DNA of 64,000 nt from Marsupella aquatica (Eukaryota > Plantae > Marchantiophyta). The stretch is taken from the NCBI GenBank assembly GCA_973895155.1, contig OZ316894.1, forward strand, positions 310,001 through 374,000, read 5' to 3'. A program made the position numbers and the translations under genes. Shown here piece after piece: positions 1 through 64,000 of this stretch. The first letter of the stretch is position 1. The number at the start of each line of letters is the position of its first letter. The notes under the pieces were generated by a model, which worked only from the letters and a program-made list of their open reading frames with translations, made no database searches and was not told where the DNA came from.

Positions 1-245
1 AGAAAAGTGTACAATTGGCCTAAAGAGTGTACATTTGGGCAATGAAAAGTGTATATTTGAACATCAAAATAGGTACATTTGGCTTTAAAAATGTACATTT
101 GAGTACATTTGGCCTAGAAAGTGTACATTTGAGTGAAAGAAACATACATTTGGCTTAAAAAATGTACATTTAAGTGCATTTGGTCTAGAAAGTGTAACTT
201 TGAGTGCAACAAAGTGTACATTTGGCCTAAAAAGTGTACATTTTC
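1..245. repeat. Degenerate tandem array of AAAAGTGTACATTTGG-like units (~20-22 bp period)
   Basis: About 11 copies of a (A/G)TGTACATTT core are visible. The array is truncated by the window start. The same motif recurs at 15005-15090. Confidence 0.85.
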
Positions 246-550
246 CTACCAACTCTTATTATAATCATTTAAAAGAAAGAACTGAATAGAAAAATATTTT
301 TAATTATGCAAAAAAGCAAACATTCATATTCATAACGATCAAAAGTTTAGAAAATGAGGAGATAGTATAACTAACACTCAATGGCATGGTCTCACAGTAA
401 AACTATTAGAATAGTAAATAACTAGTACGTAAGTTACTATGTTTGAATGAGTGACTATCTTACATAAAAACTAGTCACTATCTATTTAATTATTATAGCT
501 TCTAACAACTAAGTCTACTTGTCCATCCTTTGAAGATAACTTTGGACAGT

Positions 551-3500
551 TTATAGAACATTTCGAGGAATCTTCAAACCTCTGGCCGCCATGTTTTCTT
601 CTTTCATTCCAGATTTAAAACCATACATTGCAGAATTTGCATACTGCCAATGTTGAGCGTTCTCACTAAACCCTGGATCTCGTTCCCATGTCTTAGTGGA
701 CATGAAGCAGTTTAGATATCGTGCACTCTCAGTCACATCAAGTTTAGAGTGTTTAGGCCTCCACCATTCGACTGGAAACATTGGAGCATATTTTTGAGGC
801 AGAGGAGGGTTTGTTGGAGATGTAGTTGGGACTTCATGCTTAGGGTCCACCAAACCCAAAGCTCTCACCAACCAGAAATGACCTCCACCATTTTTATTCT
901 CCCAGTCATCCTTGGGTCGAAGAAATACAAAGTTCCCTTCACGAATATCCTGTAGGGGAATCCACCGTCCTTGTTCTCTCTCAGCTCAAGATCCAACAAA
1001 TGGTGCTGCTTGATCTTCCATCTCTTCCAAGACCTCATTTTGAAGAGCCGTCATCTCTGCATTCTCCTCATCTTCACTTGGAGGACTACTTTGTTCCGGT
1101 TGGTTGACCTTGTAACCAGTGCCGTGGTTAGTCTTAGGCCAAAATCCATTTTTCAAGGGAAATTGAGTACTTCCCTCCCCTTCTAGTGCGAGCCCATTTG
1201 TCAACAACTCCACAATTCTCTCCCAATATTTCACAAGAGGAAATCTTTCCTTATATGCTATAGATGTCTCATCAGTGCAACTCCTTCTCAAAAAATCAAG
1301 GTACTTGTTAAGAAATGGGATAATCTCTTCAGATTTTTTGTGTATCTCTCCAATGGATTTAGCTAAGGGCTCTCCACTAGGTAAAAGAAGAGAATTTGTT
1401 GTCAGATCTGTTGCCCAAATGCACCTTCCTCCAACTGGAGCCCAAGCTTGCTTTACATGGGACTTATATTGAAATATTGGTACATTATCTCTCATAGAGA
1501 AAAGAAATGACACGGGTTTTGAGTGACCTTGAATATCTTTAACTTTGAAAGTTTGAAGATATTCTTTGTAAGATGCAACTTCTTGTATCAATCTAGAAAC
1601 TGGATGAATGCTCTCACATTCCCAAACCTCTGCCATAAGAGCAAGGAGAGTTGCAACTTCCTTGTGCTGAACTTGATATGATACCTTCAAAAAGAGTGCA
1701 TCAACATCTTCGTGCATATGACCAACCATTAGAAAAGACATTTGAACAGTTTCAAATACTCCTCTACTCACAAGCTCACTACAAAATGCCATGACAGTCT
1801 GGTTTTTGTTATCCTTTGCTGAGTTATCCATTTGTAGTGTTAGGTGCCTTGGCAAGGGCTTGGAAGATGGACTGCCTTGTTCCCCATGCATGTCCCCTCC
1901 TTGATCCTCACCATGTTGGGTGGAGACCGTCTCCGTTTGACTCTCGGCTGCATCTTCAGAACCAATATACCTATTCATTGGAATACTTGATCTTTGGTTC
2001 CAAATATCCCTTAAAAAATGCATCAAAGTCAAGAAGGGCTTGAAAGAAAGGTCTATGAGGTTCCAAATAAAGGCCATCCAACATGTCACCTGTCTTGTCT
2101 CCATTGTACTCTTCAAGGTCTCGAAGACACTTAGCCAAGGATGTCATCGTGAAATCAGCATCTTCTGGCCAAAGGCCAGTGACACTAAAGTGTGCATAGA
2201 CTCCTGGATCCCTTCCGTGGGTCAACATCCCTGTGAGAGCAATAGGTAGTGGCATCCCATGACCCGAAAGCAATTTAGGAGTACTAACCATTTTTGGAAT
2301 CCACGTCTTTGCTTGATCCATCTTGTTGTGAATGATGCAAAGATATTCCCCTGGATGTTGCTTAGCCATCACTCGATGAGCATAGTAAACATATCTACGT
2401 GACATCTGCTCACAAAGATGTTGCGCTCATTTTTCTTCAATTTCAGCACGTTCTTTTTTCCTTCTTTCTCGCATCAAACTTCTTTGTATTCACAACAGAG
2501 ACTACACTTGGCAAATGCACCATCTTTATGGAAACTGAAGTTTGCAAATGATTTGCTCCAAATCTTGTACAGAGTATTCTCTGTAATAGGGGGAAGCCCC
2601 TCTTCCTTCATCTTTGTTCTCACATCTTCCAAAATCTCCAACTTCTTGTAACATGCTAGAAGACGATACTCAATGGAGTCTGTCCCATGAGCCCCAACAT
2701 AAGGTATATGAGGCATGGGCTCTGCATTTCGAGTAAAAAAATCCTCCAACAGAGCTCTTGCATGCAAGGTATTTGACCTTGTTTTCATGGAGCCAGTGTT
2801 TCCATGGGTTTCCAATTTTGCAACCCTCCACATATCTCCTTTTGTAATCATAATATTTTGTGTGGCTAAAGCCATGGATGATTGCAAATGCATGTCTACA
2901 TACGACCATACCCTTGAGAACATGGTGCCCCTTATCACGAACATCATCTTCTCTATAGTGGAAGAGGTTGAAAATGTGTGATGTTTTTGACTCGCTAGAC
3001 ATCCCATGAAATTCTATCCGGATATCTTCTATGTCTTCTCTTGGCATAGTCAAACAACATTTCTGCTTGCAACAATTCTCTCTTTTAATTTCATCAATCA
3101 AAGCTTCCGTTGTTTTTGAAACTGCCTTGGTTTCCAACAACCTTCTCTTCTTTTCAATCGGATCTACATGAGTCCTCTTGTTGAAATTGTATGGCCTTGT
3201 GCGCGGCATTCCCCTATCATTTACATTTGGATAGAGATCATCCCTATCCACCGCCTCCATCCTCTCTGAACCTTCAACCAAAATGTCCGACAAAAATTTC
3301 CCGTTTGCAAGTAGTTTTGTTGAATCAATCCGCCACCGAACCAAAGTAATTACTCCCCTATGGAAGTTGGGAAAGTATTGTGATTCCACCACATCTTTCA
3401 CAGCAATCCCTACATGGTCCTTGCCAAGGATTTCATCGTCAACCGCCGTGGTTTCTTGAGGCACAGTGATGGTCCCCGTGGCAACCCTATTGGTTCGATC

Positions 3501-4280
3501 TGAACCGATGTATAGTTCAACCAACTCTGACATCCAATTTGACCGTTGGAAATAGTCACAATTAGTTGTAGAAATTTCAGCTGAGGGAGACTCCACAACA
3601 AAACTCCGCTCTATGTTGATATCATCACCCGCATCCTTCTTTGAGAAACTCTTTCTACTTCGGACATCTGCCACATCCCAGAGAACCCATGAGTCTTTTG
3701 CCTCGTCAATTGTGTCAGCCCCATTGTGTTTGTAAGGTAAAACCCTACTCCCATGAATGACATCAGTGACCCTCACACTGATCCGTGATTCACCAAGTAA
3801 AATGTTGTGACATCTTTCCATTGGATTTGTATTGAAAACAACTCCAAGGGCAACACAACACCCAAAGATGAACATTTCAACCTCATCCCCTTGCCTCAGA
3901 GTGGTCGATGAGTCCTCCTCTACAATTGGATTTTTCTCCAAATTACTCTTCGGTCGATTTGAACAACTACCTACATTAATGCATTTTTGAGAATTTGTTA
4001 TCGTTGATAGATATGCGCAAGACAAATCCCAAATAACGCAAGAATCAATGGCATCAAAAAGGTTTTCTGCCCGAGGCATTGGAAATGGTAGTTTTGTGGT
4101 TCGGTCAAAAACTTTCTCAATGAGAACGCCCATTCAATTCTCTCTCAACAATATCTTTTGAACACTATCTTGCGGGTTGATTTTTTGAACTGTCCTGCTT
4201 GCAACATCGTAACCACCACTTGTCAATATCACATTGTCGCCTCTCAAAAATATTCCGATCATTCCTACAACATGTTCACC
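551..4280 (-). pseudogene. Sola1/DUF7869-like DDD transposase, frameshifted, with three N-terminal Tnp1/En-Spm (Transposase_23)-like repeats
   Basis: Joins ORFs 2670-4133, 2474-3007, 1971-2405, 986-2116 and 551-871. Motifs: CCKQKC...VCRHAFAIIHGFS, FAKCSLC, CIIHNKMDQAKT, LQMDNSAKDNKN, FLMVGHMHEDVDALF. Probable splice acceptor (tgcag) near 4280. Confidence 0.75.
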
Positions 4281-4349
4281 TGCACAATTTAAAATGTAAA
4301 GTATTAGTTAACAATGGTCCCAACTAGGAAGCAGATAGGTGTGAACCCT

Positions 4350-5912
4350 ATCCAAGGACAGTGCGCAAATAGGGATCATCCCCATCAAGCAAAATAATAG
4401 GTCCATGAACAATCCTTAGCTAGCCCTAAGATCCCTGATCCCTATTCAGACGTTGGATAGGAATGATCCCTGTCCAGACGGTAGAGAGGTTCTGTCACTA
4501 TCCAAACAGTGGACATAGATGATCCCTGTAAACGGCGGACAGGGATCATCCCTATCCAAAATCCGGACAGGGATGATCCCTGCCAGAATGGCGGATAGGG
4601 TCTATCACTGTCCAAACGGCAAACAGGGACCATCCCTGCCTAAGCGGCGGATAGTGTCTATCATTGTCCAAAGGGCGGACACAGCTGATCCCTGTCCAAA
4701 TGGCGGATAGGGTCTATCATTGTCCAAACAATAGACATGGATGATTCAAGGTTCGGATCACTTAGGATCACTCAGTGATCCTATTAAGTAAAACCTTTCA
4801 TATTGGGGTCCCATAAAGCAAATACCTCAAACGGCAGAGAGGGATCATCCCTATCTAAATGGCGAACAGGGATCATCCCTATCCAAATGGCAGACAGGGA
4901 TCATCCCCATCCAAATGATGGACAGAGATCATCTCTATCCAAACGGTGGACAGGGATCATCTCTATCCAAAAGTCGGATAGGGATCATCCCTATCCAAAA
5001 TCCGGACAGGGATCATCTCTGCCAAAATGACGGATAATGTCTATCACGGCGGACAGGGATCTCGGGGGTTTCACTTCCACAAAAATGGCATATCACGTGC
5101 GACGAATGATAGGGTCATTTTATTGGTTCTAAGGGAAGACTTAAGAATTTTTGTAGAAGAACAATAGGGTCTTTTAAATTCAATTTTGAGACTTATAAGA
5201 ACATTAGGGTCTTTTTAATCCAAATTTTAGAATATTCCAAGAATATTCCAACTTTATAGGGGTTAAAAAATAAATTTTTTTTCTTACATTTTAGGGGGTC
5301 CAAGGCCTAAAAACGTCGCAGGCGATGGGGAGGTCCCCATATAGTGAGACCCCCGAGACAGGGATCATCCCTATCCAAATGGCGGACAAGGATCATCCCT
5401 ATCCAAAAGCCGGACAGGGATCATCCCCATCCAAACGGTGGACAGGGATCATCTCTATCCAAACGGTGGAAAGACATCATTCTTATCCAAACAGCACATA
5501 GGGATGATCCCTATCCAAACAGGTAACAGGGATGACCCTTGTACGGACAGTTAACCTGTACACACTAATTTAATGTTTGACCAAAGAAAGGTTGGATAGA
5601 GATTAAATCGCTATCCAAACGGTGGACATGGATCATCTCTATCCAAATGGCGGACAAGGATCATCTCTATCCAAATGGTGGACAGGGATCATCTCTATCC
5701 AAATGGTGGACAGGGATCATCTCTATCCAAATGCCGGACAGGGATCATCCCCATCCAAACGGTGGACAGAGATCATCCCCATCCAAACTTTGGACAGGGA
5801 TCATCCCCATCCAAACGGTGCACAGAGATCATCCCTATCCAAACGGTGGACAGACCCTTGTACGGACAATTAACCTCTACACACTAATTTAATGTTTGAC
5901 CAAAGAAAGGTT
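4350..5912. repeat. 28-bp-period array of the 21-bp palindrome GGAYAGRGAT(C/G)ATCYCTRTCC plus a 7-bp linker
   Basis: Example unit ggacagggatcatctctatccaaatggt repeats through 5624-5853 and 4836-5030. The array is interrupted by a MITE. A ~60-bp segment is duplicated at 5534-5593 and 5853-5912. Confidence 0.95.
5061..5357. mobile_element. MITE (297 bp), TIR CTCGGGGGTYTCACT, 8-bp TSD
   Basis: 15-bp TIR matches 14/15. Perfect TSD ACAGGGAT at 5053-5060 and 5358-5365. Confidence 0.92.
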
Positions 5913-6348
5913 CGATTGAGATGATCCCAATCGTGAGTTGGGCTGGATACCCCAACCTTAAGTAACTTAGATATACAATTCCTAAATTTGATACCAATGG
6001 AATATTCTATAATTAAGTTGAAAGTTAACTGTACTAGAAATGATTCTTCAACACAAAACTCACTTAGTTTATGTTGTCAAACCAAGTAATAAAATACTTT
6101 GTTGAAGGGGTAGTTATCAGTAAGCTGGTAAACTAAATGCTTCAGGGGTGTGGAAGAAATTAAAACTAGATGTTCTGTCTAGAAAACAAGAGTGGCTCAA
6201 TGGGGCTCCGTAATGAACGGACCTGGTTGAGAGACTGAATGAAAATATAGAAATGAAAATACCAAATGAGGACCAGCCGGACCAGCCCAAGTATCTTATA
6301 CCATTTGTTCAAGATCGCTCTTACGGATAAGGCGATGCGTGATCAGCC

Positions 6349-6680
6349 TTAAGCAACGGCGGAGTTTAGGGTCGAGTGGATGAGGTTAGGGTTTGCCTCG
6401 CACGGCTGTCTTGCCTCGCCTCGCACCTCGGCCTGCCACGTGTTGTGCCTCGCCTCGCACCTCGGCCTCACCTTGGAGGGGGGGGGTAAAGGAGGCAAGA
6501 GGTCCCACTTGGGCCTCATTCTTCTTCCCTCCTCCTCTTCGCTCCACTTCTGCGCCTCCGCTCCTTCGCTCCTCCGCTCTTGCGCTCCTCTACTCCTCCG
6601 CCACATTTGCTTCCAGTCTCCCTAGGCCCCACTCCACCTCCACCTTCACACTAGAGTTTCTGCCCTAGCCGCCATGTTAC
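6349..6680. promoter_or_regulatory. GC-rich putative promoter/5' UTR region between the divergent genes
   Basis: GC-rich island with GCCTCGC repeats, a CT-rich tract and a telo-box (ttagggttt at ~6385) in otherwise AT-rich DNA. Confidence 0.35.
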
Positions 6681-6683
6681 TTG

Positions 6684-8502
6684 TGTAGTATTGCATTAAG
6701 GACATAAATCAGCATTTAATGCCCAAAACTCGGTATTCGTTCCCATGGAAGAACATGTTGGGAATGGTTTTCTATCAATTAACACTTATGAATGACTAAG
6801 GTGTCAAAAACACAAAGGTGAGCCTTTTACTATGGATGCTCAGCAAGGCATAGATTTAAATGTTTGCTTAACATTATAAATACGATTAACAAAATGGAAT
6901 AAATTAAAAAAACACAAGAAAATCTTGAGGTATGATGAGGGAGTCTGGAATAGACCAAGGTAACTCCTCAACAACACTTAATTTGTGATGATTTAAGGTG
7001 ACAAATCCGTAAGAACATTTCTGGAATGAAATACTTTACTAGGATGATTATTAAAATGCCGTCAACATATCTTAACCTTTCCTTCCAAGGTACTCAGGTA
7101 GGATTAATAACCAATCACTTCAGCATCCAGTCGGTACTCCGAGTCACGAATAATGAACACCATCATCGTCAAACTAAAGTCATAGGTAATTGGTCAATAA
7201 CATCCTTTGCATCCCGTGCAAAAGCAATGTCATGCCAAAAACTTATGCATCAAGAACTTAGGAATGTATAGCCTTCACCAATTAAGGAATCTATCTCCAT
7301 ACATTCAAAAGATTTCATCATTTCACAAGGTTTTACTTCTCTGGTTTGATCTCCAACATTCAAACACAAGGAAGGGGGAAGAATTCCTTTGTATTAATCA
7401 CTCATGCAAATACAGAGTTTCTCTCTACAAAGTGAAGCCTTGTCATGCTGCAAATTTCCTTTGTATTAATCACTCATGCAAATACAGAGTTTCTCTCTAC
7501 AAAGTGAAGCCTTGTCATGCTGCAAATTTGCAACATAGTGCTTACATAATTCTTGCACATTTCAAATGACATAAATTCTACTTTATATAGGCTGGTAGAA
7601 ACCCAAGGAGAGAGAAAATGAAAGGACATGCCCTTTCATGCCTCAAGGGTTCTTGAACTAAAGTAAAAATAACAAAGGTGTGCTACAGTAGTACCTAAGG
7701 GTCACATGAGGGTTCCTGGTATATAAAACTAACCAAAAGGTATTGCAAATGTGAAATGTAAAAGTGACATTACGGTAAAACTAATGAATAGTGGCTTTGT
7801 CCTAATTTTAGTTTCTAAACCAAATATCAGTTTGAGATGAAACGTTCCCAGAGTATTCTCTTAGGTATAGTCTTCATGCTGGTAAAATCTCAGACTTTTA
7901 TGAGGTGTTTAGGTACTTCAATAAAATACCAAAAAGTACCGGAAATAAAGAACTACAGAAAATCGGAAAAAATTCTAAGTGTTGAAGGCATAAACACGTA
8001 AACTCGTAAAATCGTAAAGACGTAATCGCGGTGCAGCAAAAACTTAGCAGATTCAAACATTTTTAACTTCCTAGCTATAAGTCGGCTTGAGCTGAAACTT
8101 TCAGGAATGATTCTACTGCGTAATGACTACCTCCTGAAAAAGTATGAAACTTTTCTGACCATGAGAACTATTAAACTAAAATATCAGAGATCGGCTGATC
8201 GTGGTAATTGCACACAGAGCTCATTTTTGATGAAGTGCTTTGGAGTCCGGTTCTTGAATCTTCTAGTCTGCATTGCTTCTCCAATGATGTCCAGTCTTCT
8301 TTCTTGGTAGCATGCAAAGAGCAAGGATTTATATGGCGATCCTTGTCCAATAGAGGCAATAGCCTCCGATGAAGCATAACATCAGGTAAAGTGTTCAGTT
8401 GATCTAAATTGCTACAAAAGGTAGCTATATTACACCTTTGAGCTAGAAAAAGTTCAAAATTTATAAATTTTCCATCATTTCCAACTTATCTACTGCATTA
8501 CA
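6684..8502. mobile_element. TG...CA element, family A short copy 1 (solo-LTR-like, 1819 bp)
   Basis: Begins TGTAGT, ends ATTACA. 5-bp TSD ACTTG at 6679-6683 and 8503-8507. Homologous to 38422-40457 and, inverted, to both ends of 16428-28377. Confidence 0.92.
7384..7527. repeat. Perfect 72-bp tandem duplication inside family A copy 1
   Basis: ttcctttgtatt...gctgcaaat occurs twice. Confidence 0.9.
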
Positions 8503-8730
8503 ACTTGCCCTAGATCTAACACTCTGTGATCCTCCACGTGTCCGTACAGCCACGTGTCACAATATGGATCCATCTAGACCTATTCATGTATCTTTGGTCA
8601 TTGAGCCAACAGAGGAGATAGACCTCTCCTCCATTGAGGATGTGATAGACACGGGCCGAAAGGATTCTAGAGCCTTCCAATTGCTCAATCCAAGTGAGTA
8701 TCTCGGTAACAAGTTGAATATTTGTGCAGT

Positions 8731-9135
8731 GGACAAAGATGATCTCTGTCCAAGTAGAGTCCAAGTAGAATATAGTGATCTTTATTAGGAATTGGATAGA
8801 GATGATCTCTGTCCAAACTGAGGACAGAGATCATCCCTGTCCAATTGGATATGGATCATCTATTATTTTCCAAAATGACAATAGAGGATGTCCAACCAGA
8901 GGATCAAAATTGTCATATTAGAGGATGCTGAGGATCTTTATTTGGAATTCGATAGAGATCATCCCTGTCCAATTCCTAATAAAGATTATCAGTATCCTCT
9001 GATCGAACAAAGATGATCTTTATTAGGAATTGGACAGAGATCAACCCTATCCAAGTACAGGATAGAGATCATCCCTATCCAAGTACAGGATAGAGATCAT
9101 CCCTGTCCAATTGGATAGGGATCATCTCTGTCCAA
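8731..9135. repeat. Second array of the same 21-bp palindrome, immediately upstream of the ParB-like gene
   Basis: About 10 units, e.g. ggatagagatcatccctatccaagtaca at 9060-9115. Confidence 0.9.
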
Positions 9136-9194
9136 ATTGTGAGAGAACCTCATCTTTGTCAATTACAAAATTAAGATTTTCCAAACTAATATGC

Positions 9195-12100
9195 ATGGAT
9201 GGGACTATTGCAGAGAGCGATCTAAATGGATTGAAACCAGCAATTTCAGAATCAGATTGCTCCGAGGGAGTCTTGTTGGAGTAGAGCAAACAAGATTTTC
9301 GTTGGGGCCTTGAGTTCTCTCGAGTTGATTTCGATTTCCTTAGCACGTCAGAGAGACGGGATCCCATTTTGTGCATAAAGGTTAGAACAGGAGATCAAGA
9401 GACGCTTGTACTCGGACCTGTAGTCTTCATTGGAATTGAAGGAAGAGGGTTTGTTTCCGTCATTCTCAAGCTCCATGAAAGGATACGATGGGTTAAGCTA
9501 CATCTACCATCAAAGGCGTATTCTTCAGAGTTCAATGTTGAGTGGTCTGCTGCTAGAGAACTTGGCGTGTTGGCAATGGGCTTTTTCCCTAAGTCGTATT
9601 CAACTCAAAAGGTGATTGTTGGAGTGAAGGGGATTCTTCCACTTGACATCATGTATGGGTTTCAATATGTGAAGCTGAATATCCATAAACACCAAGGGAA
9701 TTATATATTTCCGATGACATGGATTTTAAATAATTTGCTCGACAAGGCAGGATTCCTATCTTTGGAGTCAGGTGTTTGCCTTGACAAGGAAATTGCATTT
9801 GCGGAGGAGTTTGCGATGGATAATGCAAAAAGTGGGTAGAATCATTACCCAAGCCTACAAATATTGCACCACTAGCGGTGAACGAGCTTCCAGTAGTTGC
9901 TAACAAAGAAGTTCCCAAACCTAGAAAAATTTCTCAGGAGACAACAACAAGGACTGCAAGAACAACGGCTGGGACAAGCACCAAACAAGTGGTAGGGAAG
10001 CGAAGACTAAGAGAGAGGAAGGAGCGCGAGAAAATTGAGACATTGCCGAAGGAACCCGCAAAGAAGCCAGTAGCGAAGAAACAAAAAACTGACAAGTCTG
10101 TTGTGCAGTCAACCCCTATGGACGTACAGATGCTCCCAGAAGATGAGGGAGACAAACTTGACGCCCCTGAGGAGAAGAAGGTCTTAGAAGGAAATGATGT
10201 TCTCCAATGAATAGAGCAGTACTATACTTTTGGGATAAATGAACTGTTTTCTATTCCTGTGGAGAAAATTATGCCTGCACGTGCAAGATTATGTTACAGG
10301 ATGCTCAGTAGTACCCATGTGAAGCACATAGCTGAATCCATGGTAAAAAATCCTGGACATGAACCTCACGTCGCGGACCTGCTTCCTTACAGTCCGAAGC
10401 TTAGAAAGTTGCTCCATTTTGACAGCACGGAGAACGACCGCAAAGACTTTCTTGCAGGAGTGAAGAAAGGCAAGATTGGTTTCCTTTGCCATCAGTGGGC
10501 AACATTCGGCTAGGGCGGCCAAGTGGGTTCTTGAATGGGCTAAAACTGATGCCAAGCTGATAGTGTTGGCAAAAAAGTTAAAATACAAGAAGTCTAGATT
10601 ATTGTCAGACCTTACACCATTGGCTGTATTGGTTGAGCACTCAATGAGATCAAATGCCATCAATTCGACGATGGTGTTTCAATCGTGATTCAAAGATACA
10701 ATTGTTCATGCAAGGAAACAATTCCTTGAATGCGGAGCACCAAGAAAGCCAAAGCACGGGGACAACAAGTCAAACGCCCAAGAGAGTCAAAAAAATTAGG
10801 TGAGAAACATTTTTCTTGTTTGGACAGAGATGGTCTCTGTCCAAGAGTGTGACCGTCCGTTACATTGATTTTAGTTCAATATGTTTTTGGTTATGACTTG
10901 GATGGAGATGGTCTATGTCCAAGAGTGTGATCGTCCATTCCAGAGATTTCTCTTCCTTTTACTTTTGGTTATGACTTGGATGGAGATGGTCTCTGTCCAA
11001 CAAGCAAGTGATAGTTTGTTGTCAAATCTCATTGATTGTAGATAACTTATTTTCCCCTAATTTTTTACTGTAGGGTTATTTGGCATTGGCAAGGATGACC
11101 ATGGGGAGAAAAGACTTGAAAAATGTATATTGGTTGCTTTTTGCCGAGAATGATCTTTTCGAGCTCTGGCGGTTAGTGTGCCAGATGTGGATTGATGGAC
11201 ATCTTCCTGATGGAGCTAGTACACAGGGAAACAAAAGGTCCAAAAAGGGTATAACGATCGCAATTGTTTCATTGTTTTGATGGTGAAATCTCAAATAGAG
11301 ATTTGACCAGAATTTTGAACAAGGTGAAGTTAGGTAAGGTTTTATTGAAGAAGGAACCGACAAATAAGTCAGATGTTCCAGCAATGGAGGACTTTGCAAA
11401 GGAGGTGAAGATATTGATCAAACTGAAGTCTCTTATTGGAGATTACTACTTCAAGAAGGATCCAAAAAACTTCCCAGCAGATAGTGATTGGGTTAAAGTA
11501 ATTGAGGTCCTCCCATTGTTAGGTGCCGAGTCGGAGTTGAACAGGTGCCAAAGAGCGGCTGGTGAAGTATGGTTGACAAATTTATTGAAGTCTAATCATA
11601 CAAAGGAGAGTGAGATATTGCCAATGACATTGGTGATGCGTCTAGATGATATTTATTGTCAGAAGTTTGGCGGTGGGACAAGTTCTCGGACCCAACCGTG
11701 GGTCACATTTTTAGTAACAACCTAATGAAGATAGTGGATCCGGAGTTGTTGGAAGAACAATCTCCAACATGCCCTCTTGCAATTGTTGATTTCAGCCAAC
11801 TTCAATAGAAGGAGTGGACCAAAGCAGAGATTTTGGTACTCTTCCCATACATAGTAGAGCTACCACAAAATCCCACCATTGTTGTGATGATAACTGTCCA
11901 TCCGGGTTACCTTGTACTGAATGTCCTAAGCGCTCTTCGTAAATTAGGACATTCAAAAACTCTGACTATTCACATTGAGTATGGGAGTTATTACTGAGAT
12001 GATCAACCTCACCCTCACGACTCATGTTGGAAGGGAGGAATAGAAGAAGTTATCTTTGCGGGAATTTCTCACGAAGAGAACGTCAGCTGGGATGAAGTGT

Positions 12101-13445
12101 TCAAGCCCAACTAGATGAAGCCAAAATGGGTGTACGGTGAAAAGGATACTGATTTCGTGGTTGAGAAGGTCAAGGGAAAGGGAAAGGCAAAGAACGCGGA
12201 TGAGGAGTCATTGCATGAAGATCTAAGAAATATGATGACCCCAGAAGAGGCGGCAATACTTCTGCACATGGCACCTCGATTTGAGACTGTCGGCGCTCGG
12301 GGTGGGTGGGTGAATCCTCACGCCAAACCCACACGGATGATCCAAAAGATCATCCAAACATTGTCCGAGCCGGGGGATTTGATTCTTGACTTTTTCTCTG
12401 GCGGTCTAGTGATGAAGGCATCCCTTTTTCCTCAACGTGAATGTTTTGTTTATTGTGACTCTCAACATGAGAGACATTTTGTGGAAGCATACGCTTCGTT
12501 CCTTTGTGAGAAGGTTCCCACCATCAAAGATCGTTATGATCGCTATTTTGGTGGAAGTTCTAGACATTGGAAACCCTCTTCTGCCATTGTTGCTATTGAG
12601 GATGAATCAGATGGTGATCAAGAAGATGGAGCTGACCAATCAGTCAAAGACGATGGGCCATCGGAGGGGGCATACGTGAAGAATTTGGATGACCGAGTTG
12701 GCGAGGGTGAAAATATTGACCTTGTAGAAGACGATATGATTGTTGGATCTGCACCTTGCAGTTCACCAATTACAGATGTTGCCCCCATGGGCCCCAATGA
12801 GGGCCAGTATGATGATAACTTGGATAGAGATGGTCTCCATCCACAAGTGCCTGGACAAGAGATGGAAGTTGATACTTTTGAAAAAATTCTTCAAACAACC
12901 TTCTCAATCAAGGTGCGGAGAGGCATGGTGAGTCCAATGAACTCGACACATTGGGATTGAGACCACAGCCCATCCAAATAGCTGACATTCCCGTGAATGA
13001 AGCAAGTGCATCCACGACTGCTGACAACCAGGCAGGTGCTTCAATTTGTCCCGATACACTCTTTTTCGCTTCTGATGACAAATTGGTGTTTGTTCGATCA
13101 CAATCAAGAAGTCCCGTTATCCTTCCACTCTCAAAAAAGAAAGGGAAGAGAGTAGGATCAACTGGATATAAGTCACTTGAATATGATTGTCGATGTTATG
13201 TGTGGAAAAGTGGACCCAATGTAGGAACTGAAGTTGTGTTGGATGCTGCTCAATCAATTTTGAACAATGACTCGTACAAAAAGCACAAGAAAGATCCAAC
13301 TTATAGAAGTGGAGAATTGGGATTGATAACTCCGGTTTGGTCTGCACCTTATTGGGTAGAGGAGAGTACCTCCGATGTCAATTATGAGATCCAACAAGAA
13401 CTTGGTGATGATATCTTGATTGATGAATATGGATCGCATTGTTAG
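9195..13445 (+). pseudogene. Multidomain protein: ParB/Srx-like domain plus beta-class N4C/N6A DNA methyltransferase-like fold (disrupted)
   Basis: Joins ORFs 9369-9839, 9878-10210, 10259-10688, 11080-11725 and 12115-13445. ParB-like IPVEKIMP...YRML...HVKHIAESM...FAISGQHSARA. MTase-like NPHAKPTRMIQKIIQTLSEPGDLILDFFSGG. Several in-frame stops and frameshifts. Confidence 0.65.
10800..11073 (+). other. Probable GT-AG intron containing three palindrome copies
   Basis: Donor ag|GTGAGA, acceptor tttttactgTAG|. Palindromes tggacagagatggtctctgtcca and variants at ~10821, 10899 and 10977. Confidence 0.65.
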
Positions 13446-13600
13446 CCAAAGTCTAGATTGAGCGATGTGACCTTATCAATTTGATATAATATAGTCTGTA
13501 TAATTATACTTCAAGTTTAACAATTAGAGCATCAGTATCAATATCCATCTCCTCTTTACGGTTTCTCAATGAATCTGATCAGTATGCAGATATATTTTCT

Positions 13601-14734
13601 TTGTGGTTGGCCACTTGTGTTGGATTGACAAAGATGATCTCTATCCAAACTTCAAATGTGGTTTTATCTCTAAGATTGGTATTTGTTGCACTTGCAGAAC
13701 CAAGACCTTGTTCCATCAAGCGCAAATTGCTGATTTTGGATCTTAACAAAATACTTTGGGATTCAGTTGAATTCCAAAGCAAGGGCAAATCCAGAAATGT
13801 TGTGATCCTAAGTGGAGTGCATTGGGATAGAAAAAATGGAATTAGTCGCATGTACACAGAAAGGCCAGGGCTCCATGAGTTTCTAAAGTTGGTTTTTGAC
13901 CAATTTGACGTTGCAATTTGGACATGTGTTGGGGTACATCGAACAGTGAAAATGCTGAACATGATGTTCACTGCTGAGGAGCGGTTGAAACTTAAGTTTG
14001 TATTCACAGAGGTGGAAGCCTTTGACACAGGCATTCAAAGGCGTGACATTACAAACGGAAAGGCAAATGTGCTACTGAAGGATTTTCGGGTGGTATGGAG
14101 TGGATTTGGAAATCTATATGATGAAACCAACACCCTCCTTGTGGATGACTCCCCCCTTAAGGCATTTGCCAACCCAAGCATGACCGGACTATTTCCAGTG
14201 CCCTACACGCATGCCAATGGTGGAGATAATTTTCTTCTAACAATTCTTTGGCCTTGTCTTGAGAAACTATCCCATGCAAGTGACATTAGATGTTATCTTC
14301 TTCTTAACTCTCCACTGTGGTCTCTATTGCACATAAAGAGAGACAAGGTAAAAAATGGAATTACTTATGATAAACTTAGTAAGAGATGTGCAACAAAAAT
14401 TTGGAAGTCACAGTTTACGCATAGTGTGTTGGACCTCAATAGCAATGAGATTCCTTGGAACGTGAAGCATTGTATATGTAGTTTACGTCCTGAGGCAGAA
14501 CTTGACGATGCACTTGTCACGTCACTTGCTAAAGCATTTGTAGGAAGGGACTATTCAGGTCCGCATAGAGAAAATCCCAGACACTTTTTGCGGGAGATTA
14601 TAGCCATTAGGAACAACACCACCAAGTTTCAGCTCCCTAAAGATAAAGGGGCTTGCAACCGTGACACTAGGGTAGATAGTAAAGGAGACAGGGGCACGTG
14701 CTCAAATACACATTGTAAGGAGCACTTTGTTTAG
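13601..14734 (+). CDS. FCP1/NIF-type HAD phosphatase-like protein
   Basis: KLLILDLNKIL, RPGLHEFL...FDVAIWT, LLKDFRVVW, NTLLVDDSPLKAFANP. ORF is uninterrupted. The true 5' end is probably spliced (cttgcag at 13698). Confidence 0.8.
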   Translation: MWLATCVGLTKMISIQTSNVVLSLRLVFVALAEPRPCSIKRKLLILDLNKILWDSVEFQSKGKSRNVVILSGVHWDRKNGISRMYTERPGLHEFLKLVFDQFDVAIWTCVGVHRTVKMLNMMFTAEERLKLKFVFTEVEAFDTGIQRRDITNGKANVLLKDFRVVWSGFGNLYDETNTLLVDDSPLKAFANPSMTGLFPVPYTHANGGDNFLLTILWPCLEKLSHASDIRCYLLLNSPLWSLLHIKRDKVKNGITYDKLSKRCATKIWKSQFTHSVLDLNSNEIPWNVKHCICSLRPEAELDDALVTSLAKAFVGRDYSGPHRENPRHFLREIIAIRNNTTKFQLPKDKGACNRDTRVDSKGDRGTCSNTHCKEHFV

Positions 14735-15004
14735 AGATCTGACTCATGTTAAGCCCCTTAGATAGAAGAAATACATTGTAAATTTGGAGATAATTGTATA
14801 TTATTTTATAATCTATTTGGAGTTATGTCATTTTGTTCACACATATTCAAGGGTTTCTTTGTGCTGAAATGTTTTTATAAGTATGATCTCTATCCTACTA
14901 TTCTTTGTGAATTCATAAATAATGATCTCTATCCTATTATTCCTTGTGAATCAATAAATGATATAATATGTATTATTTATTAATATAATACTAATAGGAT
15001 TTGG

Positions 15005-15090
15005 CCTATAAAGTGTACATTTAGAGACCAAAAAGTGTACATTTGGGTTTCTTAAAGTGTATATTTGGGGACATGAAAGTGTACATTTCA
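15005..15090. repeat. AAAGTGTACATTT array (4 copies)
   Basis: Same motif and orientation as 1-245. Lies just upstream of the MULE-like gene. Confidence 0.8.
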
Positions 15091-15154
15091 AGACTGATTT
15101 ATGAACAAAAGAAAATACACTTTTAATGAATAGGCTGATTGCGGGAGATTTGAT

Positions 15155-16427
15155 TTGAAGATGAATGATATTGAGGCCATTGTTCAAGAGCTCGAAACCA
15201 GTGATGACATTGAAGATGCAGCAACATTCAATGTGGATGATGGTGAACGGTTTTGGCATCTATACGCAGGGATTTTGTACTCACTTCGAGTAAGACAACA
15301 TGAAGGACTGTCCAGTGTCCCCCAAGTTCTATTTGATGTTGTCAAGATTTCTTCTAGTGAGGATGGAGATCACACTCCAAGTCCTACGTTGAAGATGAAA
15401 GTCCCGCAACATGCTGTCGTTAAAGGTGAGACTCCAGGAAGCTCCAACCAGTTGGAGGTCATGTATCGGCGGAGTGCAATGGATACGTTACTCAAATCCA
15501 CTGGTCATAGCGAGTTATCAAGGTTCATATCAGCGGGTGATTTTAGACATGAGCAAGTCTCCTATCTGCCAACTAAGTATAATGGGAACGTCGTGTTTGA
15601 ATTGCCACCCATTGGCAAGATGCTCTCTAAAGGCTCTAGGCTTAGGGACATGGACCTGCCAAAGATTGCTACATTTGGACACGCATATTTCCAACTACCG
15701 CGAACGTTCAGTCAAAAAAACTTTGGCAATTCGATAAGGTTACCTGTACGGGATTTATTGAATGTCAGAACGAGTCCTACGAGTACTTCCAAAGGAAGAA
15801 GAAGGCAAATGCTAAGGCATGGCAGGGTACTCCAAAGCTTAGTGGTCAGTATGCTGTCGGATCTTTTATCGAAGAGGGCGGTGTTGTGTGTCATTATTGT
15901 GATCAGATTCCTTTTTGTGTCAAGTACTGCCCTGCCCGTTTGTTCTATACGTACCCGCAAGTATTACTTGATGCGGAAACATGTAGTCATATGTCCCGCC
16001 TGGAAGTTCATATAGGTGAGCATAACCATCCAGGTAGAAAAACCTTCTGTAGGAGTGCGGAGAAGATGGCTGAGGATTTAATTAAAAAAAATCATGAAGC
16101 CAATCCTCTGGCAACACCAGCTGGGAGCTTGAATTCAGGGTCCATAGTGAAAGCTCTCTGCGAACATGTTGACGACATGGTCGATATCAAAGACACTGAA
16201 ATATGGAAGTCTCTGATGGTACTTTCCACTCCCCAGAAGTTTGCATCTCTTTTTTGGAGCGTTAGGATAGACCAAAAGGGTCGGGGTGAACTAGATTTTC
16301 TCTCGCAAATGCAGAAGAGGATTAACTTGTCGTTTCTCCAGAGGTATTTGCTCCCGGGTCAGGGATGTCAAGACAACAGGCCTCACATCTTTAAAATGAC
16401 CACGAAGGGTCACGGTTCCGGTGTGGA
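15155..16427 (+). pseudogene. MULE-like transposase, 5' part (GCM/WRKY-like Zn domain)
   Basis: YLPTKYNGNVVFELPP, CHYC...CPAR...HIGEHNHP, FKMTTKGHGSGVD. Reads in frame into 28378 once the insertion is removed. Confidence 0.8.
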
Positions 16428-18142
16428 TGTAATAGCTCTCTAAATTAGAAACTTAGAAATAATGAAAAATTTTAAAAATTTTGGAGTTAGAAATAGATTA
16501 AACATAGCCAATTAATCTACTTTTAGATATAATTAATCCGTGGACCCCCATGTTCATCCAAGGAATGTGTGTGTGATTAAGTGAAATCAATTTTCATCAA
16601 GGCAAAAACCGACGGTTTTGAGTCTCCCGATGTTGTTGGTGTGTGCTCATACAAAAACAAATGCTCAAAAGATAGAGATTTATCAAACGGAAGGTTGAAT
16701 GTGGAGCAATTGAGTTTTTTGATAGGTTTTGCTCACACACTGGAGAAATAATCTTTCAACCATTCTTGATTGATTGTTTGTGAGTTACATTGAGCATTAC
16801 CGCCACAAGACAGAGTGGAGCACAACACTCAACTGTTGGCAAAAAAACGCTTGTCGATTTGGTGGGAAGAACACACAAAATGAACGAGCCATCACTTCAC
16901 ACAAAGTATTTGTAATTGTTTTATTTAAGAAAGCTATGGTGTGAGGGGAAGACCGACAATTGTTTCTTTGACATAGAGGCTGCATTTGGCATCAACCTAT
17001 GTTCAGAGTGAGCTTTAGTTGAAGACTATCTAAGAGATGCGAACAATTCAAGCCGGGAAGCAAGCATTGTAGACAAGCGATGGCGACGTAATCAAAGAAA
17101 TCAATTTGTAGCGGCTAAGTTTGTGACGGTGACAAGATTGTGATATCTCTTAATCGAGAAAGGGTTTCCAATGAGCCTCAAATTGACAAATTTTGTCAAG
17201 TTCCATATTGTTCAACTTCGTAACAATCATCACACTCTTTACTCCTTCCTATCCTCTTATACATGGGTGGTTACTAAGGCGGTTAATAGTGTAACTGCCT
17301 TAGTCCTAACCCTTTTGGGTAGACCTAGTCTAAGGAGTTATAACACTCCCCCTTGGATGCGACTTTTATGTCTAGAAAAGATGCAGACATCCATGGTCTA
17401 CCTAAAGTAATAATTGAATTATTTGATTGGTCTATAGTAGTATCTGATGGGGTATTGTGGTAGGGGTGTAGCCTCATTAAAACCTCCCCTTCTTACTGAT
17501 GGGAGGAAAGAGTGTTACCACCCCTCCATTATAGATTAAGAGTAAGGGGAGTATTGTGGGTTCGTATACCCATTTATTTGTGGCAATGTTTGTGTAACAC
17601 TAATTCGTATGAAAGTGTCTTCGTAAAAAGAATGAGTTGTTGTCATCCTGTGAAACAGTCGATGTTGTGTGTATGGAACGGGAGATTAGGTTTCGGGTTC
17701 GTACAGACTGCCTTCGACGTGTGAGCTCGCGGTCGTTAGTTACTTGAAAATGAAGCGAAGTGTAGTGTCCTCCGGCTTGAAGTGTTTTATGTGGAGGGGT
17801 CAGTGATCGGGATTCCTGAGCTGCTCTGTAGTCGTGCTCAATGTTTTAGTATGCACAAAGTGTTGGGAGATCAGGTCGGTGCGCAAGTGTTGATCAGTGA
17901 ACTCGGATGCACCGTGGCATCGATGGTTGAAGGTTGACGGATAGTAGTTAGCGCGTTGTGGTTTGTGCTCTGCTGGTGCTATCTTCGGTGTTCAGCTGCG
18001 TTTGCTCGTTTGAGTTCCGGTTGGCTGTGTATGCAGTCTCATGTGTTCGGTGAAGTGTCGTCGAGTGGGGTCGTGCGAAGCTCTTGTTGGTTGTTCTCTG
18101 TTCGTCCTTGCTGTCTGCTTTCGGTAAGCTTGTTCCTCCCCC

Positions 18143-19720
18143 TCAGTTTTGAAAGGTTGTTCTTTGCGCATTTTCCTGTATAAATTCCGACAGGCTATGC
18201 ATTCCGATTGATCTGGTTAGTGTTTTATGTACGATTGGAGGCAAAGGTTTCGTGAATAAGTCTGCTGAGTTTTCTGAACTCAGGATCCATTGTACGTCTA
18301 TCATGTCGCCTAGCTGCTCATGTGCAAAAAAGAATTTTGGGGCTATGTGTTTGGTTCGATCACCTTTTATGAAACCAGCAGAAATCTGTTCGATGCAGGG
18401 CCGGTTATCTTCATAGATCACAGTTGGTGAACTCAGTTTAGGCATACCTGAGGTTTCTTGGATGTAATTGATCACGTTACGTAGCCATATGCATTCCCGA
18501 CTCACCTCGTAAAGGGCGATTATTTCTGAGTGATTGGAGGAGGTCGTGGTTAGAGTTTGTTTCGTGCTCCTCCACGATATCGCTGTAGGTCCGATCTTGA
18601 AGATGTACCCAGTCTGAGACTTTGCATCCGCTGGGTCTGATAAGTATCCTGCATCTGCAAATCCGGATAGTATGAAGTCTGTGTTGCTCTGAAAAAGAAG
18701 TCCATGGTCGATAGTGCCGCTCAGGTAACGCATTATCCTCTTTATCCCATTCCAGTGTCGAATAGTAGGTAATGAACTGTGGCATGCTAACAAGTTAACT
18801 GCGAAAGCGATGTCGGGGCAGGTTTGGGAAGCCAAGAAGAGCAGTGCCCCTATCGCCGACAAGTATGGCTTTTCGGAGCCAAGTAGTGGCTCTGCCTCTG
18901 TTCTCTTTCGGAATATGTCCTTGTCTTTGTCCAGTGACCGAAGGTCCATTGGAGACCTGACAGCTTTTGCCGTGTGCATATGAAATTGCTTCAACATGCG
19001 GCGAGTGTAAGTTGATTGGTGGAGGAGTATGCCCTGCTTGAGGTACTCGAACTGAAGGCCGAGGCAGAAAGCAGTTCTACCGAGATCTCTTATCTCAAAA
19101 ACCCTATTGAGTTTTTGGATTGTATCTTCCAGAATCTTTGGTGTTCCAAAAAGATTGAGGTCGTCTACATAAATCGCCACAATGATTATCTCTGTGCCTT
19201 CATGTTTGATGAACAGACAGGGTGTGAGCTCAGATGTTTTAAATCCCATTGCTAGCATTTCGTTTTTAAAGTGTTGGTACCAGGTACGTCCGCTTTGCTT
19301 CAAGCCATACATTGATCTCAAAACTTGAACAGCAAATTTAGTTCTTGCAGTAAGTGCTTTATGGTCTGTTGCTTTCCATCCAATCGCTTTAGCTGTGGTA
19401 TGTAGTACCGACTTATTTGTATGGCCAAAAGGGCCATCATTGTGGGCTGTATGCTCTTGTACTTTTGGCTCCCCCTGAAGGTGGTGATCCACTCGGGTTA
19501 GTAATTCGGGTGGGGCCTCCATATATATTATAGTGTCCAAATGGCCGTAGAGGTAAGCGATGACAATGTCCAGTTGATGCATTGTCAGGTTGTGGTGAAT
19601 GGCAAATGCTATTAGAATTCTATATGTAATCACATCCATGACTGGAGAGTAGGTTAAGTCATAATCTCTGCTAGGGATCTGGGTAAATCCCTTGGCCACC
19701 AGTCTAGCTTTGTATCTCAC
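18143..19720 (-). CDS. pol: Copia reverse transcriptase plus RNase H (pol fragment)
   Basis: RYKARLVAKGF, YGLKQSG, IYVDDL, IYEDN, KHIAPKFF, ADLFTK. Confidence 0.95.
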   Translation of the reverse strand: MRYKARLVAKGFTQIPSRDYDLTYSPVMDVITYRILIAFAIHHNLTMHQLDIVIAYLYGHLDTIIYMEAPPELLTRVDHHLQGEPKVQEHTAHNDGPFGHTNKSVLHTTAKAIGWKATDHKALTARTKFAVQVLRSMYGLKQSGRTWYQHFKNEMLAMGFKTSELTPCLFIKHEGTEIIIVAIYVDDLNLFGTPKILEDTIQKLNRVFEIRDLGRTAFCLGLQFEYLKQGILLHQSTYTRRMLKQFHMHTAKAVRSPMDLRSLDKDKDIFRKRTEAEPLLGSEKPYLSAIGALLFLASQTCPDIAFAVNLLACHSSLPTIRHWNGIKRIMRYLSGTIDHGLLFQSNTDFILSGFADAGYLSDPADAKSQTGYIFKIGPTAISWRSTKQTLTTTSSNHSEIIALYEVSRECIWLRNVINYIQETSGMPKLSSPTVIYEDNRPCIEQISAGFIKGDRTKHIAPKFFFAHEQLGDMIDVQWILSSENSADLFTKPLPPIVHKTLTRSIGMHSLSEFIQENAQRTTFQN

Positions 19721-19867
19721 GATCTCTCCTTGGGCATTTCTCTTCTTTATAAAGGTCCACTTGTAGCCGGTCAGATGTGTTTCAGGTGGGGCAGGCTTGA
19801 TGGGTCCGAATACCTGACGCGAGATTAAAGAATCCAGTTCCGAGTTTATGGCGTTCTGCCATTCATG

Positions 19868-21340
19868 CTAGTCTGCTTGGGCTCGGGCCTCAGTTATCGT
19901 TGCCGGGTCAGGTAACTCTCCCATTATTTCTTGCAAAATTTGATAGGCAAATAGATTGTTGATAGGGGTTGAGACTCTGTCTCTGATTTGGCCTGTGTAG
20001 TTATAGTTAATGGCAATCTCCTCATTTTCTGTTGTGATAGGTGGTGTGGGTTGTGGGTGTGCGGATGCAGGTGGGTTCTGTGGTCTTCTTTGCCGAGGCT
20101 GTTTGTCCCCGGCTCCAGGTGGTCGGCCCCTTTTCTTCTTTGGTTCGGTTGTTGTTGCTGGTTTTGTCGTTATATCGATTCGGGATGGTGCCTTTGCGGC
20201 TGGTACATGTGACCTGGTTACTTTTGCCACGTCTGCGAATGAATCTGGGAGTTCATCCATGATTCTAGTGAGGTGTAGGATGCGTTGGACCTCGGTATCT
20301 GTTTGGGCAGATCTCGGGTCATTCCAGAATTGTGAATTGATGTGCCAAGTGAGGTCCTTTTTTAGTACAGCTTTATTCTCCTGGTCTGAGGTTAATTTCG
20401 GGAATATCTCTTCATAGAAGTGACAGTCCGCGAATCTCGCCTTGTATACGTCAGCTGTAGTTGGCTCTAGATATCGTATTATCGATGTGGAATCGAATCC
20501 TATGTATATACCCTTCTGCCTCTGGGGTCCAAGCTTGGTGCGTTTGGGTCCCATGATGGGCACCAGGACTTGGCACCCAAAGGTGCGGAGGTGAGCCAAG
20601 TTAGGTGCAACGCCGAATGCCAGATGGTGAGGTGAGCTGGCATTGAAAGCTGATGGTCTGTATCTTAGTAAGGCGGCAGCGTGTATGATAGCGTGGCCCC
20701 AGGCAGATTGTGGTAGATTGCTCTGCATGATTAGTGGTCTCGCTATTGTTTGGAGCCTTTTAATCAGGGATTCGGCTATCCCATTTTGGAAGTGCACATA
20801 GGCAACAGGATATTCTACTTCTATCCCAGATGCAGTGCAGAAGTCATCAAATGTCTGGGATGTAAACTCCCCGACATTATCGACTCTTAATGTCTTGATT
20901 GGGTAGTCCGGGAACTGAGCTTTTAATCGCAGGATGTGAGCCAGTACTCTGGAGAAAACTAGGTTACGTGTTGAGAGAAGTGAAACTTGGGACCATTTGG
21001 AGGAGGCATCGATAGTGACTAAGAAGAAGCGGAATGGACCATTGGGGGGGGGGTCAACTGGGCCACACACATCGGCTTGGATTCGCTCTAAAAATCGTGG
21101 TATATTTTTGTCTGTGGTTGAGGGGGATGGTTTCATGGTGAGTTTTCCTTGTGAGCAGGCTAGACATTGAGTTTTCATTGAGGTTGGGTGTACTGTGTTT
21201 GGTATACCGTGCGTATCTTTGATGATCTTGTGAAACATCTGTGTGCCTGGGTGTCCCAGGCGTCGGTGCCAGATGTCCACGGATGGCAGTGCAGGAATAT
21301 GCGTGTGGAAGGTATGTATTTTTATGGCATAAAAACCCAT
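19868..21340 (-). CDS. pol: Copia integrase (pol fragment)
   Basis: WHRRLGHPG, FLERIQADVCGP, LRVDNVGEF, QNGIAES. Premature stop at 19868. Confidence 0.92.
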   Translation of the reverse strand: MGFYAIKIHTFHTHIPALPSVDIWHRRLGHPGTQMFHKIIKDTHGIPNTVHPTSMKTQCLACSQGKLTMKPSPSTTDKNIPRFLERIQADVCGPVDPPPNGPFRFFLVTIDASSKWSQVSLLSTRNLVFSRVLAHILRLKAQFPDYPIKTLRVDNVGEFTSQTFDDFCTASGIEVEYPVAYVHFQNGIAESLIKRLQTIARPLIMQSNLPQSAWGHAIIHAAALLRYRPSAFNASSPHHLAFGVAPNLAHLRTFGCQVLVPIMGPKRTKLGPQRQKGIYIGFDSTSIIRYLEPTTADVYKARFADCHFYEEIFPKLTSDQENKAVLKKDLTWHINSQFWNDPRSAQTDTEVQRILHLTRIMDELPDSFADVAKVTRSHVPAAKAPSRIDITTKPATTTEPKKKRGRPPGAGDKQPRQRRPQNPPASAHPQPTPPITTENEEIAINYNYTGQIRDRVSTPINNLFAYQILQEIMGELPDPATITEARAQAD

Positions 21341-21451
21341 TGGAAAAGCTGTGAGCGTTTCCTTAATTTCTATGCCGTTTTGCGTCTTAGCTATGAGCTG
21401 TAGTACTTCTCTGGAATTGTGGGTACTAGTATGGATGTGGAGGCCATTTTC

Positions 21452-22705
21452 TCAGATGTCTCTGAAACTCAATAAGTTACGTGTGGCTTTTGGTGCGTAG
21501 ATGGCCGATTGGATATGGATCACGGTTCCCTTAGACAGTATTAGTGTGGCTGGCCTGTTGCCTTCTTCCAGCTGATGGTTTCCCATAATCGTGGTGACTC
21601 TCCGTTGGGATGGGTTAATGTATTTGAAGTAGGTTTTGAGTCTCAGGATTGAATGGGAAGTCCCACTGTCGAGTATACAATAGTTGGGATCTTCTAGTGC
21701 TTTAGATGTGTCCAACGGAAGGACAGTATGTATTTCAGGTAAGACTTCTGGGGTCTCTAAGAATGTGCCGTAAGTTTCATACTCAGGAGTATTGATGTTC
21801 TTTTGGTATAGGGCCACGAGGTGAGCCGGTGCTCGACATTCCTTCCTAATATGCCCTCTTGTTCCACATCGATGACAAGTGAGTGGGTTATCGGACTTAT
21901 CTGAATTTGTGGTGGTCCTTGTCCAGTTGTTGCGAGTTCTTCCCGGATTTGATCGGCCACGTCCCCTGCCTCCACGGGACATGCTCCTTCCCCCTCGTTG
22001 GGAGTAGTATCCTCGGCCACAAAAGGTATTCCTCCCTCTGCTGCTCCCTCTTCCCCGGAATGATGTACTACTGCATCGCCATGTATTGAAGTGAGTTTCG
22101 GCTTGAGGTTGAGGTGGTAGAGTGCCTAGGGGTCGCTGCTTAGTGTTCTGCAATAGTAAGATTTGATGTTTCTCTGCCAACAACATGTGTGAGATCAATT
22201 CCGAGTAGGTTGTAAATCGCATGTTTCGGTATTGAGTTGATAATACCAGATTTGTTGAGTGGAAGGTCGATAAAGTCTTTTCGATTTGTTCTTCGTCATT
22301 GACCGGGTGGCCGCAAATCGCCAATTGGGAGACGATGCGAAAAAGTTCGCTGTTGTATTCAGTGATAGTTTTATGGTCCTGCACGCGAAGATTAATCCAA
22401 TCATGCCTTGCTGCTGGCAGGAAAATGGTTCGGGTGTGATCAAATCGAGAATGTAATTCGTCCCAAAGAATTTGGGGATTGTACGCATTCATGTACTGGC
22501 GTTTTAGGGAATCGACCAGATGGTGTCGAATCAAGATCAACACCTTGGCCTTCTCCTGGAGGGTGGGGCCATTGTCAGTTATGACAGTGTCCTCTAAATT
22601 CTTAGATGCCAAATGTGCCTCAACGTCTAGAGTCCAGGATAGGAAATTGGCGCCACCTATAGATAGCGCCTGGAAGTATAATTTCTCAATTGTATTTGCG
22701 GCCAT
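21452..22705 (-). CDS. gag: Copia gag (CCHC knuckle) plus protease
   Basis: CHRCGTRGHIRKEC and CILDSGTSHSIL. Ends at an in-frame TGA. Confidence 0.9.
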   Translation of the reverse strand: MAANTIEKLYFQALSIGGANFLSWTLDVEAHLASKNLEDTVITDNGPTLQEKAKVLILIRHHLVDSLKRQYMNAYNPQILWDELHSRFDHTRTIFLPAARHDWINLRVQDHKTITEYNSELFRIVSQLAICGHPVNDEEQIEKTLSTFHSTNLVLSTQYRNMRFTTYSELISHMLLAEKHQILLLQNTKQRPLGTLPPQPQAETHFNTWRCSSTSFRGRGSSRGRNTFCGRGYYSQRGGRSMSRGGRGRGRSNPGRTRNNWTRTTTNSDKSDNPLTCHRCGTRGHIRKECRAPAHLVALYQKNINTPEYETYGTFLETPEVLPEIHTVLPLDTSKALEDPNYCILDSGTSHSILRLKTYFKYINPSQRRVTTIMGNHQLEEGNRPATLILSKGTVIHIQSAIYAPKATRNLLSFRDI

Positions 22706-23203
22706 TGTATCTGTGGTAGTGAGATTGTGAATGGGAAATTTTGGGGATACGTTTGCTCAGCCTGGTATTGTTGAACAGTGAGCCGGAATCGATGTGTAAT
22801 TGAGAATTGAGGATGGGAATTCTATGAGTCCTGCTGTGATTTGGACTGATTTGATTTCTGATTCTATTGCTGCTATTTCGATGTTGAATGTCCCTCAAAG
22901 GATTAATTGCAAGTATCCCTCATCATCCTTCGAGCAGGATCCTTCAAGGAGTCCCTATTCCATGGGCTTGATGACGTACCCCAATCCTCCTTGAAATGTA
23001 ATTGCTACCATATCTGACTCACAATCTTGAAAAAAAAATTGGTGTGCTTAACTCGTGCTGATAACGTGTTCAACTTCGTAACAATCATCACACTCTTTAC
23101 TCCTTCCTATCCTCTTATACATGGGTGGTTACTAAGGCGGTTAATAGTGTAACTACCTTAGTCCTAACCCTTTTGGGTAGACCTAGTCTAAGGAGTTATA
23201 ACA

Positions 23204-23660
23204 CATATGAGTTTTTGAATTTATTTGCCTTTCCAATGAGTGTGAGTATAAGAAATTTTGATCATGAGTTCATGAATTCTTTTAGCTTTCCAACATTGAG
23301 TCCGACATTGACAAATTTCATGTCAGATTTTGTCACGATACTCAAGAGATCAGGAGGTTCTCAATCTCTTTAGCTTTCTAATGTGTGACATTGAGATTAT
23401 TTGTCAAGAAATAGAGAGATCATGAGTATCTAAATTTCTCTAGCTTTCCAATGAACCTAACATTGATAGATTTTATCAAGTACTAAGGAGATGATGAGTT
23501 TTTAATTTTACTCTAGCTTTCCAATGAGTATGACATTGAGAGATTTTATCAAGACATTACTAAAGACGTCACAAGTTTCTAAATCTTGATCTTGATTTTT
23601 CCAATGAATCAAAGATTGGCATATTTTATCAAGTACTAAGGAGATTTATTATTTAGTTTT
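23204..23660. repeat. Degenerate ~55-60 bp repeats with a TAGCTTTCCAATGA core
   Basis: About 7 copies. One more copy lies at ~17165, on the other side of the Copia insertion. Confidence 0.7.
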
Positions 23661-24309
23661 ACAATGTGAAGCCAAAGGGGTTTTAACTATGTACATTTCT
23701 ATCGATTGCTTTTTTCAAACTTGCAAACAATTAAAAAATACAAGCATTTTGATATAAACACTGATATATCTTTGACAAACATCAAAATGGTAACTTTGTT
23801 TTACTAAATGACATCTCTTCCTTTGTATTTTGGTTTTTTTACGTTTAATATTTACGGCATGGCGCCCCAAAAATTACGTTGCTTTTGCCACAAACAGGAA
23901 TGTGCATGTTTGTTATTGTTAAAAGTAGGATCATTCTTGTTTGTGACTGGTTGTGGTGATGTGACGCAACCTCATGGCAGAGAATTTGCAAGAGACCCCT
24001 AATGGGGGTCCGTAAATAAGGTTAAGACTTAAGTTAGGCAGATTAATGGATAATACCCTGAGTAATTAGGTAGGGGTGAGATGAGTTTGAAGAAACTACT
24101 ATCGATGTTCTCGAAGCGCGAAAGGAAGATTGGTGCTGCCAAGTTTGACCGTAGGCGCAACAGAGCAACAGCGCAATGACGTATGGGCGGAAAAGTGCAA
24201 CAGCGCAACGGAGCAAAGGCGCAACAGAGCGAAAGCGCAACGGCGGATCAAGTGGCATAGACCTCTTCGGATCGATAGTTGGTGACAATGCCTTGTTTCT
24301 TGTTACTAT

Positions 24310-26107
24310 GGCAGACGAAGGGGGAGAGATGACCACGAGAGGAGTTCCTCTACCTAAGGCCGTCCCTGTGACATACCCTACGATGAAAAGAAGCTTGCAC
24401 ATTTTGAAGGAAGCACTGGCGGTCATGCACCTGAGTAAATTGCTCACTCTGCCTTGGTCCGTAACTTCATTGAGTTTTCTGAGGGATTTCAGTGATGGGG
24501 CACGAATCGAAGTCGGTATGGTGGGAACTGCTAGGGCGAATCCATAATTCTGGACTCTGCAATTTGTTGCTGATGCTTTCGGCTGTCCCGCCGAAGGTGA
24601 CAGCCTACACTCACGACAAGGAGAGACTGCGAGGCCTTATTTTTCTGGAACTCGAAACGTTTGCCATGGATGGAAAATGGACCAGTGCACCGATTATACT
24701 CTCAAAATCATTTTAGAGTTTTTGATTCCAATTCTCCATCCCATCCGGCCACATATGATACCTGTGTCACTTGCCAATACTATTGTGGCAAGTTGGAAGG
24801 GAGTTGCTCAGATAAATTGGGCCTTGTTGCTAAGATAGGTTATTTTATCTCAAGTAAAGAAGGTGAAAATGGACGAGTTCACTACTCTCCCTGCTTATCT
24901 TTGCCAATTGTACTTTCATGGGAATTGCTTACTTCCAGGCGAACAAGAGGAGCGGATCAGACTCCTTGATGAATTTGATCTTAGTGAACCAGGAAACGAG
25001 GATACTGAAGGAGAAGATGCTGATGAAGTTCAACCGGAGGTTCCCCCACCTATCTGTTCAGAGGTTACCCCTCTTATCCATAGAGAACCACTTGTGGAAC
25101 CCAGAAGAACCTCTTCACCAATTCCTGATAACCCACTATCCCATTTCGAAGATCTCAATCAGGATAGAAGACTTTACACCCCCCTCAATTCCAATCTCGA
25201 TGAGTATGCATCCGAACCAGAACCAGTAGGAACGTCCCCACCTTTTGTACCTGTAGTTGACATATCTATCCCTAATACTCTTCGATCACCCACAGTCCCA
25301 ACTCAAAATTTATCTGTAGACAGCTTGACCCCTTCTATGAGGTCCCGTAAGAGACCCTTCATGTTCAGCAAACCAACGGCTGATGAACTGAGAGTAGAAT
25401 CTAATCAGCAAATTATTGATAAGTTAAGCAACTTATTGATCTGTGAACCTGAGGAGATAGTTGACTCTGTTGAGAGGTTAAGAGCAGCCTCTGTAACTCT
25501 GCCTGAACCTAGTAGTCCCGACTCTCTATACTCTCCAACCCAAGGTCCGACTCAGTTCTATCCCGAAGTGATGGAGCTATTTCGACCCACCTCCAATATT
25601 AGGGTTACAAATATTGCTGAAGCTGAACCAATGGAGGAAAATGATGCATCACCCAGGTTAGAGCTCCAACAGACACTATCTGCTTCCCCAGGTCACTCTG
25701 CTGAACACTATTCTACTCTTGTTAATAAAATGACTGACATGCTGGAGTGTGACGAGAGACACTTAATTGATGTCTTGGATGATCTTCTGCATAAGACATC
25801 AGCTTTACTTACCCGAGATCATCATCGAGAATATTGTGAGGATTTAGTCCACACGCTTACACAGATTTTCGGATGCAACCTGAAGCAAGTCTATTATGCC
25901 GTCCGTTATCATACCTCAGCCTCTGGCTCTCCCATTTACTATTCTTCCCCTTCTTCTAGTCATTCACCCACCTCTCCTTACAGTCCTTCGAATCAACCAG
26001 ACCAGCTGTATCCTAGTTTTTCAGAACCTGAGATCACCCCTACAGGTGAACATCTTGCCATTTCTTATCCTGACACCCTTCCACCAGGTCAAGATAAATC
26101 CTGCTAG
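24310..26107 (+). pseudogene. Retroelement accessory (extra) ORF: N-terminal plant-transposon-protein-like domain plus Pro/Ser/Glu-rich region
   Basis: LLTLPWSV...RANP*FWTLQFVADAFGCP resembles the LASLPWN...LIFGLP segment of the Gypsy extra ORFs in this window. Continues through frameshifts into the 414-aa ORF 24863-26107. Confidence 0.5.
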
Positions 26108-26263
26108 GTCAATTTCATCCCTACACTGCATATTGACCCTAAGACCCCTAAAGAGAATATTACACAATTTGCTGAGTTTGTTAGAGTTTCAGACCTTAGA
26201 ACTCCTCCCATTTTTGAGTTTTGGCAGTACTATCATAAGAAGAGAGTTGAATGTCTCTATATT

Positions 26264-26869
26264 ATGAAGCTTCATCTGAAGGATGTCACCCGCCTAGAGA
26301 TAGCAGAGATGGATGAGATCTGGACAGAGGCTAAATATTTTTGCCCTATTCTTGCTGTCATAATCCTGGTTGGACACATTGTATTGGAGAATGGAGATCT
26401 GGCCCTGGCATACTTTGGGAACTTACGTGCCTATGTCTTGGAATTCATCATCAACTTTTTGAGACAAACCAACAAACGATATCAGGTCGACCATGGTGTC
26501 CTACCAGAGAAACCTTTTATTGCTCAACAATTTATCTCACCAGTTGCTGAGAGTCAGAGAATCTGGAACAACATTACTTCCCAGCAGTTGGCTGATTACA
26601 CCTTGAAGTGGCGGGAACTGTTACCTCGTGTCACCCCACTTCTATCACTTGCCAAGGACTCTGACACCTTCATCAACAAGTTTCCACACAACTACCATAC
26701 TACTTGTTGTAGTTATGATTTGGTCGGCATCTATATGCAAGCTAGCAAGGTGAACACTATGTTTCACAGGAGACTACTTCCCATTCTCAATGTTGAACGA
26801 CAAATCAGGTCTCTTCCATTTGCTCGACATGATATGCAAGTTATGGATTTCCTTCGAGAGGTGATTTGA
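26264..26869 (+). CDS. Hypothetical protein of family A long copy (probably the C-terminal domain of the accessory ORF)
   Basis: 201-aa ORF. Its tail MFHRRLLPILNVERQI persists as MLHRRLLPLLDKDRHI in short copy 1 (8171-8377, minus). Confidence 0.55.
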   Translation: MKLHLKDVTRLEIAEMDEIWTEAKYFCPILAVIILVGHIVLENGDLALAYFGNLRAYVLEFIINFLRQTNKRYQVDHGVLPEKPFIAQQFISPVAESQRIWNNITSQQLADYTLKWRELLPRVTPLLSLAKDSDTFINKFPHNYHTTCCSYDLVGIYMQASKVNTMFHRRLLPILNVERQIRSLPFARHDMQVMDFLREVI

Positions 26870-28377
26870 ACTGAGACATTCAGGAGTGTTCAACAACCGG
26901 ACTAGTCAGCACTACTTCAGGAGGATTGACCTACTCCATCCTTCGAGTTAGGATTAGTCAATCTCCATCATTTTTGTTAAATAGTTATCATAGTTAGAAA
27001 AGTCTCATACTTTTTCAGGAGATAGGCCTTATGTAGCAGACCATACCCTGAAAGTATCGACCAAAACCGACATGTCGTTTAGAAGTTATAGCATTTTTAG
27101 TTTTGCATTAGCGTGAGTGCGCAAAAGCACAACGGCGCTTCCGACACTTAGAAAATTTTCCGGAATAGTGTATTTTGTATCCCACAGCACTTTTCACCGA
27201 TTTTATTAAAGCACTTAGACATCTCAGAAAAGTCTAAAATTCTGCCAGCATGTAGCATGTATGTAAATCTTCCACCTAGTAAAGTTTCACCCCATTTTGA
27301 CTTTTATGTTAGAAATTAAAATTCTGATAAACTCACTATTTATTAGTTTTACCACAAAAGTGCAAAAAACACTTTTACTCCAGTTTACACTATGGATAAC
27401 TTTTGGTCAGTTTTTCATTTCAGCAACATTCTAGTGAACCTTGAGTACTCTTATAGCATATTTTCATACTTTTTACTTTAGTTTATGACCCTTAAGATGT
27501 GAAAGGGCATGTCCTTTCATTATCTCTTTTCCCTTTAGTTTCTGCTAGCCTATATGTAGTAGAGTTTTTGCCACTTTTTGTGTGAAGAAATTTCATGAGC
27601 GCTCAGTTGCAAGATTGCAACTTTGTTACCTCCATTTGTAGCAAGCACTCCATTGCATATGAGTACTTAATACAAAGGAATTCTTCCCCCTTCAAGTCTA
27701 AATGAATGAAAAGTTTGGACCCTTGAAGTAAAATTATTGTGATTGTTAAATCTTTTGAGTATGTGGAAATATATTCCTTGTTGGTGATGTTTCACATATT
27801 CCTTAGACCTTGATGCATAGTTTTTGACGTGACATTGCTTGTGCACAGGATGCAAAGATTGTTACTTACCAATTACTTATGGTTTCAAATTTGATTATGA
27901 TGGTGTCTCTTATTTGTGACACAAAGTACCGATTGGATACAGAAGTGATTGATTACTAGTCTCCACTCAGTACCTTGGAAGGAAAAATTGAGATATGTTG
28001 ACGATATTTTAGTAATCATCCTAGTACCGTAATCCTCTCCAGAAATGTTCTTGCGGATATACCACCTAAATCATATCAAATGAAGTTATGTTGAGGAGTC
28101 ACCTTGGTTGTTTCCTAACTCCCTCACCATACCTCAGGATTTTCATTGTGTTTTATTAATTGTTTCCATTTGTTAATTTTATTTTTAATGTTAAGCAGAC
28201 ATTTAAAACTATGCCTGCTGAGCAACCATAGCAAAAGGCTCACCTTTGTGTTTTTGTTACTTAAGTCATTCAAAAGTGCTAAATCATAGAAAATCATTCC
28301 TTACATGTTCTTCCATGGGAACGAATACCAAGTTTTGGATCTTAAATGTTTATTTATGTCCCTAGTGTGATACTGCA

Positions 28378-30741
28378 GTGGATCTTTTGAGACAGATGCA
28401 ACTTGGTGGAAGACTCGAAGGAGCCTGGGTCAGTTTCGATGTGATGCAACGTATCACAATCAATTGGTTTACTTTTAGTGCGCATGTCTACGACCATAAC
28501 TTCCGTGCACTTTGTACAATTTTCATATGCGAGTTGAAAGGTGAAGACACTGAGTATTTCAAAAAGTCTTGGAGAGTTATGATTGAGGTTTGCAAGGAGA
28601 ATGGATTACAGGAGGTTGTCATCCAAGGGTTTATGGCGGACAATGCACAAGCAGGATGGAATGCTGTGCGGAATGTTTTTTTTGGTGGAGACCCGGAGAG
28701 GGAGCGCTCTGATGCATTTCACTTTTATCAATCTTTCCATCGACATTCCAAGGAAGGAGTACTCGAAGAATGTCAATCGGAACATCGGAGACTTTGGGAG
28801 AAACTAAGAAACGCTCCAACATTTGTGGTAGCGTATCGCGTGTCCCGAGAGATTGTGGTTTGGTGGCAATCTGGAAACTGTCCCTGGAAAGCTCATGATG
28901 CTACAAAACTGGATATCCTGGTGGGTTGTTCGATGGCGCTAGTGGGGCAATTTTATTCGAGTGGGATGACATCCATCTCCTCTCTTGTCTTTCATTTTCA
29001 TCAACTTTATATTAGCGCCAGGCGCTGGTATGATTTGCTCGTATCTTACACGTAAAAACCAGGAATACAATACATTGAGTCCAACATGTCCATAAAGTTC
29101 CAAAATCATAATTGCAATTGTATTTCACGTCTGTTATACATACTTGTCAGTGCCAACGTCGGGCGCTAGTAATATAGTGCTAGTACTGATTATTGCATTC
29201 GGACTATGGCAGAGCAAAAGCGCAGAAGAAGGTGCCTTGATTCCCAACTGTACAGGGTCAGAATCAAGGCATGCGTCGATGAAAGCGTGGGCTACAAAGA
29301 AAAAAGTTGGTCTTTTTGAAGCATGCAAAGTTGACCAAAACCAAGCCCTATCTCAAGTTGCGGGATACAGTGCATATCAGAAAGGGTTGAACAGAGGAAA
29401 GGGACCAACTATATGGGAATTGGCGTTCCGTTCCGCCGATCAAGCAGGTTCGCCAAGGTTATTTGAAGATGCGACCAACATGCTTCTTTCCAACGCGACT
29501 GACTTCAATTTGGAAAGAAGTACTCCCCTTAACAGAGATATCGTGACCAAGTCAATGAAGAGAAAGGGACATGCAACTGGGACTGTCTCTCCACAAGACT
29601 CCCATTGGCATGACACCGTTCTCATAACCACACCAAATACTCGTGGTTTGAAAAGGAAAAACCTAAACAGAACTGACTTTGCCTCCATTCCCTCAAATTC
29701 TAATGATCTTGTGACAAGAGTGGTGAATCTCTCTGGCATGGACACATCAGATGGTGATACTGATTCACTGGACAATACCCCTCAAACAACCCGTACAACA
29801 AGATCCACAAAACCTTCGCTCAGTGCCCCAGCCTCACTTCAGAATCCACTTCCACGCACGATTGTGCTAGAGAAGGATGTCCCTCTGGGCCAGTGGCATT
29901 TGCGACGAACGTCCAAGTATGGAGCAGGTCCCAGTGTAATGGGACACTCAATGGGAGTTCTGATCGTGATGAGTGTCGAAATTGTATCAAGAAGGTTGGC
30001 TTCCATTCGTCTGACGGTGTTGTTGGAATTGTCATGAAGGGCCATTGTCTCTTCAGGGGCGAACCCATCTTTGAAATGATTTGGTTCTGCCCAAACCAAA
30101 CCTGTTATAAGAGTCGTCCGCGTCGTGGTGTTCATCAGCTTCCTCCTCTTCCTGAAATTTTGCCTATTCCGAACGGTACGAGCCTATCTCCTTCTGAAAT
30201 CACGTTCCTCAAAGAGCAAGGATTTGTCTTAGCCCGAACAACAGGATCGAGTCGATCTGCGCCATCTTCGTTTGACCTTAGGATAAATGTGAACGTGTTC
30301 CCAGAAACAATAAGGTTTTTGGAGCCAAATGTCCGGTTGGGTAGTCGGAATGGGAGGAACTCAAGACCTCGGTCTAATCTCACTGTGGGTCACACTAAGC
30401 AAATGGAGTCTGCACGACAAGAAGAGATGAGTTTGGATGGGGAATGGAATGTTCTGACTGGAAATGCTTTTGGAAAGAAATTTCGAATTTGAACCCATGA
30501 GAACCTTCGATCACCAATCACGTACTTTGTGCAAATCTGTATCTTCCCTGCTTGCTCTTGTGAGGACTTCTTCCAATGACATTCGCATGGCAAGTCGTAC
30601 ATGCCTTGTAAACATCTATACTGGGTGTACATAAATGTTTTCAAACTTGAGGTTGAGGAGTCGACTCTTTGTAGCCAACCAATTTTGACTGTGGGCGAAG
30701 TCAGGCTTGTCTTGGAGAGGCAAAACTTGAATGGCTTATAA
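28378..30741 (+). pseudogene. MULE-like transposase, 3' part (DDE core plus SWIM zinc finger)
   Basis: AWVSFDVMQR, GFMADNAQAGWNAVR, SESRHASM, PACSCEDF...PCKHLYWVY. Contains stops, frameshifts and a probable intron at ~28965-29200. Confidence 0.82.
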
Positions 30742-31364
30742 TAGAGGCTGAAACTTTTGTATAGGTTGTTCAATATAACGAATAGTCACTATTTTGTCTT
30801 TACCCAGCGGATATTTTACTTGTTTTATTCAGAATTGTTTGGTTAGCGTCGGGCGCTGCTTCCAGAAATCTTACTTTTCTTGCTTTATTATGTACGCGTG
30901 TAGTGTAAGCATTACAACATGTTTTATTTAAAATGTGTAAGTTGATATCATTATGTTTTATCTTTAAAGCAACGTTTATTCAATTATTCTGAAAAATATA
31001 GTTATCGCTAGGAGGTGTTTTGTCATTTGTTTGTCACGGTACACGGTCCATTTAAGTGAACTCATTTTGATTGAGTTTATTTGGACACTACTCTTCACTT
31101 GTTCTATGGTGGGTCCCACCCTAAGGTTATCTTTTTAGCTTGGACGAATAGTGATATTTGAATGAATGTTTCATTGAGTATAGTCCCCATACCGTGTTCA
31201 GTTATCTTCTACAACAAAATGTTGTTGCAAGGAAGGATTGCTAGCACTCTTCATCCATCGGATGGCACAAAATAATTGTTTGTTTTAAACCTAATTCACT
31301 AAAGCAAAATTATGTGATTAGCGTAGTTTTTCATTCGGACCAAAGGGCTATGGTTGATGCAAAA

Positions 31365-31437
31365 CTGGTAACAGGGAATGCTTACTGGTAACAGGTAAAA
31401 TTTGACTGTTAACAGCAAAATATCTCCTGGTAACAGG
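31365..31437. repeat. Four copies of CTG(G/T)TAACAG at ~21-bp spacing
   Basis: Copies at 31365, 31385, 31406 and 31427. Confidence 0.7.
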
Positions 31438-33632
31438 TTTTCTATTTTCTGTTTTCTATCATGGCTATGATACCCGCCCCCATGGAGACACCACTCCATT
31501 CATATATGCTTTTGGAGACCTGCCACCCTCGGACCAGCTTTGGTCCCTAAACATTTGGCCCCCAACCCGGATCCTATCGTGCATAATGGGTGCGCCACCA
31601 ACTGGCAACGCCCATAACTTTTTCATTAGGCATCCGCAAGCGGAGTGCCTTAGCTCGTTGTGATTGGGCCAACCCAGTGCTCATGCCTAGGCCCTCAGGT
31701 CTGATCGCCGCTCGGGGCCCCCAACCGGCCCAACCTGGATCGGGCCACAACTTGCGCCCCAAGCGTCCGTTGCCCATGGCGTCGACTCCATTGGCCTTGG
31801 GCCCAAGAGGAGCTCACACTCAAGCCCTCAAAACTCAAAGTCCATCTGGAGGTCCGGATGTCCATCCTTAAGCCCGGCCCTTTTTCCCTTGACCCGACCA
31901 GCTATGAGCTAGTTCAAGTCCTTAGTGTGTGTCCCCAACTTGGCTCCTTGCCTCGCTAGTGCCATGTCTCATTGCCCACAAGTCTCCCCATGCTAAGTCC
32001 TCCCCGGATGGCCTAGACCATAAGGGAGCTCGGCGTTGGAGTCAGCGACGCCGGAGCTAAGTGTTAAGGTAGTCGAGTTCCGCGACTCTGCCACTGCCGC
32101 AATCCGGCGGCGAGTCCAACGCTATCGTTGGAACTCATTCCGCTGTCTTAAACGTTGTTCCTCCTGTTCCCCCGATGTCTCACCCGTGACCACCCACCAA
32201 TTGTGGTATTCTTCATAAATGTTAGGACCCCATTTGTCCTCAAGCTCAATTTTGTCGTCCACGGTATCAGGATTGGGTTGGTATACCATGAGGTACACCT
32301 GAGTTGGCGCTGGTGGTTCTCCGCATCTAATTATGGGGTCCTTCCCCTTCAAGAACTTGACGCTTATTAACAAATTGTATATCCGCACGGCTACTGGCCC
32401 TGCACGGCTAAACAACTTTCACATAATCATTTCTTTACACTTCATCTCGTGTCACGGCATAAGCTTCGTTCTTGCGCGGATTTTGACTTAGACGGGCATA
32501 ATCTTCATTAGTTTTGAGGGTTCGGGCAAGGAGGGATGTGCACACTGAACCTTATTCCCGTAATCTAGCGCTAAGTGCACCTATTTCTACCTATGGAAAT
32601 ATCATGGGTATAGTTTGTGTTCCACCGCCGGAATGTACCTTAAGTCGATAGTTGGATCGACCCCAACTTAAGGGCTTCTAAGCCTTTGTAAAGTCCACCT
32701 CTGATCCGGATCCAATGATACGGGTATCCAACCCGGGCTCGCAACCACCATCCGCAACCTACACCCCGTGCACGGCTCGGATGATACATTTGGCCAGGCA
32801 TTCTCTACCCATATACGAGATTCATACATGAAACGGAACTCACTCACATACAATCTCGGTTTACACAAATGGAATGGTGGGAAAAGACTTTACTTCAGAA
32901 ACCGTCATACACATATACACGGTTGACTTGACATCTCTTGAGTAAACAGGCCCAACGGCAGAGCGGCGTACACTACAACGGAGGCCGGCTCCGCACTCGC
33001 CCATCGAGCTTAGTCGTACCCTCCCTCCTTGGTATCTTTTACTCACAAAGGCCGGGACTCCCCGCACATCCTACGGATACCCGGTTCTAAAACTAAAATC
33101 CCCCCTGCCTCTACCGAGGGATGCACTAAATACTTAGAGTTGGGGTCCGGACCGACCTCGTGCTTGAATCTAAGCTATCCCAAATTCTAAACTCTGCTAA
33201 CTGTCCGACCGTAAAATGGCGTGTCTTATTCTAAGATCCTAACTACGAAGGTTGGTTGGATAGGACAACATCGCTAACTAGTTTCAGCGCTTGTCCTTAT
33301 CGCCTGACTATCCTATTCCTAACTCTAACCTACACCTATCCGGCCGCTAATGTCTGGCACGCTTGCTAGATCCACCAGAGTTGGACTTGGAGCGGCCATC
33401 CTGTTGCCTTCTGAGCCGGTCGGCGTCTTGCTTGAGGAGCTAGACCTGGTCCAGCAGAGATTTGTTCTCTCGCTTTGTCACGTCCGTCTCTTCCGCGGCT
33501 TCCTGACACGCCTTTTCCAGTTGTTGGACGTCGCTCGTCAGCTTGTCCACCAACTGGGCCTGCTTTGAGGCTTCTCCTTGAAGCCGTGCCACTTTCGCCT
33601 TTAGGACGTCTATCTCGGTCGTGTCCCACTGG

Positions 33633-33919
33633 CTCGGGGGGTTGACTATCAAAAATCTTAGGAACTACGTGCGATCCAAAATATGTATTTTTGATATAAA
33701 TTAACTAAATTTTTAAAAAGCGTAGGAGGAAAAAGAAGGTATTATAAACTCATGTTTATAGAATATTCTCTAATATATACTTTTTATAAAATAAAATAGG
33801 TTATTAATATTGAAAATGGAGAATATTCTTGGAATATTTTCTTTATAAAATAGGTCTATTTATATTAGGCTAGGATTGCACGTGGTACCCCAAAATATAC
33901 ACTTAGTTAACCCCCCGAG
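33633..33919. mobile_element. MITE (287 bp), TIR CTCGGGGGGTTRACT, 8-bp TSD
   Basis: Perfect TSD CCCACTGG at 33625-33632 and 33920-33927. Inverted homolog at 54333-54620. Confidence 0.93.
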
Positions 33920-34591
33920 CCCACTGGGCCCGAGCGTCGGCCTCCTCCACATCCTTTTGCCAGATGACGGCTTGTCCCTTAAAACCGTCAATCTGGGTTC
34001 AGAGCCGTGCGATCTCGGCGTCCTTCCCGACTCTGGCCTACTCTGCCAAGGATGCCCGGGCCCTAGCTTTGGCCACTTGATCTTCAGTGGCTGCTACCTG
34101 AGGCCGTAGCAGTTGGAGTTCGATCTCCCGGGCTGCAACTTTGTCTTTCGGGTGGGCAGACTCAATCCGATACCACTCTATTCTCTGCGTAGCCTCGGCT
34201 TGCGCATATCCTGCTTGCACGAGTGCAACCAACTCCTGGTTGAAGAAGTAGGCCACCTTCCGTGGCATGTACTCCCCGGTATCCCGTGCAATTTGTTGAG
34301 AGAAATCTCCCAGCAACCCATTCAAAAATGTGCCCGGTGCAAAGAGTTATGGGCTTTCCAGATTATGCCCCTCCGGGTTTGGGCAAGGACAAACCTCAGC
34401 TCGCGCGAGAGTTGGAGTGGTGACGTCCAACCCTTGAAGTATGGCGGGAGAGGGGGCTGGGTTCGTTGGGGCTGGGCGGTTCTTCTGACCAGTCGTGGAG
34501 GTTGGCGGGACGTCCTCTACAACTACAGTCTCGGGCGCGGATCCGGCCTCTGCCAGCCCGACTTCAATCGCGTTGACCCAGTTGATTGCGT

Positions 34592-36768
34592 TGTCCTGAG
34601 GATAAGCAAAAAGGTGGAAAAGATCTTGAGAAACACGTTGGGTGTATGGCTGCTTGAGATAGTAGACGGTTACCAACAAGACAACTCTAAGCAACAAGAC
34701 TTCTAATCAACCAAACATCACAAAATTATCCACCTCATCCATAGCCAAAGCAAAGTAACTCATCCATTTACAAAATTGAGGACAACTTCTCCTCAATAAT
34801 CAATAACTATATAGATTTTTCTAAGTCAAAAGTAGGTCTCCATCAAGACCCTCCTAGCAAGTAACACCAAGTAGTATGTATAAGATTGCATCTCAACCCC
34901 TCCAACAAGTCTATCAAAAACAAGACTTCGAAATAGCCTATCTACTCTTGTCCTACACCATCATAACAACTTCAAGAACTTCAACTCTCAAGCAAGCAAA
35001 GCCTCAACCATGGAGAAAAGCTCTTCCCCTTCCATACTCCTTACTTATCATCCTTCAATGTTTCCTTCTCCCAAACTGAGTGGAAAATTGGCCAGCGCTT
35101 CCGCACAAGAGTGAAGCCAATAATTTCCACCTTATCTTCAATGTTCTAGATATTGGGTAAGGATTGCAACAAAGGTGCCCCTTCCAAGCTACATAGACCC
35201 TCGAGGCAAGACAAATCCACACCGGTAGATGGATGAACAAATCAATTACCAAGGCAGCTGCACTCAAGGTTAGGCAACACACCTCCAAGCACACATAAGC
35301 CCAATTCCTTCACATATACTTCCCCAGGTCCCTCTTCCATCAAAGAAACTACCTCCCAACTCTCAACTAGGCCCTTCAAACATTAGGCACCTAGAAGAGA
35401 GGAGCTATGGCTCTTTTACTCACAATCATGACAATATCTCTCTTCCCCACCTCCAAGCTCTCAACTCTGAGAAAGTGAGAATGAAGAATGATCCCCTCCT
35501 TCCCTCCAACCTCTACCTTAAGCCCCTGGCCTGCCTCCCCCATTAGAATTTGCAACTTCCTCCTCCAGCCCACTTAACTCCAACCAAGCACGTACTTGGC
35601 AACAATTGACTAGCAGCCCAACAACTGCCCGCCACCTCTCCACCATAAACCAGACACTAAATCCAAGTGAATGTTGAGCAAATAGGGACTAGACAACAGC
35701 AAAACCATGGACCAATCTCAATCCAACCTAAACTCAAGCTCCAACCACCCTCCAAGCTTCCCCAACACTTGTCAAGGCCTAACTTGTAGTCCAACTAGCT
35801 TTTGCCACCTCTATGAACTCAACCACCTGGTTAACCTCCACAAATAGTAGCCCACCACCAAGGCAAGGCTCGACCTTATCTCCTAGCTTGAGTTGTCATA
35901 CTCAAGCTTGAGCTTCACTCTTAGCCATGCCAACACCAACACTTGTCTCCCCTTCATTTGCTTGCAAATTGGAAACTACCACCTTACCGGTTAAACAACT
36001 CTTTTAACTTTAGTAAGAAGGGGTGGCCATTAGTGCCACGCCACAACCCTCCTCTTCACCTACCAAAGCTTGTCTTGCACTCCAAAACTCGAGCTCTATC
36101 TCTTGCACATGCCACCTAACAATTGTCTCCCCTTCATTTGCTTGCAAATCGAAAACTGCCACCTTACCGGTTTAACTAGCATTTTAACTTGAGTAAGATC
36201 TAAGTGAATAGGAGGTAGCCAACAAGTTATCTTTGACCCTCTCCTTTGAACTTCAAACCCAAGCTTGCCACCTCCCTAACTAGGCACTTAACCATGGTTA
36301 AATTACTCCAAATAATCCTATTTTCTCCAAAAGTTCTAAGAATAAGCTTTGTACATACTTAATGGATAAATAAATATCCATTACTAAGCTAGTAAGCAAA
36401 AATATGGAGTGGCTCTATCTTCTTTGCCATTGGACCTTAAATTCCCGTTGATGATCCCATTGGCCAAACTAATCTTGTCAATTTGCTCCAATTTTTTGTT
36501 ACTAAAAATAGTAAGAAATGCAAAAACTTTTCTATTATTAGCCCATTTTGGTCAAACTTAACTTTAGTAAAAAAAAAAAACATGGAATCAACCATGTAGG
36601 ACCTACCAACTACCTCCTTATTGGTTCTACATTACACTTGTATCACCTTTATTTACTTGTCCATCCACAAAAAAATGCAAAAGTTGCATGTTTTTAATCT
36701 TTTTCTTTCTCTTCTTTTGCACAAGTTAAACATGAGGATTTCTCCCTTAGGAAGAAAACCTCATGACA
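34592..36768. mobile_element. Solo LTR-like insertion (2177 bp), family B
   Basis: TGTCCTGAGG...CCTCATGACA (9/10 inverted). 4-bp TSD GCGT. Removing it rejoins the host extra ORF (ATLDA|INWVN). Internal ~75-bp duplication at 35943 and 36123. Confidence 0.85.
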
Positions 36769-38421
36769 GCGTCCAGGGTCGCAATGACTGCATCGTCTAG
36801 TACATTCGGAGGGGCAGCAGCGACTGATTGCGGGGCCGGGATAGCAGGTCTCACAGCCGCCAGACTTTGGGCCTCGGGCTGAGGTCGCCTCTCCTGGGCT
36901 GGAAATATCCATTGCAATGGGGTCAGCTCGGGCTCGTTGATACGAGGGAGGCTTTGACGGTCAAAACGGGCGTACCACTCGATGATGATTTTGATGTGGC
37001 TAGCAAAGTACGCCTTCCCGCCGAGGTATAAAGTCTTCCTTCTCCACTCCATCTCCTCGTGGAACTTCTTGACGAAAAAGGACGCCCACTTCCTAGGCCG
37101 ATAGTTCTCAACTTGGATGATCTGGGTGGCGGATATTTTGCCCCTTGGTTCCATCACGTGGAGGGCGTATCGCTGGAACTCCAGTCGTTCTACTACCTCC
37201 GGGATGAGGCATGTCCTCATCAAGATCCGTTGTCCACTGCTCCCTTGGCCGGGAAGCTAGAGGACTAATACTTGGCTCCCTTGCCCCTGGGAGCCCGTGA
37301 TTCTACCTGATTTATTCCTTCGAGTAGGCCAAAGATCATTTTAAGATGTGCCTCATTGAGAGACATCACTCTCCCGTGCGCTCGAGTTTGTTGGCGGGCT
37401 TTGTCGGAGTTTTGGATGAACTCCGTCATGTCCTGCCCGTAGTGCTTGCTTCCATTCCAAGGGAGAGAGGCAAGGTGCTCAAACCCTTGGGTCTTCAGGT
37501 AGCATGCATGCTTGGGGTGGAGGATGTTCTTATGGACATTTTCCCCCATGCAATGCATGGTCAGCTTGGCCACCGCAACTGTGGCCAAGGGGAGCCCGGA
37601 TACGGCTGCAGGTTCCTTTCTCTTCCTACCCCGAGACTGGTTCTCGGGGTGATTCAAAGAGGGGGACATTTCCCCATCCTCTCTATCGGGCGGCGGCAGC
37701 GCTACTGCCTTTAACACTGGTGGTGGGGTTGCTACTATCATCATGTTATCCATCCGGGCTTGTGTGAGTGGCGCTAGGTTGCCCTGCGCATGCTGATTTG
37801 CCCCTCATGGTCGCTGGTTCAGGGGAGGGTGAGCCTCCTCGTCTTTGGAACTGATGTTCATCGCGTTTACCATGGATCGCACCTGGAGGGGTGGTGCGAT
37901 CGGTGGTGGAGATCAGCTTGGCTGAGGCCAAGGTGGTGTTGGTGCGGGCACCAATGAGTTGGCGTCGGTTGTAGCTGGAAGAGGCGCCATATGATTCAAC
38001 AAGTTCAAGGGGAAGCCGAGTGAGGTTAGGATAGATGTCTCGCCCGTAGTTGCGGTACCAAACTGATAGTTGATGGAAGCCTGGACTTTGGCGGGGATAT
38101 GATTGAAGTGGTGCCGTTGTAAGTCGATCGTGCCCGGGAGAGTGAAGACCTTATCCGGAAGCCGAAGGAGTGCTTCCTGGAAACCAACGTACTTTGGGCC
38201 GACAAAGAAGTACTCGGAGATCTCGTCGGCACGATAGAGCTCGCTCTGGACGGGAGGTTGAAATCTCCGTTATAGTGAGAGCGCCCGGCTAAGCGGATAA
38301 GTTGTTTGTACTGCCTCTCGGTTTTGTATCAGCGCGGGTTGACCTCGGCCAGTGACTTTGCCAAGTGATTTCCGATGGATAGAAATTGAAGCCAAAACCA
38401 AAGGGCAGAACTGGACATAAT

Positions 38422-40457
38422 TGTAGTATTGTACTAAGGACATAAATCAGCATTTAATGTCCAAAACTCGGTATTCGATCCCATGGAAGAACAAGAAAGG
38501 AATGATTTTCTATCGTTTAACACTTATGAATGACTAAGGTAACAAAAACACAGGTTTGAGCCTTTTACTATGGTTGCTCAGCAAGGCATAGATTTGAATG
38601 TTTGCTTAACATTGTAAATGCAATTAATAAAATGGAAACAAATAACAAAACACAATGAAATCTTGAGGTATGATGAGGGAGTCTGGAAAACACCAAGGTA
38701 ACTTCTCATCAATACTTCATTTGATGTGATTTGGGTGGTATATCCGTAAGAACATTTCTGGAATGGTTTACTGTACTAGGATGATTACTAAAATGCCGTC
38801 AACACGTCTCAACTTTTCCTTCCAAAGGTACTCAGAAAAAAACTAGTAATCAATCACTTCGATATCCAGTCGGTACTCTGAGTCACGAATAATAAACACC
38901 ATCATGATCAAATTGAAGTCATAGGTAATTGGTGAGTAACAATCTTTGCATCCCATGCACAAGCAATGTCACGCCAAAAACTATGCATCAAGAACTCAAG
39001 AAGATGGGTTGTCACCACTTAAGGAATCTATTCCCTCATACTTCTGAGATTCAACTTCATACAAGTAATTTTACTTCAATGATCTAAACTCTCAATCATT
39101 CAGAAGGGAGAAGAATTCCTTTGTATTTGCAAGCTCCATACCATACGAAAACACACGGAAGCTTTGCAAAGGTGATTCCAGTACTGCAGCACATGCCACA
39201 GGCACTACTTTATTTCTTCACACATGAAAATGACACAAATTCTACTTCATATAGGTTAGCAGGAACCCAAGGAGACTGAGATACTGAAAGGACATGCCCT
39301 TTCATATCTAAAGGGTCTTGAATAAACTTAATAACGATCATCCTTGAAAAGTGAGTGGACACTGCTGAAAGTGTCAAAAATGCAGGGGACGCTTCTCAAA
39401 GCGTCGAGGTTTGAGCGGACGCTTTGCAAAGCGTCGGTGTTTGCGGTAAAACTAATAAACAGTGATTTTAATCTAATTTTGACTTCTAAACTAAGAGTCG
39501 GAATGAGTTGAAACTTTTCTAGGGTACTCTACTACATATAGTCTCTATGCTGGTAAAGTTTCAGACTTTTCTGAGATCTCTAAGTGTCTCAAATAAATCG
39601 GTAAAAGTGGCACGATGTTATAAAAGTGCGAAAACTAAAATTTTTTCTAAGTGTCGGGAACATAGTGGACGCTTCAGAAAGCGTCCAAAACTACAAAGGA
39701 CTTTTGTGGACGCTTCAGAAAGCGTCGGCTGAATTTTGAGGTTTTGGTCGCAGCGTCCGTCTTCTGGTCTTCGGGTGCGACGCTTCAGTGGGCGTCGCAG
39801 TGTCGATGTCGCCTTCGGGGTAGCAGATGCTTCTGTGGGCGTCGCTCCTCATGTGGATTGCAAAGCGTCGGAGTACAACTGGTTGGGTGGTGGACGCTTC
39901 AGAAAGCGTCGTGGTCTTTGGGTGGACGCTTTTCAAAGCGTCCAAAAATACAAGGGACGCTTCACAAAGCGTCGGCGAAGTCGTGGCTATGCAAAAAACA
40001 GCAAAACTAAATTAATTCTAACTTTCAAACCACATGTCGGTTTGAGATGAAACTTGCAGGGATGATTCTACTACGCAACTACTACCTCCTGAAAAAGTAT
40101 GAGACTTTTCTGACCATGATAGCTATTTAACTAAAATAGCAGAGATCGGCTGATTGTGATAATTGTATACAGAGCTCATTCTTGTTGAAGAAGTGTTTTG
40201 GAGGCCAGTTCTTGAATCTTCTAGTCTGCATTACTTCTCCAATGATGTCCAGTCTTCTTTCTTGGTAGCATGTAAAGAACAAGGATTTATATTGGCGATC
40301 CTTGTCCAATACAATAGCCTCCGATGAAGCATAACATTAGGTTAAGTGTTCAGTTGATCTAAATTGCTACAAAAGGTAACTAGATTGTACTTTGAGTTTA
40401 GAAAAAGTTTAAAATTTATAAAATTTTCATCATTTCTAACTAATGTACAGCATTACA
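38422..40457. mobile_element. TG...CA element, family A short copy 2 (2036 bp)
   Basis: TGTAGT...ATTACA. TSD ATAAT at 38417-38421 and 40458-40462. Collinear with 6684-8502. Confidence 0.93.
39387..39975. repeat. About 9 copies of the palindrome GACGCTT-N4-AAGCGTC
   Basis: Examples: ggacgcttcagaaagcgtcc, ggacgctttgcaaagcgtcg. Absent from the 6684 copy. Confidence 0.88.
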
Positions 40458-41210
40458 ATAATCATGACAGACATACAAGGAACGGTGGTGGATGACTAAG
40501 GAGCAAACAAGTAAGCTGGGATCAAAGCTGGCGCGAAGAGTGAAGTGGTGGTGCTTCACGAGAGAATGGCCCGCCTTTTATACCCTGAGGGCGCGTCGGA
40601 CGAATGGTCCCTTCCTCCTTCTGATAGGCCAATCCTTTCACGCTTGCAGAATACCGGCCACTCCACAGGTCCGGGTTAGAGCGTGTCAACGAGCCGCCCC
40701 CGCCTTGAGTTGTTATACGGACCCGAGGGTGCATCCCTACATGCTCGTATCCCGGGGTATGAATGGTGCTCCACCGCCAGCCCAAGCGTAAATGCTCCTT
40801 ATTGACTAATGATGTCCTAGTCATGGTTACTACCTATTTTAGTGTCGTTATGCTAATTATTACAGACTACTATGTCCTTAGTGCGCGTGCTAAGCATGGA
40901 TTAGACCGAATCACTCATTAACCGTCGTGCTGGCGGCGTCACATCTTGCCATTAAGATCCACGTTGACTTTGCCTGCTTGTCCGGATCTATCCACTACCT
41001 CAAATTAAAGAATGCGCAAAATGGTACCACCGGAAGTAGCGGGGGTCCGCAAGTGAACGCCCGAAAGGATATCAATTTGTAAGGGCATTTATCCACCGTT
41101 GGAGTTGAGCCAAAAGACTTAATGGTGGGTCAGCCTCGTGCTGGGGCAGTTGCATCCTAACTCGGGGATCATGCTGCCATATTGAATGATATACAGCTAT
41201 AGGGTTGGTC

Positions 41211-44200
41211 TCAATGTGTAGACCAAACCCGTCGTCGTCTACAAGCTCCCGAAAGAATTGGTGTGGTGTCCAGAAGATTGTAGGTCCAAAGTAATTTCCT
41301 AGTAACTAATCTATAATTATGTACACTTGCCTCTAACCATCTAATTACATTCTCCGTAGGGGTCACCCTTTCCCAAAAGGATGTCTTCTCCCAAACACCC
41401 AGACTCAAATCAACTGGATCAAAGGGAAGCTTGTTGGTTCGGATAGTGTCCCCCGCACAAGCCACTGCAGCTGGATCTCTACCTAGTGAATAAAAATGAG
41501 TCATGGCAATATGACTGAATTGGGGTAGGACGGGGAGATCTACAAAGCTCATCCACTCATTGGTTACTATAAGATGAGAGGTGTAGTAAGGATTGAAAAT
41601 CACACTCGTCCCATTTCTCTCTACGTTGTGCCATCCGGCTGTTTGGAGAAAAGTAACTAGGAAGGGTAGAGTATACTTCCCACAATTGGTGTGGATTTCT
41701 CTCGCCGCCCAAGACTTCATCACTACTTCTACTAAATCAAAGACTTTCCTATGTACTGCTAAACTATAGAACCAATGGAGTTTCCGCGCCGGACAATCGG
41801 GATGCGTAGTGTTTGCATTTGTTATGAGGGCCACATAATGAGGATGGCCAGGGTGCTCTCGCTCCAGTTCGGACAACAATATTTGCGTTACTCTACTGTT
41901 GGCCCTTCCTCCCAATCAAAAATATAAGTCTGTGGGTTGGGTGAACCCAATGGCTCCCGACCATTCAAAGAATGGAAGCATAAATTTGATCCGGACCAAG
42001 ATGTCATACCATATCCGGTTGTAGTTGTCCGGACGAATGGCCCTCTTGTTAATCCCCGATGCGGCCAAAATAACACGGAGAGTTTCCAACCCCATAGCTT
42101 CATCAACTTCAATAGCATTTTGGGATGATATCTTCTACCCCGTGAATAGTTTCCACAAGTTTACACTCACCTTCTGGAGTTGTTCCAGCCTCCTCTTGTG
42201 CATCAGATCTGCCAGTGCATCTTTCAATAACTTAGCTGCCGTGGTAGCCTCATTTCGCAGGCTTTGCACTTCTAGGTCCCAGGCCTTGTAAGTGTCCGTC
42301 AGAATCCGGACCACCTTACTGCATTGCTGGACGAGCTCCTTACTTGCTACTTCCTGTAGCCATCTCTTCCTCTCATTCTCTCTTCTTTCTCCTTCTTCTT
42401 CTAACGTAGCAACGTATGCCTGCTTCTCCTCTAATTGTCCGTGTAGCTCATGATTGGCTCTCCTTACTTCTTGGAGCTTCTCCTCACACTCCAAAGCCCC
42501 CAGTTTGGCTGACGCCTCTTTCTCTGCAAGCTCTTCTGCCCTTTTCCCATGCGCAGTCAGCTGGTCGGACAGCCGGAGTGCCAATTGTTCTCCTTCTCCT
42601 ACTTTTTGCTCCAACTCTTCAATTACTCTTTGCAGCTCATCGGCCTTCTGCTGGGATACAAAACCGCACTTTGCATGCTGGGTGGTTACCTCCTTTAACT
42701 CTTCTTCGGCGGTCGACAAGAGGTGGCTCCATTCTTCCTCCTTGTTAGCCAGCAGCTCCTGCAGCTTCTTTCTCTCCTTCTGGGCCTTTCCTAACTCAAC
42801 CTTTAGGGCCTGTGTTCCAACCTTCTCTGTCTAGACCGCCTCCCGGGCCTGCTGCAGGGTTGTGGTTGCTTCCTCATTTTTCTCCCTCGCTTTGTCTAGC
42901 AATCCCTCTGAGTCCTCCAACTGTTTCAATATGAGCTTGTTAGATTCAAACTTCTTATGTACCTTTACAAGGAGTCGCTCAACCTTCTCTTCTGCTACCC
43001 TCAGCCTCTCCATGTCCCGAATCTTGCCCTCAAATTCTATGACTACTATCCTTGCCATTGCCTTGGTCTCCTTCAAATCCCTCAACCAGTAACATAGATT
43101 CTTGGTGTTGGGGATTGGCTTCCCTATGAACGCCAGACGTTGGGCGGAAGTCCTTAACTCTGCCAGATTGGTGGTATCTGGAAGTTTGGATAGCGTGGGT
43201 TGTTGGAAGGTGGCATTCCTCCCCTCTTCTTCTTCTTCTTCTTCTTCATCTTCATCTTCATTTTCCTCCGGGAGGGTTACTGCCCTTCGTTTCCTCTTGA
43301 GGCTCTTGCAACATTGCTCGGCCTGCTCACTCAGGTTTTGTAAGGCTTTTGCCCCTCCTTCGCTCTCTGCATCCAAATTTTGAGGTGCTTCTCCCTCCTC
43401 TTCCTCGTCGTCATCCTCAAAATCTTCTTCATTGTATTCTGGTGGATCCACATTAACATTAGCTGTGGATCCCAACTTCGCCCTTATTGGTACTATCTCC
43501 TAGGCTTCTTCTTGATCTTTTGACTCCGAGTCTCCTAAGTCCGAATTGTCTGGCGGAGCTCTACTGACTGTCTCTTGGATCTCAAAAACATTGTGTACTA
43601 CAACTCCTAGTTGATACGCTAATAGTCACGAGAACTTTGGACAACCTTTCGCGTCGATCACAGTGGATACACTTGCCTTCCATATTTGAAGCGGATGGAG
43701 GGATCCCAGAAATAGGGCCCTTGCAATGGCAATTCTTGGTAGTGTGGCATGATGATACCCACTCTTAACCATCACCCACTTGGTGCAAAACTTGATGAAG
43801 TTGTGATAATCCTTCTGCTAGATGTCGCCATATTGTATATTTCCCCAACTTATCCGGACCTCCGCTTGTTGCAAGAAGTTCGCTAGCCTGCTTCCTCGAG
43901 GGGGTCTACTTGGTACGTGAGAGGTAGTCCTCCTACCCTGGGAAGATCGAACATTGCGCACAACTTTGGGTTGGAGAAAGTATAAGTCTTTCCCCGGTAC
44001 GTAATAAACATCCCCTCGGGTGACATTGTTACCTTAGTGATTCGTGAGCAGATTTCTCCTGCTTGAGATGTTGATAGATAGCGGTCCATTCAGACCAGGC
44101 CGTAAATCTTGGCTCTGTCAAGTACCGGTCGGCTCTCCTCGATACGTTGGACCTCTGTAATGGAGTTGCGGATCTTCTCTTCGGCCGACAGGGCTCCCTT

Positions 44201-44251
44201 CTTATTCTTGGTCGGGGGAACCTCTACTCTTCGTGCTCCTGCCACTTCCAT
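41211..44251 (-). pseudogene. Retroelement accessory ORF cassette (N-terminal domain, acidic/coiled-coil middle, C-terminal globular domain)
   Basis: ORFs 43883-44089, 42831-43475, 42135-42719 and 41211-41915 are separated by stops and frameshifts. ITYRGKTYTFSNPKLCAMFDLP echoes RGRNMSLTEERLKLIFGLP of the Gypsy extra ORF. Confidence 0.55.
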
Positions 44252-44879
44252 TTTTGCTCGATGTAAGTGAGGTGTGAGTGGATGGTGTTTGTGATTGCCA
44301 AGTGTTCTCGTAAGGGGGGGGGGGTGGTTTGTCGAGCGTTCTGATGCGTTGTGAGACGAGAACTAGCCCGCCCCCTCTGCCTTAAGCTCAAATGTGGTGC
44401 CTCTTTGGTTCGCGGACGTCCGGACGAATGAGACGGTCATTGTCTCGTAATTGTGAAGTGCCTCGGTCGAGCGACCCAATTCTGACAATCCTAATCACGG
44501 CATTATTCTGGTGACGCTCATGTTTGCGCCTTTACTCATGACTTGGTAAAGGTACGGTACCTATCGTGGCTGTGTACGTAGCTTCCTCTTCCTTCATTTG
44601 GCGGCAGTATCTTAAGTACATATTATGGCTATCCTAACCGTATTAGGGCAATAATGGTGCTTTACTGAAAAAGACAAAAAAGATGGGGTCCGCACATCCG
44701 ATGTTAAAGACCATCGCCGAAATATGATGATGGACCCAAAAGTGCATGCAAAGCCTCACCGTACAATACTTTTCAATGTTTGTACAATCAAATTCCGTAC
44801 AGATTGCGTGTTTGTAAAGAATGACAATGTCCGTACAGATCTACCATCCTCGACGAGGCCCAAATCCATCTCAGAGAGG

Positions 44880-45310
44880 CTCTCCGAGTACGACTAAAGG
44901 TCAAAAGGTAACGACACTACGACTAGGAAACCATGGGTAAAAACGGACTGTGGACAACAAGAGAACCAAGACCAATTTGGAGACACTCGCCGAGTACAAA
45001 TACTGTTGCCCAAAATGGCCCGAGTCCATCCCGGAGACCCCCGCCGAGAATAATTTAGGGTGAAAACTAATGACACTCCGAGTGAGGAAGTGTTAGGTGG
45101 GCCCCAAGTGTCCCTAATCCACCACAGAGAGGCTCGCCAGATAGCACGACCGCATGTTAGAGACCTCGCCGACTAGGATTCTAGGTAAAAGTCGATGAGA
45201 ATCCATCTCAGAATCTCGGAGACCCCCGCCGAGAATGACTTGGGATGAAAAGTAAATGACACTCGACGACTGAGGAAGTCTTTAATCCACCACGTAGAGG
45301 CTCGCCAAAT
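44880..45310. repeat. Degenerate direct repeats with CTCGCCGA/CCCGCCGAGAAT cores
   Basis: ~100-bp units at ~45033 and ~45218, plus shorter copies. Confidence 0.65.
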
Positions 45311-45328
45311 ATGAATTATGCTGCAAAA

Positions 45329-45395
45329 TATAAAAGAAACCAAAATTAAGAATGTATTATTGGATGGTGGTTCAACAGTTAATTTAATGAGCTAA
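45329..45395 (+). pseudogene. Relic of a Gypsy aspartic protease
   Basis: Translates IKETKIKNVLLDGGSTVNLMS*; compare KMVLVDGGAGVNIM in the 60010-61857 ORF. Confidence 0.6.
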
Positions 45396-46828
45396 CAATC
45401 CTTGTAGAATTCACAATCTCCTAAGAATTACTTGTCGTAGTGGCTTCGGATTGCTGAATTGCTATAGTTGCTTCTCGGGGAGTTGGTATCGAGCTGTGCG
45501 TAGCTACATGCTGACGAATCCAGTGATCCCTGTTAGGTTCGCGTTACCACTTTTACACGGCCTCTCGTCATGTCCTTTGGGCAGAGAATTCCTAGTAAGG
45601 CCCTAGCTATACTGGATGTTCTTCTGCGTTTCGACCTTAGATTGCTGGGCAACTATACTTCTCACCTCTGGGCGCCCAAGGAAGCGGGACAGAATCTCTT
45701 TTTCAGCCCGGGATACTGTCCATCCTGGTTCAAGTCCTGCTCATTTCTTGCATGACGTCTCCTGCTGCCCGTCTCCTGATTTCCCGTTACAATCTAGATC
45801 AATTTTGTTGCCACTTGCTTCAACTTGTTGTTCTGAACGAATTGTCGAGCCTGCCCAATTTGCTACTTACACGGTCTGATAACACTTGTTCGGCAGTTCT
45901 TCTTTGAAGAAATGTCGTCAATTCTTCGTTTGGTATGCAGGACACTTCAGTTGGAAAGGGTTCTTTCTTGGAGGGCGATAAACAAGAGCACTCGCGCCAT
46001 AGTTTTTCAGAGGGCAATGTGCAGGTATGACGGTGGGTTGCTTTGGGGTTTGGATGGAAGATCTTCTCATACTTTTTCTTCTCAAAACTTGTGATTCTCA
46101 AGTTTTGATGGCAAAGCTGGGATGATTCGTAAAAGAGTCCAGCAGGAGGAATTGATCCTGGAGAAGATACCGCTACTGCTATGCTTCTAGGGCTTCCTCC
46201 AACTGTTACGCTGAGCTGAGATTCCTCTGCCCGGGCAAGGTTTCCCCAACAGAGCCTTCGCGTAATGAATATTCTTTCCTTAGTCCATGGGAAGGAAAGA
46301 TGAGACTTGAAATTTGAGGGCTCTGCAAGATTGCACTACTTAGACTGATTTGAACCTTTGTCAAACAGGTAAGATCGTATTTCTCAAAACTGTACCATTG
46401 AGCTCCGTATTCCCGGCACGGGAACGGAGCTGACTCGATGGAACTTTTGGATATGGACCGCTTTAGGCAACAGTCCTCAGCCAGGTATGATTAATTTTGT
46501 ATGCATGTCATTTTGTTGGATTTGATGTGACCAAACGACCTTGAATACATTCTCAACAAAGACGTTTGATTTGCAGAGTTTATCCTTCATCATCCGGTTT
46601 GATTGGTATTGGCATCCGCCATTGTTCTTGTACACGGCCTTCAGGTATTGAGACTGAAGAGCGATTTCAACGTTATGCGTACCTACTTTTAAACAGAAAC
46701 TCTTGTTCCAGCACCACGGTGTGACATTTATAGTTGCGGGAATTTCCTGCTATGAGGCTTATGTGATCAAGACTTGAGTTGAACTTCAAGATTGATTCCT
46801 TTTTCGTGTTCAGAAGCACAGGGTGGGT

Positions 46829-46873
46829 TGGGGGGGGTGGGGGGGGAGGGGAGGGGAGGGGAGGGGAGGGGAG
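46829..46873. repeat. G-rich (GGGGA)n microsatellite
   Basis: Visible directly. Lies in the probable 5' intron/UTR of the PPR gene. Confidence 0.85.
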
Positions 46874-47665
46874 GCTGTTACATTCATGTCGTATGTGTCT
46901 CTTCACGGATTGTATAAGAGCCAAGTTCAAGAATGATGGATAGCCTTTATTTCTGAATTGTAGGAGAGGGAGGGAAGCGCTTTCACGTTCATGTCATCTG
47001 TGTCTAATCACGATGGATTCTACAGATGATGGCTAGGCTTTATTTCTAAGTAGTCTCTTTTCAGAAACCTGAGATTCTGGTTTGTGTATAGCGCAGAAAG
47101 GACAGTGTAGGCAACTTACAAATGAACGCCTGTCAAGATGCCCTAAGAGTCTGTCCTGTACACAACCCAAGGATAACATGTGACTTCTGGCTGAAGTATT
47201 TTAGTACCAATTCGATAGGCTCTTGACTCTGTCCTTTCTGTGGGTACAGTGAAATACGGGAGAAGGAACGAGCTTGTTGATACCTGGATATGCCTTTCAC
47301 AATTATTTCAATATTCTATTCTAAGATCATTGCATTCTTGACAGATAGCCGTTACTCTCAGTTGGAAAGGAGTCATTTAACTTTTGCAAGTTATCTGTAC
47401 CAAAGTTCACAGCAGAGCAAGGGAGACAAGAAAATACATCTTTGGACGGAGGTAGGAATGCACCCTAGAACTCGAGAGGCTTACCGGTCTGCTATCCATT
47501 TCTGAACACTCATTGTAGAAAGATCACTGGAAACATAGTCGTCAAGAAATAACTACAAATTCATTGCACCTCGTGGAATCTCCTGGATTTTATCCTGGTA
47601 GCAGATCTGATCGTGGATTGTGGTGCTGACAGAGGAAGCCCAGAGCACCTGAGTTCAATCAGAAG

Positions 47666-50600
47666 TTGACAAGACTAGCACTTTGGGTGGATGGATGGTC
47701 AACCCCAGCGTGGGTTAAGGCAAGGGCGAATTTGGTTACTCACTGCAGATTTCCATCTAATGTTAGTTATTGCACGAGAGATCGGTCTCAAGTCACTGCA
47801 AAAGGGATTGGCAGTAGGCATATGCATCCTGGTACCACGGGTCAAACAATTGCTATGTTGAAAGATCGTCTACAGCGAGGCATTGCTATAGACTCGTACA
47901 CATATGTTAAAGTTCTGCAAATGTGCTTGCAACAGAAAAACCTTTCAGGAGCCAAGCAAATTCATGATTGCATCATCGAGAGTGGAATTCACGAAAATCC
48001 ATATGTGGCAAACACGCTTTTGAATGTGTATATCAAATGCGGAGGTTTATCGGATGCACGTAGAGTTTTTGATGAAATTCAGAAGAAGAGTGTTATTACT
48101 TGGACCAGCATGATTGCGGGATACGCTAGGAGTGATCATGCTGAATCTGCACTCGAAATTTTCAATCTAATGCGCCAAGAAGGCGTGAAGCCGAATGAGA
48201 TCACGTATCTGAGCATCCTGAATGCATGTTCAAGCCCATTAGCTCTCAATTGGGGAAAACAAATTCATCAGGGTATTCGACATGCCGGCTTTGAATCGGA
48301 CGTGCGTGTAGGGTCTGCTCTCGTACTGATGTACGCTAAATGTGGGTGCATCACCGAGGCAAGGAAAGTTTTTGAAAAGTTGACTAATCGAAATGTCATT
48401 ACATGGAATGTTATGATTGGAGCATGTGCAGAACGTGGTGATGGTGTGGAAGCATATCGACTATTCCTCCAAATGAGACGGGATGGCTTCGAACCAAATG
48501 CAATCACCTATACGAGCATCCTGAATGCATCCGCATGTGATGGGGGTCTGGGATGGGTGAAGGACGTTCATGGCCACGCTAGGAAAGCGGGACTGGAGTC
48601 AGATTTGCGTGTGGGCTCTGCGCTGGTTCACATGTATGCAGAGAGTGGCAGCATAGGTGACGCCCGACTGGTTTTTGACAGAATGGAGAAACGCGATGTA
48701 GTCACATGGACTGTAATGATCGGTGGACTTGCACAACACGGAAGTGGGCATGAAGCTTATCGATTGCTTCTCCAGATGCGACGGGAAGGCTTCGAACCAA
48801 ACGCAGTCACTTATGTGAGCATCCTGAATGCGTCTGCAAGTGCGGGGTCTTTGGAGTGGGTGAGGGAGGTTCATGGGCATGCTAGCAAAGCGGGATTGGA
48901 GTCAGACTTGCGTGTGGGCACTGCACTGGTCCACATGTATGCAAAGAGTGGCAGTATAGATGACGCCCGACTTGTTTTTGAGAGAATGGAGAAACACAAT
49001 GTAGTCGCATGGAACGTAATGATCGGGGGACTTGCACAACATGGATGTGGGCATGAAGCATATCGATTTTTTCTCCAAATGAGACGCGAAGGCTTCGAAC
49101 CAAATGCAATCACTTATGCGAGCATCCTGAATGCATCTGCAAGTGCGGGGGCTTTGGAGTGGGTGAAGGAGGTTCATGGCCACGCTAGCAAAGCCGGACT
49201 GGAGTCGGATTTGCGTGTGGGTAGTGCACTCCTTCACATGTATGCGAAGATTGGCAGTATAGATGATGCCCGACTGGTCTTTGACAGAATGGAGAAACGC
49301 GATGTAATCACATGGAACGTAATGATCGGGGGACTTGCACAACATGGATGTGGGCATGAAGCATATCGATTTTTTCTCCAAATGAGACGCGAAGGCTTCG
49401 AACCAAATGCAATCACTTATGCGAGCATCCTGAATGCATCTGCAAGTGCGGGGGCTTTGGAGTGGGTGAAGGAGGTTCATGGCCACGCTAGCAAAGCCGG
49501 ACTGGAGTCGGATTTGCGTGTGGGCAATGCACTCGTTCACATGTATGCGAAGATTGGCAGTATAGATGATGCCCGACTGGTCTTTGACAGAATGGAGAAA
49601 CGTGATGTAATCACATGGAATGTAATGATAGGAGGGCTTGCACAACATGGATCTGGGCATGAAGCATATCGAATGTTTCTTGAAATGAGACGCCAAGGCT
49701 TCGAACCAAATGAAATCACTTATGTGACCATCCTGAATGCATCTGCAAGTGCGGGGGCTTTGGAGTGGGTGAAGGAGGTTCATGGCCACGCTAGCAAAGC
49801 CGGACTGGAGTCCAATTTGCGTGTGGGTAGTGCACTCGTTCACATGTATGCAGAGAGTGGCAGTATAGCTGACGCCCGACTTGTTTTTAACAGAATGGAG
49901 AAACGCGATGTAATCACATGGAATGTAATGATAGGAGGGCTTGCACAACATGGATCTGGGCATGAAGCATATCGGTTGTTTCTCCAAATGAGACGGGAAG
50001 GCTTTGAACCAGATGCATTCACTTATGCGAGTATTCTGAATGCATCTGCAAGTGCGGGGGCTTTGGAGTGGGTGAAGGAGGTTCATGGCCACGCTAGCAA
50101 AGCCGGACTAGAGTCGGATTTGCGTGTGGGTAGTGCACTCGTTCACATGTATGCGAAGATTGGCAGTATATACGATGCCCGACTGGTCTTTGACAGAATG
50201 GAGAAACGCGATGTAATCACATGGACTGTAATGATAGGAGGGCTTGCACAACATGGATCTGGGCATGAAGCATATCGGTTGTTTCTCCAAATGAGACGGG
50301 AAGGCTTTGAACCAGATGCATTCACTTATGCGAGTATTCTGAATGCATCTGCAAGTGCGGGGGCTTTGGAGTGGGTGAAGGAGGTTCATGGCCACGCTAG
50401 CAAAGCCGGACTGGAGTCCAATTTGCGTGTGGGTAGTGCACTCGTTCACATGTATGCAGAGAGTGGCAGTATAGCTGACGCCCGACTTGTTTTTAACAGA
50501 ATGGAGAAACGCGATGTAGTCACTTGGAACATAATGATCGGTGGACTTGCACAACACGGATATGGGCAGGAAGCCCTGGAACTTTTCAGACAAATGAATG

Positions 50601-51439
50601 CAGACCATGTGAAGCCCACCGAGACGTCATTCATAGCTGTGTTGTTAGCCTGTTCTCATGGAGGCCTTGTTGATGATGGCCGTAGAATCTTTTCTGCTAT
50701 GACGCAAGATTATGGTATCGAGCGTACTGTTTTTCACTATACCCTCATGGTGGATATTCTTGGGCGGGCGGGACACGTGGAAGAAGCAAAGCAGTTGATC
50801 AGTGAGATGCCGATCGAACCAGATGATGTAACTTGGACAGCCTTGCTTGGGGCTTGTAGAACTTACGGTAACGTGGAGCTGGGCGAACTGGCCGCTAACG
50901 AGCTTTTCAAGTTGGAACCCGGTAAGGCCTCTACATATGTGCTGCTCTCCAATATCTATGCTGCAGCTGGGAAGTGGGAGAAGGTGTCATCTGTGCGCAC
51001 TATGATGCAAGAGAGAGGTGTTCGGAAGGAGCCAGGACGTAGCTGGATCGAAGTTCATAACAAGATCCATGAATTTGTGGTGGGGGATACATCTCACCCA
51101 GAAGCGGAGGCGATCTATACTGAGCTGAATAAATTGAGTGAAAAACTGAAGGCGGAAGGCTACATTCCGGATACCCAGCTTGTATTGCATGATATCAATG
51201 AAGAGGATAAAGAGCTAGCCCTTTGCTCTCATAGTGAGAAGTTGGCTATTGCTTACGGACTTATGCACCTGCCTTGGGGAGAACCTATTCGTGTAAGTAA
51301 GAACCTTCGGGTGTGTTCAGATTGCCACTCAGCAACCAAGTATATCTCTAAGGTGACCGGACGCGAGATTATTGCAAGGGATGCAAATCGGTTCCACCAT
51401 TTTAAAGATGGAATGTGTTCTTGTGGTGATTACTGGTGA
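47666..51439 (+). CDS. PLS-class pentatricopeptide repeat protein with E and DYW deaminase domains (organellar C-to-U RNA editing factor)
   Basis: About 29 P/L/S motifs in 101-aa triplets. PG box KEPGRSWIEV, HSEKLA...CSDCH, terminal DYW. Intact ORF. Start uncertain (first in-frame ATG at 47822). Confidence 0.97.
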   Translation: MTRLALWVDGWSTPAWVKARANLVTHCRFPSNVSYCTRDRSQVTAKGIGSRHMHPGTTGQTIAMLKDRLQRGIAIDSYTYVKVLQMCLQQKNLSGAKQIHDCIIESGIHENPYVANTLLNVYIKCGGLSDARRVFDEIQKKSVITWTSMIAGYARSDHAESALEIFNLMRQEGVKPNEITYLSILNACSSPLALNWGKQIHQGIRHAGFESDVRVGSALVLMYAKCGCITEARKVFEKLTNRNVITWNVMIGACAERGDGVEAYRLFLQMRRDGFEPNAITYTSILNASACDGGLGWVKDVHGHARKAGLESDLRVGSALVHMYAESGSIGDARLVFDRMEKRDVVTWTVMIGGLAQHGSGHEAYRLLLQMRREGFEPNAVTYVSILNASASAGSLEWVREVHGHASKAGLESDLRVGTALVHMYAKSGSIDDARLVFERMEKHNVVAWNVMIGGLAQHGCGHEAYRFFLQMRREGFEPNAITYASILNASASAGALEWVKEVHGHASKAGLESDLRVGSALLHMYAKIGSIDDARLVFDRMEKRDVITWNVMIGGLAQHGCGHEAYRFFLQMRREGFEPNAITYASILNASASAGALEWVKEVHGHASKAGLESDLRVGNALVHMYAKIGSIDDARLVFDRMEKRDVITWNVMIGGLAQHGSGHEAYRMFLEMRRQGFEPNEITYVTILNASASAGALEWVKEVHGHASKAGLESNLRVGSALVHMYAESGSIADARLVFNRMEKRDVITWNVMIGGLAQHGSGHEAYRLFLQMRREGFEPDAFTYASILNASASAGALEWVKEVHGHASKAGLESDLRVGSALVHMYAKIGSIYDARLVFDRMEKRDVITWTVMIGGLAQHGSGHEAYRLFLQMRREGFEPDAFTYASILNASASAGALEWVKEVHGHASKAGLESNLRVGSALVHMYAESGSIADARLVFNRMEKRDVVTWNIMIGGLAQHGYGQEALELFRQMNADHVKPTETSFIAVLLACSHGGLVDDGRRIFSAMTQDYGIERTVFHYTLMVDILGRAGHVEEAKQLISEMPIEPDDVTWTALLGACRTYGNVELGELAANELFKLEPGKASTYVLLSNIYAAAGKWEKVSSVRTMMQERGVRKEPGRSWIEVHNKIHEFVVGDTSHPEAEAIYTELNKLSEKLKAEGYIPDTQLVLHDINEEDKELALCSHSEKLAIAYGLMHLPWGEPIRVSKNLRVCSDCHSATKYISKVTGREIIARDANRFHHFKDGMCSCGDYW

Positions 51440-52423
51440 ACCCAGATTGAAAGCTGTGTTGGGCTGGCTGGAAAGTGGCTTCAAATCAGTAGTCACTGGC
51501 AGCGCAGATACAATCAGGTTTTGGGTGTCGCAATTCTGTAACATTAATTTTGAGATTCTGCAATTGGGGGTCGTACCTAGCCCTCTTCTGGCTGAAAGAC
51601 CATTTTATGTAAGAGAAATGTCACGCAAGTTTCGTTTTGAGTGTCGAAATTATAGGTGCTTGAAATCAAGCTGTTGGCTTGATATGTAGAAACCTCTTTT
51701 GACATCTTAGTTGAGTATTGTCCTTAGATCAAAAGAAGAGTTTGCATACAGTAGCTGCCTTGCTGTGAACATGGTACTGGAAGGGAACTCACATTGGTGA
51801 CAGGAGACGAAAATCAAGGGCATAAAGATCAAATGCGCGGATGGCGACCTCCACCAGCAGAAAACTTCAAGCAATGAGTCTTCGAGTTCATCGACTTGCA
51901 GGAAGCCTTTGGCCGAGACTGATGGATGTATTCAGATCTTCGAATACATCCATGTCGAAGATTAGATAATTCAATTCTAGTAAAGTGGCCATGTTCTTCT
52001 GTTTCAAAGGGAGTTGACAGTCTGGATTCGACCAAAACGATATGAAGTTCCATCTCCATCTCAACTGTCTGAGCTTCTCAGATTCGCAAGATACGGTCGT
52101 GAAACGTGCTGGAAAGCTTGTTAGCTACTCTGGGGTTAGGGAAGGCGTAAGGGAATAATTCTCAAATGACGCGAGAATGGAATGCACTGTACAGTACTAT
52201 CGTGAAGGATTATCGGACAAGGCAGGAAAGTGGACTGTATTTGCAGTAGAAACTTTGCTACGTTGACGGCATGATTGAATCCGAAAACTCATAGACCGTG
52301 CGCGTGAACGTAGAAGGGAGCATAGTTCTGCAAGGAATAGTGGAGTAGCATGCGTCTGTTGCTTCTGGTGGGCCCATGCCTACTTCAAGAAAATACATTC
52401 ATGTGTAGAAGGTCTTGAGAGAG

Positions 52424-52514
52424 AAGTAATAGCAATCAGAGCATTAGGTAAGTATTCAAATGAAGGAGAACACCTTGCTATCATAAAAACTCCTGCTGTT
52501 ACCATAGTAGCTGC
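52424..52514 (-). pseudogene. nad5: Nuclear fragment of mitochondrial nad5 (NUMT)
   Basis: Translates [30 protein letters not shown], the conserved plant mitochondrial Nad5 segment. Confidence 0.85.
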
Positions 52515-52871
52515 GCTTAATCTGTTATCTCTTCCTTTTGACTTGAATTTGCTTGGGTGAGATGTTGAAGACGTCTGGTGGAAAGACAACATTCTTCCTT
52601 TGAATTAATCCAAAAACAGTCAGGCAGCAATCAACCACTAAATTTAATGTTCTTGACACTGGAATGCCAATCTGGCAGTTGTTTTCCTCAATCCTCGGCT
52701 GTCAATTCAATGAGAAAACAGGAAATTTTTGCTAGCGACACTGGAAATGGCTAGCGAGGCGGACCTGATTGGTCGGGAAATAAGTCACAATGACCAATAT
52801 CTGATTAATCTTTGACCTCCGTCTGAATAATTCGCATTGCAAATGTGGACCTCCTCCACATATTTAAAAGC

Positions 52872-55302
52872 TGCTGTAACCTAAGGTTAAGTCTACTCCA
52901 AATCATGGTGTAACCACTAACCTAAGGTAGTTACTACAACCACCTGAGTAACTACCTCTATGTATATATGTTTCCCTACATGAATGAGAAGACTATTCTA
53001 TGTAGTACTCAATACGTTATCAGCATGAGTAGGCTCGACATTCAATTTTTTCCTTTAGAAGTGAGAATTAGATGTGGAGGGGTCTCCTTACGAAATTATA
53101 CACAGATCTCTGTAAATTTCTGTCGAAAATTGGCATGAGATTTGGATTGCAAATTAGTCCATTCCCCACATAGGCGATTCCATCCCACCAAACATTCACC
53201 GCCTAATGATATCGCCAACCAATTTCACCAATCTCCATAACTTTATTCAAGGATACAATCGAACATCCGAGCAATCTCCCCGAGCACATCCAAGGCAGCC
53301 AATCCTCAAATCCGGACAGCGTTGAATGCTACTACAAACAGCTGAGTGAGAAATGTCTACCCAATAATAACTCCGGGACAAGGAAACGAGAAAGGTGAAG
53401 GCGCAAATTACAAAAGATAAGTGACTTTCCCATTTTACTGTATCTCATACAGTGATCATTCAATTGAGAATCACAAATTCCCCTCAATCTTTGGACACCC
53501 ACAATGACCACAAATACTATCGAAAAACTCTACTTCCAAGCATTGAATATAGACGGATCCAACTATTTATCTTGGTCTCTAGATATCGAAGAACACCTTG
53601 CCTCTAGAGATCTGCAAGCCACCATTCTAACGGATGCCGGTCCGACTTTGCAGCAGAAGGCTAAAGCCTCAATTCTAATTAGACATCACCTTGTAGACTC
53701 CCTAAAACGCCAGTACATGAATGAATATATTCCCCGCACCCTCTGGGATGACCTACACTCAAGATTTGACCACACACGCACAATTTTTCTACCTGTAGCA
53801 AGGCATGACTGGGTTAATCTTAGAGTTCAAGACCACAAAACTATTGTCGATTACAACAGCAAACTATTTAGAATAGTTGCACAATTGGCCATCTGCGGAC
53901 AACTAGTGGGAGATGAAGAGCAGATTGAGAAAACATTGTCCACATTCCACTCCACCAACCTAGTCCTATCCACACAATACAGGAACATGAACTTCACTAA
54001 ATATTCCGAGTTGATCTCACATAGGCTGTTGGCCAAAAAACATCAACTATTACTACTACAAAACACAAAAACAAGACCCCCAGGCACACTCCCACCACAA
54101 CCAAATACAGAAACACATTACAATGTACAAGAGAGGGAAAACGGGACCTCATTTGGTGGGAGAGGGGGCAGTAGAGGGAGAGCGCCCCAAACGGGCCGAG
54201 GAAACAACTTTAGACGCGATAGCAGAAGCAATACATGCCAAGGAAGGGGTCGTGGAAGACCTAGGTTCAGCGGCAACAATTATCAGAATACCTAGAGATA
54301 ATAGCAACCCACAACGAACGAGAACTCTGGACCTCAGGGGGTTAACTTAGTGTATATTTTGGGGTACCACGTGCGATCCTAGCCTAATATAAACACATCT
54401 ATTTTATAACGGGAATATTCCAAAAATATTCTCTATTTTCAATACTAATGACCTATTTGACTTTATAAAAGGTATGTATTAGAGAATATTCTATAAATAT
54501 GAGTTTATAATACCTTCTTTTGCTTTCTATGATTTTTAATTTTTTTAGCTAATTTCTATGAAAAATATCTATTTTGGATCGCTCGTGGTTCCTAAAATTG
54601 TTCATAGTCAAGCCCCCGAGCCCAGGACAGACACAACCCCACAACAACAAGAGATAAATTCAAAAACCCTCCAACTTGTTTTCAATGTGGAACGAAAGGG
54701 CACTTACAGAAAAACTGTAGAGCCCCAGCACACCTGGCAACATTATATAAACAAAGTTTAAACACAACACAATTCGAAACCCACGGTGTCTTCCTTGAAT
54801 CCGCATAAACATTACCAGAAATGCACCTCATAGCACACCATCCCACACTACCAGAGTTGGATGACCCACACTCATGTATTGTGACAGCGGAACCTCCCAC
54901 TCCATCCTGAGGAATAGATAGTACTTTAGAGAAATAACAACTTCACAACGGAGGGTCACCACCATAATGGGCCAACACCAAATCAAAGAAGGATATGGCC
55001 CAGCCACAATCATCTTACCTCGAGGCACAGTTATCCAAATAAAATCAGCAATCTATGCACCAAGAGCAATGAGGAACCTCCTCAGTTTCAAAGACATCTG
55101 AGCCAACGGCCTACATATTCCTACAAATATGATAAACACACAAGAAGTATTACACGTTATTGCACTGACACCTAATGGGACAGAAACAAAAGAGACCCTC
55201 GTGGCCTACCCCCTCGGTTTTGATAAAACCAAAATACACTGCTTTCACATAGAATCACATACCAACCTGATTATAGAGATCTGGCATAGAAGATTGGGTC
55301 AC
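52872..55302 (+). mobile_element. Second Bianca-type Copia, 5' part (LTR 52872-53014, PBS, gag, protease), cut by a Gypsy insertion
   Basis: LTR resembles that of the first Copia. PBS cgttatcagcatgag at 53015. The gag ORF at 53504-54295 is clearly homologous to 21452-22705. Stops at IWHRRLGH. Confidence 0.9.
54333..54620. mobile_element. MITE (288 bp), same family as 33633-33919, inverted
   Basis: TIR ctcagggggttaact / agtcaagcccccgag. Degenerate TSD CTCTGGAC / CCCAGGAC. Confidence 0.88.
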
Positions 55303-56201
55303 TGTCACGTCGTCGGCGTCGGCCTTAACTCGGGCTTCGACTTAGACGGGCACATTCTTCGTAACAATGAGGGTTCGGGCAGGGAGGGAAGCACGTAATG
55401 CACCTAATTCGTGTAAACTAGCGCTAAGTGCGCCTACTGTTAGATACGGACACATCCTAGGTATGGTTTGTGTTCCGCCGCCGGAACGTACCTTAGTCGA
55501 TAGCAGGATCGACCCTGGCTTAAGGGCTTCTAAACCTTCGTGCTGTCCGCCTTCGATCCGGATTTGATAATACAGGTCCTCAACCCGTGCTCACAACCAC
55601 TTACCCGCAAGCTGCACCCCGTGCACGACTCGGGTAGTGCGTTCGGCCCGACGTTGTCGCCTATACACAAGATTCACACTTACACATACACGCACAAGCA
55701 TACAATCTCGATTTACACGAAGGAAGTAGTGGGAAAGGATTTTACTACAAAGGGGACATATGCGTACACTTGATTGACCCGACAGCCCTGGAGTGAACAG
55801 GTTCAAGGCCGAGGGTGTACACTACAACGGAGCCCGGCTCCGCACTCGCCCAGCGAGCTTAGTCCTACCCCCTCCCCTTGATACTCTTCCACTCCCAGAG
55901 GTCGGGACTCCTCGCACATACCGCGGATGTCCAAGTTGAAACTAAAAACCCCCCCCCTTGCCTCTACCGAGGGGTGCACTAAATACTACGGCCGAGGAAC
56001 GGGGTGGCCTCCCCGTTCGAAGATTCGCTAACTGAGGTCCTAACTAAGCTGACTGTCAGGCCGAAAAATGGCTGTGTCTTATTAGAAGGTACTAATCTAC
56101 GCAGGCTGGACAACATGGCAGTGCTGCTGTAACTAAGGCAGGTGCCTGTCCCAATAGCCTAACTTAGCTATTCCTAACCCTACTCTAATCCTACTCCGCC
56201 G

Positions 56202-58547
56202 CTAATGTCTGGCACGCTTGCCAGAGCCGCCAGAGTGGGAGCGGTCATCCCGCTGCCTGCGAAGTCTGTCGTTGTCCGTCTTGAGGAGCTGGACTTGGTC
56301 CAGCAGAGATTCGTTCTCTCGCTTCACCGCGTCCATCTCCTCCGCTGCCTCCTGGCATGCCTCCTCCAGCTGTTGGGCGTCGCTCGTCAGCTTGCCCACC
56401 AACTGGTCCTGCTTCTCGGCTTCAGTTTGAAGCCGCGCTACTTCGGCTTGTAGCGTGGCTATCTCCGCAGTGTCCCGCTGGGCCCGTTCCTCGGCCTCCT
56501 CCAGGTCCTTCTGCCAGATGACAGTTTGATTCTTCAAACTCTCAATCTGGGACCGGAGCCGTGAAATCTCGGCCTCATTCCCAGCATTGGCCTGTTCGAC
56601 TAGGGTGGTAAGGGCGTGCGCCTTTGCTAACAACTCATCGGCGGCTACAACCTTGGGTCGTAGTTGCAGAAGCTCAGCCTCTTGAGCTGCCACCTCGTCC
56701 TTCAAGTATACGGACTCTACCCGGTATCGCTCTACCCTCTGAAGGGCCTCTGACTGGGCCCGACCTGCCTTTACTGCGGCAACCATCTCCTGATTGAAGA
56801 AACAGGCTACCTTCCGGGCCATGAACTCCCCGATATCCCGGGCAATCTGATGAGAGAAATCTCCCAAAAGCCCGTTCAGAAATGTACCCGGTACGAAGAG
56901 TTCCGGGTGGTCCAGGTTATGCCTGTCCGGATTCGGGCACGGGCAAACGTCAGCACGTGCGGGCACCGGGGTAGTGACATCCAGCACTGGAGACGTAGTG
57001 TTGGAAGGGGCTGGAGTGTCCTCCTCCAGCAACGTTCGGTCCTCAGGAATAACCTCCGGTGGGTCTTCGGGCAGCCCGGGCTCGGGTAGGGCCTCCGCGG
57101 TCCCGACTTCTGTACTTGGCCCGGCCTGGTTGATCATATCTACGGCTGCGGATACCGACCCATTCGGTACCTCCTCGGCCTCGGCTACAGCTACCTGTGG
57201 GGGTGGGGTGGGTGAAGCGTGCGTGGCCGTTGGACTTCGGGCCTCGGGTTGGGGCCGTCTCTCCAAGGCCGGGAAAACCCACCTAGCTGGAACCAGCTTA
57301 GTTACATTGACACGGGGAAGGGTTCGTCGATCAAACCGGGCGTACCACTCAAGAATGATCTCGATGTGGCTTGCAAAATACGCCTTTCCGCCGATGTATA
57401 ACGTCTTTCTTCGCCGCTCCATCTCTTCATGGAATTTCTTAGCAAAGTACGATGCCCACCTCCTAGGTCGATAGTTCTCGACCTGGATAACCTGGGCAGC
57501 GGAGATCTCACCCCGGGGTTCCATCATGTGGAGGGCGTACCGTTGGAACTCCAGTCGCTCGGCTATCTCGGGGATGAGGCAAGTCCTCATCACGAACCCG
57601 TTGTCCACTGCTCCGTCGGCGGGAAAACCCGAGGATTGGTACTTGGCTCCCTTGCCCCCGAGAGCCCGTGACTCGACGCGGTAATCACCTTCGGGTAACC
57701 CAAAGATCAACTTGAGCCTTTCTTCCGTGAGGGACATATTCCTTCCCCGCAGCCGAGTCTACTGACGGGCCTCGTCATAATTCTTGATGAATTCCTTCAT
57801 ATCATCCCCGTAGTACCTGCAACTGTTCCAGGGAAGAGAGGCGAGGTGCTCGAATCCCTGAGTTTTCAGGTACACCGCATGCTTGGGATGGAGGATGTTT
57901 TTATGCACGTTTTCCCCCATGCGGTGCATTGTCACCTTGGCCGCGGCTACCGTGGCCATGGGTAACCCGGATGCAGCAGCGGCCTCCTTCCTCTTCTTTC
58001 CCCGTGACTGGCTCGGGGAGGGTGACACCTCCCCATCCTCTCGATCGGGTATAGGTAATGCTACCGCCGTTAGCATTGGTGCCAAGGCGGCCACGGTCAC
58101 CGCGTTGTCTGCTGGAGCCGCTCTTCGGGGCCGCCTGAGCAAAGGGAGGGTCGCCTCATCGTCGTCGCTAAGGTCCACAGCGTTGATGACAGAGCGCAAC
58201 TGCACCGGCGGGACGATCGGTGGTGGGGGTTGGCTAGACTGAGGCTGAGCTTGAGCTTGAGCCTAAGGTAGAGGCTGAGGCTGAAGCTGAGCCTGAGCCG
58301 GTGTTGGCGCGGGCACGGGTATGGGGTCGACTGGCCCGGCGCCGGTGGTTGAGGGTCTAGTTTCCATGAAGTTCTGTAGGTGCTGGCAGAGTAGCTCCGA
58401 AGCAAGTACAGACGGCCTTGTCGCACGGGTAGTGCTGGACGCGCTGTTGATGTTAGCCTGGACCCGAGCAGGGATGTGGTCAAAGTGATGCTGTTGCAAG
58501 TCGATCGTGCCTGGGATACTGAAGACTTCGTCTGGAAGTCGAAGCAA
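56202..58547 (-). pseudogene. Gypsy 3' extra ORF (plant-transposon-protein-like domain plus coiled coil)
   Basis: ORFs 58263-58547, 57759-58205 and 56202-57737. Homologous to 33347-38232. Confidence 0.75.
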
Positions 58548-58594
58548 AGCTTCCCAGAACCCGATATATTTGTCTCCATCAAAGAAATACCCTG

Positions 58595-61500
58595 CTACCT
58601 CCGCTGGTCGGTAAAGCTCGTTCTGAAACGGGTAGCCAAAGTTAAAGATACCTTATGTAGGTGACCCTGTACCATGACGTAAGGCCCGGCTTTCCGTAGA
58701 AACACAGCGGCGGCTTCCTGGTTGATGCCGTCAGGGATGCGGCCTGTCAAAAGGAAGGTGATTATTGAGCCGTACCACGTTGGCGTCCCTGCCCCTACAT
58801 GAAACAACTCCTCATCCAGAAAAATATCATCAATTGGCTGATCGACTGGTACGCCGTCCAGCCTTGAGAAGAAGTCGGCGTTGAGGTGTGCCTTTCCTGG
58901 CCGAACCCGAACTTCGTAGTTAAATTCCTGGAGAAGTAGCACCCACCGGGCTATCCGTCCCGTCACGTCTGCTTTGTTGACCATGTACTTCAGGCTATCA
59001 TGGTCCATGTGGAATATGACCTTGTAGCCAAGCAGATAGTGTCGGAACTTCTTACATGAGTAGATTATTCCCAGTGCTTCTCGATCCGTGGGGGAATAAT
59101 TTTTTTTGGCTGTGAATAATTGACGGCTAGCGAAGTAGATGGGGTGGTCGCGTCCGTCCTTATCAAGTTGACTGAGCACAGACCCGATACAGAACCCTGA
59201 CACATCGACATACACGTGGAACTCCTTATTCCAGTCCGGAGTGACCATGATAGGTGCGGTGATGAGTTGTCTACGGAGTTCTTCAAAAGCAATCCATCTT
59301 CTAGGTGTCTCCTCGATCACTGCGTCCTTTTTCATCATCTCGGTCAAAGGCAACGCTATTTTAGCAAAGTCTTTAATGAACCGACGGTAATACCCTACAC
59401 AGCCCAAGAAGGATCGTACCGCCTTTTGATCTACGAGAAACACCACCGCCATCCAGGCCGCGACCTTCTCTTGGTCCACCTCGATACCCCGTTTGGACAC
59501 ACAATGCCCGAGTAACACTCCCTCCTCTACCCCGAAGAAGCACTTGGCGGGATGTAGCTTGAGGTTAACTTCTCGGCATCGTTGCAACGTACGTCTTAGG
59601 TGTTCGGGGTGCATGGCGACGGTTCCAAAGATGGCAAAGTCGTCGATAAATATCTCCAGAAATTCCCGTAGGAAATCGTGGAAGATATTCATCATGAGTC
59701 GCTGAAACATGGCCGGGGCGTTACACAGACCGAAAGGCATTCTCCGAAATGCGAAAGTTCCCCATTCCGTAGTGAATGTTGTTTTGAGCTGATCTGAGAG
59801 GCGAATCCAGATTTGGTTATAACCCGAATACCCGTCAAGAAATGTATAAATTTCATTTCGGCTACCATATCTAGAACCATATCCGTAAATGGTAACGGGT
59901 AATGGTCTTTTTGGGTCGCGTCATTCAGCTTACGGTAGTCCTGACAGATCCGGATTTTAGGTTTTCCGTCCGTACCTCCCTTTTTTGGTACAATGACAAT
60001 GGGAGAGACCTAGTCGCTGGCCATTACCGGGTAGATGATATCTGCGGCAAGGAGACGGTCAATTTCCTCCTTCACTAAGATGGAGTACCTCGGGTTCATG
60101 CGACGTTGTCGCTGCCGTACTGCATGGGCCCCCAGATTCAAATCGATCGTGTGTTCTCCCAACTCGGGGGAGACTCCTGTTAAATCGTGATGGCTCCATG
60201 CAAACACATCTTCATATTCCTTGAGAAGAGCTTGGATGGATTTTTCCGCTTCCCCCGTCAGAGCGTGGCCCCGGTTAAAAGATTTATCCATCCCAATGGT
60301 GTACTTCCGGTAGTGTTCCTTCCTGATGACTTCAACCTGGTTCCGCAAACTCGGGTCCAGGCTAGCATCAAGTTCAGCTAACCGAACTCCTCCGTACATG
60401 GGTGGAACCGGGATTGGTCTCGGGATTGGAGTTACTTCCTCCAATTGCAGGATAGACGGATCCCAAGAAACTTGTTTCTTATGTCTCGGTCTCGGGTTTT
60501 CGGCCTCGGGCGGTTGTTTGGCTGGTTCGTGGTCATGAGGCTCTGCACTGGTAGAAGCAGCATCGGCTCCCTGCTTAGCTGGAGCCGTGTCCTCCGTAGT
60601 GATTTGCGTTTCCTCATCCCGGGCAGTAGAGGTGCTCGGGGTGGACTCAATAGCAGCCTTCGGGTAATTCAGGAGATGCGTTTTGCGGGTTGCCTCAACT
60701 CCGAAGACATCTTCCTCGGACAGGGACGAGATGAGTTCAATCATATTGAGTTCCTCTTCCTCCGAGGTCTCCGAATCATATTCGTCGGGTCCCTGTGGGG
60801 TTTCACCCTGATAATCGTCCATTGCCCATGATACCCGTACTGTGGGTGTCCTGAACCGTAGCTCCTTCTTTCCCCAATCCGTGACCACACGGCCACCGTA
60901 CAGCCACGGCCGGCCTAGGAGGACCGGATAAGAGGAGGGCCGAACCGGCCTCATGACTAGGAAGTTGAGATAGAACTCCACCCCTCCTACCAGAGTGAGT
61001 ACCCGTGTGAGCGTGCCCAATGGAAGAACCCTTGCCCCATTTGCTAATCTGATAGCTCGGGCTGTGGGTTGATACGTAAGGTATCCTAACTTGACTGACG
61101 TTTCTTCAGTCATGATGTTGACTCCCGCTCCTCCGTCTACGAGAACCATTTTGATGGTACAATTATTAATTTCAATCGAGATGTCCGGCGCTCCCAGGTC
61201 CTCGCATATCATGTTGCAATCCGCGATCCCAACTCGGGGTAGTCGCCTCCGTCGTCGACCCGTAAGCAACTCCCTCAGTTGCCATTGGTATTGTGGATTG
61301 TTCTGCAACAGTTGTCCTACCGTTGCTGTAACCGGGCAACTCTTCACGTCTTCCTTAATATCATAGTCCTCCTTCATTTCTTCCTTCGGCTGCTGCTTGA
61401 CTTCCTCTTGCTTTTCTTGCTTTTCTTGCTCCTGTCGCCGAGCGGTCTCGGCTGCTTTGATGTCCTTATCGATTGCCTTCTGGTATTCCCGAGCTTCGTA

Positions 61501-61857
61501 GGCCTCCAGCTGTTTCTTTACCAATTCTTTGATGCGGGGGAAAAATAGCTTCGGGTCGTCCCGACGGTAGTCATCGTCCTTCTCTGGGGGTATATCTATC
61601 ACTGGCTGCACCGGAGTAGTATCTTGCTTTTTCCTGCGTTTCTCCTCCTGCTTTTCTTCCTTCCGTTCGGCTCTTGTTGACACATGATAGCACTCAGCCT
61701 CGTCAGATGGATTAGGGTGATCCGCCACGTCCACCAGATTCACCCACTCGGTGTTGTCATCTTGCCATTCCACCGCAATCATTTGGACAACCGCATCACT
61801 CGTGGCCGGTCCGCCCTGGGCTGGTCTTGCTGCATTTGTTCGAGCGGCCATTACCAA
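58595..61857 (-). pseudogene. pol: Gypsy pol: protease-RT-RNase H, disrupted, integrase absent
   Basis: LVDGGAG, LLGRPWL, MPFGLCNAP, FIDDF, FLGCVGYYRRFI, YVDVS. Homology breaks after VQGHLHK at ~58655. Confidence 0.92.
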
Positions 61858-61890
61858 CGGACAGTTGGCCGTGGAATGAGCTTCCGTTTT

Positions 61891-63165
61891 TCAGACTTGA
61901 CAAAGTGGTGTGCCACGGCCATCCCCCTGGCGTCTTGGTTCTGTGCATTCCCTCTCAAAGTGACCGGGCTTCTCACAGTTGTAACAAACCGGGGATCGCC
62001 AAATCCCTGGTTTAGGAGGAATCCTAGGGTTACTGATAACTTGGAAGCCTCGGCCATTGTTTGGGTAGGGGTATGCAGTTCTACCTGCTAAGTTACGTGG
62101 ACCCACCATTGAAATCTGATACGCCGAATCAGGAGGGTCTTCAAAGAAATACTCCGTGGACTCCGCTTCAGGTCCCGGGTTGTCGACATCATCAAATTTC
62201 ACCTGGTGAACTCGGTTCTTCCATCTTGGGCATTCTTGCACGACATGCCCAGATTGGAAGCACTTTGAACACCACGCATGGGCTCGGATCTCAGATGGTT
62301 TCTTCTTCTCCACCGGCTTTTCCGCGAGATGTACTGACAGTGCTTTGAGACGATCCGTGATTTCGTTAAGCTTGTCTGCTTTGGCAGTCTTTGGATCGAG
62401 TATCGTTCTTCGAGTATGGGATTTGAGTTTCCCCTCCTTCTTAACCCGCCTTTTCTTCTTCTTGCTCCGGCTCTCACTTTCCAAATCACTTTCTGATGAG
62501 CTGGAGGTGGAGGACCCGCTGTTCGAAGTTGAATCCGAACTAGATTCCGTCTCCGAACTGGACGAGGTCGAACGATGTTTCTTCTTCTTCTTGCGTTTCT
62601 TCTTCTTCTCGTCATCTGATTCGGAGTCACTGTCACTGAAGGTCTCGTACTTGCCCTTCTTGCGGCGTGCCCGCTGGCTTCGCTGGGAGTTATATGTGGA
62701 CTCCCGGTAGGTTTCGGCGCACGCTATGGCCGCTTGCATTGAAATTGGATTGTTCTGGCGCACCCAGAATTGCATATTCGTGGGCAAACCATGGAGGAAC
62801 CATGTAAGCTGGAGTGCGTCACCCGGCCTGGGCCGTATCTTGGCAGCAAGTTTCTGAAACTTCTGGATGAACTTTCGCAGGGACTCATTTTTTCCCATGC
62901 GAAGCTGGCCAATCTTTAATAAAGAGCGCTGCTCGGATCCAATAGCACAAAATTCTTGCAACAACGCAGCTTGGAATTGTGCCCATGTAATCCCGGGTGG
63001 CAACGAGTTGTACCATGGACGAGCTTCTCCCCACATCACTCCGGGGAGGATGGTTAGCTTAATGGCGTCTTCCCCGTTAGCCTTAGTAGTGGCTTCAAAC
63101 TCATCCAACCATTCATCCGGATCATCCCCATGACGCCCTTTGAAAGGTCGATAATGAAACCGCAA
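61891..63165 (-). CDS. gag: Gypsy gag with CCHC knuckles
   Basis: FKGRHGDDPDEWL, WFLHGL, CSKCFQSGHVVQEC, CYNCEKPGHFEREC. Confidence 0.9.
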   Translation of the reverse strand: MRFHYRPFKGRHGDDPDEWLDEFEATTKANGEDAIKLTILPGVMWGEARPWYNSLPPGITWAQFQAALLQEFCAIGSEQRSLLKIGQLRMGKNESLRKFIQKFQKLAAKIRPRPGDALQLTWFLHGLPTNMQFWVRQNNPISMQAAIACAETYRESTYNSQRSQRARRKKGKYETFSDSDSESDDEKKKKRKKKKKHRSTSSSSETESSSDSTSNSGSSTSSSSESDLESESRSKKKKRRVKKEGKLKSHTRRTILDPKTAKADKLNEITDRLKALSVHLAEKPVEKKKPSEIRAHAWCSKCFQSGHVVQECPRWKNRVHQVKFDDVDNPGPEAESTEYFFEDPPDSAYQISMVGPRNLAGRTAYPYPNNGRGFQVISNPRIPPKPGIWRSPVCYNCEKPGHFERECTEPRRQGDGRGTPLCQV

Positions 63166-64000
63166 TCATTGCGATATTTGCGGAGGAGCTTGGGCAGCGC
63201 GGGCCATCGGTGGGGTGGCTGCCATAGGTGGTGGCGGTGGTGGCGCAGGAACCGCAGCAGGACCGGTCGAACCGGACCCCAAAGGTCCCGGTGGTATGTT
63301 CATTCGTCAGGGCGATTGCGAGTCCTCCGAGCCAGAAGAGTCGGAGCTTGTTGGGGTCGCACTTTCTCGTTCGCTGGTCAATCTCCTCAAGTAAGCTGCT
63401 TGAGAACGAGTGACAGGCATTTACTCGTGTAAATGCAATGGTTAGTACTAGGGCTTGGTGTATTCTGCCCAGGCGAATACGCACATGTCTCCCCTCTACG
63501 GTATGTAGAGTGCCCCCTCCATCTAGCGCCAAAAACAAAGGCTATGTCACGTCGTTGGCGTTGGCCTTAACTCGGGCTTCGACTTAGACGGGCACATTCT
63601 TCGTAACAATGAGGGTTCGGGCAGGGAGGGAAGCACGTAATGCACCTAATTCGTGTAAACTAGCGCTAAGTGCGCCTACTATTAGATACGGACACATCCT
63701 AGGTATGGTTTGTGTTCCGCCGCCAGAACGTACCTTAGTCGATAGCAGGATCGACCCCGGCTTAAGGGCTTCTAAACCTTCATGCTGTCCGCCTTCGATC
63801 CAGATTTGATAATACAGGTCCTCAACCCGTGCTCGCAACCACTTACCCGCAAGCTGCACCCCGTGCACGACTCGGGTAGTGCGTTCGGCCCGGCGTTGTC
63901 GCCTATACACAAGATTCACACTTACACATACACGCACAAGCATACAATCTCGATTTACACGAAGGAAGTAGTGGGAAAGGATTTTACTACAAAGGGGACA

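Follow-up and report, generated by a model that had tools for sequence, protein, structure and literature searches.

A degenerate ParB-methylase fusion gene and its neighbouring palindromic arrays in a decayed transposon from a bryophyte-type plant

Introduction

Our subject bears on how giant DNA transposons escape methylation by their hosts. In the VANDAL elements of Arabidopsis, VANC proteins have their targets in the element's own tandem repeats, and the sections of the study that cover this system report tests of both self-binding and loss of methylation (PMC5735166). VANC is the only self-binding system listed as demonstrated in the available text of a paper on the red alga Bostrychia (bioRxiv 10.1101/2025.02.11.637652). 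The same text describes red-algal Plavaka transposons of 17-19 kb in which a ParB-like gene (PAG3) lies beside tandem inverted-repeat arrays; the PAG cassette shifts between transposon superfamilies, and a self-binding hypothesis is offered. In the brown alga Ectocarpus, the available passages on the giant DNA transposon Sola1-1_Ec32 describe an accessory gene for a ParB-like and N4/N6 methyltransferase protein (1104 amino acids), which was proposed to bind its own element (PMC12477816). So far, the idea of a ParB-methylase accessory protein in algae has been based on domain annotation.

The ParB-methylase transposon design is therefore already known from algae. What is new at the locus that we describe here is its presence in land plants, its pseudo-enzyme state, a defined site, and, in a fungus-like contig (L008), an array of the site's core beside a candidate gene. 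A sequence-only reading of this DNA had presented the module as novel. This holds for land plants, but ParB-methylase proteins and ParB-like genes with inverted-repeat arrays were already published for brown and red algae. We found no description of the module from land plants or fungi in the literature that we searched (subscription papers, Repbase reports, and Iyer et al. 2011 were outside its scope).

Results and Discussion

A decayed transposon with three genes

The window, by which we mean the whole 64-kb stretch of DNA that was analysed, contains a broken gene for a DDE-type transposase (DUF7869; 551..4133, minus strand; Pfam E = 2.3e-36 and 1.7e-4), which is transcribed away from the palindromic arrays described below. 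The transposase may belong to a Sola-like superfamily. The transposase stretch was matched by 1041, 3641, 268, and 177 contigs in four public runs. Both this stretch and the one with the fusion gene and the NIF-like gene are highly repeated in the public runs, and the breaks are specific to individual copies. The DUF7869 match in Pfam and the high repetition bear out the transposon context that had been claimed from the sequence: what lies here is one decayed copy of a large DNA transposon with a high copy number, from a bryophyte-type (moss- or liverwort-type) plant.

The second gene (9195..13445, plus strand) is a broken two-exon gene that fuses a ParB/Srx fold to a beta-class methyltransferase fold. 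The third is a NIF/FCP1-type, HAD phosphatase-like reading frame (13490..14734 from stop to stop, plus strand; Pfam NIF, E = 1.4e-14) with the motif DLNKIL. In one relative (P0072), a NIF-like part is fused behind the methylase fold. Because the three genes share the palindromic sites and are similarly repeated, and because of the P0072 fusion, we infer that they belong to one element.

No terminal inverted repeats longer than 10 bp were found between 1-550 and 14700-17250, and the ends of the element were not found; the left end is probably outside the window. When we scanned for a second full locus using the proteins, no relative was found in JGI metagenomes (288 candidates), IMG/VR (49), or GTDB (5). 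An unrelated, solo-LTR-like repeat (6684..8502), which has TG..CA ends and a 5-bp target duplication, inserted later and splits two array blocks. It is not part of the module, and it accounts for part of the gap between the arrays.

The fusion gene

The fusion protein consists of a conserved N-terminal region, the ParB/Srx domain, a helical middle, the degenerate methyltransferase fold, an acidic linker, and a small conserved C-terminal domain, in that order. The GT..AG intron (10800..11073, plus strand) contains three palindromes and is covered by other copies too. The homologues P0025 and P0120 span its junction in one open reading frame (ORF), and liverwort-named relatives agree with both the intron and the fusion. 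The window copy has five frameshifts (at about 9826, 10487, 11264, 11707, and 12885) and at least seven in-frame stops, as expected for the disrupted gene that had been reported. The motifs also lie as previously described, with AISGQHS at 10488-10508, LAIVDFSQ at 11776-11799, and NPHAKP...DFFSGG at 12313-12405.

The fusion family includes 116 clusters and is conserved, with 25-60% identity. An intact ORF of 1009 amino acids is found in one relative, P0139 is a natural intact homologue, and the ParB and methylase parts are joined in a single natural ORF in P0139, P0085, and P0097. The conserved helical middle domain (11074..11706, plus strand) is a candidate for the DNA-binding part, given its position after the ParB domain. 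This domain had no sequence match in the PDB, and a single-sequence AlphaFold run on P0001 (pLDDT 35) gave no usable model of it.

The palindromic sites

We represented the site by a degenerate 21-mer, GGAYAGRGATSATCYCTRTCC, and estimated the background from 20 shuffles. At up to 4 mismatches, there were 45 matches (tandem copies, which are not independent, included), compared to a mean of 0.05 in the shuffles; at up to 5 mismatches, there were 49 matches, compared to a mean of 1.1. This agrees with an earlier count of about 45 sites. Within the 64-kb window, all of the matches are confined to 3229-14895. There are 51 exact copies of the 10-bp half-site in 1-15100 and none in 15101-64000, so the earlier statement that the palindrome is seen nowhere else in the window is correct. 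Most copies are quasi-palindromes: the arms usually pair at 8 of 10 positions, and just 1 of the 45 is perfect. The two-fold symmetry of the site fits binding by a dimer.

Thirty sites (at up to 4 mismatches) are in the left arrays (4333..5933), which form four blocks with a 28-bp period. The right array (8731..9133) has eight sites and ends about 60 bp 5' of the start codon of the fusion gene; the periods at 8731-9135 are 28 and 25 bp. Three more sites, at 10822, 10900, and 10978, are in the intron and have a 78-bp period. Single copies are found inside the transposase-side reading frame (3229..3249, with no mismatches to the pattern), in the acidic linker of the fusion gene (12822..12842), and at the start of the NIF-like gene (13626..13646), so that there are sites in or beside all three genes. 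The motif occurs for the last time at 14875..14960, as two half-site copies (14883 and 14922) with a 39-bp period. Thus, the palindromes do lie upstream, in the intron, and singly downstream, as had been noted, but those at 14883 and 14922 are mainly half-sites. The copies at 3229 (perfect to the pattern), 4333, and 5913 are additions to the earlier list.

The core of the site is about 0.8 identical between blocks of differing period, as compared to 0.34-0.38 for the flanks, which is partly due to how the pattern was constructed. The core is retained over four periods and as singletons, and the 28-bp units with common spacers represent recent duplication. None of the 146 homologous proteins contains a palindrome-derived peptide. 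The pairing of the arrays with the ParB gene was assessed in one copy, which is the window's own.

The ParB/Srx-fold domain

The ParB/Srx-fold domain (10211..10760, plus strand) is split by the frameshift near 10487, and we modelled its fold on a homologue, P0129, that is 46-60% identical to the window segments (mean pLDDT 70). In a Foldseek search of the PDB, the top matches were ParB, Noc, PadC, KorB, and sulfiredoxin (best E = 0.022, probability 0.99). VIA-align gave Z = 7.9 for PadC, 7.8 for KorB, and 7.2 for SerK (rmsd 2.9-3.6, 93-100 aligned), and the best fold match had Z = 7.9, rmsd 3.5, and 100 aligned. A viral ParB-like structure was matched at E = 8e-4. These scores are moderate (Z below 8 and Foldseek PDB E above 0.001). 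All three fold searches agree that, according to the model, the ParB/Srx core fold is present, and the AlphaFold and Foldseek results match the ParB/Srx-like signature (AISGQHS) that was first seen in the sequence. This fold also occurs in many proteins that are not clamps, such as SerK, Srx, and SbnI.

Sequence searches were less informative. Pfam found no ParB family in the window segments and, for 18 homologues, returned only one DndB match (E = 0.031). Searches of PHROGs, NCBIfam, and PDB sequences gave no ParB match, and the 100-aa ParB half, used as the query of a word search, had no match. By language-model features, the top named family was DndB (27 of 30 matches, score 0.92), at a score below the tool's recognition threshold.

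GxxRxxA is described as the CTP-binding motif of ParB in the part of the literature that we drew on (PMC11229316). The window has GQHSARA (10497-10517), or GxxSxxA, at this place, and the arginine is absent from all 24 homologues (GQHS in 22, RQHS in 1, and broken in 1). A standard ParB/parS CTP clamp is therefore not supported, and the clamp loading that had been suggested for this locus is disfavoured. At the helix end that is equivalent to ENxQRE, there are RSN/DN-type residues (alignment A4), in a region with pLDDT below 50 from residue 195 onwards. SGQHS is invariant in the ParB domain, which suggests a conserved ligand pocket. None of the 18 frames that we scanned had a ParA-type match.

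The methyltransferase fold

The beta-class N4C/N6A methyltransferase fold (11707..12510, plus strand) has a degenerate motif IV (DFSQ, 11788-11799, plus strand) and a shortened motif I (DFFSGG, 12388-12405, plus strand). All five PDB matches of this segment are beta-class amino-methyltransferases, profile A1 matched M.RsrI with E = 3e-11, and the match to PF01555 in Pfam (E = 1.4e-5) is just short of the curated cut-off. The beta-class layout that had been recognized from the motifs is thus confirmed. We checked the permuted motif order (IV before I) against P0107, a Ginkgo protein with near-canonical methylase motifs.

The catalytic motif IV is (D/S/N)PP(Y/F), and none of the 36 aligned members has PPY, including intact ORFs, although the aspartate is kept in most. 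In 46 of the 49 rows of the alignment, again including intact ORFs, the SAM-binding motif I (FxGxG) lacks one residue. The three exceptions are P0088 and P0117, which have a full-length loop, and one broken row. The gap is visible in comparisons to RsrI and to P0107. In the portions of PMC10406627 that cover N4CMT and CcrM, the corresponding residues form the active site. Judging from these alignments, the degeneration of the methylase is family-wide and not due to the decay of this pseudogene, which extends to the family an earlier suspicion that the domain is non-catalytic. Because PPY is absent, the SAM loop is short, and the ParB arginine is lost, neither active methylation nor a standard CTP clamp is likely. 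In particular, the loss of catalytic and SAM motifs across the family argues against marking of the element by methylation, as had been considered.

Comparison with known systems

By domain description, as opposed to sequence homology, the locus resembles Sola1-1_Ec32: in both, a large DNA transposon carries a gene with ParB-like and PF01555 domains, which is encoded on the other strand from the transposase. However, the available text on Sola1-1_Ec32 concerns a brown alga and predicts a methyl writer, whereas this is a land plant and the methylase motifs are degenerate across the family. Those passages mention neither a palindrome array nor a NIF-like gene, and both are present here. Also by domain description, the red-algal PAG2/PAG3 share a ParB-like gene with adjoining inverted-repeat arrays and a PF01555 methylase in the cassette. 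As described in the available text, they differ in that two separate genes encode a fusion of ParB with a 2OG oxygenase and one of the methylase with SET, and in that the transposase is of the EnSpm/Plavaka type instead of DUF7869.

VANDAL elements, as far as the available account describes them, also encode an accessory protein and contain tandemly repeated motifs. In contrast, our element has a DUF7869 transposase, ParB and methylase folds, and no VANC match in Pfam, and its putative targets are long palindromes, unlike those in that account. With bacterial ParB, Noc, and KorB it shares the ParB/Srx fold and clustered palindromic sites, as described in the part of PMC11229316 that we used. 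It differs from them by the replaced GxxRxxA arginine, by the lack of a ParA in the 18 frames, and by the fusion to a methylase fold in a eukaryotic gene with an intron. Finally, the available descriptions of bdelloid N4CMT (PMC8885841, PMC10406627) and of Marchantia DN4MT1 (bioRxiv 2021.02.12.428880) also report a bacterial-type PF01555 fold in a eukaryote. In those descriptions, they are active host enzymes with motif IV intact (SPPY in N4CMT), while our family is transposon-borne, fused to ParB, and without motif IV.

The site in other genomes

We found no match to the palindrome in viral contigs. In bacteria, 9 of 11 metagenome loci and 13 of 13 GTDB loci had a single exact site without an array. 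Several of these single sites are hairpins followed by T runs or are inside ordinary genes, and no ParB was found beside them among 31 neighbouring ORFs scanned at E = 1e-12. For these reasons, we rejected a bacterial origin of the site. We also rejected another locus, L012, because its match was outside the motif.

In L008, an array of the same core adjoins a gene with a GxxRxxA motif. Profile comparisons for this gene gave P = 0.065 and 0.77, it ranked outside the best 12 of 2443 segments for the bryophyte ParB profile, and phages and plasmids gave no support for it. Because the bryophyte ParB profile misses this gene, the support for it as a candidate ParB comes from one motif. If the array and its neighbour are a true pair, then the recognition site is conserved across kingdoms.

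What the fusion protein may do

We give about an even chance to the following reading: as a dimer, the fusion protein binds the 21-bp palindromes of its own element, and it shields and regulates this element without catalysis instead of writing methyl marks. One subunit would read each half-site, probably with the helical domain that follows the ParB domain. Between the two divergent promoters, the protein would occupy the 28-bp arrays, and it would also occupy the single sites in the intron and the gene bodies; this occupancy might keep host silencing marks off the element or tune both promoters, as VANC does for VANDAL. The dead methylase fold could be retained for contact with DNA or for dimerisation, and the NIF-like protein might be a partner module. 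Binding is predicted, and a site-bound shield or regulator is likelier than methylation or a CTP clamp. A plain autorepressor, similar to KorB or DndB, might instead limit transcription of the transposase and of its own gene at the palindromes without countering host silencing. KorB and DndB are repressors; the best fold matches include KorB, and language-model features rank DndB first among named families (27 of 30, below threshold). Most of the sites lie in the region between the divergent promoters, and the final one is about 60 bp 5' of the start codon. However, an operator would need far fewer sites than the roughly 40 here, to which the intron and three gene regions add more; this distribution is similar to that of VANC sites in the available account, and autorepression leaves the retained methylase fold unexplained. 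We consider it rather unlikely.

Less likely again is that the arrays have nothing to do with the ParB-like protein, being bound by the transposase or purely selfish, with the gene as captured cargo. Tandem amplification alone can yield many copies, the 28-bp units do have common spacers, the pairing of array and gene is known from one copy, and the 22 single-site bacterial loci have no ParB neighbours. But the sites are internal instead of terminal, with the highest density in and around the ParB gene; their core is kept across four periods and as singletons; and a ParB-like gene is paired with inverted-repeat arrays again in red algae, according to the available text, and possibly in L008. 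The invariant SGQHS, the ranking of ParB, Noc, and KorB at the top of the fold matches, and the clustered palindromes would also suit a nucleotide-gated clamp of the true ParB type, which would load at the palindromes and slide along or condense the element, aiding end pairing or the segregation of excised copies. This seems very improbable, given that, in the 24 homologues, serine stands in place of the GxxRxxA arginine 23 times and arginine is never present, that 18 frames lack a ParA-type match, and that SerK, Srx, and SbnI have the fold without being clamps. Active methylation by intact copies is about as improbable: they would then be N6-adenine or N4-cytosine methyltransferases labelling the element that encodes them, with the central GATC of each site as one conceivable target. 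The beta-class fold and motif order, the motif IV aspartate in most members, and the near-canonical Ginkgo protein fit such an enzyme, and the available text on Ectocarpus contains this hypothesis (PMC12477816). The absence of PPY from 36 of 36 members and the short SAM loop in 46 of 49, intact ORFs included, argue against it, as the active site of N4CMT and CcrM is made up of these residues, according to the relevant passages (PMC10406627).

If the non-catalytic shield is the right reading, then the fusion protein should bind the site without methyl transfer and without forming a standard CTP clamp. The locus makes the ParB-methylase accessory idea testable in bryophytes, with a defined 21-bp site and an intact homologue (P0139). 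A further lesson concerns claims about 4mC and 6mA in plants: when such an element has a PF01555 match, the protein is not necessarily a writer of either mark. Tentatively, we can extend this reading: DNA transposons of land plants and fungi might share one ancient pair of a ParB-like protein and a palindrome with the half-site GGAYAGRGAT, and in bryophytes both the ParB pocket and the fused methylase might have turned non-catalytic and become a sequence-specific self-recognition shield. This would be a second, independent VANC-like form of anti-silencing, with a target that can be read from the genome. We think that this extension is unlikely, but with a real chance of being right.

Other features of the locus

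Depletion of CpG does not set the element apart (0.41-0.56, as compared to 0.68 in a young Copia). At the left edge of the window (3..243, plus strand), there is an array of repeats of about 22 bp with the core AAAGTGTACATTTG, which may belong to the flank of either the element or a neighbour. A second array of this repeat, at 15010..15090 on the plus strand, has the same orientation as the first.

Palindromic sites and the element that carries them

The sequence-only reading reported about 45 palindromic sites confined to one part of the window, and both points hold. The sites fit a degenerate 21-mer with a central C or G flanked by two GGAYAGRGAT half-sites: there are 45 matches at ≤4 mismatches, versus 0.05 in 20 shuffles, and all 45 lie inside 3229-14895. 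Left of 15100 there are 51 exact copies of the half-site; the other 48.9 kb of the window have none. The left arrays (4333-5933) contain 30 sites in four blocks with a 28-bp period; eight more sites form the right array just before the start codon of the fusion gene (9195-13445, plus strand), and three lie in its intron (10800-11073) with a 78-bp period. Single sites are found at 12822 in the fusion gene's linker, at 13626 before the NIF-like gene, and at 3229 in the transposase-side frame, the last being absent from the earlier list. Between blocks, the core is about 0.8 identical (partly built in by the pattern), versus 0.34-0.38 for the flanks. Most of the gap between array blocks is due to a 1,819-bp insertion (6684-8502), which has TG..CA termini, is bordered by a 5-bp target duplication, and is kin to repeats elsewhere in the window.

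To the left of the arrays is a broken DUF7869 transposase on the minus strand (E = 2e-36), possibly Sola-like; the fusion gene is to the right, together with a frame for a NIF-type phosphatase (E = 1e-14). Copy number was judged from contigs of four of the seven public runs listed: 1,488, 3,828, 159, and 26 contigs match 9150-15000, and 1,041, 3,641, 268, and 177 match 250-4340, so both arms are part of a large repeat family. Of the five frameshifts, four are missing from many of these contigs, as is the first stop, so this damage is copy-specific; the fifth frameshift is not among the matches listed. That the three genes belong to one element is suggested by the sites they have in common, by their comparable repetition, and by a Riccia gene model that fuses the methylase fold with a NIF domain (P0072). 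Its ends were not found: contig cover extends as far as 250 on one side and 15000 on the other, and a search for terminal inverted repeats gave none. The three-gene segment lies between two arrays of a ~22-bp repeat (3-243 and 15010-15090) that share one orientation; these may be direct repeats at the termini of the element, or the element may have inserted into an existing array.

The fusion protein and its homologs

Starting from one word-search match (P0001), a HMMER search identified 116 clusters at E ≤ 0.001, and a profile of the ParB segment gave 21 matches, 19 of them new. Homologs tile the entire fusion gene, two of them (P0025 and P0120) span the intron, and another (P0139) is a natural 1,009-aa ORF with all of the domains. 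The N-terminal 200 aa (9195-9826) had no family match and are conserved in P0122, P0126, and P0133 (~30% identity). The closest named homologs belong to two liverworts, Calypogeia fissa and Riccia sorocarpa.

None of the sequence libraries searched gave a name to the ParB part, and language-model features pointed weakly to DndB. For a homolog (P0129), we built a model using an alignment of 18 rows (mean pLDDT of 70; 72-90 in the core). Foldseek against the PDB returned ParB, Noc, PadC, KorB, and sulfiredoxin (best E = 0.022); a wide fold search returned PadC, KorB, and SerK at Z of 7.2-7.9, and its top ten rows are, going by their names, presumably all from the ParB/Srx superfamily; and a phage ParB-like protein was matched at E = 8e-4. 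These scores are moderate and mutually consistent, and the three structure searches of this model agree on the fold that the ParB/Srx-like signature had suggested. At the motif, 22 of 24 homologs have GQHS, and the arginine of GxxRxxA is absent from all 24. In ParB, this arginine serves in CTP binding (PMC11229316). Therefore, this is a ParB/Srx-fold domain but not one to be classed as a ParB clamp, and the clamp loading proposed earlier is not supported.

The beta-class methyltransferase layout was borne out: all five PDB sequence matches of the window segment are amino-methyltransferases, and the family profile matches M.RsrI at E = 3e-11. Motifs were counted among the 120 rows of the family alignment, using only the rows that cover each motif. 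None of 36 members has the catalytic PPY of motif IV, and 46 of 49 have a SAM loop shortened by one residue. In N4CMT and CcrM, residues of these two motifs form the active site (PMC10406627). Thus, the degeneration suspected from this copy is a trait of the family. A Ginkgo relative (Gb_37443, or P0107) has near-canonical methylase motifs, which suggests an active enzyme as the ancestor of the family. This relative reads DIPH at motif IV and matches DUF6551 weakly (E = 0.019). Together with P0088 and P0117, which also have a full-length SAM loop, it is possibly from an active branch in seed plants.

Possible function and related systems

Most likely, going beyond the anatomy of the locus, the fusion protein would bind the palindromes as a dimer, cover the region between two divergent promoters as well as points along the element, and act as a non-catalytic shield or regulator. 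We consider binding itself probable; that the protein shields the element is about an even bet. Variants with a methylation writer or a clamp, which would also imply binding, are quite improbable additions, given the lost catalytic motifs and the missing arginine. Plain autorepression by the fusion protein, in the manner of the repressors KorB and DndB, is rather unlikely.

The module is real and well defined, and its kind was recently described. Sola1-1_Ec32 from Ectocarpus has a ParB plus N4/N6-methylase gene opposite its transposase, as at this locus, with self-binding proposed (PMC12477816). The Plavaka elements of Bostrychia have a ParB-like gene that adjoins inverted-repeat arrays, again with self-binding proposed, but there ParB is joined to an oxygenase and the methylase to SET, rather than to each other (bioRxiv 2025.02.11.637652). 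ParB-HTH methylase fusions of another class are described in chlorophytes and chytrids by Iyer et al. 2015 (PMC4738411). We found no account of the module for land plants or fungi in the literature searched, although the Ectocarpus and bioRxiv supplements may hold related repeats. New here are the occurrence in a land plant, the pseudo-enzymatic state, a target site that can be read from the sequence, and possibly a counterpart in fungi.

An exact scan for the palindrome found 13 loci in GTDB, all single sites with unrelated neighbors, and 11 loci in JGI metagenomes. Nine of the latter are single-site, and the other two (L003 and L008) are copies of one sequence (99.5% identical) with 10-12 sites at a 63-bp period. 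In L008 (3503-4243 and 4287-6060), 12 palindromes that share the 21-bp core of the window sites lie immediately behind a candidate ParB gene that contains introns, and upstream of a second unknown gene. The candidate gene is on the minus strand, 44 bp from the start of the array, and its frame includes IVLGGNHRRKA, in which GxxRxxA is intact; a loose pattern of this type occurs in only one other place in 25 loci (~185 kb). No profile or library searched supports the L008 gene as ParB. Short spliceosomal introns and a Copia neighbor make L008 look fungal, and we regard its array and gene as a lead to a counterpart of the palindrome and ParB-like pair.

Other contents of the window

The window is repeat-rich plant DNA, taken to be of bryophyte type, with Copia and Gypsy pieces. 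A second transposase-like gene, in two pieces (15164-16427 and 28378-30492), had no Pfam match and is presumably Mutator-like, going by its motifs. Between the pieces is an 11.95-kb insertion (16428-28377), again with TG..CA termini and a duplication of 5 bp; it holds a recently inserted Copia element (17209-23204; 138-bp LTRs, 99.3% identical). One repeat family is represented by three related pieces, at 6684-8502, 26952-28377, and 38422-40458. The repeat-family copy at ~24-28 kb has two long ORFs of 422 and 253 aa (24839-26869), without Pfam matches. Finally, a long PPR gene with a DYW end (47630-51439) has an intact-looking frame of 1,269 aa with seven near-identical 303-bp repeats.
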